Shown here piece after piece: positions 1 through 31,978 of a stretch of 31,978 nt of DNA. The notes beneath the pieces were generated by a model, which worked only from the letters and a program-made list of their open reading frames with translations, made no database searches and was not told where the DNA came from. This DNA is from Enterobacter phage phiT5282H, in sequence record MG589387.1; one strand, written 5' to 3'. The position numbers were made by a program, and so were the translations under genes. Every line of letters starts with the position of its first letter. Position 1 is the stretch's first letter.

Positions 1-147
1 TTAGATGCATCGAGTGTTGGCGGAACAGGTGGCTTGAATCCTTCTCAGGGTGAAAAAATATTTTTTGATGCCTCTCGCATTGTTCCTGTGGCGTCTGAAA
101 ACAGGCCGCGCAACGTTGCATTTAACTACATCGTGAGGGCTGCATAA
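1..147 (+). CDS. H: tail fibre protein, C-terminal 48 codons (3' end of gene H; 5' part lies off the window start)
   Basis: Frame 1 is open from base 1 to TAA at 145-147. It ends 1 nt into the ATG of the tail-fibre assembly gene (TAATG overlap), as for P2 H/G. Confidence 0.65.
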   Translation, partial: LDASSVGGTGGLNPSQGEKIFFDASRIVPVASENRPRNVAFNYIVRAA

Positions 148-743
148 TGTCAGAGGCAAAATTAAACAGCAATTTTATTGCGATAGTGGCCGGTGATATT
201 ACCGTGTTTAATTACGATGGCGAAACGCGCGAGTATCTTTCCTCATCCGTTGAATACCTGGCCGTTGGGGTTGGAATTCCCGCTAACTCATGCACTGATG
301 CGCCGGGTGAAAGTAAAGAAGATTTCACTATTTGCCGGTCAGCGGATTTTACCGCCTGGGAATACGTAGCTGATCACCGTGGAGAAACGGTATATAGCAC
401 TGAAACAGGTGAAGCGGTGATTATTTCCGCCCCCGGTGATTACCCAGATGACACCACTACGCTTGCACCGCCAACGCCTTACGACACATGGAACGGCAGC
501 GAGTGGGTGACGGATACGAAAGCGCAGCACGCAGCGGATGTGGAAGCGGCGGAGCAACAGAAGGCTGCGTTACTTGCAGAGGCACAAACAACGATCAGCC
601 TATGGCAGACCGAACTACAGTTAGGCATTATCAGCGATGAAGACAAAGCCAGCTTGATAGCATGGATGAAATACATCAAAGCTGTGCAGGCTGTTGATAC
701 GTCGAAAGCGCCGGACATTACCTGGCCGGATAAGCCAGAATAA
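147..743 (+). CDS. G: tail fibre assembly protein (P2 gpG / Tfa family)
   Basis: 198-aa ORF immediately after the tail-fibre stop. Size and N-terminal sequence are typical of Tfa chaperones. Confidence 0.8.
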   Translation: MSEAKLNSNFIAIVAGDITVFNYDGETREYLSSSVEYLAVGVGIPANSCTDAPGESKEDFTICRSADFTAWEYVADHRGETVYSTETGEAVIISAPGDYPDDTTTLAPPTPYDTWNGSEWVTDTKAQHAADVEAAEQQKAALLAEAQTTISLWQTELQLGIISDEDKASLIAWMKYIKAVQAVDTSKAPDITWPDKPE

Positions 744-860
744 GTCTGCATTCCGGCACGCACTGCCAGTTTTAACTGTGCTGGCCATGTGTATCGAGTA
801 TGATCATTTTTAACGGTGCTGCAGCACGGTCAGTTATGGCGGTGTGTTACGGAAGATGAA

Positions 861-885
861 GCGGGCAAATGCCCGCTTTAGTTTT
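861..885 (+). terminator. rho-independent terminator after G (gcgggc-aaat-gcccgc followed by TTTAGTTTT)
   Basis: Perfect 6-bp GC stem with 4-nt loop and T-rich tail, seen directly. It lies in the convergent G/U gap. Confidence 0.55.
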
Positions 886-897
886 ATATGGATACCG

Positions 898-1386
898 TCA
901 GAACAGGCCAGACAGCGTACTGCTGGCGGAGTTGTAGGCGGACGTGGCTTTATCCTTCAAACCTGAAAGCAGGTCGCCAACGGACGACGCTTGCAGGCGT
1001 TCGCGTAGGTCTTCATCACAACGCTGAAAGCTGATTGAAAACTCAATTTTTTTCGCCTTCCCGTAGCGGTCAAATTCCGTATGCGTGGCCTGTAGCCCGG
1101 TCAGCACATACATACCGTAAATCTGCCCCGCACCGCTGATTAAAGGCCAGGGACGCCCGGTGTATGCCTGGGTTGCCAGAACGGTAAGAGATACGTCGCC
1201 GCCCGTAATTTCAGGGTAAAGCACCCCGTCAAGGTTGATCTGCGTCTCCCCCGCGCCGATGTACTGCCATTTTGCCGATCGGTTGATGCGATCATTCTTC
1301 ACATGGCGCCAGTTCAGCGAGTGGCGAAGTTGCTGGTAAGGCAGCGTCTTCAGTTCAAAAACGAACATCCCGTATATCATCATCAT
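898..1386 (-). CDS. U: tail protein U
   Basis: 162 aa. N-terminus MMMIYGMFVFELKTLPYQQL... resembles P2 gpU (MMMVLGLFVF.LKT.PYQ). Confidence 0.85.
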   Translation of the reverse strand: MMMIYGMFVFELKTLPYQQLRHSLNWRHVKNDRINRSAKWQYIGAGETQINLDGVLYPEITGGDVSLTVLATQAYTGRPWPLISGAGQIYGMYVLTGLQATHTEFDRYGKAKKIEFSISFQRCDEDLRERLQASSVGDLLSGLKDKATSAYNSASSTLSGLF

Positions 1387-1400
1387 AATGTTGCTTCCCC

Positions 1401-4400
1401 TTAATCTCTGTCTTTGAAGCTGCCGCGATTGAGCCGCGCAAGGCGGGCCATTTCGGCATTCACTGCGTCGGCGGCAATCCGGCCAATTTCGCGCGCGTCC
1501 TGCCGGTCAACGCCGTGAAGATGTACGTGGATTTCTCCCGTAAAGCCGCCAGTGGCAACCGGTATATTGCTGGAGCTGCGGCTGACTGGCAGAAGTTCAG
1601 CCTGTTTAACGGGAAGCGATGCCGCTACCACTGCGGGGCGTGCGCTTAACCCGTTGTTCCTGACTGTGCTGGCCAGCTGCGATTCCTTCCATTCCCCACG
1701 AACGGCCAGCGCACGAGGCAGGCTTTTAAACACGATATCGCCGGGGCCGATCTTCTTCGTGTTGTCGGCTGTCGTTTTGGTGTTGCTGTCGATACTCTGC
1801 AACCTGCGCATAGTGCCGTTATCGCCGGTTAGCGGTGATGTGGGTTGCGGTGCGCCAGGCGGAACGTTATTCACCTCAACTTTTTTCGGTGCAACCTTCG
1901 CGATATCTCCCTGAAGAAGGGCGACTTTGTCCTGAAGAACAGCCATGCGCTGTGCGTCTTCGATCTTCTTTCTGGCTTTTTCGGCCTCATCAGGCAGAAC
2001 ACCGAGCTTTTCAAGGATCCAGGCTAATGTATCCAGCAGCATTTTTGCGGGAGCCAGGACAAGCTGGAGCGCACCGCCCAGGACATTGCCGAACACCTCA
2101 CCGGCGCTGGCGCATTTATCCAGTGTTTCTTTGCTGGACTCCATCGGGGAAAGCAGAGATTTGAACCAGTTAAAGACCTGGCTAACAGCGCTGCTTATCG
2201 CATCAAAGATAGGGCTAAACTGCGCGAAGGTCTCACGTAACGGGGCCAGTCTTTCCATGATGCCGGTAAATACACCCGCAAAAAATGCTTTAAGAGGCTC
2301 CCAATAACGCCAGATAAGAACCCCGGCAGCAACAAACGCCGCTACTATCAGGCCAATCGGACTCAACAGCAGTGACAGCGCAGTACCCAGCATAGACACA
2401 GCAGTTGTGATAATGCTCCATATGGTCGTAAAACCCGTAAGGCGAAGTGCAAGCATTCCGAGGTTTTTGGTCAGTGCGCCCAGCGCGGCACCAGGCGCAA
2501 GAAATACCCCCATAAGTGCGCCACGCATAGCGGGTATGATGGTTGAAACTCCCCGCATTTTCCCTGCTAATGAGCCGAGAACTGGCCCCCATCCGCGCAC
2601 GCTTGCCATTGCCGGGCCGGAAGCCGTGCCGAGTGTTCGCAGAGCGGCAACCGTTCCGGTTATGCCTCTGCCCCCCGTCAGTATGGTAAAACCTAGCTGA
2701 AGTTTAGCCAGCGGCCCCATCAGCAGGCCGACCGCCAGCGATGTGCCACCAATGGCGGCGGTCAGTGCCAGAACACTACCACCGACAACCAGCAGAGATT
2801 GGGTGAGCTTCGGATTTTCCTTCGCCCACTGCGTCATATTCCCCACAACGTCACTCAGTCCCTGAGTCAGGGCGCGGAGCTGATTATCGACGAGATCGTT
2901 AATCTGGATGCGGAAGCCTTCCCAGGCGCTGTCCAGATTTTTGAGATCGCCATCAAGGTTATCCGCCATTATTTTGGCGGCCTTCTGCGCCTCACCTTTG
3001 GCGTTTTTCAGTGCTTCCAGCAACTTCTGGAGTTCCCCACTCCCGGCTGACATAACCAGTGCCTGCAATGACTTTGACGCCTCTTCACCGGCGATATCTT
3101 TAAAGAAAGAGAGCTTGTCGGTATCGCCGTACTTGCTGATCTTTTTATAGAGTTCAGTGAGAACCTCTTCAGCAGGGCGCATTTTCCCCGTGGCGTCAGC
3201 AACGTCTACGCCCAGTTCCTTGAGGGCGGTTTTTGCCCTGCCGGTTGGCGCGGCAAGGCGTGAAAACGCGGCCTGTAATCCTGTACCGGCGATACTACCG
3301 CGCAGGCCTACGTTCGCCATTACGCCGATCATGGCTGTTGTCTGTTCGACGCTGACGCCAAGACTGGAAAGACCTGTCCCGGCGTACTTCATCGCCTCAC
3401 CGATATTTTGCAGATCGGTGTTGGTGCGGGTGAACGCCCCCGTTAGTACGTCACTGACGCGATCCATTTCTTTGGGATCGAGACGGAACTGAGACAGAAT
3501 ATTTGAGCTGATATCGGCGCTTTCGCCTAAATCCATACCACCGGCCAGCGCCATATTGAGCACGCCGGGCAGTGCGGCCTGAATGGCCTGCGGAGTGAAA
3601 CCGGCCATAGCGAGAAACGCCTGCCCGCTGGCGGCGTCAGTCGTGGTGAACTGCGTTTCAGCGCCCAGCTTTTTGGCCTGTTCACGAAGTGCGGAAAAGT
3701 CAACGGAGCTTTTGTCTATACGGGTCAGCGCCTGCACGCGGGACATTTCCCGGTCAAACCCAACTGCGGGGGATAAGAAGCGTCCCGCTGCGTAACCGGC
3801 AGCAGTGGCCCCGGCAACGGCCATCGTGCCACCGCCGCGAAGTTTACCCGCTGTTTGCTGCATCTGGTCATAGCGCGCCCGTGCCTGTGTGACAGCGGCA
3901 AGCTGTCGCCGTTCCCGCTCCAGCGTCTGGTTGTACTGTTCGGTTCGACGTATCGCGCTCTGAATGGTGCGATCGCTGCCGACCAGCGAAACGCCGTGGC
4001 TGCGCAGCGCCTGTGAGGCAGCACGCAGCTTAACCATTTCCTGCGTGCGTGCAGAGTTAAGGCGCTCCAGCTTTGCGGCCAGCGCTGCCATATGTGCTTT
4101 TTGCTTGTCTGTAAGCTGTGTACCTTCCCGCTGCGCCTGATTCAGCCCTTCAAGCGTCCGGCTGGCTTCGTCAATTTTGCGGGAGGTCTTTTGCACGCTG
4201 TCGCGCAGACGGTTGAACGTGCGGGACTGGCTGTCCAGATCTTTAATGCTGGATTGCGTTTTTTTGAGGGATTCTGACAAACCGCCCGCGCTCTGGCGGG
4301 CGGCATTGACCGGGCGGGTAAGTTTATCGATCGCGCTGAACGCGACGCGGATATTAAGGCTTTTCACTGTCACTGGCTCCACTTCGGACAGCCGCCCGCT

Positions 4401-4403
4401 CAC
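1401..4403 (-). CDS. T: tail tape measure protein T
   Basis: 1000-aa ORF, Ala/Gly-rich with coiled-coil N-terminal half and hydrophobic glycine-rich central region. It sits between E/E' and U. Confidence 0.9.
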   Translation of the reverse strand: MSGRLSEVEPVTVKSLNIRVAFSAIDKLTRPVNAARQSAGGLSESLKKTQSSIKDLDSQSRTFNRLRDSVQKTSRKIDEASRTLEGLNQAQREGTQLTDKQKAHMAALAAKLERLNSARTQEMVKLRAASQALRSHGVSLVGSDRTIQSAIRRTEQYNQTLERERRQLAAVTQARARYDQMQQTAGKLRGGGTMAVAGATAAGYAAGRFLSPAVGFDREMSRVQALTRIDKSSVDFSALREQAKKLGAETQFTTTDAASGQAFLAMAGFTPQAIQAALPGVLNMALAGGMDLGESADISSNILSQFRLDPKEMDRVSDVLTGAFTRTNTDLQNIGEAMKYAGTGLSSLGVSVEQTTAMIGVMANVGLRGSIAGTGLQAAFSRLAAPTGRAKTALKELGVDVADATGKMRPAEEVLTELYKKISKYGDTDKLSFFKDIAGEEASKSLQALVMSAGSGELQKLLEALKNAKGEAQKAAKIMADNLDGDLKNLDSAWEGFRIQINDLVDNQLRALTQGLSDVVGNMTQWAKENPKLTQSLLVVGGSVLALTAAIGGTSLAVGLLMGPLAKLQLGFTILTGGRGITGTVAALRTLGTASGPAMASVRGWGPVLGSLAGKMRGVSTIIPAMRGALMGVFLAPGAALGALTKNLGMLALRLTGFTTIWSIITTAVSMLGTALSLLLSPIGLIVAAFVAAGVLIWRYWEPLKAFFAGVFTGIMERLAPLRETFAQFSPIFDAISSAVSQVFNWFKSLLSPMESSKETLDKCASAGEVFGNVLGGALQLVLAPAKMLLDTLAWILEKLGVLPDEAEKARKKIEDAQRMAVLQDKVALLQGDIAKVAPKKVEVNNVPPGAPQPTSPLTGDNGTMRRLQSIDSNTKTTADNTKKIGPGDIVFKSLPRALAVRGEWKESQLASTVRNNGLSARPAVVAASLPVKQAELLPVSRSSSNIPVATGGFTGEIHVHLHGVDRQDAREIGRIAADAVNAEMARLARLNRGSFKDRD

Positions 4404-4572
4404 GCCAGGCTATGACTTCGCCCAGTTCCATCGTGAAGACTTCAGAGGGCGGCCAGTTGAAAACAACCGCGATATCAGCGACCAGATCGTCGATCAGGTC
4501 GAACCGCAGGAGTGTTACTGATTCTCCGTCTCCGCCTCGTTCGATGCTCCAGACCCCGCAGGTGTCAAAAAA
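4354..4572 (-). CDS. E': E' extension of tail chaperone E+E', reached by -1 programmed frameshift; overlaps the start of T
   Basis: Minus-strand slippery heptamer T-TTT-TTG (plus 4566-4572) with zero-frame codons CCT TTT TTG (residues P-F-L 87-89 of E). The -1 frame stays open about 71 codons to TAA at 4356-4354, crossing the T start codon, as in P2. Confidence 0.6.
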   Translation of the reverse strand, partial: FFDTCGVWSIERGGDGESVTLLRFDLIDDLVADIAVVFNWPPSEVFTMELGEVIAWRERAAVRSGASDSEKP

Positions 4573-4832
4573 GGGACGAGCGCTTCTGACAGGCTGACGA
4601 AATCGCGGGTATCCATTTCATTGATTTCGATCTGTTTGAGGCGCGGTGACGTGACGCGGGTCAGCAGTACCGCCACCGAATCCACATCCATATTCATCAC
4701 GTTAACCAGCTTCAGCCCGCGCAGGGAGCCAGCCTGTTTGATCTCATCCGTGATCGTTACCTGAGTAATTTTCTCATCGCCGCGAACAACGGGTTTTACC
4801 AGCGTAATGGCGTTATCGTTTTTTTTGCTCAT
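4515..4832 (-). CDS. E: tail assembly chaperone E
   Basis: 105-aa ORF between FII and T. It contains the slippery site near its 3' end. Confidence 0.85.
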   Translation of the reverse strand: MSKKNDNAITLVKPVVRGDEKITQVTITDEIKQAGSLRGLKLVNVMNMDVDSVAVLLTRVTSPRLKQIEINEMDTRDFVSLSEALVPFLTPAGSGASNEAETENQ

Positions 4833-4880
4833 TGTTTAATACTCCGGGCGGCACGGCTGTACCGCCACTTATCAGATTAA

Positions 4881-5396
4881 TCAGTTACCCATTCCCAGCG
4901 CAGATGTAATGCGGTCAGGGTAGATATTCTTGCCGTCTTTCTTGTAGATGAAGTTCAGCAGGTCAAACTCAAACATCGGCTTGTCGTCGATGGTGAGCCT
5001 GTAATAGGTGTTCTTCATCGTGTAGCTGACGGAGGTGTCTTCTCCCTGCTTGCTTTCGCCGCCGTCCATTTCGGTGATGCGGCCGCGCAGTTCGACCTCA
5101 ACCAGCAGGCTTTCTCCATCGGTGTAATATTCACCGGCGAAGCGGAAGCGGGTTTCGTCGATATCGCCGCAGTAATTCAGCAGTAACGACTGAACCAGAC
5201 CGCCAACCACCATCGTGGTATCCAGTGCGCCACTGTCCAGACCGAGATCCACCGCAGCGGAGCCAATCATCCCGCCGCCCTGAAAGTCTTCAGTCTTGCG
5301 GGTCAGTTTTGGCAGCGTCACGGAAGAGACTTTGCCGATGCAGTTGCTGCCGTTCACAAAGCAGGTGAACAGGCGCAGTTTGTGAGGAACCGCCAT
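4881..5396 (-). CDS. FII: major tail tube protein FII
   Basis: 171 aa, directly downstream of the sheath gene. Tube-like sequence. Confidence 0.9.
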   Translation of the reverse strand: MAVPHKLRLFTCFVNGSNCIGKVSSVTLPKLTRKTEDFQGGGMIGSAAVDLGLDSGALDTTMVVGGLVQSLLLNYCGDIDETRFRFAGEYYTDGESLLVEVELRGRITEMDGGESKQGEDTSVSYTMKNTYYRLTIDDKPMFEFDLLNFIYKKDGKNIYPDRITSALGMGN

Positions 5397-6578
5397 TTAT
5401 GCACCTCCCAGGGAAGAAAACGCCGATTCGAAATACTCGTCCGTGAAGGTCTGGTAGAGCGTCAGATCTTCCATAGGCGGAACCGGTGTGTATTTATAGC
5501 GAATGCGTACCTGACCCTGACGGAGACCGGTTGTCGGGTTATCCAGGATATCAAACCAGCATTCAGCACCAATTAGCCGCCCCTGCGTCACCAGCGAATT
5601 GAGTTTGCCGCTGATGCCGCTGACCACGTCCTTAACGTTGGCAGGGGTCAGCGGTTCGTCCACTGATTCAAATTGCGCCTCAGCGATACTGTCAGCCAGA
5701 ATCTGTGCCGTTCGGGTATAAACCTCAAAGATATAATCTTTGGTGTCTGTAACGCGGTTGCCCCAGAACCGGAAACCGTTACGCTTGATGAGCGTCGTGA
5801 TCTCCTTGTTGTTCAGTTCGTTCGCGTCGCTGTCTTCGGCCTGAAGCGACCAGAAAACATCCTGTGAAATACCCAGCACGTTGCTTACCGACACATTGGA
5901 AAGCGATTTGTGCCAGCCCTGATTGTTGTCAATCAGAGCGCGAAGGCCGCAGGCATAGGCCGGGGCAGGGAAGGTTTCGTTTTCTCCTGTCTGCGGGTTG
6001 TATGCGATGAAATCAGGCCAGATAAGCATTAGCTCGCGATAGGCGAAGGTCGCACGATATGCGGTGGCTTCAGCCATCGTTTTGCATCCATAGCAACTGG
6101 CGTAAACAAACGCGCGCAGGTTTTGTGCAATGACGCACAGCGCGGAGGTCACTTCTTCCGTGTCGTAGCCCGGCACAGCCAGAATGCGCGGACGATAGCC
6201 GACCTTCTGCTCGGCAGTCAGAAACGCGTACATGCCGGTATAGCTGCCGTCTTCTGCCGTGCCACCCATGATGAGCTGCGACTGCGTTTTACTGCCTTCC
6301 TCTTCCGTGGCTGCTGCCACGCGCACAACGATAACCTTCGGACTGGTCTGGTCAGCGATGGCTTTGAGTGTTTTGTACAGGGAGCCGGTTTTACCCGCCT
6401 TACCCAGCACGTTGTTAACCCGCGTCAGCAACACGGGGGTATTCAGGGGAAAGGTTTCCGCGTCGGCATCATCCGCCACGGCAACGACCCCAATGACACT
6501 AGATTCAATGTCATTGATGGCCGTCACCAGGTCGGTATTCTCCCGGACGCGTACACCGTGGAAACGTGTCTCTGACAT
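5397..6578 (-). CDS. FI: tail sheath protein FI
   Basis: Start MSETRFHGVRV..., comparable to P2 FI MSDYHHGVQV. GGTGG RBS lies 8 nt upstream. The annotated ORF extends to 6623, but the internal ATG at 6578 is preferred. Confidence 0.85.
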   Translation of the reverse strand: MSETRFHGVRVRENTDLVTAINDIESSVIGVVAVADDADAETFPLNTPVLLTRVNNVLGKAGKTGSLYKTLKAIADQTSPKVIVVRVAAATEEEGSKTQSQLIMGGTAEDGSYTGMYAFLTAEQKVGYRPRILAVPGYDTEEVTSALCVIAQNLRAFVYASCYGCKTMAEATAYRATFAYRELMLIWPDFIAYNPQTGENETFPAPAYACGLRALIDNNQGWHKSLSNVSVSNVLGISQDVFWSLQAEDSDANELNNKEITTLIKRNGFRFWGNRVTDTKDYIFEVYTRTAQILADSIAEAQFESVDEPLTPANVKDVVSGISGKLNSLVTQGRLIGAECWFDILDNPTTGLRQGQVRIRYKYTPVPPMEDLTLYQTFTDEYFESAFSSLGGA

Positions 6579-6648
6579 GTTAGCCACCATTACGTTATTG
6601 AGTTCGCAGTGATAATCCCTCATGTCTGAACGCTACTCACGCTATTGC

Positions 6649-6678
6649 GGGTCTGGCCGGACGGCGACAACAAAAACC
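6649..6678. promoter_or_regulatory. putative Ogr-type late promoter activator element (GGTCTGGCC-N6-CGACAACAAAAACC; contains TCT-N12-ACA dyad) between divergent FI and D
   Basis: Near-identical element also at 22351-22379 between divergent P and O. It is centred about 55 bp from plausible start sites on both sides. Confidence 0.45.
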
Positions 6679-6731
6679 GATTTGGTCTCTCCCGCGCGCG
6701 TGGGATCCTTCGCCGGAAGAAGGGGGAAAGC

Positions 6732-7868
6732 ATGGCACTTACAGACCTGACTAAATCACTTAACGACGCCGGCAGCAGTTATAACGATTCACTGACCGAG
6801 GCAGTAAAAAGTCCGGGATTCAGCATTACGATGGGTGGCAAGGTACTGACGCAGCTTGATGATCGGATCATGTCGTTGTCACTGACGGACAATCGGGGTT
6901 TTGATGCCGATCAGCTGTCAATATCCATTGATGACAGTGATGGCATGGTTGCACTGCCGCCGCGTGGTGCTGAGCTTGCCGTATCATTTGGCTGGCTGGG
7001 TGAACCGCTGATTTACAAGGGGCTGTACACGGTTGACGAGGTTTCCCACGAAGGCCCGGCAGATACCATTGGCGTTACTGCCCGCAGCGCTGATTTTCGT
7101 GAAGAATTCAACGTAAAGCGCGAAGTCTCATGGCATGACGTGACCGTTGAGCGCGTTGTGTCGGCAATAGCGCACCGATACGGACTGAAGGCGCAGATCA
7201 GTGAAATGCTCATGGATATTGAGATTGATCACGCCGACCAGACGCAGGAAAGCGATATGTCTTTCCTTACCCGCATGGCGGAAATGCTGGGTGCAATTGC
7301 CACCGTCAAGAACGGCAGTCTGCTGTTTATTCTGCCGGGTGGTGGTTTGACCGCTGACGGAAAGGCGCTACCTTCTGCCAGCATTGACCGCACCAGTGGC
7401 GACCGGCACCGCTTTCGTATTGCCGATCGGGATGCGTATACCGGCGTCAGGGCTTACTGGCTGGATCTCAATTTCGGTAAAAAGAAAAAGGTCAGCGTTA
7501 AGCGCCGTAAGTCTGTAAAGCCCAAAAAAGAGAAGAGCAGCAGCCGTGAGGGCGATTACATGGAGGGCGCAGACGGTAACGTCTATGTGCTGCGCAAAAC
7601 CTACCAGAATGAAGAGGCGGCTAAACGTGCGGCGGCGGCAAAGTGGCAGCAGCTTCAGCGTGGCGCGGCAGAGTTTTCGATCACCCTGGCGCGTGGCCGC
7701 GCTGAGCTTTACCCGGAAATGCACGTGACGGTTAGCGGTTTTAAGGATGAAATAGATAATCAGGACTGGATCATTGCGCGTGCTGAGCACGTCATAGACG
7801 ACAGCGGTTTTACCACCCGGCTGGAGCTGGAAGCAAAAATACCTGACTGGATAGCGGAAACTGAATAA
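6732..7868 (+). CDS. D: tail protein D (late control gene D family)
   Basis: Start MALTDLTKSL with AAGGGGGAAAG RBS. About 378 aa, followed directly by ogr as in P2. Confidence 0.9.
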   Translation: MALTDLTKSLNDAGSSYNDSLTEAVKSPGFSITMGGKVLTQLDDRIMSLSLTDNRGFDADQLSISIDDSDGMVALPPRGAELAVSFGWLGEPLIYKGLYTVDEVSHEGPADTIGVTARSADFREEFNVKREVSWHDVTVERVVSAIAHRYGLKAQISEMLMDIEIDHADQTQESDMSFLTRMAEMLGAIATVKNGSLLFILPGGGLTADGKALPSASIDRTSGDRHRFRIADRDAYTGVRAYWLDLNFGKKKKVSVKRRKSVKPKKEKSSSREGDYMEGADGNVYVLRKTYQNEEAAKRAAAAKWQQLQRGAAEFSITLARGRAELYPEMHVTVSGFKDEIDNQDWIIARAEHVIDDSGFTTRLELEAKIPDWIAETE

Positions 7869-7907
7869 AATGAAATGGAGTTCAACTCCCACAGGGGAGC
7901 CATCATT

Positions 7908-8156
7908 ATGTTCAGATGTCCATTCTGCGGCGCTATGGCCCGCACCCGTACCAGCCGTAAAATAACCGATATGACAATCCGTCAATATCACCAGTGTCAG
8001 AATCTGGAATGTAGCCGGTCATTCACCACGCTTAACAGCGTGGAAAGGGAAGTAACAAAACGCGCAGGTACAGCGCCGTTACCGCCTGACTTTATCCCCC
8101 GCGATGCCTTCCCGGCGTCTCACTATGGAAAGGATCAGCTAAATCTAGCCCTCTAA
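7908..8156 (+). CDS. ogr: Ogr/Delta-family zinc-finger late transcription activator
   Basis: MFRCPFCGAMARTRTSRKITDMTIRQYHQCQNLECSRSF matches the P2 Ogr C-X2-C...C-X4-C motif (MFHCPLCQHAAHARTSRYITDTT..YHQCQNVNCS). Confidence 0.85.
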   Translation: MFRCPFCGAMARTRTSRKITDMTIRQYHQCQNLECSRSFTTLNSVEREVTKRAGTAPLPPDFIPRDAFPASHYGKDQLNLAL

Positions 8157-8195
8157 CGCTACGCCAAATGACGGGGCCAAGGAGATGGTCGCCCC

Positions 8196-8229
8196 ACCCT
8201 GTGAGCGGTACGCTGGCAGGGTGTTTTCT
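8196..8229 (+). terminator. rho-independent terminator after ogr (accctg...cagggt, then GTTTTCT)
   Basis: Stem with an extended internal AGCG/CGCT pairing and a T-rich tail, seen in sequence. Confidence 0.5.
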
Positions 8230-8268
8230 ATTAATTCAATGTCTAATCGAAAAATTAGTAAGATATTA

Positions 8269-9066
8269 TTATAAGGATGAGCTTTTGATTTTTTTTGAAG
8301 GATCCATCATATATGTGGTTATAGTATTATCCTGATCTACTTCTACTATCCTAAATCCATGATAATCAGTTCCCCAACTTCCACCAAAGTGACCATCAAA
8401 TACAAATGGGATATCATTTTTTATTAACACTTCGTCATGGTCATGGTCGTGACCATTGAATACAGCTTTAACATTTTTGTATTCTGATAGTAGAGAAAGG
8501 AGTTGATCGCATTCAACGGCAAAGTGAGTTTGCGCTACAGGATTAATATGCATAAATATAAATACATTTTCTTTTGCTTTGTGCTCTCTTAGTTTGTTAG
8601 TTAGCCAAGAGAGATCGGGACAAAGATACGTGCCAGCTAAATCTGACGTAGACATGATTAAAAAGGCATTTCTATCAATCGTGAAATCAAAGTCCATAGG
8701 ATAGCCCCATATATTCACCCATTCTTCTGGAGTGGCGGGGTCATGATTTCCTTTACTTACAAAATATTTCATTGAAAGCAAATCTAACTGTTTTTTTGCG
8801 GGTTGAAAGTATTTTTTATCATCATGCACAATATCGCCATTAATGACGCAAAAATCGACGTTATTGTTTTTGCTAAATTCATTAACCGCGCTAACAAAAA
8901 CGCTGTAGTTTTTCTTATAATCAGTGATTTTTTCACCATAATGACCATCTGACGCGATAGCAAATCGAAGTTTTTTATCGCTGTTAGCTTTGTTAGCGCC
9001 ACCAAAGAAATCGCAACCAGATAAAGCAACTCCTGCTGATAGAATTAAAAAATCACGCCTATTCAT
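8269..9066 (-). CDS. Tat-signal lipoprotein, calcineurin-like metallophosphoesterase (moron/cargo gene)
   Basis: Start MNRRDFLILSAGVALSGCDF carries an RRxFL twin-arginine motif and an LSGC lipobox. GAGGTGG RBS is upstream. Phosphoesterase motifs DGHYG, GDIVHDD, GNHD, GHDHDHD are present. The region is conspicuously AT-rich compared with flanking phage genes. Confidence 0.8.
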   Translation of the reverse strand: MNRRDFLILSAGVALSGCDFFGGANKANSDKKLRFAIASDGHYGEKITDYKKNYSVFVSAVNEFSKNNNVDFCVINGDIVHDDKKYFQPAKKQLDLLSMKYFVSKGNHDPATPEEWVNIWGYPMDFDFTIDRNAFLIMSTSDLAGTYLCPDLSWLTNKLREHKAKENVFIFMHINPVAQTHFAVECDQLLSLLSEYKNVKAVFNGHDHDHDEVLIKNDIPFVFDGHFGGSWGTDYHGFRIVEVDQDNTITTYMMDPSKKIKSSSL

Positions 9067-9145
9067 ATTGTTAGCCACCTCATTAGCAAAAATTGCGGAT
9101 ATTGTAGCAAACATAAGCGTTTTTGTTACGTTTTCAGCCAAAAGC

Positions 9146-9178
9146 AATGAAGCCAAACCTATGACGTTTGGCTTCATT
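9146..9178. repeat. 13-bp perfect inverted repeat AATGAAGCCAAAC-N7-GTTTGGCTTCATT
   Basis: Seen directly. It lies upstream of the moron promoter (-35 GTAACA / -10 TACAAT candidates) and downstream of the int operon on the minus strand. Confidence 0.5.
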
Positions 9179-9186
9179 ATGTCGAA

Positions 9187-9207
9187 GTGTAGTCAAGATG
9201 TAGACGA
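9187..9207 (+). repeat. direct repeat copy 1 GTGTAGTCAAGATGTAGACGA (candidate Int arm-type site, contains tandem TGTAG(T/A)C)
   Basis: 19/21 identical to 9383-9403, about 196 bp away, flanking the ogr-int intergenic (attP) region. Confidence 0.45.
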
Positions 9208-9271
9208 AGATTAGAATAAATCCTTTTATTCCATTGTGTTACTGGCTGGATTCCTTCACCATCCCTGTCTT

Positions 9272-9298
9272 CCCCCACATGATGTGGGGGTTTTTTTT
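9272..9298 (+). terminator. strong rho-independent terminator (cccccac-atgat-gtggggg + T8)
   Basis: 7-bp GC-rich stem, 5-nt loop, 8 T's. It is unidirectional on the plus strand and lies inside the presumed attP. Confidence 0.7.
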
Positions 9299-9382
9299 AT
9301 CAGGCACTTAGAAAAAATCCCTTATAAATCAATCCTCCTTGCAACAGCCATAAGCAGTTACAAGAAGGATAAAGCGCTAAGG

Positions 9383-9403
9383 GTGTAGACAAGATGTAGA
9401 CAA
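9383..9403 (+). repeat. direct repeat copy 2 GTGTAGACAAGATGTAGACAA (candidate Int arm-type site)
   Basis: See copy 1. It lies 6 bp from the int stop codon. Confidence 0.45.
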
Positions 9404-9408
9404 CATTG

Positions 9409-10389
9409 TCACACCATCAGCCCGCCGCCAAGAGGGTTTAAAGTTACTGCGTGTTGCAGGTAATCAGGTGCAAGGTGAGCATAAACCATCGTCTGTTGTA
9501 TGCTGGCGTGCCCCAGAATTTGCTGTAACGCAATAATGTTCCCCCCGTTCATCATGAACCAGCTTGCAAATGTATGCCGAAGCACATGCGTGGCCTGCCC
9601 GCGTGGTAAATCGGGCTTAACCTGTCTGAGCCGTTCGCAGAAGTTTTCATAGTCAACTTTGAACAATGGCCCGGTGTCGCTGGTCTTGATCTCTTTCTCC
9701 AGTTCTTCCGATATGGGAACCGTGCGCTTTTTCCCGTTTTTGGTCTTAAGGAACGTCACGCGCCCGTGATTAACCTGCTCACCTCGCAGCGTGCTGCCTT
9801 CACCCCAGCGTGCGCCAGTGCTGAGGCATAGCAGTGCTACACGTCGATCGTCGCCGGTCAGAGTATCCAGCAATTTGCTGATCTCTGATTTGGCGAGATA
9901 AGTCATAGCTGGCGGCGCTTCTTTCAGTGGTTCCAGACCCTTACAGGGGTTTTCCTTTCTGAACTCTTCCAGCTTTATCAACGTGCTGAACATCCCGGAC
10001 AAACGGTAAATATCCCGGTTGATCGTTGCTGCGCTGATACCGTCTTCCAGCCGTTGGCTTCGGTGCTGTGCAATCATTCGCTTGTTCAGTCGGTTAACGG
10101 CTGGATCACCAAGCGCCCTGATTGTTTTATTCAGGTGCCGCTTTTCAATCTCGCCATTTTCCTGAGTCTGTCCATATAGCAGCCACCAGGTATCTAACAA
10201 CTCGCTTAAGGTGCGGCGGTCAACGCTCGCGCCCAGCCATTCTTTTTTGTCGGCGTTGGCTAATACATAACGCTCAAAAAGAACTGCCTCTTGTTTCTTC
10301 TCAAATCGCCTGCGGATACGTTTTCCGTTACGTCCGCGCGGCCATACGTCCACTTCATATTGACCACCTTCGAGCTTCTTAATCGACAT
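9409..10389 (-). CDS. int: tyrosine integrase (P2 Int-like)
   Basis: 326 aa. C-terminal catalytic region ...ATHVLRHTFASWFMMNGGNIIALQQILGHASIQQTMVYAHL with the R..H..R..Y pattern. Confidence 0.9.
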   Translation of the reverse strand: MSIKKLEGGQYEVDVWPRGRNGKRIRRRFEKKQEAVLFERYVLANADKKEWLGASVDRRTLSELLDTWWLLYGQTQENGEIEKRHLNKTIRALGDPAVNRLNKRMIAQHRSQRLEDGISAATINRDIYRLSGMFSTLIKLEEFRKENPCKGLEPLKEAPPAMTYLAKSEISKLLDTLTGDDRRVALLCLSTGARWGEGSTLRGEQVNHGRVTFLKTKNGKKRTVPISEELEKEIKTSDTGPLFKVDYENFCERLRQVKPDLPRGQATHVLRHTFASWFMMNGGNIIALQQILGHASIQQTMVYAHLAPDYLQHAVTLNPLGGGLMV

Positions 10390-10458
10390 AAGAAAGCCCT
10401 CCGGCGTTTATTTCCCCATCCTGATAACAGATAGTGAAAATGTAATGTTTATAAACAG

Positions 10459-10779
10459 TTAACCAGTTTGTTTCTCGGAGCGGTCTGATCCAGTTGACTC
10501 TGGCCCAATGTGTGCGAGGGCCGGTGCGATTTGACCAGCTTGAGGGGCGGTCTTATCAGTCATAAGCCAGAGCGTGTATTTTGCGAAACGTGAATGCTGA
10601 GTGATCTTAAGCAAGATATCGCTACCAATACTCTCCACTCTTCCTGTCTCGTAATACTTCTGCGTGCCAGCAGGTATTCCAGTTAATTCAAAGAATTGCT
10701 GCCTTGTTAACCCCTCCGCATCCCTGATAGCTCTGATTTTTTCACCCACGCCGCTTGACGGGGTAGGGATCTCTACCAT
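10459..10779 (-). CDS. C: immunity repressor C (HTH)
   Basis: EKIRAIRDAEGLTRQQFFELTGI...KYTLWLMTDKTAPQAGQIAPALAHIG parallels P2 C (EKIVLMRKSEYLSRQQLADLTGV...KYTLWFMTNQIAPESGQIAPALAHFG). The ATG at 10779 has an AAGGAG RBS. The longer annotated ORF (to 10818) is produced by a repeat. Confidence 0.85.
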   Translation of the reverse strand: MVEIPTPSSGVGEKIRAIRDAEGLTRQQFFELTGIPAGTQKYYETGRVESIGSDILLKITQHSRFAKYTLWLMTDKTAPQAGQIAPALAHIGPESTGSDRSEKQTG

Positions 10780-10812
10780 AACATTCTCCTTAAGGGTGGT
10801 AATCTCTACCAT
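10769..10812. promoter_or_regulatory. two direct repeats (A/G)ATCTCTACCAT, 32 bp apart, overlapping the C start codon; candidate C operator pair / Pe-Pc switch region
   Basis: Copies at 10769-10780 and 10801-10812. Read on the minus strand each is ATGGTAGAGAT. P2 C is known to bind direct repeats at the early promoter. Confidence 0.4.
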
Positions 10813-10879
10813 GAGCAACCGCCAATATAAGCAGTTACAAGCCGAAATAAGCGCCTAGCGCCGATGGGGATTATGACAC

Positions 10880-11161
10880 ATGACAGAGAAAGAGTTAGAG
10901 GGGTTCATTGAAGTGCGTCACGCCGTTGACGCGGTTCCATACCCTAAATTTGCCGAGTTAATCGGTAAGAAGCCCGCCACGGTTAAGAGCATGATTGAAG
11001 ACGGTAAGTTGCCGATCATTCCGTGGAAGAACCCGGAAAGCCTGGGCGCCCGTGCTGAGAATTGGATCTATATTCCTGAGTTCAATCGTGCAATGCGTGA
11101 CGCCTACTACAACCGTCCGAGAGAGCAGCGCGACGCTTGGTTGCTGTGGATCGGTCTTTGA
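10880..11161 (+). CDS. cox: Cox (excisionase / repressor of Pc)
   Basis: ...YPKFAELIGKKPATVKSMIEDGKLPII... and C-terminal RDAWLLWIGL resemble P2 Cox (YQEFAKLIGKSTGAVRRMIDKGKLPVI ... RDGWLMWLGL). Confidence 0.85.
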   Translation: MTEKELEGFIEVRHAVDAVPYPKFAELIGKKPATVKSMIEDGKLPIIPWKNPESLGARAENWIYIPEFNRAMRDAYYNRPREQRDAWLLWIGL

Positions 11162-11171
11162 GGTTATCGCG

Positions 11172-11375
11172 ATGAGCCAGAAAACAGCCAACCACGAAAA
11201 CCGGGTGCGTGAATGCAACGACATTCTGGACACCCATTTAAAAGATATGCAAACGGGATTCATGATTCGCACCAATAGCGGCGAGTTTATGATCAGGGAT
11301 AAAAAGCTGATTAAGAAAATAACCAAAGACGTGCCCCGCCATGTTGATGGTAAATTGCTTAAATTGGGAATGTGA
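11172..11375 (+). CDS. hypothetical early protein (P2 orf78 position)
   Basis: 67-aa ORF MSQKTANHENRV... with GAGG RBS, directly after cox. Confidence 0.5.
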   Translation: MSQKTANHENRVRECNDILDTHLKDMQTGFMIRTNSGEFMIRDKKLIKKITKDVPRHVDGKLLKLGM

Positions 11376-11385
11376 GGGGGCTTTT

Positions 11386-11592
11386 GTGGCTGTGCAATTA
11401 ATACAGTTAAGTCGTCATTCATATTTATATCGTGGCTTCACTATTCAGAAATGCCCGCGTAATCCATTTACGTTTAAGCACTCTTATCGTATTTCCAGCA
11501 ATGGTGATTATTACGGGCGTGACTTTGCTTTAGCGGAAGCCATGCGCACGGTTGACCAGATGTATAAGCAAGGGGGCAGTGATGCACGATGA
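11386..11592 (+). CDS. hypothetical small protein (GTG start)
   Basis: GAGGGGG RBS 5 nt before GTG. An alternative ATG at 11341 overlaps the previous gene. Confidence 0.3.
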   Translation: MAVQLIQLSRHSYLYRGFTIQKCPRNPFTFKHSYRISSNGDYYGRDFALAEAMRTVDQMYKQGGSDAR

Positions 11593-11812
11593 AGGCCCAT
11601 CACTGGCAAGCCTGCTTAAGCACGGGTGCCAGGTCACACACTTCAAGAACTCACGCGGCTGGCTGGAAACGCCGGACGGAAGATTTTTTAAGCCCGAACC
11701 GGCGAAGGTTCAATTTATCAAAGGTAAAAATAAACCGTTTATTTATACCCAAAGAATAAATAAAGGATTCCTGCTTGCACTGGCTGAATTATTTAAAAAG
11801 CTAATTAAGTAA
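11582..11812 (+). CDS. hypothetical Lys-rich small protein; 3' half is AT-rich
   Basis: ATG preceded by AAGGGGG. 76 aa. Confidence 0.4.
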   Translation: MHDEGPSLASLLKHGCQVTHFKNSRGWLETPDGRFFKPEPAKVQFIKGKNKPFIYTQRINKGFLLALAELFKKLIK

Positions 11813-11897
11813 TTCGGTTTTAAAAAATCAACTCTATTTTCTCCGCCTCTTTATTAAGTGGCGGCGGTTCAACTCATTCTTTTTTGAGGAAGAGATA

Positions 11898-12110
11898 ATG
11901 ACCAGACGTGATCAATATAGCTTCATTTTGCATGTTCTTTTACCTGCTATCGAAAATGAAGGTTTAACCATTAAAACCCGCCGTGATGGCGAGTTAACCC
12001 TTTCTGCCAGTGGGTCAGTAACCACCAATTTTATAAGCAATCTGCGCCAGCACTGCATTGAAGAGTTGCAGCGCCCTTCTATTCCAGCTTCCCATTACGG
12101 AGTCCTGTAA
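11898..12110 (+). CDS. hypothetical 70-aa protein, translationally coupled to dam
   Basis: Good RBS (GAGGAAGAGATAATG). Its stop lies 1 nt before the dam ATG. Confidence 0.5.
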   Translation: MTRRDQYSFILHVLLPAIENEGLTIKTRRDGELTLSASGSVTTNFISNLRQHCIEELQRPSIPASHYGVL

Positions 12111-12111
12111 A

Positions 12112-13083
12112 ATGATCCGCCCGTTCATCAAATGGGCAGGGGGTAAAACCCGTGTCCTTCCTGACCTGCTGCCGCACCTTCCTAAAGCCGACTGCCTGAT
12201 CGAACCGTTCGTAGGCGGCGCATCGGTATTTCTGGCGACTGAATACCGCCGCTATGTGCTGGCTGATATCAACCCGGATCTTATTAACCTGTATCGGGAA
12301 GTCACCCGTTACCCGGACTTAGTGATCGATGCGGCCCGCGAACTGTTCAACAGTAAGAACAGCCCGCAGGGATACAACGAAGTCCGCGCCGCGTTCAATA
12401 AGCAGGTGGGTACGGTTAAAAGCGGTGGGTTGCGTTATGGCGCTGAAATGGCGTGCATCATGCGTGCTGCTCAATTCCTGTATCTGAACCGCCACGGTTA
12501 TAACGGCTTATGCCGTTACAGCCGTAAGACCGGCTTTAACGTGCCGTTTGGCAAGTATAAGAGCGTCTACTTTCCTGAAAATGAAATCCGCCTGTTTGCC
12601 GAAAAGGCCAACGATACAAAGGCAATATTTCTTTGCGCGCCGTTCCAGCGTTCTTTACAGGTCGTCACGGGTGGCGATGTTCTCGTTTACTGCGATCCGC
12701 CTTATCTGCCTGAGAGCAAAACAGCGGACTTCACCCAATACCATACCGAACCATTCACGGAAGACAACCACCGCCAGTTAGTCCAGGCACTGCTGGAAGT
12801 TAACCGTAAGCATGGCGTGAAGGTCGTCATTTCAAACAGCGACACCGAAGCCACCCGCGCGATTTATCAGCCCTTCAAGATGCACGAAATCAGCGTACAA
12901 CGCTCCGTCAGCACCGACAAAGACAACCGCCAGAAGGCCAAAGAAGTGATCGGCGTGCTGACTGTCTGCGACTGCTGCGGGCGTTACGGCGGCGGTTGCC
13001 CTGATTGTGGCGCCGTGATGGGTGATGCGACTTACAACGCGATGGTTGCGGCGGGCACGTTTGACGATCTGGAGGCTTTTTAA
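12112..13083 (+). CDS. dam: DNA adenine methyltransferase (Dam/D12 class) with Cys-rich C-terminal tail
   Basis: Motifs IKWAGGK, FVGGASV (motif I) and DPPY (motif IV). C-terminal ...CDCCGRYGGGCPDCG... cluster. Confidence 0.9.
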   Translation: MIRPFIKWAGGKTRVLPDLLPHLPKADCLIEPFVGGASVFLATEYRRYVLADINPDLINLYREVTRYPDLVIDAARELFNSKNSPQGYNEVRAAFNKQVGTVKSGGLRYGAEMACIMRAAQFLYLNRHGYNGLCRYSRKTGFNVPFGKYKSVYFPENEIRLFAEKANDTKAIFLCAPFQRSLQVVTGGDVLVYCDPPYLPESKTADFTQYHTEPFTEDNHRQLVQALLEVNRKHGVKVVISNSDTEATRAIYQPFKMHEISVQRSVSTDKDNRQKAKEVIGVLTVCDCCGRYGGGCPDCGAVMGDATYNAMVAAGTFDDLEAF

Positions 13084-13262
13084 TGAATCTTACAGACGCC
13101 TGGATCGTTGAAATCATAAGCGTGAGTCGTGGCGAGATTGCGCCGTATTGGTTGGTTGAGGCGAAAGTAACAGCTTATGGAAGGGAGTCAATAACCACAA
13201 TTCTGAAGAAATCAGAAGAGGAAGCCAAAGCCGTTAAAGTAGGGGATGTAGTTCAAATATGA
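13083..13262 (+). CDS. hypothetical 59-aa protein, coupled between dam and A
   Basis: TAATG overlap with the dam stop and ATGA overlap with the A start. Not in the ORF track because it is under 60 aa. Confidence 0.45.
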   Translation: MNLTDAWIVEIISVSRGEIAPYWLVEAKVTAYGRESITTILKKSEEEAKAVKVGDVVQI

Positions 13263-15631
13263 CCACGGAAACCCGTGGCCGTCGCGCCCCTTCTCCACCT
13301 CCACCGTATCCGGGTAGCACTGACAATGCTATCCCTTACGCTTATGGGGGAAACAAACCATACCAGCCTATTGGCGTTGATGTCGCGCCGGGGCTGGATG
13401 GTTTCGACTATCTCACGCCGGACGGCAGGCGCAAGCATATTGCGTTCAGTGAACTGGTAGCGGAAGACGAAAAGCCGGAGCGCAGCAAGCTGCTGCGTCG
13501 CCGTCTGGCTTCACTTCCGCAGTATATCCGCCGCCACTTTGCCGCGAAGCTGGATGCACTGGACGCGAAAGACCGCAAAGCGGCAGATCACTGGCTGGTT
13601 AATACCTTTGAGCGCCACGTATTAACGCGAATTGATAGCGTGAACAGTGTTTACCAGCCTGACACTATGATGCCCGGCATTCTGCTGCCAATTCGCGATC
13701 AGCTTTTCCGTATGCTCTGGGCAGGGAAGAAAGAGTTAAAAAGACTGGCTTATACGCTTGCCGATATCTTTACGAGCGAGTTTATACGCGAGTCCGATCA
13801 CCAATTGGCACGCACCGGAGATCCTGAGTTCGCGGCGCTTTCTGGCTATGGCCGTATTGCGTCGCTGGCGGTGCATCTGAAAACGCCGATCCCCGGCTGG
13901 ACGGCGTATTGCAATGAAGAACTGGAAGCGGAGGACGCGTTACGCGCGGTTCTTCGCCTTGAGTCACCGCAGTGGTGGTTAAACCGCCTGCGCCGTATCC
14001 ATGCCCGGTGGCGTGAGCATTTGATGATCGCAGCGGGATACGTCCAGAAAAAATCTTCCCCATACAGTAGCGCCCCGTGCCTTACGGAATGGCTGGCCCA
14101 GAAAAAGGCTAACCGTGAATACCTCAAGGCTATGGAACTGGAAGATCAGGACACGGGCGAGCGCATTTCACTGATCGATAAAGTCGCTGGCAGTGTTGCC
14201 AATCCGGCCAACCGTCGCCGCGAACTCATGACGAGAATGCGCGGCTTTGAAGATCTGGCGAAGCTGGAAGGGCTGGCCGGTGACTTCTACACGCTGACAG
14301 CACCTTCCCGTTACCACTCCATGCAGCATAACGGGCGCCGCAATAATAAATACTGTGGCGCGTCGCCGCGCGAGACGCAGCAATATCTTTGCAAAGTCTG
14401 GGCGAGAACCCGCGCAGCGTGGAAGAGAAAAGGGATCCGCGTCTTTGGTTTTCGCGTGGTCGAACCGCACCACGATGCAACGCCACACTGGCATTTACTT
14501 CTTTTTATGCGCCCGGAATGCGTCGAGCAGGCGCGCGAAATCTTCCGTAAATATGCCCTGAAAGAAGACGGCAACGAACCGGGAGCGCAGGAAAACCGCT
14601 TTCAGGTTGTGCCGATCGACGATGCCCACGGCAGCGCAACCGGCTACATAGCGAAATACATTTCGAAGAATATCGACGGCTTCGCGCTGGATGGTGAGAA
14701 AGACGACGAAACCGGGGAAGACCTGAAAGAAATGTCACTCCGCGTTAGCGCGTGGGCATCGCGCTGGGCTATTCGTCAGTTTCAGCAGATCGGCGGTGCG
14801 CCGGTCACGGTATATCGCGAACTTCGCCGCCTGGGCGATCGCGAACTGGTGTTACACCCTGAACTGGAAACCGCCCGGCAGGCCGCTAACGGTGGCGAAT
14901 GGGATAACTACGTATTAGCCCAGGGTGGCCCATTGGTTGAGCGCGATAAGCTGCGCATCCGTCTGAATTATGAAACCACTGAAAACGGCAACGCCTACGG
15001 CGATAACGTCCAGCGAATCACAGGTATTTACTGCCCTATTACGGGCAATGACTCTTTGATCTTCACCCGCACCACTCAATACAAAATCGTGCCGAAGCGC
15101 CAGAGCGCTGACGGTGTGGCCGTTGACGTTGGTTTTTCAGGCGGCAGCGCCGCCCCTCGGAGTTCTGTCAATAACTGTACGCGGGATCCCGCGGCAGGTG
15201 CTGACGGTCTTGAACATGCCGATCATGAAGTGAGTGAGACGGTGAATTTTGATGCGCTTTCCCGGCAGGGAAAGAGGGAACTGGCGCAGAGGTTGAAAGA
15301 GGACTTGAAGCGAACTCGTAAGAAACTGTCACATCAACGGCAAGAAGGGTCTGGGCTGTCAATCAAAGAGAAACATATTCATGAGCTTCTTTCTTTACGC
15401 GGAGTTGATGCAAGCGCTGCAATGGTCAGATCGCTAATTGCTGGTTCATCTTTAGCCTGTGGGGATCAGGTAATGAGCGTAAGCAATGGGAAGTTAAAAT
15501 CAAGTAGTCGCGCTGGTGCAGGAATAGGCATGCTGCCGACACAAGTGAAGGAGATAAAAGATAAAACTGTAGAACTTATCAATCGTTGGAAACGAGTATT
15601 GGCAGTATGTTCGAGTAAACTTACTGGATAG
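13259..15631 (+). CDS. A: replication initiation protein A (rolling-circle nickase)
   Basis: 790 aa. Active-site region TGYIAKYISKNIDG (paired Tyr) and HWHLLLF motif, as in the P2 gpA family. Confidence 0.9.
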   Translation: MTTETRGRRAPSPPPPYPGSTDNAIPYAYGGNKPYQPIGVDVAPGLDGFDYLTPDGRRKHIAFSELVAEDEKPERSKLLRRRLASLPQYIRRHFAAKLDALDAKDRKAADHWLVNTFERHVLTRIDSVNSVYQPDTMMPGILLPIRDQLFRMLWAGKKELKRLAYTLADIFTSEFIRESDHQLARTGDPEFAALSGYGRIASLAVHLKTPIPGWTAYCNEELEAEDALRAVLRLESPQWWLNRLRRIHARWREHLMIAAGYVQKKSSPYSSAPCLTEWLAQKKANREYLKAMELEDQDTGERISLIDKVAGSVANPANRRRELMTRMRGFEDLAKLEGLAGDFYTLTAPSRYHSMQHNGRRNNKYCGASPRETQQYLCKVWARTRAAWKRKGIRVFGFRVVEPHHDATPHWHLLLFMRPECVEQAREIFRKYALKEDGNEPGAQENRFQVVPIDDAHGSATGYIAKYISKNIDGFALDGEKDDETGEDLKEMSLRVSAWASRWAIRQFQQIGGAPVTVYRELRRLGDRELVLHPELETARQAANGGEWDNYVLAQGGPLVERDKLRIRLNYETTENGNAYGDNVQRITGIYCPITGNDSLIFTRTTQYKIVPKRQSADGVAVDVGFSGGSAAPRSSVNNCTRDPAAGADGLEHADHEVSETVNFDALSRQGKRELAQRLKEDLKRTRKKLSHQRQEGSGLSIKEKHIHELLSLRGVDASAAMVRSLIAGSSLACGDQVMSVSNGKLKSSSRAGAGIGMLPTQVKEIKDKTVELINRWKRVLAVCSSKLTG

Positions 15632-15733
15632 ATTTTATGCTGATTATCCATACAGTAAAAAAGTGAGGATACTCTTTGAATAACGTTATTCAGAGTGGTA
15701 AGATTAGGCATTAATTTTCATTAACATAGTTAC

Positions 15734-15749
15734 CAACTTATGTAAGTTG
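15734..15749. promoter_or_regulatory. perfect 16-bp palindrome CAACTTA-TG-TAAGTTG about 20 bp upstream of the ATPase start
   Basis: Seen directly in the AT-rich 137-bp gap after gene A. Candidate operator. Confidence 0.45.
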
Positions 15750-15768
15750 ATGTTTTATTGGGGGTTTT

Positions 15769-16851
15769 ATGGTAAATGTGCGGGAGGATGAACTTTTCAA
15801 ACTCATCGAGCAAGGCATCAAAGGCAACGCAAATGCATTTACACTCCTATGCAGAAAGATGATTAACAACATCCGTAAAAATGATGAGACCTTAGCTTCT
15901 AAGCTGGCTTCGTTAGTTGCTGAGGGAACAGTATTGCGTGGGGCATCTAGTAATGCTCCTATGCCTGTGGATGGAGACTCCAGACGAAACCTTTTGCAGG
16001 AAACATCTGTCAACGCAATTGTTGAAGAACCTGTATGGAATTCGGATATCTCAAAGAAGCTGGAGTCAATTGTTAACGAAAGAGAGAATGCAGTTTCTTT
16101 GTTCAAAGCCGGTCTTGAACCTGTAAAAACGGTTTTACTTTCTGGCCCGCCAGGCGTAGGCAAAACAATGTCCGCACATTGGCTTGCTGCAAAGTTAAAT
16201 TTACCTCTTTTAACATTGGATCTCTCATCTGTAATGAGTTCTCTTTTGGGAAAAACAGGCAATAATATTAAATCCGTTATGGATTATGCCAAAGAGAAAC
16301 CATGTGTCCTTTTGCTTGATGAATTTGATGCTGTTGCAAAAAGACGTGATGATGACAGGGACGTTGGAGAATTAAAACGTTTAGTTACTGTACTCCTACA
16401 GACCATAGATGAATGGCCAGCGACCTCGCTTCTTGTTGCTGCGACTAATCACCCTGATATCTTAGATCCGGCTGTTTGGCGTCGATTTGAGCATATCCTT
16501 AAATTTAATATGCCATCAGTAGAACTGATAGATAGATATTTAGTTAATCATGATATTGAGCCTGAATTATCTAAAAAACTTGCACCATTATTAGATGGCA
16601 TGTCCTTTGCCATTATTAACCGTATTTTGAATTTCTCCAAAAAGAATGAAGTGCTTAGAAATGTTCCATTTGAAAGTTCATTAATAGAGGCCGTAGTTAC
16701 GGAGAGGGTTTCATTGGATGATTTTAGCGATAATGATCTCAATATAATTAAATATCATTTTGACGGTATTTCAAATAGGAAGATAGCTGAATTAGTTGGT
16801 GTTTCACATCCAACAATCGCGAATAAATTACAAAAGTGGGGGGTTAAATGA
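15769..16851 (+). CDS. classical AAA+ ATPase with C-terminal HTH (LuxR/sigma-70 region-4-like) domain
   Basis: Walker A LLSGPPGVGKTM, Walker B CVLLLDEFD, sensor/second region of homology VAATNHPDILDPAVWRRFE. C-terminal ISNRKIAELVGVSHPTIANKLQKWG. GGGGG RBS. Low GC. Confidence 0.85.
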   Translation: MVNVREDELFKLIEQGIKGNANAFTLLCRKMINNIRKNDETLASKLASLVAEGTVLRGASSNAPMPVDGDSRRNLLQETSVNAIVEEPVWNSDISKKLESIVNERENAVSLFKAGLEPVKTVLLSGPPGVGKTMSAHWLAAKLNLPLLTLDLSSVMSSLLGKTGNNIKSVMDYAKEKPCVLLLDEFDAVAKRRDDDRDVGELKRLVTVLLQTIDEWPATSLLVAATNHPDILDPAVWRRFEHILKFNMPSVELIDRYLVNHDIEPELSKKLAPLLDGMSFAIINRILNFSKKNEVLRNVPFESSLIEAVVTERVSLDDFSDNDLNIIKYHFDGISNRKIAELVGVSHPTIANKLQKWGVK

Positions 16852-19052
16852 TGGAAAGGAACTTACTTTTAGGTAACGGTCATGTTCTAACAAAAAAGGA
16901 ACCTTTGCCTAAAGGAAGGGATGGTAAGCGCTATCCCTATACTCTTGAAGAAGTAAGGGAGCATTTAAACCCCGAGATTGATACTTTACTCTCACGCTTT
17001 CGCAGTTTGGATGATGCGGCTAAGCCAAGGGGTGAGAGTGTATTCAATTTAACTTTACACCCAGCGTTTTTAGGTAAAAGCTACTTTCCTGAAGGGTTGC
17101 TTAGAGCGACAGGTTTACGGGATGTCGGTAGCCGTCAGGTAATCATTCGCCCACGGAAAGCGGCGCGTCAGTCCGATCAGAATAAGGACTTAGTAACGGC
17201 GCAACTGTTTGTCAGCGGTGATGATGATGCCGTTATAAGATTTAAGGAAATTTTAAATTCCCCTACAGCTCCGAAGGGCGTACAAAAGGATTTGATCGAA
17301 ATTGAAAGTGTTAGCTTTTTTGAAGGAAAAGAGAGAGCACGCAATTTTGAGCATGCGAAAAGTGATTTGATAAAATTTGAAGTGGTTCTTCATGCTGGGG
17401 TTGAAGACGATGATATCGTTAAAGCCTATATTAACTATGCGGCACAATATGGCGTCTCTGTTGATTACAAAAGTAAAATTCAAGTTGGTGGGCTGACTTT
17501 CATCGTTGCACACGCACGACCTGAAGATATGAAAAAAACCCTCGATTTTTCATTAATCCGCGTTGTGCGGCCGATGCCGTCTCTAAGGTGTACTCAGCCG
17601 AACATTGTCAGAAAGTTATCTAATATAGTTACACCGGAGTTCCCTAATTCTAAAGCTGTTCTTGAATCCGAACGTATTGCAATTTTTGACGGTGGCTTGG
17701 GGACAGCTGACTTAAGTAATTGGGTTACGGAATACGTGTATCCAGACACCAAAGAGACAAGCGGATTATTATTGCAGCACGGTAATGAAGTAACATCAAC
17801 TTTCTTATTCGGACGTGTCGAGGAAAATGCACCTTCTTTTGAAAGACCGTTTATGAATGTTGATCATTATAGAGTTCTTTCACCAACATCAGGTGACAAT
17901 GGCGATTGGGATTTGTTTGATGTCCTTAAGAAAATTCAGTCCGTTCTTGATAGTGGTGACTATAAGTTCGCTAATCTAAGTATTGGTCCTCATCTTCCAA
18001 TTGGCGATGATGAGGTTCATGCATGGACTGCTGTTTTAGACCAAATCTGTGCTAAGCATGGGATATTACTTACTGTTGCTGTTGGGAATGATGGTCATGA
18101 GGACGGTGATGCAGCGAGAATACAACCTCCTTCCGATATGGTAAACGCGCTAGCGATTGGTGCTGCTGATCGTAGCGGTGAAAAATGGGGGCGGGCACCA
18201 TATAGCTGTATTGGCCCTGGCAGAAGCCCCGGATTCGTTAAACCTGATGGTGTTATTTTTGGTGGAAGCGACGACGAGCCTTTTTACACTTACAACCCGC
18301 TGCTTGGTTCTATAGTCGGAGTTCAAGGAACCAGTTATGCCTCTCCATTAGCATTGAGAACGGCCGCTGGAGTTGCGGCTCTATCAGGAACCCCATTGAA
18401 CACCATTGCATTGAAAGCGTTGCTTGTTCATCATGCTGAAACATCAAGAAAATATTCGCGTGAACATATCGGTTGGGGACGGTTTAGTGAAGATCCTAAC
18501 GTTTTAATCGATTGTGCGAATGATACTGCTACAGTAATTTACTATGGTTCATTAGCAAAAAATAAATATTTAAGGGCACCGATCCCATTCCCCGATGTTC
18601 CCTTTGACGAAGCATTTGAGCTTACCGCTACTTTATGCATTCAAACCCCAGTTGATCCTGAACATTCAGTAAACTATACAAGGGCCGGTATGCAGGTAAC
18701 TTTCCGTCCAAGATTCGGCCTTGACGATGCCGATACTGATGATTTCTTTGGTCAAAAAAGCCAGTATAAGACCGAAAGGGAGTGTAGGAGTGAAGGTCAT
18801 AAGTGGGAAACTTGCTTGCACAGAAGCAAAAAATTCAGTGCTGATACATTATTAAGCGATCCAGTTTTTGATATACGGTATCACGCCCGAGATTCTTCGC
18901 GCCATGTTAAGGGGGTTTCAGCCCCTGATATGCAATATGCGATGGTAATAAGCGTAAGGGTAAAAGACTTTGATTTATATAATGTTATTCGCCAGCGATA
19001 TACAATTCTAAATCCTATTCAACTGCGCACACAGATTTCTCTCGACACGTAA
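16848..19052 (+). CDS. large cytoplasmic subtilisin-like (S8) serine protease with about 270-aa N-terminal and about 200-aa C-terminal domains of unknown function
   Basis: Catalytic residues in order: D in AIFDGGLGT, H in LQHGNEVTS, N in AVGNDGHE, S in GTSYASP. No signal peptide. ATGA overlap with the ATPase stop. Confidence 0.85.
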   Translation: MMERNLLLGNGHVLTKKEPLPKGRDGKRYPYTLEEVREHLNPEIDTLLSRFRSLDDAAKPRGESVFNLTLHPAFLGKSYFPEGLLRATGLRDVGSRQVIIRPRKAARQSDQNKDLVTAQLFVSGDDDAVIRFKEILNSPTAPKGVQKDLIEIESVSFFEGKERARNFEHAKSDLIKFEVVLHAGVEDDDIVKAYINYAAQYGVSVDYKSKIQVGGLTFIVAHARPEDMKKTLDFSLIRVVRPMPSLRCTQPNIVRKLSNIVTPEFPNSKAVLESERIAIFDGGLGTADLSNWVTEYVYPDTKETSGLLLQHGNEVTSTFLFGRVEENAPSFERPFMNVDHYRVLSPTSGDNGDWDLFDVLKKIQSVLDSGDYKFANLSIGPHLPIGDDEVHAWTAVLDQICAKHGILLTVAVGNDGHEDGDAARIQPPSDMVNALAIGAADRSGEKWGRAPYSCIGPGRSPGFVKPDGVIFGGSDDEPFYTYNPLLGSIVGVQGTSYASPLALRTAAGVAALSGTPLNTIALKALLVHHAETSRKYSREHIGWGRFSEDPNVLIDCANDTATVIYYGSLAKNKYLRAPIPFPDVPFDEAFELTATLCIQTPVDPEHSVNYTRAGMQVTFRPRFGLDDADTDDFFGQKSQYKTERECRSEGHKWETCLHRSKKFSADTLLSDPVFDIRYHARDSSRHVKGVSAPDMQYAMVISVRVKDFDLYNVIRQRYTILNPIQLRTQISLDT

Positions 19053-19059
19053 TTTTCAT

Positions 19060-19082
19060 GGCCGCGAAAGCGGCCTTTTTTC
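19060..19082 (+). terminator. rho-independent terminator (ggccgc-gaaa-gcggcc + T7)
   Basis: Perfect GC stem, GNRA-like loop and T-run immediately after the protease gene. Confidence 0.7.
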
Positions 19083-19104
19083 TGTAAATTTTTATGAATT
19101 TATA

Positions 19105-19130
19105 TGCACGATAGTGCACAAATTTGCACA
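19105..19130. repeat. three helically phased TGCAC(A) repeats (19105, 19114, 19125); fourth copy at 19196
   Basis: Seen directly beside the putative cos. Candidate terminase-binding elements. Confidence 0.35.
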
Positions 19131-19151
19131 ATTTTTTTGAGGCTATTTATA

Positions 19152-19175
19152 CCCTTTCCGCCCTGTGGCGGCGCG
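19152..19175. other. candidate cos (cohesive end) site
   Basis: The minus strand reads GCCGCCACAGGGCGGAAAGGGT, resembling the P2/186 cos GGCG(A/T)GGCGGGGAAAGCA. The position upstream of Q matches P2. Confidence 0.35.
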
Positions 19176-19498
19176 GTCTGACCCCGGATCGGGAAATGCA
19201 CAAAAAACGAAGCAAATGTCGTGCGCAGGTGACGGGGGAACAGCCCACGCGACGGAGGGTCGGGAGGTGATGCCTTTAATTGCCATTCTCCGGCCTTTTT
19301 CGCCTTCTCCGCGCGTTTTCTCATGTCTGGATGTGTTCAGGGTAAATTGCAGATTGCGCCTGCCAGAATGGCGCTCATGCGCTCTGAGTGAGGGGCGTTA
19401 AAGGTTGTGCTGAGTGGTGCTCAGTTGGTGGCCGTTCTTGCGAGGATTGAAAATTATTGAAGGAGAACCGCCGCAGGTTGTGCAGCGGTTGGATCGGG

Positions 19499-20557
19499 TT
19501 ACTCGTCTTTGAGCAGAGCGTAGGGATTGAAGCGGATCACTTCCTGACCGAGCCAGTCATTGACGCCTTTCATTGCTTCCATCACAGGCAACATTTCGTT
19601 GATGGCAAAGACGCGCGCGGCTTTCTCAACATCACCGAGCGAGCCGTTGCCTTCCGGCATTGCGCCCATCAGTTGCGGCGGGATGCGGTGAGCGTCGCGG
19701 AGATCGTTGCGCGTTGCTGATTTGATGTTAAGAAACTCATCCTTTGCCGATATCTGGCTGAACGGCAATAGTTGCACGCCGTCTTTGCCGCCGCCCGGCG
19801 CGTGGATCAGCACGTTTTTGAAGGAGCCTTTCCCTCTGGCCTGTGACAGCGTCTTTTGCACCACCTTTATGCTTTCCTGATCCACCTTCTCCGAGCCGAC
19901 ATAGAGAATACATCCGGCGTGAGAGCCGTTGTCGTAATAGAGTTTGCGGAACTTATCGGCGGAATGTGACAGGCTGGCGGACAGAAGCGCCCCCATGTAT
20001 TCCGGCATACCGTAGATTTCCTGATGAATGTCCGGGTTCATGATGTGGCAGACCTCGCCCGCCTTAAACTCGTATTCATCTTTCCACTGCCGGATAAACC
20101 AGTAGGTATCAAGATCGCTTCCCCGTCGCGTGTTCAGCGCCGGAACATGCTTAAGTTTTAGCGGCTCTCCCAGGTGATTAGACCGACGCTCAAGATAGGC
20201 ATTGCCGAAGACGAACCAGTCCAGCGCAAACGCAGAGAAGGCCTGCCGCGAGAGTAACGGATGAGGGATATAGCACCCGGTCAGCACATTGCGTTTGAAG
20301 TAAAGCGCCGACTGATGCAGCGGGGACTGTGTGAACGCACGGGTTAACCCCTTCCAGTCTATTGGCGTCTCGTAGTACCGACCGTTATCGACGCAGCACA
20401 TGCTGTCCAGCAGATCATAGCCGTCTGTTACTGAATATGGCCCGTCAAACGTGAAGGCGCTGAGCGCCGGATCGCTTCTGAGAGCGTCAGAGATATCAGG
20501 CTGTCCGGCACTGCCACTGCTGGCAGTGTGTTTGTTTTTGTAGGTGCGCTTCTTCAT
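19499..20557 (-). CDS. Q: portal protein Q
   Basis: 352 aa, first gene leftward from cos, followed by terminase P, as in P2. Confidence 0.85.
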   Translation of the reverse strand: MKKRTYKNKHTASSGSAGQPDISDALRSDPALSAFTFDGPYSVTDGYDLLDSMCCVDNGRYYETPIDWKGLTRAFTQSPLHQSALYFKRNVLTGCYIPHPLLSRQAFSAFALDWFVFGNAYLERRSNHLGEPLKLKHVPALNTRRGSDLDTYWFIRQWKDEYEFKAGEVCHIMNPDIHQEIYGMPEYMGALLSASLSHSADKFRKLYYDNGSHAGCILYVGSEKVDQESIKVVQKTLSQARGKGSFKNVLIHAPGGGKDGVQLLPFSQISAKDEFLNIKSATRNDLRDAHRIPPQLMGAMPEGNGSLGDVEKAARVFAINEMLPVMEAMKGVNDWLGQEVIRFNPYALLKDE

Positions 20558-22287
20558 CAGAACTCCATAGCAAACCCGCCGCTGCCACTCTCCTGGCCCA
20601 ACGGTTCGTTAATAATGGCGAGCATATTCGCCCAGGCTAAATCACCGTGGCTGACGCCGCGCGAGCGGTCAGTGTCATAGGTGATGAATCCGCCAGGCGT
20701 CTTTACCTTGCGAACAGAGTTAAATGCGTTGATCAGCGCGCGCTCGCTGCGGTCATATTCCCAGCGCCCGGCGCGGATCAGTTGTAGCATTTTCAACACC
20801 AGGGCGCGCTTTGACGTCATTGACATGGTGTAGGGCATTGCCATCGGGAAGAACTTCTTCACTATCTGGTAAACGGCCTCACCGTTACCGCCCGTCACGT
20901 CGATGCCGACATGCTGCACGTTGTATTTGAAGGTGAAGTTTTCGATAACTTTCGCCTGCTCTTCAAATTCAAGGCCGCGCACCTGTTCCGTTTCCACCGT
21001 GCGGAATTTACCGCCCGGCACCAGTGGCGGCACCACAACGCAAATCGCGCCGCTGTCACCGTTGCCGCTGCTGCCGTTGGCGTCATAACCTATCCAGACT
21101 GGGCGATTACCCATCGGTCTGGACGCGAAAGGCTTCCAGTCCGGCCATTCGTCGTAACCATCTACCCCGCAGCCAATCAGGGCGTTAAGGTTGAAGGCAG
21201 ACTCGCCATCGCGAACGAACTCGCACATGTACAGGTTGCGGAATTCATCCTCGCTGTTTTCATCCTGAATTTCTTCAAGATCGGTATACTCCCAGCCGTG
21301 GTCTATCACATCCTTCAGGGTGACAATCTGACGCCAGGTTTTATCCGGACATAACAGCCCGCTGTTCAGCGTTTTCCAGCCCACATCAAACGCTTTGCGC
21401 TGTGCCTTCGGGCGTTTCTCATTCCAGCGATCGCCCGTCCAGAACGGATAAGCCTCATGGGTCTCACCTGACGGCGTGGAAAAGTAAGTACGTGTCAGCC
21501 CCTTCAGCGTTGCCATCGCACCCGCAACCTTTCGCAGGTTGGTGAAGTTGCTGACCCAGAAGAATTCGTCAAACTTCAGGTTGCCCGTATATGACTGCGC
21601 TGTTGCAGCGGACGTGCCGAGGAAATGCAGCTCTGCGCCGTTACTCAGTACGATTTTGTCACCGCCCTTAAGCTCAACGTCCACCTCTTCCGCCATCTTC
21701 TGAATGAATCCCCTGAACTGGTGCGCCTGACGGCGGGATGCAGACAGAAATATCTGGTTGCGCTGGTACGGGTATTTCACATCATCGCGCAGCGCATCAA
21801 GCAACGCCTCGCGTGCAAAGTACCAGGTTGCGCCAATCTGGCGGGACTTCAGTATCATGCGGTTTCGGTGGTGGCGTTGCTCATACCAGCCGCGTTGATG
21901 CCACGAAAGGGAATCAAGTATTTTCTCCCGCAGCGCGACGATCTGTTCTTCGGTGAAGTGGTTTTTCAGCTTGCGCTTGCGTGGCTTTTTGCCCGCGCCA
22001 GCCCCTGCCGGTTGTCCGGCAGACAGCTTTTTCAGTTGCCGGGTCAGCAGGTCAATCTCCTTGAAGTCTCCCCCGGTCTTATCTTTCTTGTCCGTAAGCT
22101 GGATGAGGCGCGCATCCATCGACTGGCTGACGCGCTGTACGGGCGGCGTTTCATACCATTCATCGCGTTTCTTCCAGGCGTAAATTGTGTTCTGATTAAT
22201 CCCCATCAGGCGCGCGATCTCCGCTGGCGGGTAGCCCTGCCAGTAAAGTTGTTTTGCCCTCTGACGTACAAAAGTGTCCTGTATCAT
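20557..22287 (-). CDS. P: terminase large (ATPase) subunit P
   Basis: 576 aa. N-terminal ...AKQLYWQGYPPAEIARLMGINQNTIYAWKKRDEW HTH-like region typical of P2-family gpP. Confidence 0.9.
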   Translation of the reverse strand: MIQDTFVRQRAKQLYWQGYPPAEIARLMGINQNTIYAWKKRDEWYETPPVQRVSQSMDARLIQLTDKKDKTGGDFKEIDLLTRQLKKLSAGQPAGAGAGKKPRKRKLKNHFTEEQIVALREKILDSLSWHQRGWYEQRHHRNRMILKSRQIGATWYFAREALLDALRDDVKYPYQRNQIFLSASRRQAHQFRGFIQKMAEEVDVELKGGDKIVLSNGAELHFLGTSAATAQSYTGNLKFDEFFWVSNFTNLRKVAGAMATLKGLTRTYFSTPSGETHEAYPFWTGDRWNEKRPKAQRKAFDVGWKTLNSGLLCPDKTWRQIVTLKDVIDHGWEYTDLEEIQDENSEDEFRNLYMCEFVRDGESAFNLNALIGCGVDGYDEWPDWKPFASRPMGNRPVWIGYDANGSSGNGDSGAICVVVPPLVPGGKFRTVETEQVRGLEFEEQAKVIENFTFKYNVQHVGIDVTGGNGEAVYQIVKKFFPMAMPYTMSMTSKRALVLKMLQLIRAGRWEYDRSERALINAFNSVRKVKTPGGFITYDTDRSRGVSHGDLAWANMLAIINEPLGQESGSGGFAMEF

Positions 22288-22350
22288 CTGCCCTCCACCG
22301 TTTATGGAGTGAAGATTACCCCGCGCGCGATCCCGCTATCGCCCCCTTTA

Positions 22351-22379
22351 TGGTCTGGCCTTCCTCCGACAACAAAACC
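22351..22379. promoter_or_regulatory. putative late promoter activator element (TGGTCTGGCC-N6-CGACAACAAAACC; TCT-N12-ACA) between divergent P and O
   Basis: Second copy of the 6649-6678 element. It is centred about 52-57 bp from plausible transcription start sites of both P and O. Confidence 0.45.
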
Positions 22380-22446
22380 TCGTTGAGACAGCAAGTTACG
22401 CTCTGCCATCATGGCCGTACAGAAACCACTCAACAGGATTATCGAC

Positions 22447-23283
22447 ATGGCTAGCGCAGCTAAACCAGCCCGTAAGAAATTCCGCGTTGCTGTCTCTGGT
22501 GCCACCGTTGACGGGCGTGAAATTCGCCCTGAGCACCTTCGTGATGCAGCAGCAAACTACAGCCCCGACGTGTACGGCGCACGCGTCAACGTGGAGCACT
22601 ATCTTTCGCCGTTCCCCGGCAGTGATTTCGGCGCGATGGGGGATGTGACGGCGCTGAGTGCGGAAGATATCAGCGAAGGCCCGCTTGCCGGACGCACTGC
22701 GCTTTACGCCGAGATTGAACCTTCTGAGCGCATGAAGAAGCTGACGGAAGAAGGTAAGAAAATTTACTCCAGCATTGAACTGCATCCGCAGTTTGCGCTT
22801 AACGGCAAGGCGTATGTCATGGGGCTGGCGATGACCGATACCCCGGCCAGCCTCGGCACTGAGCGCCTGAAATTTGCCGCGCAGCAACGTCAGCAGGTTA
22901 TGTCCTTCAACAATCAGCAGGGTGAAGCCCCGCTGTTCACCGATGCCATTGAGGCAGAAATTATCGAACTGGCTGAGCAGCGCAGCGATGAAGGTAAGCA
23001 GTGGTTCGGGCGCGTCATGGGGATTATCGGCAAAGGCCGTAAATCTGACGGTGAACAATTCAGCCAGGTGCGCGACGCCGTGGAGAACGTCGCCCAATCC
23101 CATGCCGATCTGCTGGACAGTTTTAACGACCTGAGCCGCGCCCGCGAGCAGGACAGCCAGGCTATCCAGAAGCTGACCTCCGATCTTGCCGCGCTGACCA
23201 GCAAGCTGGGAAGCACTGACGCCAATTTCAGCCAGCGGGAACCCGCGAGCGGTGGCGCTAACGCGCAACTGGCTGATTACTGA
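22447..23283 (+). CDS. O: capsid scaffolding protein O
   Basis: FRVAVSGATVDGREIRPEHL...YGARVNVEHY parallels P2 gpO (FRIGVEGDTCDGRVISAQDI...YGCRINLEHL). The ATG at 22447 is preferred over 22411. Confidence 0.85.
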   Translation: MASAAKPARKKFRVAVSGATVDGREIRPEHLRDAAANYSPDVYGARVNVEHYLSPFPGSDFGAMGDVTALSAEDISEGPLAGRTALYAEIEPSERMKKLTEEGKKIYSSIELHPQFALNGKAYVMGLAMTDTPASLGTERLKFAAQQRQQVMSFNNQQGEAPLFTDAIEAEIIELAEQRSDEGKQWFGRVMGIIGKGRKSDGEQFSQVRDAVENVAQSHADLLDSFNDLSRAREQDSQAIQKLTSDLAALTSKLGSTDANFSQREPASGGANAQLADY

Positions 23284-23306
23284 TATTCACAAAGAGAGCA
23301 GAGAAC

Positions 23307-24356
23307 ATGGATAACAATACCCGCCAGCTATTTGATCAGTACATCGCCCGGCAGGCACAGCTAAACGGCGTTTCCACCGCCGCTGTCGCTGCAAAATTTG
23401 CCGTAGATCCGACGCGTCAACAGCGCCTTGAGCAGGCCGCACAGCAGGATGATTCTTTCCTGAGCAAAATTAACGTGTTTGGCGTCAACCAGCAGATTGG
23501 TCAGAAAGTCCTGATCGGCAGTAAAGGCCCGATGGCTGGCGTAAACAACAGCGTCACCAGTCGCCGCAACCCAGGCTCAAATCATTCAATGGAGCCGCTC
23601 GACTACATGTGCCGCAAGGTCAACTATGACTACGGCATCAGCTATGAACAGCTTGATGCGTGGGCGCACATGCCGGAGTTCCAGCCGCTGATCAGCAAGG
23701 CAATGGCCCGTCAGATGTCGCTCGATCGCATCATGATTGGCTTTAACGGCGTGAAGTACAGCGATCCGTCTGACCGCGCCGCTAACCCGCTTTTGCAGGA
23801 CTGTGGCATTGGCTGGCTGGAAAAAATCCGTAAGGAAGCGCCGCACCGCGTTATTTCCAATGTGACGATCACCTCGCGCGATGAAGATAACAAGGTTGTA
23901 GCGAAAGGCACCTACGGCAACATTGGCGCTGCGGTGTACGACGCCAAAAACACCCTGATGGATGAGTGGCACAAGCGTAACCCGGATAACGTGGTGATTC
24001 TGGCGGGCGACCTGCTGACGACCAGCAATTTTTCAGCCATCAACGCGTTGAGCCAGACCAATCCGAATACCGAAATGCTGGCCGGTCAGTTGATTGTCGC
24101 GCAGGAGCGCGTAGGCAACATGCCGACCTTTATCGCGCCTTACTTCCCGGTGAATGGCGTGCTGATCACGCCATTCAAAAACCTGTCGGTGTACTACCAG
24201 CGCGGCGGTCTGCGCCGGACGATCAAGGAAGAGCCGGAATACAACCGTGTCGCAATGTATCAGTCTTCAAACGATGACTTCGTCATTGAAGACTACGGCA
24301 ATGTTGCGTTCATTGACGGCATTCAGTTCGCCCAGGCTGAAGCGGCAGGCGAGTGA
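23307..24356 (+). CDS. N: major capsid protein N
   Basis: 349 aa, P2 gpN-like, between O and M. Confidence 0.9.
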   Translation: MDNNTRQLFDQYIARQAQLNGVSTAAVAAKFAVDPTRQQRLEQAAQQDDSFLSKINVFGVNQQIGQKVLIGSKGPMAGVNNSVTSRRNPGSNHSMEPLDYMCRKVNYDYGISYEQLDAWAHMPEFQPLISKAMARQMSLDRIMIGFNGVKYSDPSDRAANPLLQDCGIGWLEKIRKEAPHRVISNVTITSRDEDNKVVAKGTYGNIGAAVYDAKNTLMDEWHKRNPDNVVILAGDLLTTSNFSAINALSQTNPNTEMLAGQLIVAQERVGNMPTFIAPYFPVNGVLITPFKNLSVYYQRGGLRRTIKEEPEYNRVAMYQSSNDDFVIEDYGNVAFIDGIQFAQAEAAGE

Positions 24357-24363
24357 CAGAAGC

Positions 24364-24382
24364 GGCGGGGCATTGCCCCGCC
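24364..24382 (+). other. GC-rich stem-loop (ggcggggc-att-gccccgcc) just after the capsid gene
   Basis: 8-bp perfect stem with no T-run. A possible attenuator or RNA stability element between N and M. Confidence 0.35.
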
Positions 24383-24401
24383 ATGACGGGGAGAAGTGAC
24401 G

Positions 24402-25259
24402 ATGTTAACACCGGCACAACGACATTTTCAGAAGGTCATGGCAGAACGCCGGGGCCAGGCGGATGAAGAATCCGATATCCAGCGTACCGCGCATGAGCAA
24501 ATTCTGCATCGCCTGCGTATGGACTTATCCCGCCTCAGCGGCGTGCAGTCCGAAGAAACCAAAGCCGAAATGAAAAAATCCATGCTGCCTGAATACGAGG
24601 GATGGATTGAAGGCACGCTCGACGGCGACAACGGACGGCAGGATGAAGTCATTACCAGGCTGATGGTCTGGGCGATTGATTGTCGTGATTATGCGCTTGC
24701 GATGAGGCTTGGGCGTTATGTGGTGCGCCACGGACTGACACTGCCGGATAACTTCAACCGCACAGCGGCAACATTCCTGACCGAAGAAATGAGCAAGCCA
24801 CTGTTGACGCTCGCGGCTGCTGATGCCGACGCTGATTTATCAGCCAGCACCGCAGTGCTTGACGAAGTGGCGGAAATTGTCGCCGACAGTGATATGCCGG
24901 ATGTGGTGCGCGCCAAGTTGTGTAAGGCCCGTGCACTTGCCCGCCGTGGTGCGACTGATATCACGACCAAAGCGGAAGCGCTGGCGCTGTTCCGTGAGGC
25001 GCTGACGCGAAACCCCAACGCCGGGGTGAAAAAAGAGATTGCCACGCTTGCCCGTGAAGTTAAGAAGCTGTCTGTGGATGGCGGCACGGGTGAAGGCGAT
25101 ACGGCCAGCACCGACAAAACTGACGGTACTGCAGAGCCTGTTCCTGAAAAGAGCACTACCGCCAGCGCAGCAGGTAAAGCGACGGCGCGTAAAACCACGA
25201 CTAAGACGGCAACAGGCAAAGCGACAAAGCGCAAGCCTGCCAGCCAGAAAAAGAATTAA
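24402..25259 (+). CDS. M: terminase small subunit M
   Basis: MLTPAQRH... as in P2 gpM (MTSPAQRH). Basic Lys/Thr-rich C-terminal tail. An alternative GTG at 24396 is possible. Confidence 0.8.
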   Translation: MLTPAQRHFQKVMAERRGQADEESDIQRTAHEQILHRLRMDLSRLSGVQSEETKAEMKKSMLPEYEGWIEGTLDGDNGRQDEVITRLMVWAIDCRDYALAMRLGRYVVRHGLTLPDNFNRTAATFLTEEMSKPLLTLAAADADADLSASTAVLDEVAEIVADSDMPDVVRAKLCKARALARRGATDITTKAEALALFREALTRNPNAGVKKEIATLAREVKKLSVDGGTGEGDTASTDKTDGTAEPVPEKSTTASAAGKATARKTTTKTATGKATKRKPASQKKN

Positions 25260-25357
25260 CGACTTCGGCCCCGTCCGACAGGCGGCGCGGGTGGATATCT
25301 GCCCGTAAAAGGTCTTTTAACCACCCGCCCACCGCCTGATTTATGGGAGATAAGTGC

Positions 25358-25882
25358 ATGAGCAGCCTTGTGGCAAATAAGCGCGTGTTGCCTGCCGACA
25401 GTGATACCCCCGATGTTGATGATGGCGATACCACTGTCAGCGCCGGGGACTTCTGGCCGGTGATTAAACTGGCCGATCTCCGTCTGGCCGCGCGTATCAC
25501 TGGCGGTATCACCACGTCCAGGCTGATGCACGTCACCACTGAAGCGGTAGCCCATGTCACCGCACAGTTGCTGGACTGGCGCGCCGCGCAGGTCAGCGCA
25601 GGCTTTCACACGCTGGAAGATGTGCCTTCAGTCCTGCCGTCAGGTGAGACGGAAAAGCTGGTTATCAACGGTGAAAACGTGAAGGTGTACCGCTTTCGCC
25701 GTGCAGTCTATTCGATTGCCAGGGCGCTGGTACTTGAAGGCTATCGCGACGTTGATACCACGGCGAAAGGCGACAAAGACGCCGCCGCGCTTGACCTGCA
25801 ACGGGATGATCTCTGGCGGGATGCCCGCTGGAGCATCGCTGATATTCGCGACAAACCACGACTCTATGCGGAGCTTTGCTGA
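25358..25882 (+). CDS. L: head completion/stabilisation protein L
   Basis: GGGAGA RBS. C-terminal ...AKGDKDAAALDLQRDDLWRDARWSIADIRDKPR is close to P2 gpL (AKGDKKADSIDSTIDELWRDMRWAVARIQGKPR). Confidence 0.85.
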   Translation: MSSLVANKRVLPADSDTPDVDDGDTTVSAGDFWPVIKLADLRLAARITGGITTSRLMHVTTEAVAHVTAQLLDWRAAQVSAGFHTLEDVPSVLPSGETEKLVINGENVKVYRFRRAVYSIARALVLEGYRDVDTTAKGDKDAAALDLQRDDLWRDARWSIADIRDKPRLYAELC

Positions 25883-26082
25883 TGAAAGTTAAGGCGTTGC
25901 AGGGGGATACGGTGGATTTGCTTTGCTGGCGTCACTACGGCACCACGCAGGGCGTTACCGAAAAAGTGTTATCCGCCAATCCAGGACTGAGTCAGCAGGT
26001 TTTTCTTGATGCCGGTCAGGAGATTGAACTGCCGGAAATCTCGCGTAAAGCGACACAGGAGATGGTGCAGCTATGGGATTAA
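25882..26082 (+). CDS. X: tail protein X
   Basis: MKVKALQGDTVDLLCWRHYG... parallels P2 gpX (MKTFALQGDTLDAICVRYYG). TGATG overlap with L. Confidence 0.8.
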   Translation: MKVKALQGDTVDLLCWRHYGTTQGVTEKVLSANPGLSQQVFLDAGQEIELPEISRKATQEMVQLWD

Positions 26083-26375
26083 GTTTCTTTCAGCGCCTGA
26101 ATGACTGGCTGACATTTACCATGTCAGCAATGGTCACAAGTATCGGCGTCATGACGCTGAGCGAAAAGATTGCGCTGGCCGGTCTTCTCGTCGGGATGGT
26201 TTTTGGTGCCCGTGGATGGCTCTATCGCGCCCGCATCGAACGAGGGCAGAAGCGTCGCAACGAACTGATTAACCAGATCCTTGAGCAGGCAGAACACAGA
26301 CAGATGAGTGGGTCAGAGCGCCGGGCGCTTGACCTCCTGCAACAGAATGAGCCGGAAGATGAAACAGCTTATTAA
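26073..26375 (+). CDS. Y: holin (P2 Y position)
   Basis: 100 aa with two or three hydrophobic segments and a charged C-terminus. Overlaps the X stop. Confidence 0.75.
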   Translation: MGLSFFQRLNDWLTFTMSAMVTSIGVMTLSEKIALAGLLVGMVFGARGWLYRARIERGQKRRNELINQILEQAEHRQMSGSERRALDLLQQNEPEDETAY

Positions 26376-26904
26376 AAAATGCTCCATTGCGGCCATTGTT
26401 GCGCTGGGTATCACGCTGAGTCCGGGCGCGTTGCGCACAACGCCTGAAGGCCAGCAGAAGATTGCTGGCTGGGAAGACTGCCGGAATACGCCCTACTACT
26501 GCACGGCTGGCGTGCTGACGGTTGGAATTGGTTCGACGGGACGTGTTGAAAAGCGTGAGTACAGCGACAGCGAGATCGCCGGTCGCTGGATTAACGATAT
26601 GCGGCACGCTGAAAACTGCATTAACCAGAATTTTGAAGGCGCGCATATGCCGCAGTCTGCCTTTGAGGCAATGACGGATGCCGGTCTTAATGTGGGGTGT
26701 ACTGGCCTGATGTGGTTCACGGACGACCAGAAGCGAAAGCAGCGCACGACCATCTGGAAGAAGGCGCAGGCGCATGAATGGCAGGCGATGTGTAACCGGC
26801 TGACAGACTTTGTGAACAGCGGCGGTAAACGCAGCCAGGGGCTGGTTAACCGGAGAACGGATTTTAAGGCGTGGTGCCTGCGTGACGTGGAGGCTGTTAA
26901 GTGA
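26359..26904 (+). CDS. K: SAR (signal-anchor-release) endolysin, T4/P21-type lysozyme
   Basis: N-terminal MKQLIKKCSIAAIVALGITLSPG weakly hydrophobic segment, then EGQQKIAGWEDCRNTPYYCTAGVLTVGIGSTG (E-x8-D/C-x5-T catalytic pattern). Confidence 0.8.
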   Translation: MKQLIKKCSIAAIVALGITLSPGALRTTPEGQQKIAGWEDCRNTPYYCTAGVLTVGIGSTGRVEKREYSDSEIAGRWINDMRHAENCINQNFEGAHMPQSAFEAMTDAGLNVGCTGLMWFTDDQKRKQRTTIWKKAQAHEWQAMCNRLTDFVNSGGKRSQGLVNRRTDFKAWCLRDVEAVK

Positions 26905-27338
26905 AGATTACAGCCATTTTATGCGCACTGTTGGCGCTGGCCTCTGGTGGCCTGCTCTGGCAGACACATCAGCGCGGTAAAGACTCCGTCCGCAATGAAG
27001 CACTTTCCCGCGAGGTGAAGAGTAATGGTGAGGTGCTGGATGAGCTGCGGGCGCTGACTGCTGACGCCCGCGAAGTCCTTGCACAGTTGCGGGCAACCGA
27101 ACAGCAAAGAAACGCCGAGGGAGAAAAGCGACGTGAAAACATGCGCGATGCCATCAAAGACGATACGTGTGCCAGTACTGTTGTGCCTGCTTCTGTCAGT
27201 AACAGCCTGCAACACCGTACCGCCGCAGCCGCAAATGAAAATCATGCACGAACCGGTGCCGGAAAGCCTGACGGCAGCAACGCCAGCGCCGGAACTGACC
27301 GCCCCGGTAACGTGGGGCGCAATAGCCATCTGGAGTGA
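26901..27338 (+). CDS. lysB: i-spanin LysB (Rz-like)
   Basis: N-terminal TM (ILCALLALASGGLLW) followed by a charged coiled-coil. Overlaps the K stop. Confidence 0.75.
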   Translation: MKITAILCALLALASGGLLWQTHQRGKDSVRNEALSREVKSNGEVLDELRALTADAREVLAQLRATEQQRNAEGEKRRENMRDAIKDDTCASTVVPASVSNSLQHRTAAAANENHARTGAGKPDGSNASAGTDRPGNVGRNSHLE

Positions 27339-27447
27339 TCGCCTGCGCGATGCGCTGGATACCTGCAACGCCGATAAGGCGGCGATAGCCGATCTCGATC
27401 TGCGCCGCCTGAAAAGACTGACTGACCACGCGAGGGCAACACCATGA
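27148..27447 (+). CDS. lysC: o-spanin LysC (Rz1-like lipoprotein) in the +1 frame of lysB, extending beyond it
   Basis: MPSKTIRVPVLLCLLLSVTAC lipoprotein signal with VTAC lipobox. Pro-rich mature part. Confidence 0.7.
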   Translation: MPSKTIRVPVLLCLLLSVTACNTVPPQPQMKIMHEPVPESLTAATPAPELTAPVTWGAIAIWSDRLRDALDTCNADKAAIADLDLRRLKRLTDHARATP

Positions 27448-27536
27448 CTTTATTCGACTACCTGAGCGCTCACCCTTACTGGACGCTTATTTACCTGCTG
27501 ATCATTGCGGGCGCGATTGAACGTTTCGGGCGTTAA
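27444..27536 (+). CDS. 30-codon single-TM micro-protein (MTLFDYLSAHPYWTLIYLLIIAGAIERFGR)
   Basis: ATG overlaps the lysC stop (ATGA). GAGGG RBS 8 nt upstream. Not in the ORF track because of its size. Confidence 0.35.
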   Translation: MTLFDYLSAHPYWTLIYLLIIAGAIERFGR

Positions 27537-27548
27537 GAAGGTATCACC

Positions 27549-28019
27549 ATGCTGAAAGCTGATTCACTACGCGAGACCCTGACCCGCGCTAACAAATGGT
27601 GCAGGGCCAATCCTGAAGCCTTCACCGTATTTGTGGAAGAAGGGAATATCGAGACGACCGGCGAAACACCGTCGTTTATGTACCGCTATACCCTGGTGTT
27701 GTTTGTGATGAACTTTGCCGGTGATATTGATGATTTCACGCTGCCGTTAATGGCATGGCTCTGGCACAACCAGCCCGATCTGCTGCTGAACCAGGAGAAG
27801 AACCGAAACATTAAATTTACGACCCTTATCAACAACGACGATACCGCCGACATTCTTTTTGAAATGCCGCTGCGCGAGCGTGTGAAGGTCACTCTGGATG
27901 AAAACGGTATTCCCCGGGCGGAGCATTTGCCGGAACCTAAACCGCGCATCCCGTCAGCGGACGGCGACTGGAGCGCCATTTTTGAGGATGTGACGTGGGA
28001 GGCTGACACGCATGAGTAA
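27549..28019 (+). CDS. R: tail completion protein R
   Basis: MLKADSLRETLTRANKW... parallels P2 gpR (MLKPDSLRRALTDAV). AAGAAGG RBS. Confidence 0.85.
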   Translation: MLKADSLRETLTRANKWCRANPEAFTVFVEEGNIETTGETPSFMYRYTLVLFVMNFAGDIDDFTLPLMAWLWHNQPDLLLNQEKNRNIKFTTLINNDDTADILFEMPLRERVKVTLDENGIPRAEHLPEPKPRIPSADGDWSAIFEDVTWEADTHE

Positions 28020-28650
28020 CGATCTCTTCCGTGAGTTGGATCAGGTCTTCAGCGACATACTGGCGGGCACCTCTCAGGCCGGACGTATTCGCACCGCCCG
28101 CGCGGTGGGTCAGGCACTGCGAAAGAGCCAGCAACAGCGCATTAAAGCCCAGCAAAATCCGGAAGGTTCGCCATATCCTGCCCGCCGTCGCCGGGTGCTG
28201 CGTTCTCAACAGGGCATTGTGTTTGTCTGGCAGGGCGAGATCCGCCGCCTCAAAAACTGGCACGGTGGCCGGGGAAAATACGGGCGAACCATTACCGGCT
28301 TTGACGAAGAGCGAAACGATATTCGCACGTTTTACCGCAGCGATATTGAGCGTTACATCGAGATCAATACGCGCTCAGTGCGCCGCAGCACTGCGAAGAA
28401 GGTGCCGATGTTTCAGCGGTTGCGCAGTTATCGCTTTCTCAAAATGCGCGCTGATGCTGGCGGTACTTCCGTGGGTTATGACGGCGTGGCTGCGCGCATT
28501 GCGCGTGTGCACCAGTACGGCCAGCGCGATCAGGTCGGGCAGGGTGCTTTTGCTAAATATCCGGTGCGTGAGCTGCTGGGCTTTACCGCTGGCGATGAAC
28601 GGATGATTACGGAACAGGTGATTAACAGCCTGGGGAGTGCCGCACGATGA
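28012..28650 (+). CDS. S: tail completion protein S
   Basis: ...ARIARVHQYGQRDQ... as in P2 gpS (ARIARVHQYGLKDK). At 212 aa it is longer than P2 S. Confidence 0.85.
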   Translation: MSNDLFRELDQVFSDILAGTSQAGRIRTARAVGQALRKSQQQRIKAQQNPEGSPYPARRRRVLRSQQGIVFVWQGEIRRLKNWHGGRGKYGRTITGFDEERNDIRTFYRSDIERYIEINTRSVRRSTAKKVPMFQRLRSYRFLKMRADAGGTSVGYDGVAARIARVHQYGQRDQVGQGAFAKYPVRELLGFTAGDERMITEQVINSLGSAAR

Positions 28651-29228
28651 GCGCTGAACTGATCCGCCTGCTGGAAAATATCCTCCGCGTCGGCGTCGTT
28701 ATTGCCGTTGATGAAGAGAGCTGGCGCGTGCGCGTGCAAAGCGGCGAGCTTCAGACCGACTGGCTGCGCTGGAACACCACGCGCGCCGGGGCATTCAGTA
28801 TCTGGGTGCCGCCTTCCGTGGGTGAGCAGGTCTGGCTGGGCTGTATCGGTGGCAACCCTGAAACGGCGGTCATTATCGGCAGTCTCTACAGTAGTGACCA
28901 CCCTGCGCCGGGCAGTAGCCTGAAAGAGATTGTGCTGACAGCGCCAGACGGAGCCTCTTTTCGCTATGACGCAGAGGCCAGCGCACTGGAAGCGCAGGGC
29001 ATGAAGACAGTACATATCAAAGCCTCTGCCAGCGTCACGCTTGAAACACCGATTGTGGAATGCACCAACCATCTGAAAGTGCGGACGTTCGAACTGTCGG
29101 AGGGTGGCACGATGAAGGGTAATGTTACCCATTCTGGCGGATCGCTTTCGTCTAACGGGGTAACGGTTCATTCGCACGTGCATGGTGGTGTGCAGGGTGG
29201 CAGCAGCAACACCGGGGGGCCGAAATGA
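28647..29228 (+). CDS. V: baseplate spike/assembly protein V
   Basis: 193 aa with a Gly/Ser-rich C-terminus ...HGGVQGGSSNTGGP. Overlaps the S stop. Confidence 0.85.
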   Translation: MSAELIRLLENILRVGVVIAVDEESWRVRVQSGELQTDWLRWNTTRAGAFSIWVPPSVGEQVWLGCIGGNPETAVIIGSLYSSDHPAPGSSLKEIVLTAPDGASFRYDAEASALEAQGMKTVHIKASASVTLETPIVECTNHLKVRTFELSEGGTMKGNVTHSGGSLSSNGVTVHSHVHGGVQGGSSNTGGPK

Positions 29229-29593
29229 CAGTCCGCTATACCGGAATGAACCCGGACGGCACGGGCCAGCTTACCGATACCGATCAGCTGTGGAATTCAG
29301 TACGCGACATACTGACCACGCCTCTGGCAAGCCGGGTGATGCGGCGGGATTACGGCAGTATGATCCCAGATCTGCTGGATGAACCGCAAAACGAAGTGAC
29401 GCGCCTGCAATGTATCAGTGCGGCGGTGATCGCCCTGACGATGTGGGAGCCGCGTATTGCCCTGAACGGCATCAATATCAGTTATTCAAAGGATGGCGCT
29501 GTCACCGCTGAACTGGTCGGCATTATCACCGAAACCATGCAGACGGCAGGCAGTGCGCTGACGCTCAGGAGTGGCAGCAATGGCAACAGTTGA
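29225..29593 (+). CDS. W: baseplate wedge protein W (gp25-like)
   Basis: 122 aa, GPW/gp25 lysozyme-like family by position and sequence. Confidence 0.85.
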   Translation: MTVRYTGMNPDGTGQLTDTDQLWNSVRDILTTPLASRVMRRDYGSMIPDLLDEPQNEVTRLQCISAAVIALTMWEPRIALNGINISYSKDGAVTAELVGIITETMQTAGSALTLRSGSNGNS

Positions 29594-30476
29594 TTTATCG
29601 CAGCTACCGCAGCCGCAAATTATCGAAGTGCTGGACTTTGAAGTCATTCTCAGCGAGGTCAAAGCCGTCATGCTGGCGGCATTCCCGCAGGAACAGCAGG
29701 CTTCTGTTGCCGCCGCTCTGGAGCTGGAATCCGAACCGCTGAACGTGATCGCCCAAGTGGTTGCCTACCGTGAAATGATGCTCAGGCAGCGGATTAATGA
29801 TGGCGCTGCGGCGTGCATGTTGAGCCATGCCGTATCGTCCGATCTTGATAATCTCGCGGGAAACCTGAACACCGAACGTCTGATCATCACCCCAGAGACG
29901 GCAACCACTGACGCGGTAACGGAAAGTGATACCGCACTGCGTTTGCGCGCGCAGGCTGCATTTGAAGGGCTGAGCGTGGCGGGGCCAACCGGTGCATACG
30001 AATATTTTGCTAAAAGTGCCAGCGGCAAAGTGGCAGACGCCAAAGCGATAAGCCCGTCGCCTGCCGTGGTGGTGGTCTCTGTGCTATCCACCGAGGGCGA
30101 CGGCACTGCCAGTGCGGAACTGCTGGCGACGGTGGATAAGGCGCTGTCTGCTGACGATAAGCGCCCCGTTGCCGATCGTCTGACCGTTCAGGCAGCGGAG
30201 ATAGTGAATTATCAGATCAATGCGCTGCTGTATTTCTACCCCGGGCCGGAGTCTGAACCAATCCATACCGCCGCGCAGGACGCGCTTCAGTCCTGGCTGA
30301 ATCAGCAGGGCAAGATTGGCCGTGACGTTGCCCGCTCAGCCATTATGGCGGCGCTGCATGTTCAGGGTGTGCAGAGGGTGGAGCTGCTGGAGCCTGCCAG
30401 CGATATTGTGATCGCCGATACGCAGGCGGCGCGGTGTGAGTCCTTTACGATCGAGACCGGGGGCACAGATGAATAA
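29580..30476 (+). CDS. J: baseplate protein J
   Basis: About 298 aa. ATG with AGGAG RBS. Overlaps the W 3' end by 14 nt. Confidence 0.9.
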   Translation: MATVDLSQLPQPQIIEVLDFEVILSEVKAVMLAAFPQEQQASVAAALELESEPLNVIAQVVAYREMMLRQRINDGAAACMLSHAVSSDLDNLAGNLNTERLIITPETATTDAVTESDTALRLRAQAAFEGLSVAGPTGAYEYFAKSASGKVADAKAISPSPAVVVVSVLSTEGDGTASAELLATVDKALSADDKRPVADRLTVQAAEIVNYQINALLYFYPGPESEPIHTAAQDALQSWLNQQGKIGRDVARSAIMAALHVQGVQRVELLEPASDIVIADTQAARCESFTIETGGTDE

Positions 30477-31083
30477 CAACATGCTGCCGCCTTCGGCCAG
30501 CAGTTTTATGCGCAGTACGGAGAAGGTGACGGAACGGCTTACCGATATTTCTGTTGACCTGCGCAAGCTGTGGAACCCGGATGAATGCCCCGCTGATCTT
30601 CTGCCTTATCTCGCCTGGGCGCTGTCAGTTGACCGCTGGGATAAGAACTGGTCAGAACAGACCAAGCGGCAGGTGATTAAAGCCTCCTGGCTGGTTCACC
30701 GTCAGAAGGGCACTATTTCCGCTTTGCGTCGCGTCGTTGAACCGTTCGGCTTTCAGCTGCGCGTGATCGAGTGGTGGCAGAGCGGTGAAGAGCCGGGAAC
30801 ATTCAAACTTGAAATCGGCATTCAGGAGCAGGGGATTACGGAGGAAACCTATCTTGAGCTTGAGCGCCTTATTGACGACGCCAAGCCGAGAAGCCGCCAC
30901 CTGACTGGCCTGTCTCTTTCGCTTCAGTCGCAGGGGGATATCGTGGCCGGGGCAGGATGTTATATCGGCGATACGCTGACCGTTTACCCCTATTTTCCTG
31001 AAACCATATCCGTGGGCGGTGGCGACTACACCGGCGCGGCAGTCCATTTAATTGATACCGTGGAGATCGCAAGTGGCGACTAA
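30469..31083 (+). CDS. I: baseplate/tail protein I
   Basis: MNNNMLPPSAS... overlaps the J stop. 204 aa. Confidence 0.85.
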   Translation: MNNNMLPPSASSFMRSTEKVTERLTDISVDLRKLWNPDECPADLLPYLAWALSVDRWDKNWSEQTKRQVIKASWLVHRQKGTISALRRVVEPFGFQLRVIEWWQSGEEPGTFKLEIGIQEQGITEETYLELERLIDDAKPRSRHLTGLSLSLQSQGDIVAGAGCYIGDTLTVYPYFPETISVGGGDYTGAAVHLIDTVEIASGD

Positions 31084-31978
31084 ATATTTTGCCCTGTTAA
31101 CCAATATCGGGGCGGCAAAACTGGCAAACGCCACGGCATTGGGTGCGCAGGTTGAGATCACCCAGATGGCCGTAGGCGATGGTAACGGCGCGCTGCCGAC
31201 ACCGAACCCGGCACAGACCGCGCTGACGCATGAGCTGCGCCGTGCGCAACTGAATATGCTGACTATTGACCCGGTTAACACCAATCAGATCATTGCGGAA
31301 CAGGTCATACCGGAAGATGTGGGCGGATGGTGGATCCGTGAGATCGGCCTGTTTGATAAAGACGGCGATATGATTGCGGTTGCCAACTGTGCAGAGACTT
31401 ATAAACCACAGTTGCAGGAAGGCAGCGGGCGCGTGCAGGTGATTCGCGTGATCCTGATTGTCAGCAGCACCGAAGCTATAACGCTGAAAATCGATCCGTC
31501 CGTGGTACTGGCAACCCGTAAATATGTTGATGATGCCGTTATTGAGGTTAAGGCTTATGTAGATCAGAAATTGGCCGCGCATGTAGCTGCCAGTGATCCC
31601 CATACGCAGTATTTGCTTGAGACGGATATTGATACATATATCCCAGTTGGATTCCCACTTCCGTGGCCGCAGGCGACTCCTCCGGGCGGCTGGCTTAAAT
31701 GTAATGGTGCAACGTTTGATACCGCCAAATATCCGAAACTGGCGAAAGTCTATTCCACCGGGAAATTGCCGGATCTGCGAGGTGAGTTTGTTCGTGGCTG
31801 GGATGATGGGCGCGGCACTGACAGCGGGCGCATTTTATTGACGGCTCAGAACGATGCTATTCGCAATATCACGGGAGAGCAGTCGCTTGATGTTCCCTAT
31901 AACGGTAAGTCAACAGGAGCATTCTATAATAATGGCAAAAATGTCAATGAGGGAATTTATGAGGATGGCTCTTTCATA
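31073..31978 (+). CDS. H: tail fibre protein H, N-terminal 302 codons (runs off the window end)
   Basis: GTG start with GGAG RBS. MATKYFALLTNIGAAKLANATALGAQVEITQMAVGDGNG is the conserved P2-family H N-terminal domain. There is no stop before the window end. Confidence 0.85.
   Translation, partial: MATKYFALLTNIGAAKLANATALGAQVEITQMAVGDGNGALPTPNPAQTALTHELRRAQLNMLTIDPVNTNQIIAEQVIPEDVGGWWIREIGLFDKDGDMIAVANCAETYKPQLQEGSGRVQVIRVILIVSSTEAITLKIDPSVVLATRKYVDDAVIEVKAYVDQKLAAHVAASDPHTQYLLETDIDTYIPVGFPLPWPQATPPGGWLKCNGATFDTAKYPKLAKVYSTGKLPDLRGEFVRGWDDGRGTDSGRILLTAQNDAIRNITGEQSLDVPYNGKSTGAFYNNGKNVNEGIYEDGSFI

Follow-up and report, generated by a model that had tools for sequence, protein, structure and literature searches.

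In P2 (Peduovirus) and 186 (Eganvirus), the tail genes FI through D are co-directional with H and G and belong to one operon that runs from pF/pJ and ends after ogr/B. The published consensus of P2 late promoters is TGT-N12-ACA, and CX2CX22CX4C is the zinc-finger motif of Ogr/Delta activators (PMC3931495). The RefSeq record of P2 annotates a single "activator binding site; pO, pP promoters" at 3057–3087, between starts at 3016 and 3127 that lie 111 bp apart. It also places the -35 and -10 elements of ogr just upstream of that gene. Phages in which FI through U are inverted relative to this order are inducible and/or plaque-forming (PMC5285337, PMC6456863, PMC5261728, PMC9826266); viable isolates with the inverted order include P88, PhiSM, SEN4/5, and KSP20. 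We found no explicit description of the inversion in the literature on P88, PhiSM, SEN4/5, and PP4, and we call it known because it is contained in database records, for which we found no published analysis.

We analyzed a stretch of 31,978 nucleotides (hereafter the window) from Enterobacter phage phiT5282H (MG589387.1). The window is the complete, circularly permuted genome of a temperate P2-like phage (Peduoviridae) in a large clade of phages that resemble P88, SEN4, and 3LV2017. The permutation follows from the tail fibre gene H, which begins near 31090 and whose frame continues across the end of the window into bases 1–146. Gene identities were assigned by Pfam. The window encodes the late module of a P2-like contractile tail (FI, FII, E, T, U, D, and an Ogr/Delta activator), all members of which exceed Pfam gathering scores (Table 1). 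Ogr of the window carries the CX2CX22CX4C motif. Homologue alignments of FI begin at residue 1, and the pattern of indels indicates that the sequence upstream is non-coding. The starts of FI (6578) and D (6732) were set from such alignment starts, upstream indels that are not multiples of three, and Shine-Dalgarno sequences. Small open reading frames annotated in the FI–D spacer of SEN5 and P88 are probably spurious. Judged from sequence, ogr most likely starts at 7908 rather than 7875, and O most likely at 22450 rather than 22411; the true start of T could be a little farther downstream, in which case the gene would overlap the end of E'. A slippery TTTTTTG at 4572–4566, in the correct X XXY YYZ frame and identical to the annotated frameshift site of P2, predicts a -1 shift in E, and the -1 frame of E is homologous to P2 E'.

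Table 1 Features of the inverted late block and its flanks in the window (intergenic spacers have no strand)
Feature	Position	Strand	Remarks
H, tail fibre, 3' end	1–146	+	Frame stops ...FNYIVRAA* immediately before G
G, tail fibre assembly protein	147–743	+	Closes long rightward late operon; Pfam Caudo_TAP, E=2.4e-38
Convergent G/U intergenic spacer	744–897		154 bp; one end of inverted block
Conserved ~95-nt intergenic element	767–850	+	Two ~38-nt units, four ACNGTGCTG 9-mers
Rho-independent terminator	859–878	+	AAGCGGGCA-AA-TGCCCGCTT; 9-bp G+C-rich hairpin, then TTTAGTTTTAT
U, tail protein	898–1386	-	Closes leftward F operon; Pfam Phage_P2_GpU, E=3.7e-39
T, tape measure protein	1401–4403	-	Longest ORF; Pfam PhageMin_Tail, E=1.9e-53
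E+E' frameshift product (predicted)	4354–4832	-	159 aa; slippery heptamer and homology of E' to P2
E, tail assembly chaperone	4515–4832	-	Pfam Phage_TAC_7
FII, tail tube	4881–5396	-	Pfam Phage_tube, E=1.2e-44
FI, tail sheath	5397–6578	-	393 aa from ATG 6578; Pfam sheath domains
Divergent FI–D spacer, predicted late control region	6579–6731		153 bp; other end of inverted block
Predicted -10 of leftward P_F	6612–6617	-	GATTAT; predicted start ~6605
Predicted Ogr-type activator site	6650–6675	+	GGTCTGGCC-N6-CGACAACAAAA; core TCT-N12-ACA 6652–6669, centre 6660.5
Predicted extended -10 of rightward P_D	6700–6708	+	TG-G-GATCCT; predicted start ~6715
D, baseplate hub/late control D protein	6732–7868	+	378 aa; Pfam Phage_GPD; ATG 6732, SD AAGGGGGA
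Sigma-70-like promoter at the P2 P_ogr position	7843–7871	+	CTGACT-17-TAAAAT; consensus match only
ogr homologue	7908–8156	+	82 aa; Pfam Ogr_Delta; start Met aligns with P2 Ogr Met1
Second activator motif, P–O divergent spacer	22352–22377	+	Only other copy; fits P2 pP/pO geometry with O start 22450

The gene set of the window (FI, FII, E/E' with its TTTTTTG -1 site, T, U, D, ogr/B) matches that of P2 and 186, whereas protein identity is only ~50%. The position of the ogr-proximal promoter is common to all three, as are the predicted geometry of P_F and, in principle, a single putative activator site for divergent pP/pO. The layout is different. H and G lie on the plus strand, U-T-E'/E-FII-FI (898–6578) on the minus strand, and D followed by ogr on the plus strand, so that the canonical one-strand order H-G-FI-FII-E-T-U-D-ogr is absent and FI through U oppose G, D, and ogr. 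Moreover, D has its own predicted promoter side, and a separate P_V spacer is missing, since S and V overlap (28647–28650) and leave no room for it. The initial annotation described this block as inverted relative to P2, with D split from the F operon, a convergent G/U junction that holds a terminator hairpin, and a divergent FI–D region of 153 bp. Gene identities and strands agree with that annotation, and comparison with both reference genomes upholds the inversion and the separation of D; the hairpin lies within the G/U spacer, and the assigned start codons give exactly 153 bp between FI and D.

The same annotation implied that this order is unusual, and named its occurrence in close relatives as the finding that would make it lineage-typical instead. 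We surveyed relatives by a scan of genome contigs combined with tblastn and grouped the loci by identity of the D protein. All 36 related loci in which D is at least 63% identical have the inverted layout, whereas all 14 more distant loci (D at most 50% identical) have the P2 order, as do P2 and 186. D identity ranges from 63 to 99% within the clade and does not exceed 52% outside it, which leaves a clean gap. Inverted loci come from isolated phages of five ICTV genera and from prophages of ~19 genera of Enterobacterales. In neighbor-joining trees of FI and D (simple trees, rooted at the midpoint and lacking support values), every inverted locus falls into one clade nested among lineages with the P2 order. 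In 40 phage records, FI and D occupy opposite strands ~150–190 bp apart. Of 5426 complete E. coli genomes, 1109 (~20%) contain the FI–D junction uninterrupted in its P88 version. Thus, the order is lineage-typical: the inverted block is ordinary, since it is normal and fixed in a group of P2-like phages that is both large and common. By the same measure, the divergent spacer described as new is new relative to P2, but it is old and conserved within the clade, where it measures 143–157 bp in 31 of 36 loci.

A megablast search of phage records returned no close phage for positions 1–9000 of the window. The nearest relatives are prophages of Pantoea, Enterobacter, Mixta, Kosakonia, Izhakiella, and Erwinia; the complete chromosome of Pantoea stewartii ATCC 8199 contains the arrangement with 94% nucleotide identity to positions 895–8149. 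Named phages with the same order and strands are Escherichia P88 (Xuanwuvirus), Citrobacter PhiSM, Escherichia 500465-2 (Gemsvirus), Klebsiella ST16-OXA48phi5.4 (Reipivirus), Klebsiella 3LV2017 (Reginaelenavirus), and Serratia KSP20/PP4; among annotated phages, the order is identical in SEN5, 500465-2, ST16-OXA48phi5.4, and P88. P88 and its relatives have an FI–D spacer of 145–151 bp with the GACAACAAAAA motif and a TG-extended -10, and their FI and D proteins are 74–80% and 73–79% identical to those of the window. Their G/U intervals differ from that of the window. In P88 and 500465-2 this interval contains a DNA invertase and an invertible fibre segment, and in ST16-OXA48phi5.4 it carries DUF262 cargo; in the window it measures only 154 bp, with the ~95-nt element and a terminator. 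Salmonella SEN4/SEN5 (Senquatrovirus) have the inverted layout of the window, a 157-bp FI–D spacer with a perfect TGT-N12-ACA, and the same ~95-nt element in the G/U spacer (85% identity). Their integrase region is 95% identical in DNA to positions 9177–10500, but similarity of the structural proteins is far lower (FI 58%, D 63%). SEN5 differs from the window in having a second copy of the ~95-nt element, located between the endolysin and spanin genes, and a gap between S and V; SEN4 likewise has two copies of the element.

At one end of the block, the G/U spacer is collinear at 88–93% identity with prophages of Kosakonia, Izhakiella, Mixta, Erwinia, and Enterobacter. The predicted terminator is strong for the G operon, with its T-run on the plus strand, and has a weak U-tract on the minus strand. 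Upstream of it lies the ~95-nt element, in which TATCGAG and CAGCAC are near-invariant. The element recurs between G and U, between endolysin K and the spanin gene, and upstream of a methylase; in locus L045, whose FI–D spacer is 232 bp long, it is reversed and sits between P_D and D. It is apparently mobile and may represent a small, previously undescribed element, either mobile or regulatory, that is confined to P2-like phages. Rfam searches with gathering thresholds over the whole window and at E<=10 over positions 700–950 gave no credible RNA family, and no tRNA was found. RNA structure in the element is weak: RNAalifold yields one 8-bp hairpin with almost no covariation, and single-sequence folds have z-scores of -2.8 and -3.2. 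Inspection by eye revealed no convincing sigma-70 or sigma-54 promoter in the element.

The FI–D spacer at the other end shares a motif with the P–O spacer, as the initial annotation had pointed out. The pattern GGTCTGGCC-N6-CGACAACAAAA occurs exactly twice in the window, once in each of the two spacers, and none is expected in shuffled sequences. Within the clade, its right half, GACAACAAAAA, hardly varies. At the same alignment column, SEN5, Rouxiella, Brenneria, and Pectobacterium have a perfect TGT-N12-ACA. The left half-site of the window is TCT, one mismatch from that consensus. Because the predicted site is a one-mismatch variant that becomes clear only from relatives, it is missed by the exact pattern, which has four matches in the window (fewer than expected by chance) and none in either spacer. 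Read toward FI, the site is TGT-N12-AGA, compatible with that of P2 pF (TGT-N12-CCA). We considered the orientation of the site as a means of distinguishing a simple inversion from a duplication of the P–O region, and dropped it because the dyad makes orientation uninformative.

Predicted promoters flank this site on both sides. On the FI side, 43.5 bp separate the -10 of P_F from the dyad centre and 33 nt separate it from the ATG, compared with 44.5 bp and 32 nt for P2 pF, whose start is mapped; both distances agree within 1 bp. Clade members conserve the hexamer pattern xAxxAT. This hexamer region is nearly palindromic (GATAATC), and it can equally be read as a rightward sigma-70 -10 (GATAAT), in which case D would have a long leader. 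All 30 distinct clade sequences have the TG on the D side and a hexamer of the form nAnnnT, with almost no indels between the activator site and these two elements. The 42.5 bp from the P_D -10 to the dyad centre mirrors P2 pO, and the P_O side of the window shows TG-n-CATCAT at the same distance. GATCCT itself is a poor -10 hexamer. The predicted P_F and P_D starts lie ~110 bp apart around the activator site. From this geometry we infer that Ogr would bind the site and that both promoters would use it, with start positions extrapolated from those of P2.

Could the arrangement be an artefact in which the 5.7-kb block was misoriented during contig assembly? This risk is generic to any single contig, and the window is circularly permuted, but nothing specific points to it. 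Independent assemblies of at least six species, complete chromosomes among them, are collinear with both junctions at 88–98% identity, all 36 clade members share the layout, the homologous junction is present in the 1109 E. coli genomes, and both spacers carry conserved signals that look functional. A misassembly is thus virtually inconceivable, and the view that the arrangement is native holds. Only a shade less remote is a programmed invertible segment, comparable to Mu G, P1 C, or the P88 tail-fibre switch, that was caught in one state. The DNA invertase gene that adjoins U in P88 and 500465-2 would fit such a switch, as would the Mu-like crossover site in the fibre gene of phage 186; the G/U spacer of the window, however, contains no invertase gene and no ORF fits there. 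The two junctions share no inverted repeat of at least 9 nt and a single 8-mer, as expected by chance; inverted or direct repeats that link them, the footprint expected of recombination, amount to 8–9-mers at chance level. None of the 36 relatives is in the other orientation, which would deprive FI of its promoter and place D directly against the 3' end of U, lacking the overlap that P2 has there. The gene order is stable and reflects neither a switch nor an assembly error.

Several independent inversions at a recurrent hot spot, instead of one ancestral event, are very unlikely, even though the G–FI interval of P2 is a known insertion hot spot (Z/fun) that carries varied cargo in relatives and late genes are rearranged in other P2-like phages (Smp131, PMC3931495). 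Against recurrence, the FI tree and the D tree each unite all inverted loci in a single clade, the gap in D identity (at least 63% versus at most 52%) is clean, and FI–D spacers throughout the clade are homologous and can be aligned. A more substantial but still unlikely alternative concerns expression rather than gene order: D and ogr would not be late, Ogr-dependent genes but would be transcribed from a plus-strand sigma-70 promoter, or from the ogr-proximal promoter only, and the activator site would serve FI alone, as it does at P2 pF. The candidate promoter combines a -35 ATTACG with a -10 GATAAT at 6611–6616 that matches five of six consensus positions and whose A2, T3, and T6 are conserved on the plus strand; the weakness of the P_D hexamer also speaks for it. 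Yet P2 relies on a late promoter to express D, an essential structural protein of the tail, and a 109-nt leader running across the activator site would come into collision with P_F. The clade-invariant TG and hexamer at a mirror-image distance from the dyad, the similarly spaced TG-n-CATCAT of P_O, and the identical architecture of P2 pP/pO, in which one site is annotated for both directions, all argue for a P_D driven from the activator site.

We consider it highly probable that one fixed ancestral inversion in P88/SEN4-like phages, together with two bidirectional Ogr-dependent late control regions, accounts for the arrangement. In this model, a single inversion of the segment from the P_F promoter through FI, FII, E/E', T, and U would have occurred in the ancestor of the clade and then become fixed. 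H-G now converge on U at the terminator, and FI diverges from D-ogr. Two control regions of the kind seen at P2 pP/pO, each with one partially dyad-symmetric TCT-N12-ACA site ~55 bp upstream of two divergent starts, would most likely govern the late genes. The site in the FI–D spacer would activate P_F for leftward transcription of FI to U and a clade-specific P_D for rightward transcription of D, probably with read-through into ogr; the site in the P–O spacer would activate P_P for leftward transcription of P and Q and P_O for rightward transcription of O through G. As to how P_D arose, the inversion may have set the Ogr site of P_F beside D, whose opposite face was then recruited as the new promoter; we regard this sequence of events as evenly balanced.

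The layout itself has little value as a discovery, as it is standard in the clade and already present in GenBank and in ICTV-classified genomes. For annotation, D and ogr of this clade should not be presumed members of the F operon, and the FI–D spacer of 145–157 bp should be handled as a late control region. If P_D was recruited in this way, the inversion would have created a second bidirectional control region that resembles pP/pO, and the whole late regulon would consist of only two activator sites that drive four transcription units. An Ogr-activated P_D that reads into ogr ~1.2 kb downstream would form a short positive-feedback loop in place of the 6.6-kb read-through from pF in P2. The clade is also a natural setting in which to ask whether a single Ogr-type site is enough for two divergent promoters, the arrangement annotated for P2 pP/pO.

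The window represents the genome of a P2-like phage in circularly permuted form: the reading frame of tail fibre gene H opens near 31090 and continues unbroken across the window end into bases 1–146. Pfam confirmed all gene identities (P2 nomenclature) proposed in the initial annotation, which had also described the block FI to U as inverted. Indeed, this block is inverted relative to P2 and 186, where all genes from FI to D share a strand with H and G; the P2 and 186 records annotate FI through D as one operon, transcribed from pF or pJ, respectively. The chaperone pair E/E′ is preserved intact, with TTTTTTG, the P2 heptamer, in the correct frame at 4572–4566; the −1 frame that follows is homologous to P2 E′, giving an E/E′ fusion of 159 amino acids that ends at 4354.

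Coordinates of late tail genes, promoter features and the conserved intergenic element
Feature	Location	Strand	Basis or remark
G	147–743	+	Pfam
U	898–1386	−	Pfam
T	1401–4403	−	Pfam
E	4515–4832	−	Pfam
FII	4881–5396	−	Pfam
FI	5397–6578	−	Pfam
D	6732–7868	+	Pfam
Ogr/Delta zinc-finger gene	3′ of D		Pfam
FI-side −10-like GATTAT	reverse complement of 6612–6617		43.5 bp from dyad centre, 33 nt from FI ATG
D-side TG-n-hexamer			GATCCT in window; 42.5 bp from dyad centre
Conserved ~95-nt element	767–850		G/U spacer
Further copies, SEN5 (L001)	2535–2611; 10025–10103		
Further copy, locus L058	2501–2576		
Further copy, locus L059	2501–2563		
Further copy, locus L026	8019–8095		
Further copy, Trabulsiella prophage (L045)	about 9900–9990		

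Homologue alignments begin at ATG 6578 of FI and ATG 6732 of D, both starts have Shine-Dalgarno sequences, and upstream indels in relatives are not multiples of three. These starts therefore define a divergent spacer of 153 bp, the length previously proposed. The hairpin described in the convergent G/U spacer (744–897) is present at 859–878, where it is followed by a T-run on the plus strand and has a weak U-tract on the minus strand. The longest-ORF starts of ogr (7875) and O (22411) are probably wrong. Alignment with Met1 of P2 Ogr and residue 1 of P2 gpO points to ATG 7908 and ATG 22450, respectively, corrections that matter for interpreting promoter geometry. The ogr product contains CX2CX22CX4C, and a sigma-70-like promoter match (7843–7871) occupies the position of P2's ogr promoter.

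The inverted layout is native, typical of its lineage and widespread. The initial annotation had implied that it was unusual; instead, it is the norm among close relatives and standard in a large clade. SEN5 (Senquatrovirus), 500465-2 (Gemsvirus), ST16-OXA48phi5.4 (Reipivirus) and P88 (Xuanwuvirus) have annotated layouts exactly like that of the window. Cross-tabulation of FI and D tblastn matches revealed 40 phage records with the two genes on opposite strands about 150–190 bp apart, including 3LV2017 (Reginaelenavirus), PhiSM, Chuche, PhiR44_2, P884B11 and Serratia KSP20. A D-protein scan limited to one genome per species yielded 52 loci, which were then searched by tblastn with all nine proteins. 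The layout was inverted in all 36 loci, four phages included, with D at least 63% identical, and P2-like in all 14 with D at most 50% identical. Hosts of inverted loci comprise Pantoea, Kosakonia, Enterobacter, Izhakiella, Mixta, Erwinia, Trabulsiella, Symbiopectobacterium, Serratia, Kluyvera, Klebsiella, Edwardsiella, Pectobacterium, Brenneria, Citrobacter, Salmonella, Rouxiella, Escherichia and the unclassified Enterobacteriaceae isolate LSJC7. One more inverted locus (L029), a P88-like enterobacterial prophage, lies within a genome labelled as the Gram-positive Vagococcus sp. WN89Y, an assembly that is probably contaminated or mislabelled. In simple neighbor-joining trees, whether built from FI or from D, the inverted loci all fall into one clade that is nested among lineages with the P2 order, a distribution that fits one ancestral inversion.

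Misassembly is excluded, in agreement with the earlier argument for a native arrangement, since the same layout recurs across relatives and independent assemblies. Pantoea stewartii ATCC 8199, sequenced as a complete chromosome, carries the closest relative, a prophage with 94% nucleotide identity over 895–8149. Both junctions are collinear in several further assemblies, and of 5426 complete E. coli genomes, 1109 contain the P88 FI–D junction (1.3-kb query) as one contiguous match. Viable phages with the inverted layout include P88, PhiSM, SEN4/5 and PP4/KSP20 (PMC5285337, PMC6456863, PMC5261728, PMC9826266). A programmed switch was rejected: the G/U spacer contains no invertase gene, inverted repeats joining the two junctions do not rise above chance level, and none of the 36 surveyed relatives with D at least 63% identical has the opposite orientation. 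The literature search turned up no paper with an explicit discussion of the inversion, whose status as known therefore rests on deposited genomes. Only two angles are mildly novel, namely a proposed second control region of Ogr type that would act bidirectionally, and an element in the G/U spacer.

The integrase region (9177–10500) is 95% identical in DNA to Salmonella phage SEN5 (integrase, 98% in protein), whereas SEN5 tail proteins are only 54–63% identical to those of the window, a clear mosaic produced by recombination. A calcineurin-like metallophosphoesterase gene (8269–9177, minus strand) lies within a low-G+C island (0.39) between ogr and int and likely represents cargo carried at the ogr/att boundary. 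The early operon includes, upstream of gene A, a D12-class N6-adenine DNA methyltransferase (12058–13083, plus strand). A two-gene anti-phage defence system (15769–19052, plus strand; G+C 0.38–0.45), composed of IetA (AAA ATPase, E=1.9e-88) and IetS (subtilase, E=1.9e-41), occupies the interval from replication gene A to portal gene Q, which is the old/tin position in P2.

The suggestion that the FI–D and P–O divergent spacers share an activator-like element was borne out. The window contains exactly two copies of GGTCTGGCC-N6-CGACAACAAAA, at 6650–6675 (FI–D) and 22352–22377 (P–O), and no copy is expected by chance. The motif core is TCT-N12-ACA, the left half-site of the window being a one-mismatch variant; the right half, GACAACAAAAA, hardly varies among 30 distinct aligned FI–D spacers. 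A perfect TGT-N12-ACA, which is reported as the consensus of the four P2 late promoters that depend on Ogr (PMC3931495), occupies the equivalent position in the Brenneria, Pectobacterium, Rouxiella and SEN5 members. In the P2 RefSeq record, a single "activator binding site; pO, pP promoters" is annotated at 3057–3087, with the mapped starts of the P (3016) and O (3127) operons on either side; 111 bp separate the two starts, and the centre of the site is about 55 bp from each.

The FI–D spacer has the same geometry as P2 pO/pP, with a dyad centre at 6660.5. On the FI side, the hexamer pattern xAxxAT is kept across the clade, and the corresponding distances at P2 pF are 44.5 bp and 32 nt. Read rightward, this near-palindrome gives GATAAT; a minor alternative is therefore that a sigma-70 promoter with a long leader drives D. 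On the D side, the TG is invariant, the hexamer nAnnnT follows one base on (AATCAT in many relatives), and almost no indels separate it from the putative activator site in the clade alignment. With putative promoters on both sides of this site, transcription is predicted to start at about 6605 (minus) and 6715 (plus). The P–O spacer of the window fits this scheme if O starts at 22450, and has TG-C-CATCAT equally far from its motif. In the FI–D spacers of SEN5 (L001 15702–15854) and P88 (L004 2529–2660), small annotated "hypothetical protein" ORFs overlap the conserved region with the predicted promoters and activator site and are probably spurious.

The ~95-nt element in the G/U spacer has two ~38-nt units, contains four ACNGTGCTG 9-mers (three direct, one inverted) and includes TATCGAG and CAGCAC, both near-invariant. 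It is conserved beyond the level of neighbouring genes; the SEN5 copy is 85% identical, compared with 40% for protein G and 54% for U. Pattern scanning of IMG/VR detected the element 37 times across 35 loci, almost exclusively on contigs about the size of P2, in two recurrent contexts that are always co-oriented with the late O–G operon: between G and U (14 copies), and directly after endolysin K, right ahead of the start codon of the spanin gene (about 20). Elsewhere, 3LV2017 and SW5 have it past gene A and upstream of a DNA methylase, a Brenneria prophage has it between FII and E, and the Trabulsiella prophage has it reversed between P_D (the predicted late promoter of D) and D, giving a spacer of 232 bp rather than 153. 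It is rare in E. coli (32 of 5426 genomes, 1–4 copies each). Searches revealed no Rfam match and no convincing covariation, and support for structure is weak. The element acts like a small intergenic module that is mobile or prone to recombination.

S and V overlap in the window (ATGA, 28647–28650), leaving no spacer for P_V, the late promoter upstream of V for which P2 and SEN5 have a spacer. Given this overlap and the absence of a third copy of GGTCTGGCC-N6-CGACAACAAAA from the window, the genes from O to G, which span about 10 kb over the window end, probably form one unit. P_D transcripts would probably run on into ogr, which starts 39 nt after D; P2 F-operon transcripts likewise continue into ogr, as the annotation assigns both to a terminator located after ogr. 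D, which the inversion separates from the F operon, would use the opposite face of the site at P_F, the predicted late promoter of FI. Two shared activator sites would thus control four transcription units, which would constitute the whole late regulon.

Follow-up and report, generated by a model that had tools for sequence, protein, structure and literature searches.

P2 Ogr, P4 Delta and 186 B act via the C-terminal domain of the RNA polymerase alpha subunit; the late promoters dependent on them need both the activator and this domain, and rpoA109-type mutants block their transcription. Statements on P2 and 186 are taken here from the feature tables of their RefSeq records (NC_001895 and NC_001317, respectively). 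For P2, a single "activator binding site; pO, pP promoters" is annotated at 3057-3087, and the two mapped starts, 3016(-) and 3127(+), are located 111 bp apart, with a TGT-N12-CCA dyad centred 55.5 bp from both of them. The tail sheath operon of P2 has a promoter PF with an activator site at 17555-17583, a start at 17626-28 and the FI ATG at 17652, while gene D, the last one of the F operon, has no promoter of its own. For 186, B-protein sites are annotated at 3798-3817 ("activation of pV and p12 promoters") and at 14091-14110 (for pJ). Since both records annotate one site for the P/O-type pair of promoters, the mechanism of a shared site is already known. Predicted Ogr motifs of the TGT/ACA type also precede late genes in more distant P2-like phages (PMC3931495, PMC5694545). 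In Smp131, PP' and PO' are listed as one 18-bp site read on two strands (PMC3931495), and in phiRSY1 and phiRSA1 the motif TGTTGT-N13-ACAACA precedes the start codons of late genes by 50-90 bp, with no sigma-70 promoters there (PMC5694545). These phages differ from the one described here in the spacing, the extended half-sites and the host groups.

The window analysed is the whole stretch of 31,978 nucleotides from Enterobacter phage phiT5282H (MG589387.1). It represents a P2-like (Peduoviridae) genome, in which an integrase, a C-like repressor, Cox, replication protein A and a portal protein were identified with Pfam. Two copies of a short element are located directly upstream of late morphogenetic operons, one between the sheath gene FI and gene D and the other between the terminase gene P and the scaffold gene O. 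These gene identities had been assigned in the original prediction and were confirmed by the Pfam sheath, GPD, terminase and GPO domains (Table 1). The operon headed by O has the order O-N-M-L-lysis-R-S-V-W-J-I-H-G and includes head, lysis, tail-completion, baseplate and fibre genes. Relative to P2 and 186, the FI-FII-E-T-U block is inverted, which makes FI and D divergent; the same FI/D layout was found in Klebsiella phages 3LV2017 and ST16-OXA48phi5.4, Escherichia phage P88 and Serratia phage KSP20.

Table 1. Positions in the phiT5282H window of the predicted activator sites and promoters, the flanking late genes, the activator gene and a probable terminator.
Feature	Position	Strand	Details
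GC-rich hairpin, probable bidirectional terminator	857..880	.	10-bp stem, then T-run; role from position only
FI, tail sheath, first gene of leftward FI-FII-E-T-U operon	5397..6578	-	Pfam Phage_sheath_1, 1.1e-21
FI -10 hexamer, predicted	6612..6617	-	GATTAT; 43.5-48.5 bp from dyad centre; predicted start ~6605
Activator site 1, predicted (FI/D junction)	6650..6675	+	TCT (6652-54)-N12-ACA (6667-69); centre 6660.5
D promoter core, predicted	6693..6709	+	CGCGCGCG (6693-6700), extended -10 TG (6701-02)-G-GATCCT (6704-09); predicted start ~6716
D, baseplate hub ("late control D"), divergent from FI	6732..7868	+	Pfam Phage_GPD, 1.4e-17
ogr homologue, C4 zinc-finger, presumed activator for both sites	7908..8156	+	Pfam Ogr_Delta, 6.3e-17
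P, terminase large subunit, first gene of leftward P-Q operon	20557..22287	-	Pfam Terminase_6N, Terminase_6C, Terminase_5
P promoter core, predicted	22313..22329	-	CGCGCGCG (22329 to 22322), then TAATCT (22318 to 22313); predicted start ~22306
Activator site 2, predicted (P/O junction)	22352..22377	+	TCT (22354-56)-N12-ACA (22369-71); centre 22362.5
O promoter, predicted	22383..22412	+	TTGAGA (22383-88), 18-bp spacer, TG-C-CATCAT (22404-12); predicted start ~22418-22419
O, scaffold/protease, heads long rightward operon	22447..23283	+	Pfam Phage_GPO, 2.1e-95

FI probably starts at the ATG at 6578 and not at 6623, where the mechanical ORF begins; translation from 6578 gives an N-terminus beginning MSETRFHGV, presumably similar to the start of P2 FI. 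The ATG of D is preceded by a Shine-Dalgarno-like AAGGGGGAAA, and all relatives align at the likely O start, ATG 22447. The mechanical ORFs 5397-6623, 6645-7868 and 22411-23283 have 5' ends that are too long and cross the promoter regions. Spurious small ORFs are also present in the same gaps in the database records of relatives (P88 33155-33286, ST16-OXA48phi5.4 15645-15761). At the other end of the FI-U operon, the hairpin listed in Table 1 is located between the convergent tail-fibre assembly gene (147-743, plus strand) and U (898-1386, minus strand), and it probably terminates two convergent late operons, the long rightward one and FI-U.

Some cargo genes were identified elsewhere in the window. 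A pair encoding the IetA/IetS anti-phage defence system (15769-19052, plus strand), an AAA ATPase (PADLOC IetA, 1.9e-88) and an S8 protease (IetS, 1.9e-41), is located between replication gene A and the portal gene, which is the cargo hotspot occupied by old/tin in P2. A gene of a calcineurin-like metallophosphoesterase (8269-9177, minus strand; Pfam Metallophos, 5.5e-13) is found in an AT-rich stretch between ogr and the integrase gene, and is probably a lysogenic-conversion or defence cargo beside the attachment site.

Both strings quoted in the original prediction are present in the window as given, on the plus strand. A search of the whole window for GGTCTGGCC-N6-CGACAACAAAA revealed only the two junction copies (plus strand, 0 mismatches), as expected from the earlier claim of a shared element of roughly 29 bp at both junctions, and no third copy was found even with up to 3 mismatches allowed. 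The number of matches expected by chance is 0.01, and two matches occurred in 0 of 100 shuffled sequences. A repeat finder described the element as a 26-nt family with two copies, of which only the 26-bp core is common while the flanks differ. The strong half of site 1, GACAACAAAAA, is on the D-facing side, and that of site 2, GACAACAAAA, on the O-facing side.

Both copies contain TCT-N12-ACA, which matches five of the six dyad bases of TGT-N12-ACA; the own sites of P2 and 186 (TGT-N12-CCA) are likewise one base off this dyad. Plain searches of the window for TGT-N12-ACA and TCT-N12-ACA were rejected as evidence, because they gave 8 and 9 matches, respectively, scattered through coding regions. 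The longer patterns T-N-T-N12-ACAAC and ACAACAAAA were each found in the window at the two junction sites only. A weight matrix was built on 57 orthologous sites and used to scan the window; the two copies scored 41.2 and 40.8 bits, nothing else exceeded 8 bits, and the best score in 30 shuffles was 15.9. In both the pattern and the weight-matrix scans, the element was absent from the early/immunity region and from the coding regions of the window. No comparable copy upstream of V or R had been noticed originally, and the matrix scan agrees, as it gave no third site in the window; this is consistent with the overlap of S and V and with the missing P2-style PV.

For comparison, loci were fetched through their D or O proteins and not through the motif. 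In nearly all of them, T[C/G]T-N12-ACAAC has a fixed position relative to the gene, starting ~77-87 bp before the ATG of D and ~90-99 bp before the ATG of O. That the TCT-N12-ACA of phiT5282H is one mismatch from TGT-N12-ACA, as initially proposed, is in accord with the orthologous positions, where perfect GTTGTG-N10-CACAAC (that is, TGT-N12-ACA) is found in several lineages, and at both junctions of 3LV2017. The TCT form occurs at both junctions in the lineage of the window, in P88 and in ST16-OXA48phi5.4 (TCT-N12-ACAACAAAA twice in each of the latter two), and CCT was found in a few close relatives. Thus, the "mismatch" is a lineage-specific state of a degenerate half-site, and the other half is nearly invariant.

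The same pattern was seen in MAFFT alignments of non-redundant regions (14 for P/O, 17 for FI/D), with conservation expressed as the mean fraction of sequences having the commonest base of each column. The right half-site reached 0.95 in FI/D and 0.93 in P/O, and the left half-site 0.81 and 0.79, respectively. The four -10-like blocks were conserved at 0.80-0.96 and the CGCGCGCG blocks on the P and D sides at 0.91-0.97, compared with 0.58-0.64 (FI/D) and 0.53-0.69 (P/O) for the spacers, the length of which is nearly constant. Free variation, including 1-nt indels, is seen in the N6 spacer and in those around it, whereas the half-site and the -10 blocks are fixed. A conserved A-tract reaches past the dyad.

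Exact matches of the motif were searched in IMG/VR and in GTDB representative genomes, and their flanks were classed by tblastn with the proteins of the window. The motif was found in 133 stretches, 115 from IMG/VR and 18 from GTDB representative genomes; the latter belong to Kosakonia, Enterobacter, Mixta, Pantoea, Izhakiella, Erwinia and Klebsiella, and two copies per genome occur in several of them. Both exact sites are present in strains of Kosakonia oryziphila, Enterobacter hormaechei (B17-3) and Pantoea stewartii (ATCC 8199). Nearly all matches (129 of 133) are located at the two junctions, 85 between P(-) and O(+) and 44 between FI(-) and D(+), in the same orientation throughout, with the GACAACAAAA half directed at O or D in each of the 129. 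The other four are unrelated chance sequences in non-enterobacterial MAGs. The element is therefore specific to the two junctions and no dispersed repeat, the latter being what the original prediction had named as evidence against itself. Megablast of positions 5000-9000 against the phage collection gave no match, and a search in distant mode revealed relatives at ~67-74% DNA identity.

Exactly one site is present per junction, in the middle of an intergenic region of ~155 bp. On all four sides, -10-like hexamers were found 43.5-49.5 bp from the dyad centre, at mirror-image offsets, and therefore the starts are predicted ~55.5-56.5 bp from the dyad centre on each side; for the O side, the alignment with the mapped P2 start gives 55.5 bp between dyad centre and start. 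The predicted starts are symmetric about the dyad, with a spacing of ~111 bp at one junction (6605/6716) and ~113 bp at the other (22306/22419). The original distance of 50-60 bp between the element and the start sites of both flanking genes thus holds for the predicted transcription starts and not for the likely start codons, which are 72-85 bp away. Measured from the dyad centre to the ATG, these distances are 72 bp for D, 83 bp for FI, 85 bp for O and 76 bp for P in the window, and 83 bp for PF, 96 bp for O and 79 bp for P in P2, with none for D.

The -10 block of FI is conserved at 0.87 at the same offset, where relatives have GATTAT, GAATAT, AATCAT or GATGAT. The putative D promoter core is kept in relatives as CGCGCGCG-TG-n-nAnnnT at a fixed offset, and the blocks of the putative P promoter core are 0.96-0.97 conserved. 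On the O side, TGCCATCAT is 0.96 conserved and aligns with P2 TGCCGACATG upstream of the mapped O start of P2. A consensus scan of the region revealed a sigma-70-type promoter only for O (TTGAGA-18-CATCAT, 9/12 consensus matches). FI, D and P gave no such match, as is expected of late promoters that depend on an activator (PMC5694545). With a 5/6 match to the -35 plus an extended -10, O is a partial exception to the poor -35 elements, and the D and O promoters, both with extended -10, could have some activator-independent activity.

Two further conserved blocks were observed near the predicted starts. An identical CGCGCGCG is present at 6693-6700 and 22322-22329, at about -23 to -16 of the predicted D and P promoters. 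On the minus strand, GAACTCAA (6600-6607), at or just past the predicted FI start, is almost invariant in all FI/D relatives and conserved more strongly than the rest of the FI leader. As a matter of speculation, the A-tract on the D and O sides (about -44 to -40) might serve as a proximal UP-like element for the alpha subunit C-terminal domain.

The window also encodes a homologue of Ogr, which shares 47% identity with P2 Ogr over 64 amino acids and has an intact CX2CX22CX4C motif. Its ATG is located 39 bp past the stop codon of D (the gap is 81 bp in P2). A sigma-70-like CTGACT-17-TAAAAT at 7843-7871 overlaps the D stop codon; such matches occur in the region at chance frequency. The ogr gene may have its own promoter and, in addition, be transcribed by read-through from the presumably Ogr-dependent D promoter, which would constitute a positive feedback loop. 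The Ogr proteins of this clade are 82-83 amino acids long and possess a conserved C-terminal FPASHYG..QL.L tail that is missing in the 72-residue P2 Ogr. The residues past the fourth cysteine differ between lineages with TCT and TGT sites (ECS[R/E]SF versus ECGLSF/ECSITF), a comparison confounded by phylogeny, because only ~2-3 independent lineages are involved. Residues beside the fourth cysteine may co-vary with the half-site shift.

Given the sequence, uniqueness, conservation and geometry of the two copies and the presence of an activator gene, it is very likely that the copies serve as upstream activator sites for the phage's own Ogr-family protein, each common to two divergent late promoters. 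The Ogr homologue would bind each site and, by analogy with P2, P4 and 186, recruit RNA polymerase to both flanking promoters via the C-terminal domain of the alpha subunit. Each site would be centred at about -55.5 to -56.5 of both predicted starts, with a weak -10-like hexamer on each side, extended by TG for D and O, and with no usable -35 except that of O. The two sites would thus switch on four late operons: P-Q, O through the fibre genes, FI-U, and D, probably together with ogr by read-through. The proposal that one Ogr-type site serves two divergent late promoters, made when the element was first noticed, is therefore strengthened by computation, in which binding, activator dependence, transcription starts and use in both directions are predicted from the sequence. 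For the FI/D junction, bidirectional use is suggested by the symmetry and the conserved -10-like blocks. It is uncertain whether both half-sites are recognised symmetrically, since the left half is degenerate (TCT, replaced by CCT in a few of the close relatives). The invariant GACAACAAAA half, which outreaches the classical dyad, may account for most of the recognition.

The sites might also be true Ogr sites of which each serves only one flanking promoter, for instance those of FI and O, with the other gene, most likely D, driven by an activator-independent extended -10 promoter or by another signal. This is unlikely in our estimate, but several features speak for it: D has a conserved TG-n-hexamer extended -10, able to work without a -35 or an activator; its promoter would be a recent acquisition, since D of P2, at the end of the F operon, has none of its own; and the strong half always faces D or O, making the element functionally asymmetric in sequence. 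Against this stand the conserved -10-like blocks, which in diverged lineages flank each of the two sites at mirror-image offsets. Moreover, the homologous P/O-type site of P2 and 186 is annotated for both promoters, and D is a structural tail protein required simultaneously with FI.

Much less probable is a role unrelated to Ogr, in which the element would be bound by another protein (for example the immunity repressor, Cox, IHF or one of the host) or would form a hairpin in DNA or RNA. The departure of the left half from the classical TGT and the extension of the conserved A-tract beyond the dyad would agree with a different binder; however, no copy is present in the early/immunity region, and relatives carry the canonical TGT-N12-ACA at the same positions. 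A hairpin or RNA element was rejected, as neither site folds better than shuffled sequence (folding z-scores -0.06 and +0.60), and by the predicted starts the site would be upstream of both transcripts. It is scarcely credible, and the least probable of these explanations, that the copies represent a non-functional repeat, whether as a relic of the tail inversion, as a dispersed repeat of a generic kind or as a portion of small ORFs that overlap. Mechanical ORFs (6645-7868, 22254-22454 and 22302-22505) do span both regions, and small ORFs are annotated in the equivalent gaps of P88 and ST16-OXA48phi5.4. Yet the spacers vary with 1-nt indels around fixed half-site and -10 blocks, which is a regulatory pattern, and the small ORFs across the gaps were rejected on account of these indels and variable spacers. 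As for a relic or a repeat, the two copies have only the 26-bp core in common, their flanks being different, and none was found in the coding regions of the window; a generic repeat was rejected, with two copies only in the window and no weaker third.

With the two copies read as Ogr-type sites shared by divergent promoters, the FI/D junction would be most simply explained by an inversion of a block carrying the PF site together with FI-U, which would have placed the dyad beside D; D might then have acquired its extended -10 after the inversion. The second bidirectional junction was probably made by inversion of the FI-U tail block. The specificity of the activator may have shifted to an asymmetric site, with an invariant TTTTGTTGTC half and a loose second half (ACA to AGA/AGG on the opposite strand). 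A combination of all these points, namely a bidirectional site made by inversion, a late regulon of two sites, D-ogr feedback and possibly asymmetric specificity, can be put forward only tentatively, and we regard it as rather doubtful as a whole. Equally tentative is its extension to a clade of Xuanwuvirus, Reginaelenavirus, Reipivirus and their relatives, in which a formerly unidirectional sheath site would have been altered in this way.

A late regulatory map, comprising two sites, four promoters and the likely -10 elements and starts, may now be annotated for a widespread group of enterobacterial P2-like prophages, found in Klebsiella, Enterobacter, Kosakonia, Pantoea and Erwinia, as well as for E. 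coli P88-like phages. The FI/D junction would also represent a natural example of an inversion that makes a dyad-symmetric, class-I-type activator site bidirectional, with no new mechanism revealed. In the searchable literature, no description was found of the second bidirectional junction (FI/D) or of the lineage-specific asymmetric form of the site.

The PP/PO region of P2 resembles the P/O junction of phiT5282H in the location of the site between terminase P and scaffold O, in its partial dyad and in the homologous TGCC-N-CATG block on the O side. It is also similar on the P side, where a GC-rich CGCGGGGCGCG in P2 PP stands at the place of the CGCGCGCG of the phiT5282H P-side core. The polarity differs: in P2, GTTGTG-N11-CCA has its strong half towards P, whereas in phiT5282H the strong half, GACAACAAAA with the A-tract, points to O and TCT forms the weak half. 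P2 PF is the orthologous promoter of the sheath operon, with the same 83 bp from dyad centre to ATG as in phiT5282H FI and, in both phages, a strong TTGT half distal and a weak half proximal to FI. PF is, however, unidirectional, with fun(Z) upstream and D downstream in the operon, while the phiT5282H site is flanked by the divergent D. The same gene order and the same site polarity at both junctions are shared by 3LV2017 (Reginaelenavirus), ST16-OXA48phi5.4 (Reipivirus) and P88 (Xuanwuvirus), at ~67-74% DNA identity to the window, and in the records of these phages the sites and promoters are unannotated. Phage 186 is similar to phiT5282H in having just two annotated activator sites, one shared by the divergent promoters of the terminase and scaffold genes and one in front of the sheath gene, and in the position of the activator gene directly after D. 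The sheath-gene site of 186 serves one direction only, since D ends the same operon, whereas in phiT5282H D is transcribed divergently from the site.

What the first reader, a model, noticed from the sequence alone, without database searches (positions are those of the whole stretch)
15632..19082. AAA+ ATPase-HTH plus giant cytoplasmic subtilase cassette in the P2 'tin/old' defence hotspot
The slot between gene A and cos holds tin/old in P2 and is a recognised variable defence-gene locus in P2-like phages. Here it contains an AT-rich, clearly foreign two-gene operon. The first gene is a classical-clade AAA+ ATPase (Walker A GPPGVGKT, Walker B LLLDEFD, second region of homology AATNHPDILDPAVWRRF) carrying an unusual C-terminal sigma-70-r4/LuxR-type HTH. 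It is translationally coupled (ATGA) to a 734-aa subtilisin-like protease with an intact D/H/N/S tetrad, no signal peptide, and large uncharacterised N- and C-terminal domains. A perfect palindrome lies upstream and a strong terminator downstream. The ATPase-plus-S8 pairing matches what I recall of the IetAS-type anti-phage system. The HTH fusion and the extra protease domains are not part of that architecture as I know it, so this may be an undescribed variant. One possibility is ATPase-gated proteolysis as an abortive-infection effector, with the HTH autoregulating through the palindrome.
Basis: partly seen in the sequence, partly recalled or inferred. Interest (0 to 1): 0.85.

Follow-up and report, generated by a model that had tools for sequence, protein, structure and literature searches.

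The report
Known IetAS defence cassette in P2 hotspot
This two-gene ATPase-plus-protease cassette is a typical copy of the already catalogued IetAS toxin-antitoxin/anti-phage system in the well-known cargo slot of P2-like prophages, so it is ordinary; the one new detail is a likely DNA site through which the ATPase controls its own operon.

Summary
At 15769-16851 and 16848-19052 lie an AT-rich (41% vs 54% GC), ATGA-overlapping pair: a 360-aa classical AAA+ ATPase with a C-terminal HTH, and a 734-aa signal-less S8 subtilase with intact D281/H311/N414/S496. It sits between P2 gene A and the portal gene and ends in a strong terminator.

It is IetAS. PADLOC IetA/IetS profiles match nearly end to end (1.9e-88, 1.9e-41). 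It is not an undescribed variant. Rousset et al. 2022 list this cassette (IetA 98% identical, domains written "AAA/HTH_50 + Peptidase_S8") as system #7 of this hotspot, with 400 occurrences, labelled ietAS. The HTH tail and the protease's flanking domains are family-wide across many phyla.

Published work on relatives shows the protease is the toxin, the ATPase is the antitoxin, and defence is abortive infection triggered by a phage protein. The molecular mechanism is unknown.

New here:
- A different inverted repeat, TGGTAA-N28-TTACCA (15696-15735), overlaps the -10. It sits at fixed positions in ~50%-identical systems and co-varies with the HTH recognition helix, so it is a likely IetA operator.
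- IetS is predicted to fold like an unprocessed pro-subtilase.

Verdict: already known; low interest.

The parts
15676..15704 (+). Putative sigma-70 promoter of the operon: -35 TTGAAT (15676-15681), 17-nt spacer, extended -10 TGgTAAGAT (TG at 15696-15697, hexamer 15699-15704).
   Evidence: Read from the sequence. Both hexamers and the TGG are kept in E. coli, Plesiomonas, Serratia and Pantoea cassettes while the spacer varies. It matches 8 of 12 consensus positions, so the scan tool, which needs 9 of 12, did not list it. Inferred, not demonstrated.
15677..15692 (.). It lies in the -35 hexamer and spacer of the putative promoter.
   Evidence: Present in the window. The right arm differs in 97%-identical E. 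coli cassettes (GCCAGTAAGA, GCCAGCAAGA) and in Plesiomonas. It is probably fortuitous or lineage-specific.
15696..15735 (.). Conserved inverted repeat TGGTAA (15696-15701) - 28 nt - TTACCA (15730-15735). The first arm overlaps the extended -10; the second lies in the predicted 5' leader. Candidate operator of the IetA HTH.
   Evidence: It is the only match to TGGTAM-N15-40-KTACCA in the 32-kb window (0.12 expected). The pattern occurs in 9 of 10 close lineages and 9 of 79 distant loci, against 1 of 5,799 background windows. It sits at -73 and -39/-40 from the ATG in enterobacteria, Pseudomonas, Chromobacterium and Ralstonia, with the arms co-varying A/T to C/G. It tracks the recognition helix type.
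15760..15764 (+). Shine-Dalgarno-like GGGGG, 4 nt upstream of the ietA ATG.
   Evidence: Sequence; conserved in relatives.
15769..16851 (+). ietA: 360-aa classical-clade AAA+ ATPase, the antitoxin/regulator component. Predicted parts: N-terminal three-helix bundle (aa 6-52), disordered linker (54-70), AAA+ module (~92-313), C-terminal three-helix HTH (321-356; nt 16729-16836).
   Evidence: PADLOC IetA PDLC02196 1.9e-88, covering residues 7-356 of the protein and 5-370 of the 374-position profile. Pfam AAA 1e-30. AF2 model with pLDDT 79. Foldseek best matches are p97, FtsH, Rpt, Vps4 and spastin. K132, D184, E185, R238 and R239 are invariant in 47 homologues.
16848..19052 (+). ietS: 734-aa cytoplasmic S8 subtilase, the toxin/effector component. 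Predicted parts: conserved N-terminal peptide (aa 1-31), two alpha/beta modules (~33-250), S8 catalytic core (~272-555; D281, H311, N414, S496), C-terminal beta-sandwich (~556-734).
19060..19082 (+). Intrinsic terminator: GGCCGC-GAAA-GCGGCC followed by TTTTTTCTGT.
   Evidence: Terminator scan: 6 of 6 G-C pairs, tetraloop, T-run; sequence.

Best explanation
This is an ordinary, intact copy of the IetAS system, a two-gene toxin-antitoxin-type anti-phage module carried as cargo in the gpA-gpQ hotspot of a P2-like prophage.

IetS is a cytoplasmic subtilase and acts as the toxic effector. IetA is a classical-clade AAA+ ATPase, presumably hexameric, and acts as its antitoxin.

Proposed working:
1. 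The operon is transcribed from a weak sigma-70 promoter. IetA represses it through its C-terminal HTH by binding helically phased TGGTAA/TTACCA half-sites, one of which overlaps the -10.
2. In the uninfected lysogen, ATP-dependent action of IetA keeps IetS inactive. IetS is predicted to be built like an unprocessed pro-subtilase, with N-terminal prodomain-like modules and a C-terminal beta-sandwich.
3. During infection a phage protein disturbs the IetA-IetS balance. IetS proteolysis is unleashed and the cell stops growing or dies before the competing phage matures (abortive infection). This protects the lysogen population and the resident prophage.

Status of each step. Shown here: identity, architecture, intact catalytic motifs, hotspot position, and comparative evidence for the operator. 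Taken from published work on relatives: toxin/antitoxin roles, abortive infection, a phage-protein trigger, and the need for protease activity. Inferred: the way IetA restrains IetS, the zymogen-like state, and the operator's function.
For: Identity and architecture:
- Near full-length PADLOC IetA and IetS matches.
- NCBIfam IteA/IteS are the top hits.
- IetA is 98% identical to the representative that Rousset 2022 labels ietAS, system #7 with 400 occurrences in the P2 hotspot. Their Table S5A gives the same protein accessions as locus L003.

Context:
- The cassette lies between Phage_GPA and the portal gene here and in E. coli, Serratia, Pantoea and Limnobaculum P2-like prophages.
- Elsewhere it sits in other mobile elements and next to an RVT_1 gene or P4-like genes.
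- Only 32 of 5,426 complete E. coli genomes carry it, so it is accessory cargo.

Activity motifs: all ATPase and protease catalytic residues are invariant.

Published function of relatives:
- The SGI1 SgiAT and pTiC58 IetAS protease is the toxin and the ATPase is the antitoxin (PMC5006074).
- An ietA mutant could not be constructed, and protease activity is needed for defence (PMC13069673).
- B. cereus ietAS acts by abortive infection and is triggered by SPbeta YosG.
- E. coli ECOR52 ietAS was cloned and tested, and E. coli ietAS is prophage-located.

Operator:
- Motif statistics and fixed positions.
- The SHPT(V/I) helix goes with TGGTAM. The SRDTIRK helix goes with TGGAC..GTCCA (27 of 56 loci vs 16 of 1,751 background windows).
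- HTH-less pTi and Klebsiella loci lack the motif near the promoter.

Folds:
- IetA resembles p97/FtsH/Rpt unfoldases.
- IetS resembles pro-forms of subtilases that have a propeptide and a C-terminal beta-domain.
- There is a weak SUB1 prodomain hit at E 0.17.
Against: - No experiment on this exact cassette was available. I could not establish how similar the tested systems (Gao 2020, ECOR52, B. cereus) are to it.
- NCBIfam scores are far below the equivalog cut-offs (252 vs 510 bits; 116 vs 900 bits). It is therefore a different subfamily from NCBI's exemplars, and function is transferred across ~30-50% identity.
- The pTi IetS matches the profile of this subfamily only marginally (hhalign probability 3.5%).
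- The operator motif is absent or incomplete in a few loci of the SHPT-like helix group (L017, L019, L021, L026).
- The prodomain-like reading of the IetS N-terminal region rests on whole-chain fold matches, not on domain-level comparison.
Confidence: 0.8

Rival explanations
1. The cassette serves mainly as an addiction (post-segregational killing) module that stabilises the prophage or a plasmid-like form of it, and not as anti-phage defence.
For: - The founding members are maintenance toxin-antitoxin systems of pTiC58 and SGI1.
- In 31 of 32 E. coli genomes the cassette lies directly after ParM/StbA and ParR-like partition genes.
- Rousset 2022 suggest that such P2-like phages may be maintained as plasmids.
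Against: - Family members give phage resistance by abortive infection.
- This window has no partition genes; ietAS follows gene A directly.
- The slot is a defence hotspot.
- The two roles are not exclusive.
Confidence: 0.25
2. One reading: an undescribed architectural variant of IetAS, with a novel HTH fusion and novel protease domains.
For: - The pTi-type IetA (328 aa) and the Klebsiella plasmid IetA lack the HTH tail.
- NCBIfam IteA aligns only to residues 8-303.
Against: - Rousset 2022 already record 'AAA/HTH_50 + Peptidase_S8' as ietAS in this hotspot.
- PADLOC IetA PDLC02196 covers residues 7-356.
- PHROGs already hold full-length families for both proteins.
- The listed ~50%-identical homologues and 80 loci from many phyla keep the tail.
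- IetS homologues are 730-740 aa with 100% coverage.
- The IetS/IteS profiles align from residue ~22.
Confidence: 0.04
3. The HTH acts through the perfect palindrome TGAATAACGTTATTCA (15677-15692).
For: A perfect 16-nt palindrome overlaps the -35 and spacer.
Against: The right arm is not conserved even in cassettes with 97% DNA identity, although the HTH recognition helix is identical there. No equivalent palindrome appears in more distant relatives, whereas the TGGTAM/KTACCA pair does.
Confidence: 0.05
4. The pair is a core phage function, for example a morphogenetic protease with a chaperone-like ATPase.
For: It is phage-borne and sits next to the portal and terminase genes.
Against: - It is present in only 32 of 5,426 E. 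coli genomes, and in 400 of 18,150 P2 hotspot loci per Rousset 2022.
- Composition is foreign.
- The same cassette occurs in lambdoid prophages, P4-like elements, plasmids and chromosomal islands.
Confidence: 0.01

Closest known systems
ietAS of the E. coli P2-like gpA-gpQ hotspot (Rousset et al. 2022, Table S5B, system #7)
   Same: Same two genes, same slot, same domain string (AAA/HTH_50 + Peptidase_S8). IetA is 98% identical (351 of 360 residues). DNA is 97% identical to 31 complete E. coli genomes, including EPEC E2348/69.
   Different: This copy is a ~3% divergent allele found in a single complete genome, AMR2684. It follows gene A directly. The other 31 E. coli copies follow parMR-like partition genes.
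IetAS of pTiC58 (Yamamoto et al. 2009) and SgiAT of Salmonella genomic island 1 (Huguet et al. 2016)
   Same: An AAA+ ATPase gene followed by an S8 protease gene. The protease is the toxin and the ATPase is the antitoxin. The AAA+ core is ~30% identical.
   Different: The pTi-type IetA (328 aa) has no C-terminal HTH. Its IetS is 836 aa and only marginally alignable to this subfamily's profile. The TGGTA motif is absent upstream. The described role is replicon maintenance.
ietAS of Gao et al. 2020, the B. cereus m1293 ietAS (Stokar-Avihail et al.), the ECOR52 ietAS (Wu et al.) and ietHAS (Liu et al. 2026)
   Same: Same family by PADLOC and NCBIfam profiles. These are the experimentally tested anti-phage members: abortive infection, a phage-protein trigger, and a need for protease activity.
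   Different: Their sequence relationship to this copy was not determined. NCBIfam scores below the equivalog cut-offs indicate a different subfamily. ietHAS has an extra SNF2 helicase gene, which is absent here.
Pro-subtilases with a C-terminal beta-domain (Tk-SP 3afg, KP-43 1wmd, fervidolysin 1r6v)
   Different: Those enzymes are secreted and are activated by cleavage of the propeptide. IetS is cytoplasmic, shares only 13-16% identity with them, has a larger N-terminal region, and is partnered with an AAA+ ATPase.

Membership tests
IetAS (PADLOC IetA/IetS; Gao_Iet) | Adjacent, co-oriented genes for an AAA+ ATPase followed by an S8 peptidase | tested here: met
   ORFs 15769-16851 and 16848-19052, with an ATGA overlap; Pfam AAA and Peptidase_S8.
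IetAS (PADLOC IetA/IetS; Gao_Iet) | Match to the IetA profile over most of its length | tested here: met
   PDLC02196 1.9e-88, residues 7-356 of the protein against 5-370 of the 374-position profile; three further IetA profiles also match.
IetAS (PADLOC IetA/IetS; Gao_Iet) | Match to the IetS profile over most of its length | tested here: met
   PDLC02197 1.9e-41, residues 22-707 of the protein against 24-718 of the 749-position profile; six further IetS profiles match in part.
NCBIfam IteA_antiphage / IteS_antiphage equivalogs | Score above the curated equivalog cut-off | tested here: not met
   IteA scores 252 bits against a cut-off of 510; IteS scores 116 bits against 900. They are the top hits but below cut-off, so this is the same broad family and not NCBI's equivalog group. 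RefSeq accordingly names the genes only 'AAA family ATPase' and 'S8 family peptidase'.
IetAS (PADLOC IetA/IetS; Gao_Iet) | Intact ATPase motifs and protease catalytic residues | tested here: met
   K132, D184, E185, R238 and R239 are invariant. D281, H311, N414 and S496 are invariant.
IetAS as a toxin-antitoxin system | The protease is toxic alone and is neutralised by the ATPase | not testable with these tools
   Shown for SGI1 SgiAT and pTiC58 and implied for ietHAS. Not tested for this cassette.
IetAS as an anti-phage system | Confers phage resistance when expressed | not testable with these tools
   Reported for other members. Gao 2020 could not be read. The identity of the tested systems to this copy is unknown.
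P2-like gpA-gpQ (old/tin) hotspot cargo | Located between replication gene A and portal gene Q of a P2-like prophage, with variable content among relatives | tested here: met
   Phage_GPA lies upstream; portal and terminase lie downstream. The hotspot is defined in PMC9122126. The cassette is present in only 32 of 5,426 genomes.

The most novel reading that the evidence does not exclude
The HTH-tailed IetA subfamily may work differently from the HTH-less pTi type. The IetA oligomer would sit on helically phased half-sites at its own promoter: TGGTAA/TTACCA here, and up to five sites at 11- or 21-nt steps in relatives. Displacement or titration of IetA by a phage product would then both derepress the operon and release a zymogen-like IetS. 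Promoter occupancy would be part of the infection sensor and not just housekeeping autoregulation. The narrower claim, that the conserved repeat is the IetA operator and mediates autorepression, I rate at about 0.6. I found no description of it in the papers searched.
Probability: 0.15. Interest if true: 0.45.

Novelty: already known. Interest (0 to 1): 0.15.

Why it matters
As a discovery it matters little. The cassette, its domain string and its position in the P2 hotspot are already in a published catalogue and in defence-system HMM libraries.

It has some value as a clean natural example, with native promoter, operator-like repeat and terminator all within 3.5 kb, of a system whose molecular mechanism is still unknown.

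The comparative results give two cheap, testable handles:
- A candidate operator that co-varies with the HTH recognition helix.
- A pro-subtilase-like build of the toxin, which suggests where the ATPase might act.

Tried and rejected
- Primary papers: Gao et al. 2020 (PMC7985843) and Yamamoto et al. 2009 (PMC2704731) are not held. What they show is cited only through papers that quote them.
- Phage collection: no near match to the cassette, only a 109-nt AAA stretch in Paenibacillus phages. No match to the downstream 19083-19520 region either, so the cos site and the closest sequenced phage were not identified.
- PDB by sequence: no solved IetA or IetS. There are only generic subtilisin hits (E >= 2.6e-4) and p97-type AAA hits.
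- hhalign of the IetS subfamily profile against the pTi IetS was not significant (probability 3.5%). Against the E. faecium IetS it was significant for the catalytic and C-terminal parts only.
- The promoter scan did not list the proposed promoter, which matches 8 of 12 positions against the tool's threshold of 9. Promoter-like hits in the region were at chance level (9 found, 8.7 expected).
- Pfam found nothing significant in the IetS N-terminal 270 aa (SUB1 prodomain, E 0.17) or in the C-terminal 184 aa.
- The main texts of the two P2-hotspot papers do not mention ietAS. The evidence was in Rousset's supplementary tables.
Full report
1. WHAT IS THERE

The two ORFs exist as described: 15769-16851 (360 aa) and 16848-19052 (734 aa), both on the + strand, overlapping in ATGA. 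The block 15632-19082 has 41.2% GC against 53.8% for the rest of the window.

The first protein has Pfam AAA (1e-30) with Walker A 126-133, Walker B 181-187 and the second region of homology with R238/R239. The second has Peptidase_S8 (4.9e-17, residues 288-544), with D281, H311, N414 and S496 and a hydrophilic N-terminus.

Upstream lies P2 gene A (Phage_GPA 1.6e-105). Downstream, on the opposite strand, lie the portal and large terminase genes.

The window is 100% identical to a P2-like prophage integrated next to cpxP in E. coli AMR2684. The 16-nt perfect palindrome (15677-15692) and the GC-rich hairpin with T-run (19060-19082) are both real.

2. WHAT IT IS

PADLOC profiles identify the pair as IetA (PDLC02196, 1.9e-88, residues 7-356 of 360) and IetS (PDLC02197, 1.9e-41, residues 22-707 of 734). 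NCBIfam's IteA/IteS anti-phage models are the top hits but score far below their equivalog cut-offs. This is therefore a different subfamily from NCBI's exemplars. PHROGs already contains full-length families for both proteins, annotated 'unknown function'.

3. IT IS ALREADY CATALOGUED AT THIS LOCUS

Rousset et al. 2022 (PMC9122126) defined the gpA-gpQ region of E. coli P2-like phages as a defence hotspot, with 18,150 loci and 1,650 gene arrangements.
- The IetA sequence printed there is 351/360 identical to the window's and includes the HTH tail.
- Table S5A writes the arrangement as 'AAA/HTH_50 + Peptidase_S8'. It names WP_000248600 + WP_000970615, the accessions annotated in E. coli A1 (locus L003), whose cassette is 97% identical in DNA to the window's.

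In complete E. coli genomes the cassette occurs in 32 of 5,426, always chromosomal. In 31 of them it lies directly after ParM/StbA and ParR-like partition genes. The window's direct gpA-ietAS arrangement is the exception in E. coli. It is shared by P2-like prophages of Serratia, Pantoea and Limnobaculum.

Other relatives sit elsewhere:
- An 84%-identical copy sits in the lysis region of a lambdoid prophage on a Plesiomonas plasmid.
- ~50%-identical copies in Pseudomonas lie in P4-like or DUF927 islands, one beside an RVT_1 gene.

4. ARE THE HTH AND THE EXTRA PROTEASE DOMAINS UNUSUAL?

They are unusual only relative to the founding pTi-type system. The pTi IetA (328 aa) and a Klebsiella plasmid IetA end before the tail. 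An E. faecium plasmid IetA has it.

Among database homologues the tail is the rule:
- Proteins of ~358-365 aa at ~50% identity from Pseudomonas, Burkholderia, Ralstonia, Chromobacterium and others carry HTH_23, HTH_38 or HTH_50 hits.
- 80 loci from Proteobacteria, Acidobacteriota, Planctomycetota, Actinomycetota, Bacillota, Bacteroidota and Chloroflexota mostly align through residue 350-360.

IetS homologues are uniformly 730-740 aa with 100% coverage. The NCBIfam and PADLOC IetS profiles align from residue ~22.

The HTH is a simple three-helix unit (model residues 321-356). Its best match is HTH_50, not sigma-70 region 4 or LuxR.

5. STRUCTURE PREDICTIONS

IetA (pLDDT 79):
- An N-terminal three-helix bundle, a disordered linker, an AAA+ module and the HTH.
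- Sequence and fold neighbours are p97, FtsH, proteasomal Rpt, Vps4 and spastin, all hexameric protein remodellers.
- At the pore-loop-1 position it has an invariant S-L-L-G where the pTi IetA has F-M-G. I did not pursue the meaning of this.

IetS (pLDDT 83, pTM 0.86):
- A highly conserved N-terminal peptide (residues 1-31, low confidence), two alpha/beta modules (~33-250), the S8 core and a C-terminal beta-sandwich.
- The best whole-chain matches are pro-forms or multidomain subtilases with a propeptide and/or a C-terminal beta-domain: ProN-Tk-SP 3afg, KP-43, fervidolysin, PCSK9 and pro-subtilisin E.
- A weak SUB1-prodomain Pfam hit (E 0.17) points the same way.
- The prodomain-like reading is an inference, because domain-level searches could not be run.
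- No solved IetA or IetS structure exists in the PDB copy.

6. REGULATION

In cassettes with 97% DNA identity and an identical HTH recognition helix, its right arm reads GCCAGTAAGA or GCCAGCAAGA, and in Plesiomonas it is different again.

What is conserved around it is TTGAAT, 17 nt, then TGgTAAGAT. This is a plausible sigma-70 promoter with an extended -10 (15676-15704).

Comparing upstream regions of ~50%-identical systems, whose DNA is otherwise unalignable, revealed an inverted repeat: TGGTAM...KTACCA.
- In the window it is TGGTAA 15696-15701 and TTACCA 15730-15735. This is the only match in 32 kb (0.12 expected).
- The pattern is present upstream of ietA in 9 of 10 close lineages and 9 of 79 distant loci, against 1 of 5,799 background 280-nt windows from the same loci.
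- The arms lie at -73 and -39/-40 from the start codon in enterobacteria, Pseudomonas, Chromobacterium and Ralstonia.
- The arms co-vary: TGGTAA/TTACCA against TGGTAC/GTACCA.
- Extra copies are phased by ~11 or ~21 nt: -84/-73/-62/-40 in P. fluorescens and -114/-93/-72/-51/-30 in a Vibrio.
- Presence tracks the recognition helix. Loci with (V/I)SHPT(V/I), THPTV or SRPTV mostly have the motif, including two actinobacterial loci.
- The 56 loci with an SRDTIRK-type helix lack it. They carry a different inverted repeat, TGGAC...GTCCA (extended form GTGGACTA), in 27 of 56 loci against 16 of 1,751 background windows.
- HTH-less pTi and Klebsiella loci have no copy near the promoter.

This helix/repeat co-variation is comparative evidence that the IetA HTH binds its own promoter. 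Because one arm overlaps the -10, the simplest reading is autorepression, as in many type II antitoxins. It is not proof. Exceptions exist: L017 has only one arm, L019 has the upstream-arm copies but no downstream arm, L021 has only the downstream arm, and L026 has none.

7. HOW IT MOST LIKELY WORKS

From published work on relatives:
- The protease is the toxin and the ATPase is the antitoxin: SGI1 SgiAT and pTiC58 (PMC5006074). In ietHAS an ietA mutant could not be constructed, and protease activity is required for defence (PMC13069673).
- A B. cereus ietAS defends by abortive infection, and expression of the phage protein YosG makes it toxic (bioRxiv 10.1101/2022.08.27.505566).
- An E. coli ietAS from ECOR52 was cloned and tested against a phage panel, and E. 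coli ietAS is noted as prophage-located (bioRxiv 10.1101/2022.08.21.504612).
- The 2026 paper states that the anti-phage mechanism remains unknown.

My best model is this. IetA, an ATP-driven remodeller, continuously keeps a zymogen-like IetS inactive and represses the operon. A phage product upsets this, and IetS proteolysis then arrests or kills the cell. The identity and architecture are shown here. The toxin/antitoxin roles, abortive infection and the phage-protein trigger are transferred from relatives at 30-50% identity. The way IetA restrains IetS is inferred.

8. RIVALS

The main rival is that the cassette serves as an addiction module for the prophage. The maintenance role of the founding members and the tight linkage to partition genes in 31 of 32 E. 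coli copies favour it. The defence phenotypes of family members and the lack of partition genes in this window speak for defence. The two roles can coexist.

9. VERDICT

The claim of novelty is not: this is a typical member of a catalogued system in a catalogued hotspot. Interest is low (0.15). The candidate operator and the pro-subtilase-like build of IetS are modest, testable additions.

Noticed in passing
window 15769 vs 15859 (L001 18360): RefSeq annotates IetA of AMR2684 as 330 aa, starting 30 codons downstream of the start supported here. The 360-aa start at 15769 is supported by the family alignment (M1 invariant and V2 nearly invariant), the GGGGG Shine-Dalgarno at 15760-15764, and the 360-aa annotation in other genomes. 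Some genomes annotate 375 aa instead.
   Followed up: partly
window 15513-15631: The last ~120 nt of the gene A ORF are homologous to DNA that is intergenic in other E. coli prophages, where it lies between the parR-like gene and ietA. The cassette seems to travel with a gene-A 3' fragment, which marks an old recombination junction inside gene A.
   Followed up: partly
window 15639-15661: The block GCTGATTATCCATACAGTAAAAA, just upstream of the putative -35, is conserved in Plesiomonas, Serratia, Pantoea and Limnobaculum cassettes but not in Pseudomonas or beta-proteobacteria. Its function is unknown; it could be an UP element, a second site or a host-factor site.
   Followed up: no
window 12058-13083: The Dam-type methylase ORF is a single intact 341-aa frame with a full-length MethyltransfD12 match (5.7e-63). 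RefSeq nevertheless annotates two 'incomplete' pseudogene pieces there. The C-terminal ~55 aa may be chimeric.
   Followed up: no
L002/L003 6608-7883 and 31 E. coli genomes: In 31 of 32 complete E. coli genomes the ietAS cassette lies immediately after ParM/StbA and ParR-like partition genes. This is a toxin-antitoxin plus partition pairing typical of plasmid maintenance modules.
   Followed up: partly
L007 5866-9284 (Plesiomonas plasmid pPS-MS-17-188-1): An 84%-identical ietAS sits inside a lambdoid prophage between the endolysin gene and a DUF2514 (Rz-like) gene. The same cassette therefore moves between unrelated phage types and slots.
   Followed up: no
[not shown]
   Followed up: no
IetA residues 156-161 (window 16234-16251): The pore-loop-1 position reads M-S-S-L-L-G (M156, S157, S158, L160 and G161 invariant in the HTH-tailed subfamily), with no aromatic residue. 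The pTi-type IetA has F-M-G there. This may indicate a different mode of substrate handling.
   Followed up: no
L030 (Vibrio), L011 (P. fluorescens) upstream of ietA: These loci have multiple TGGTA/TACCA half-sites at regular 21-nt or 11-nt steps, up to five in Vibrio. This suggests an oligomer binding along one face of the DNA.
   Followed up: partly
L013 3853-7442; Rousset 2022 supplementary file 2: A Pseudomonas ietAS lies next to a P4-like integrase and Ogr_Delta and AlpA genes. Rousset's P4-satellite hotspot table also lists an 'AAA | Peptidase_S8' system as 'similar to ietAS'. IetAS-type cargo is thus shared between helper phages and their satellites.
   Followed up: no
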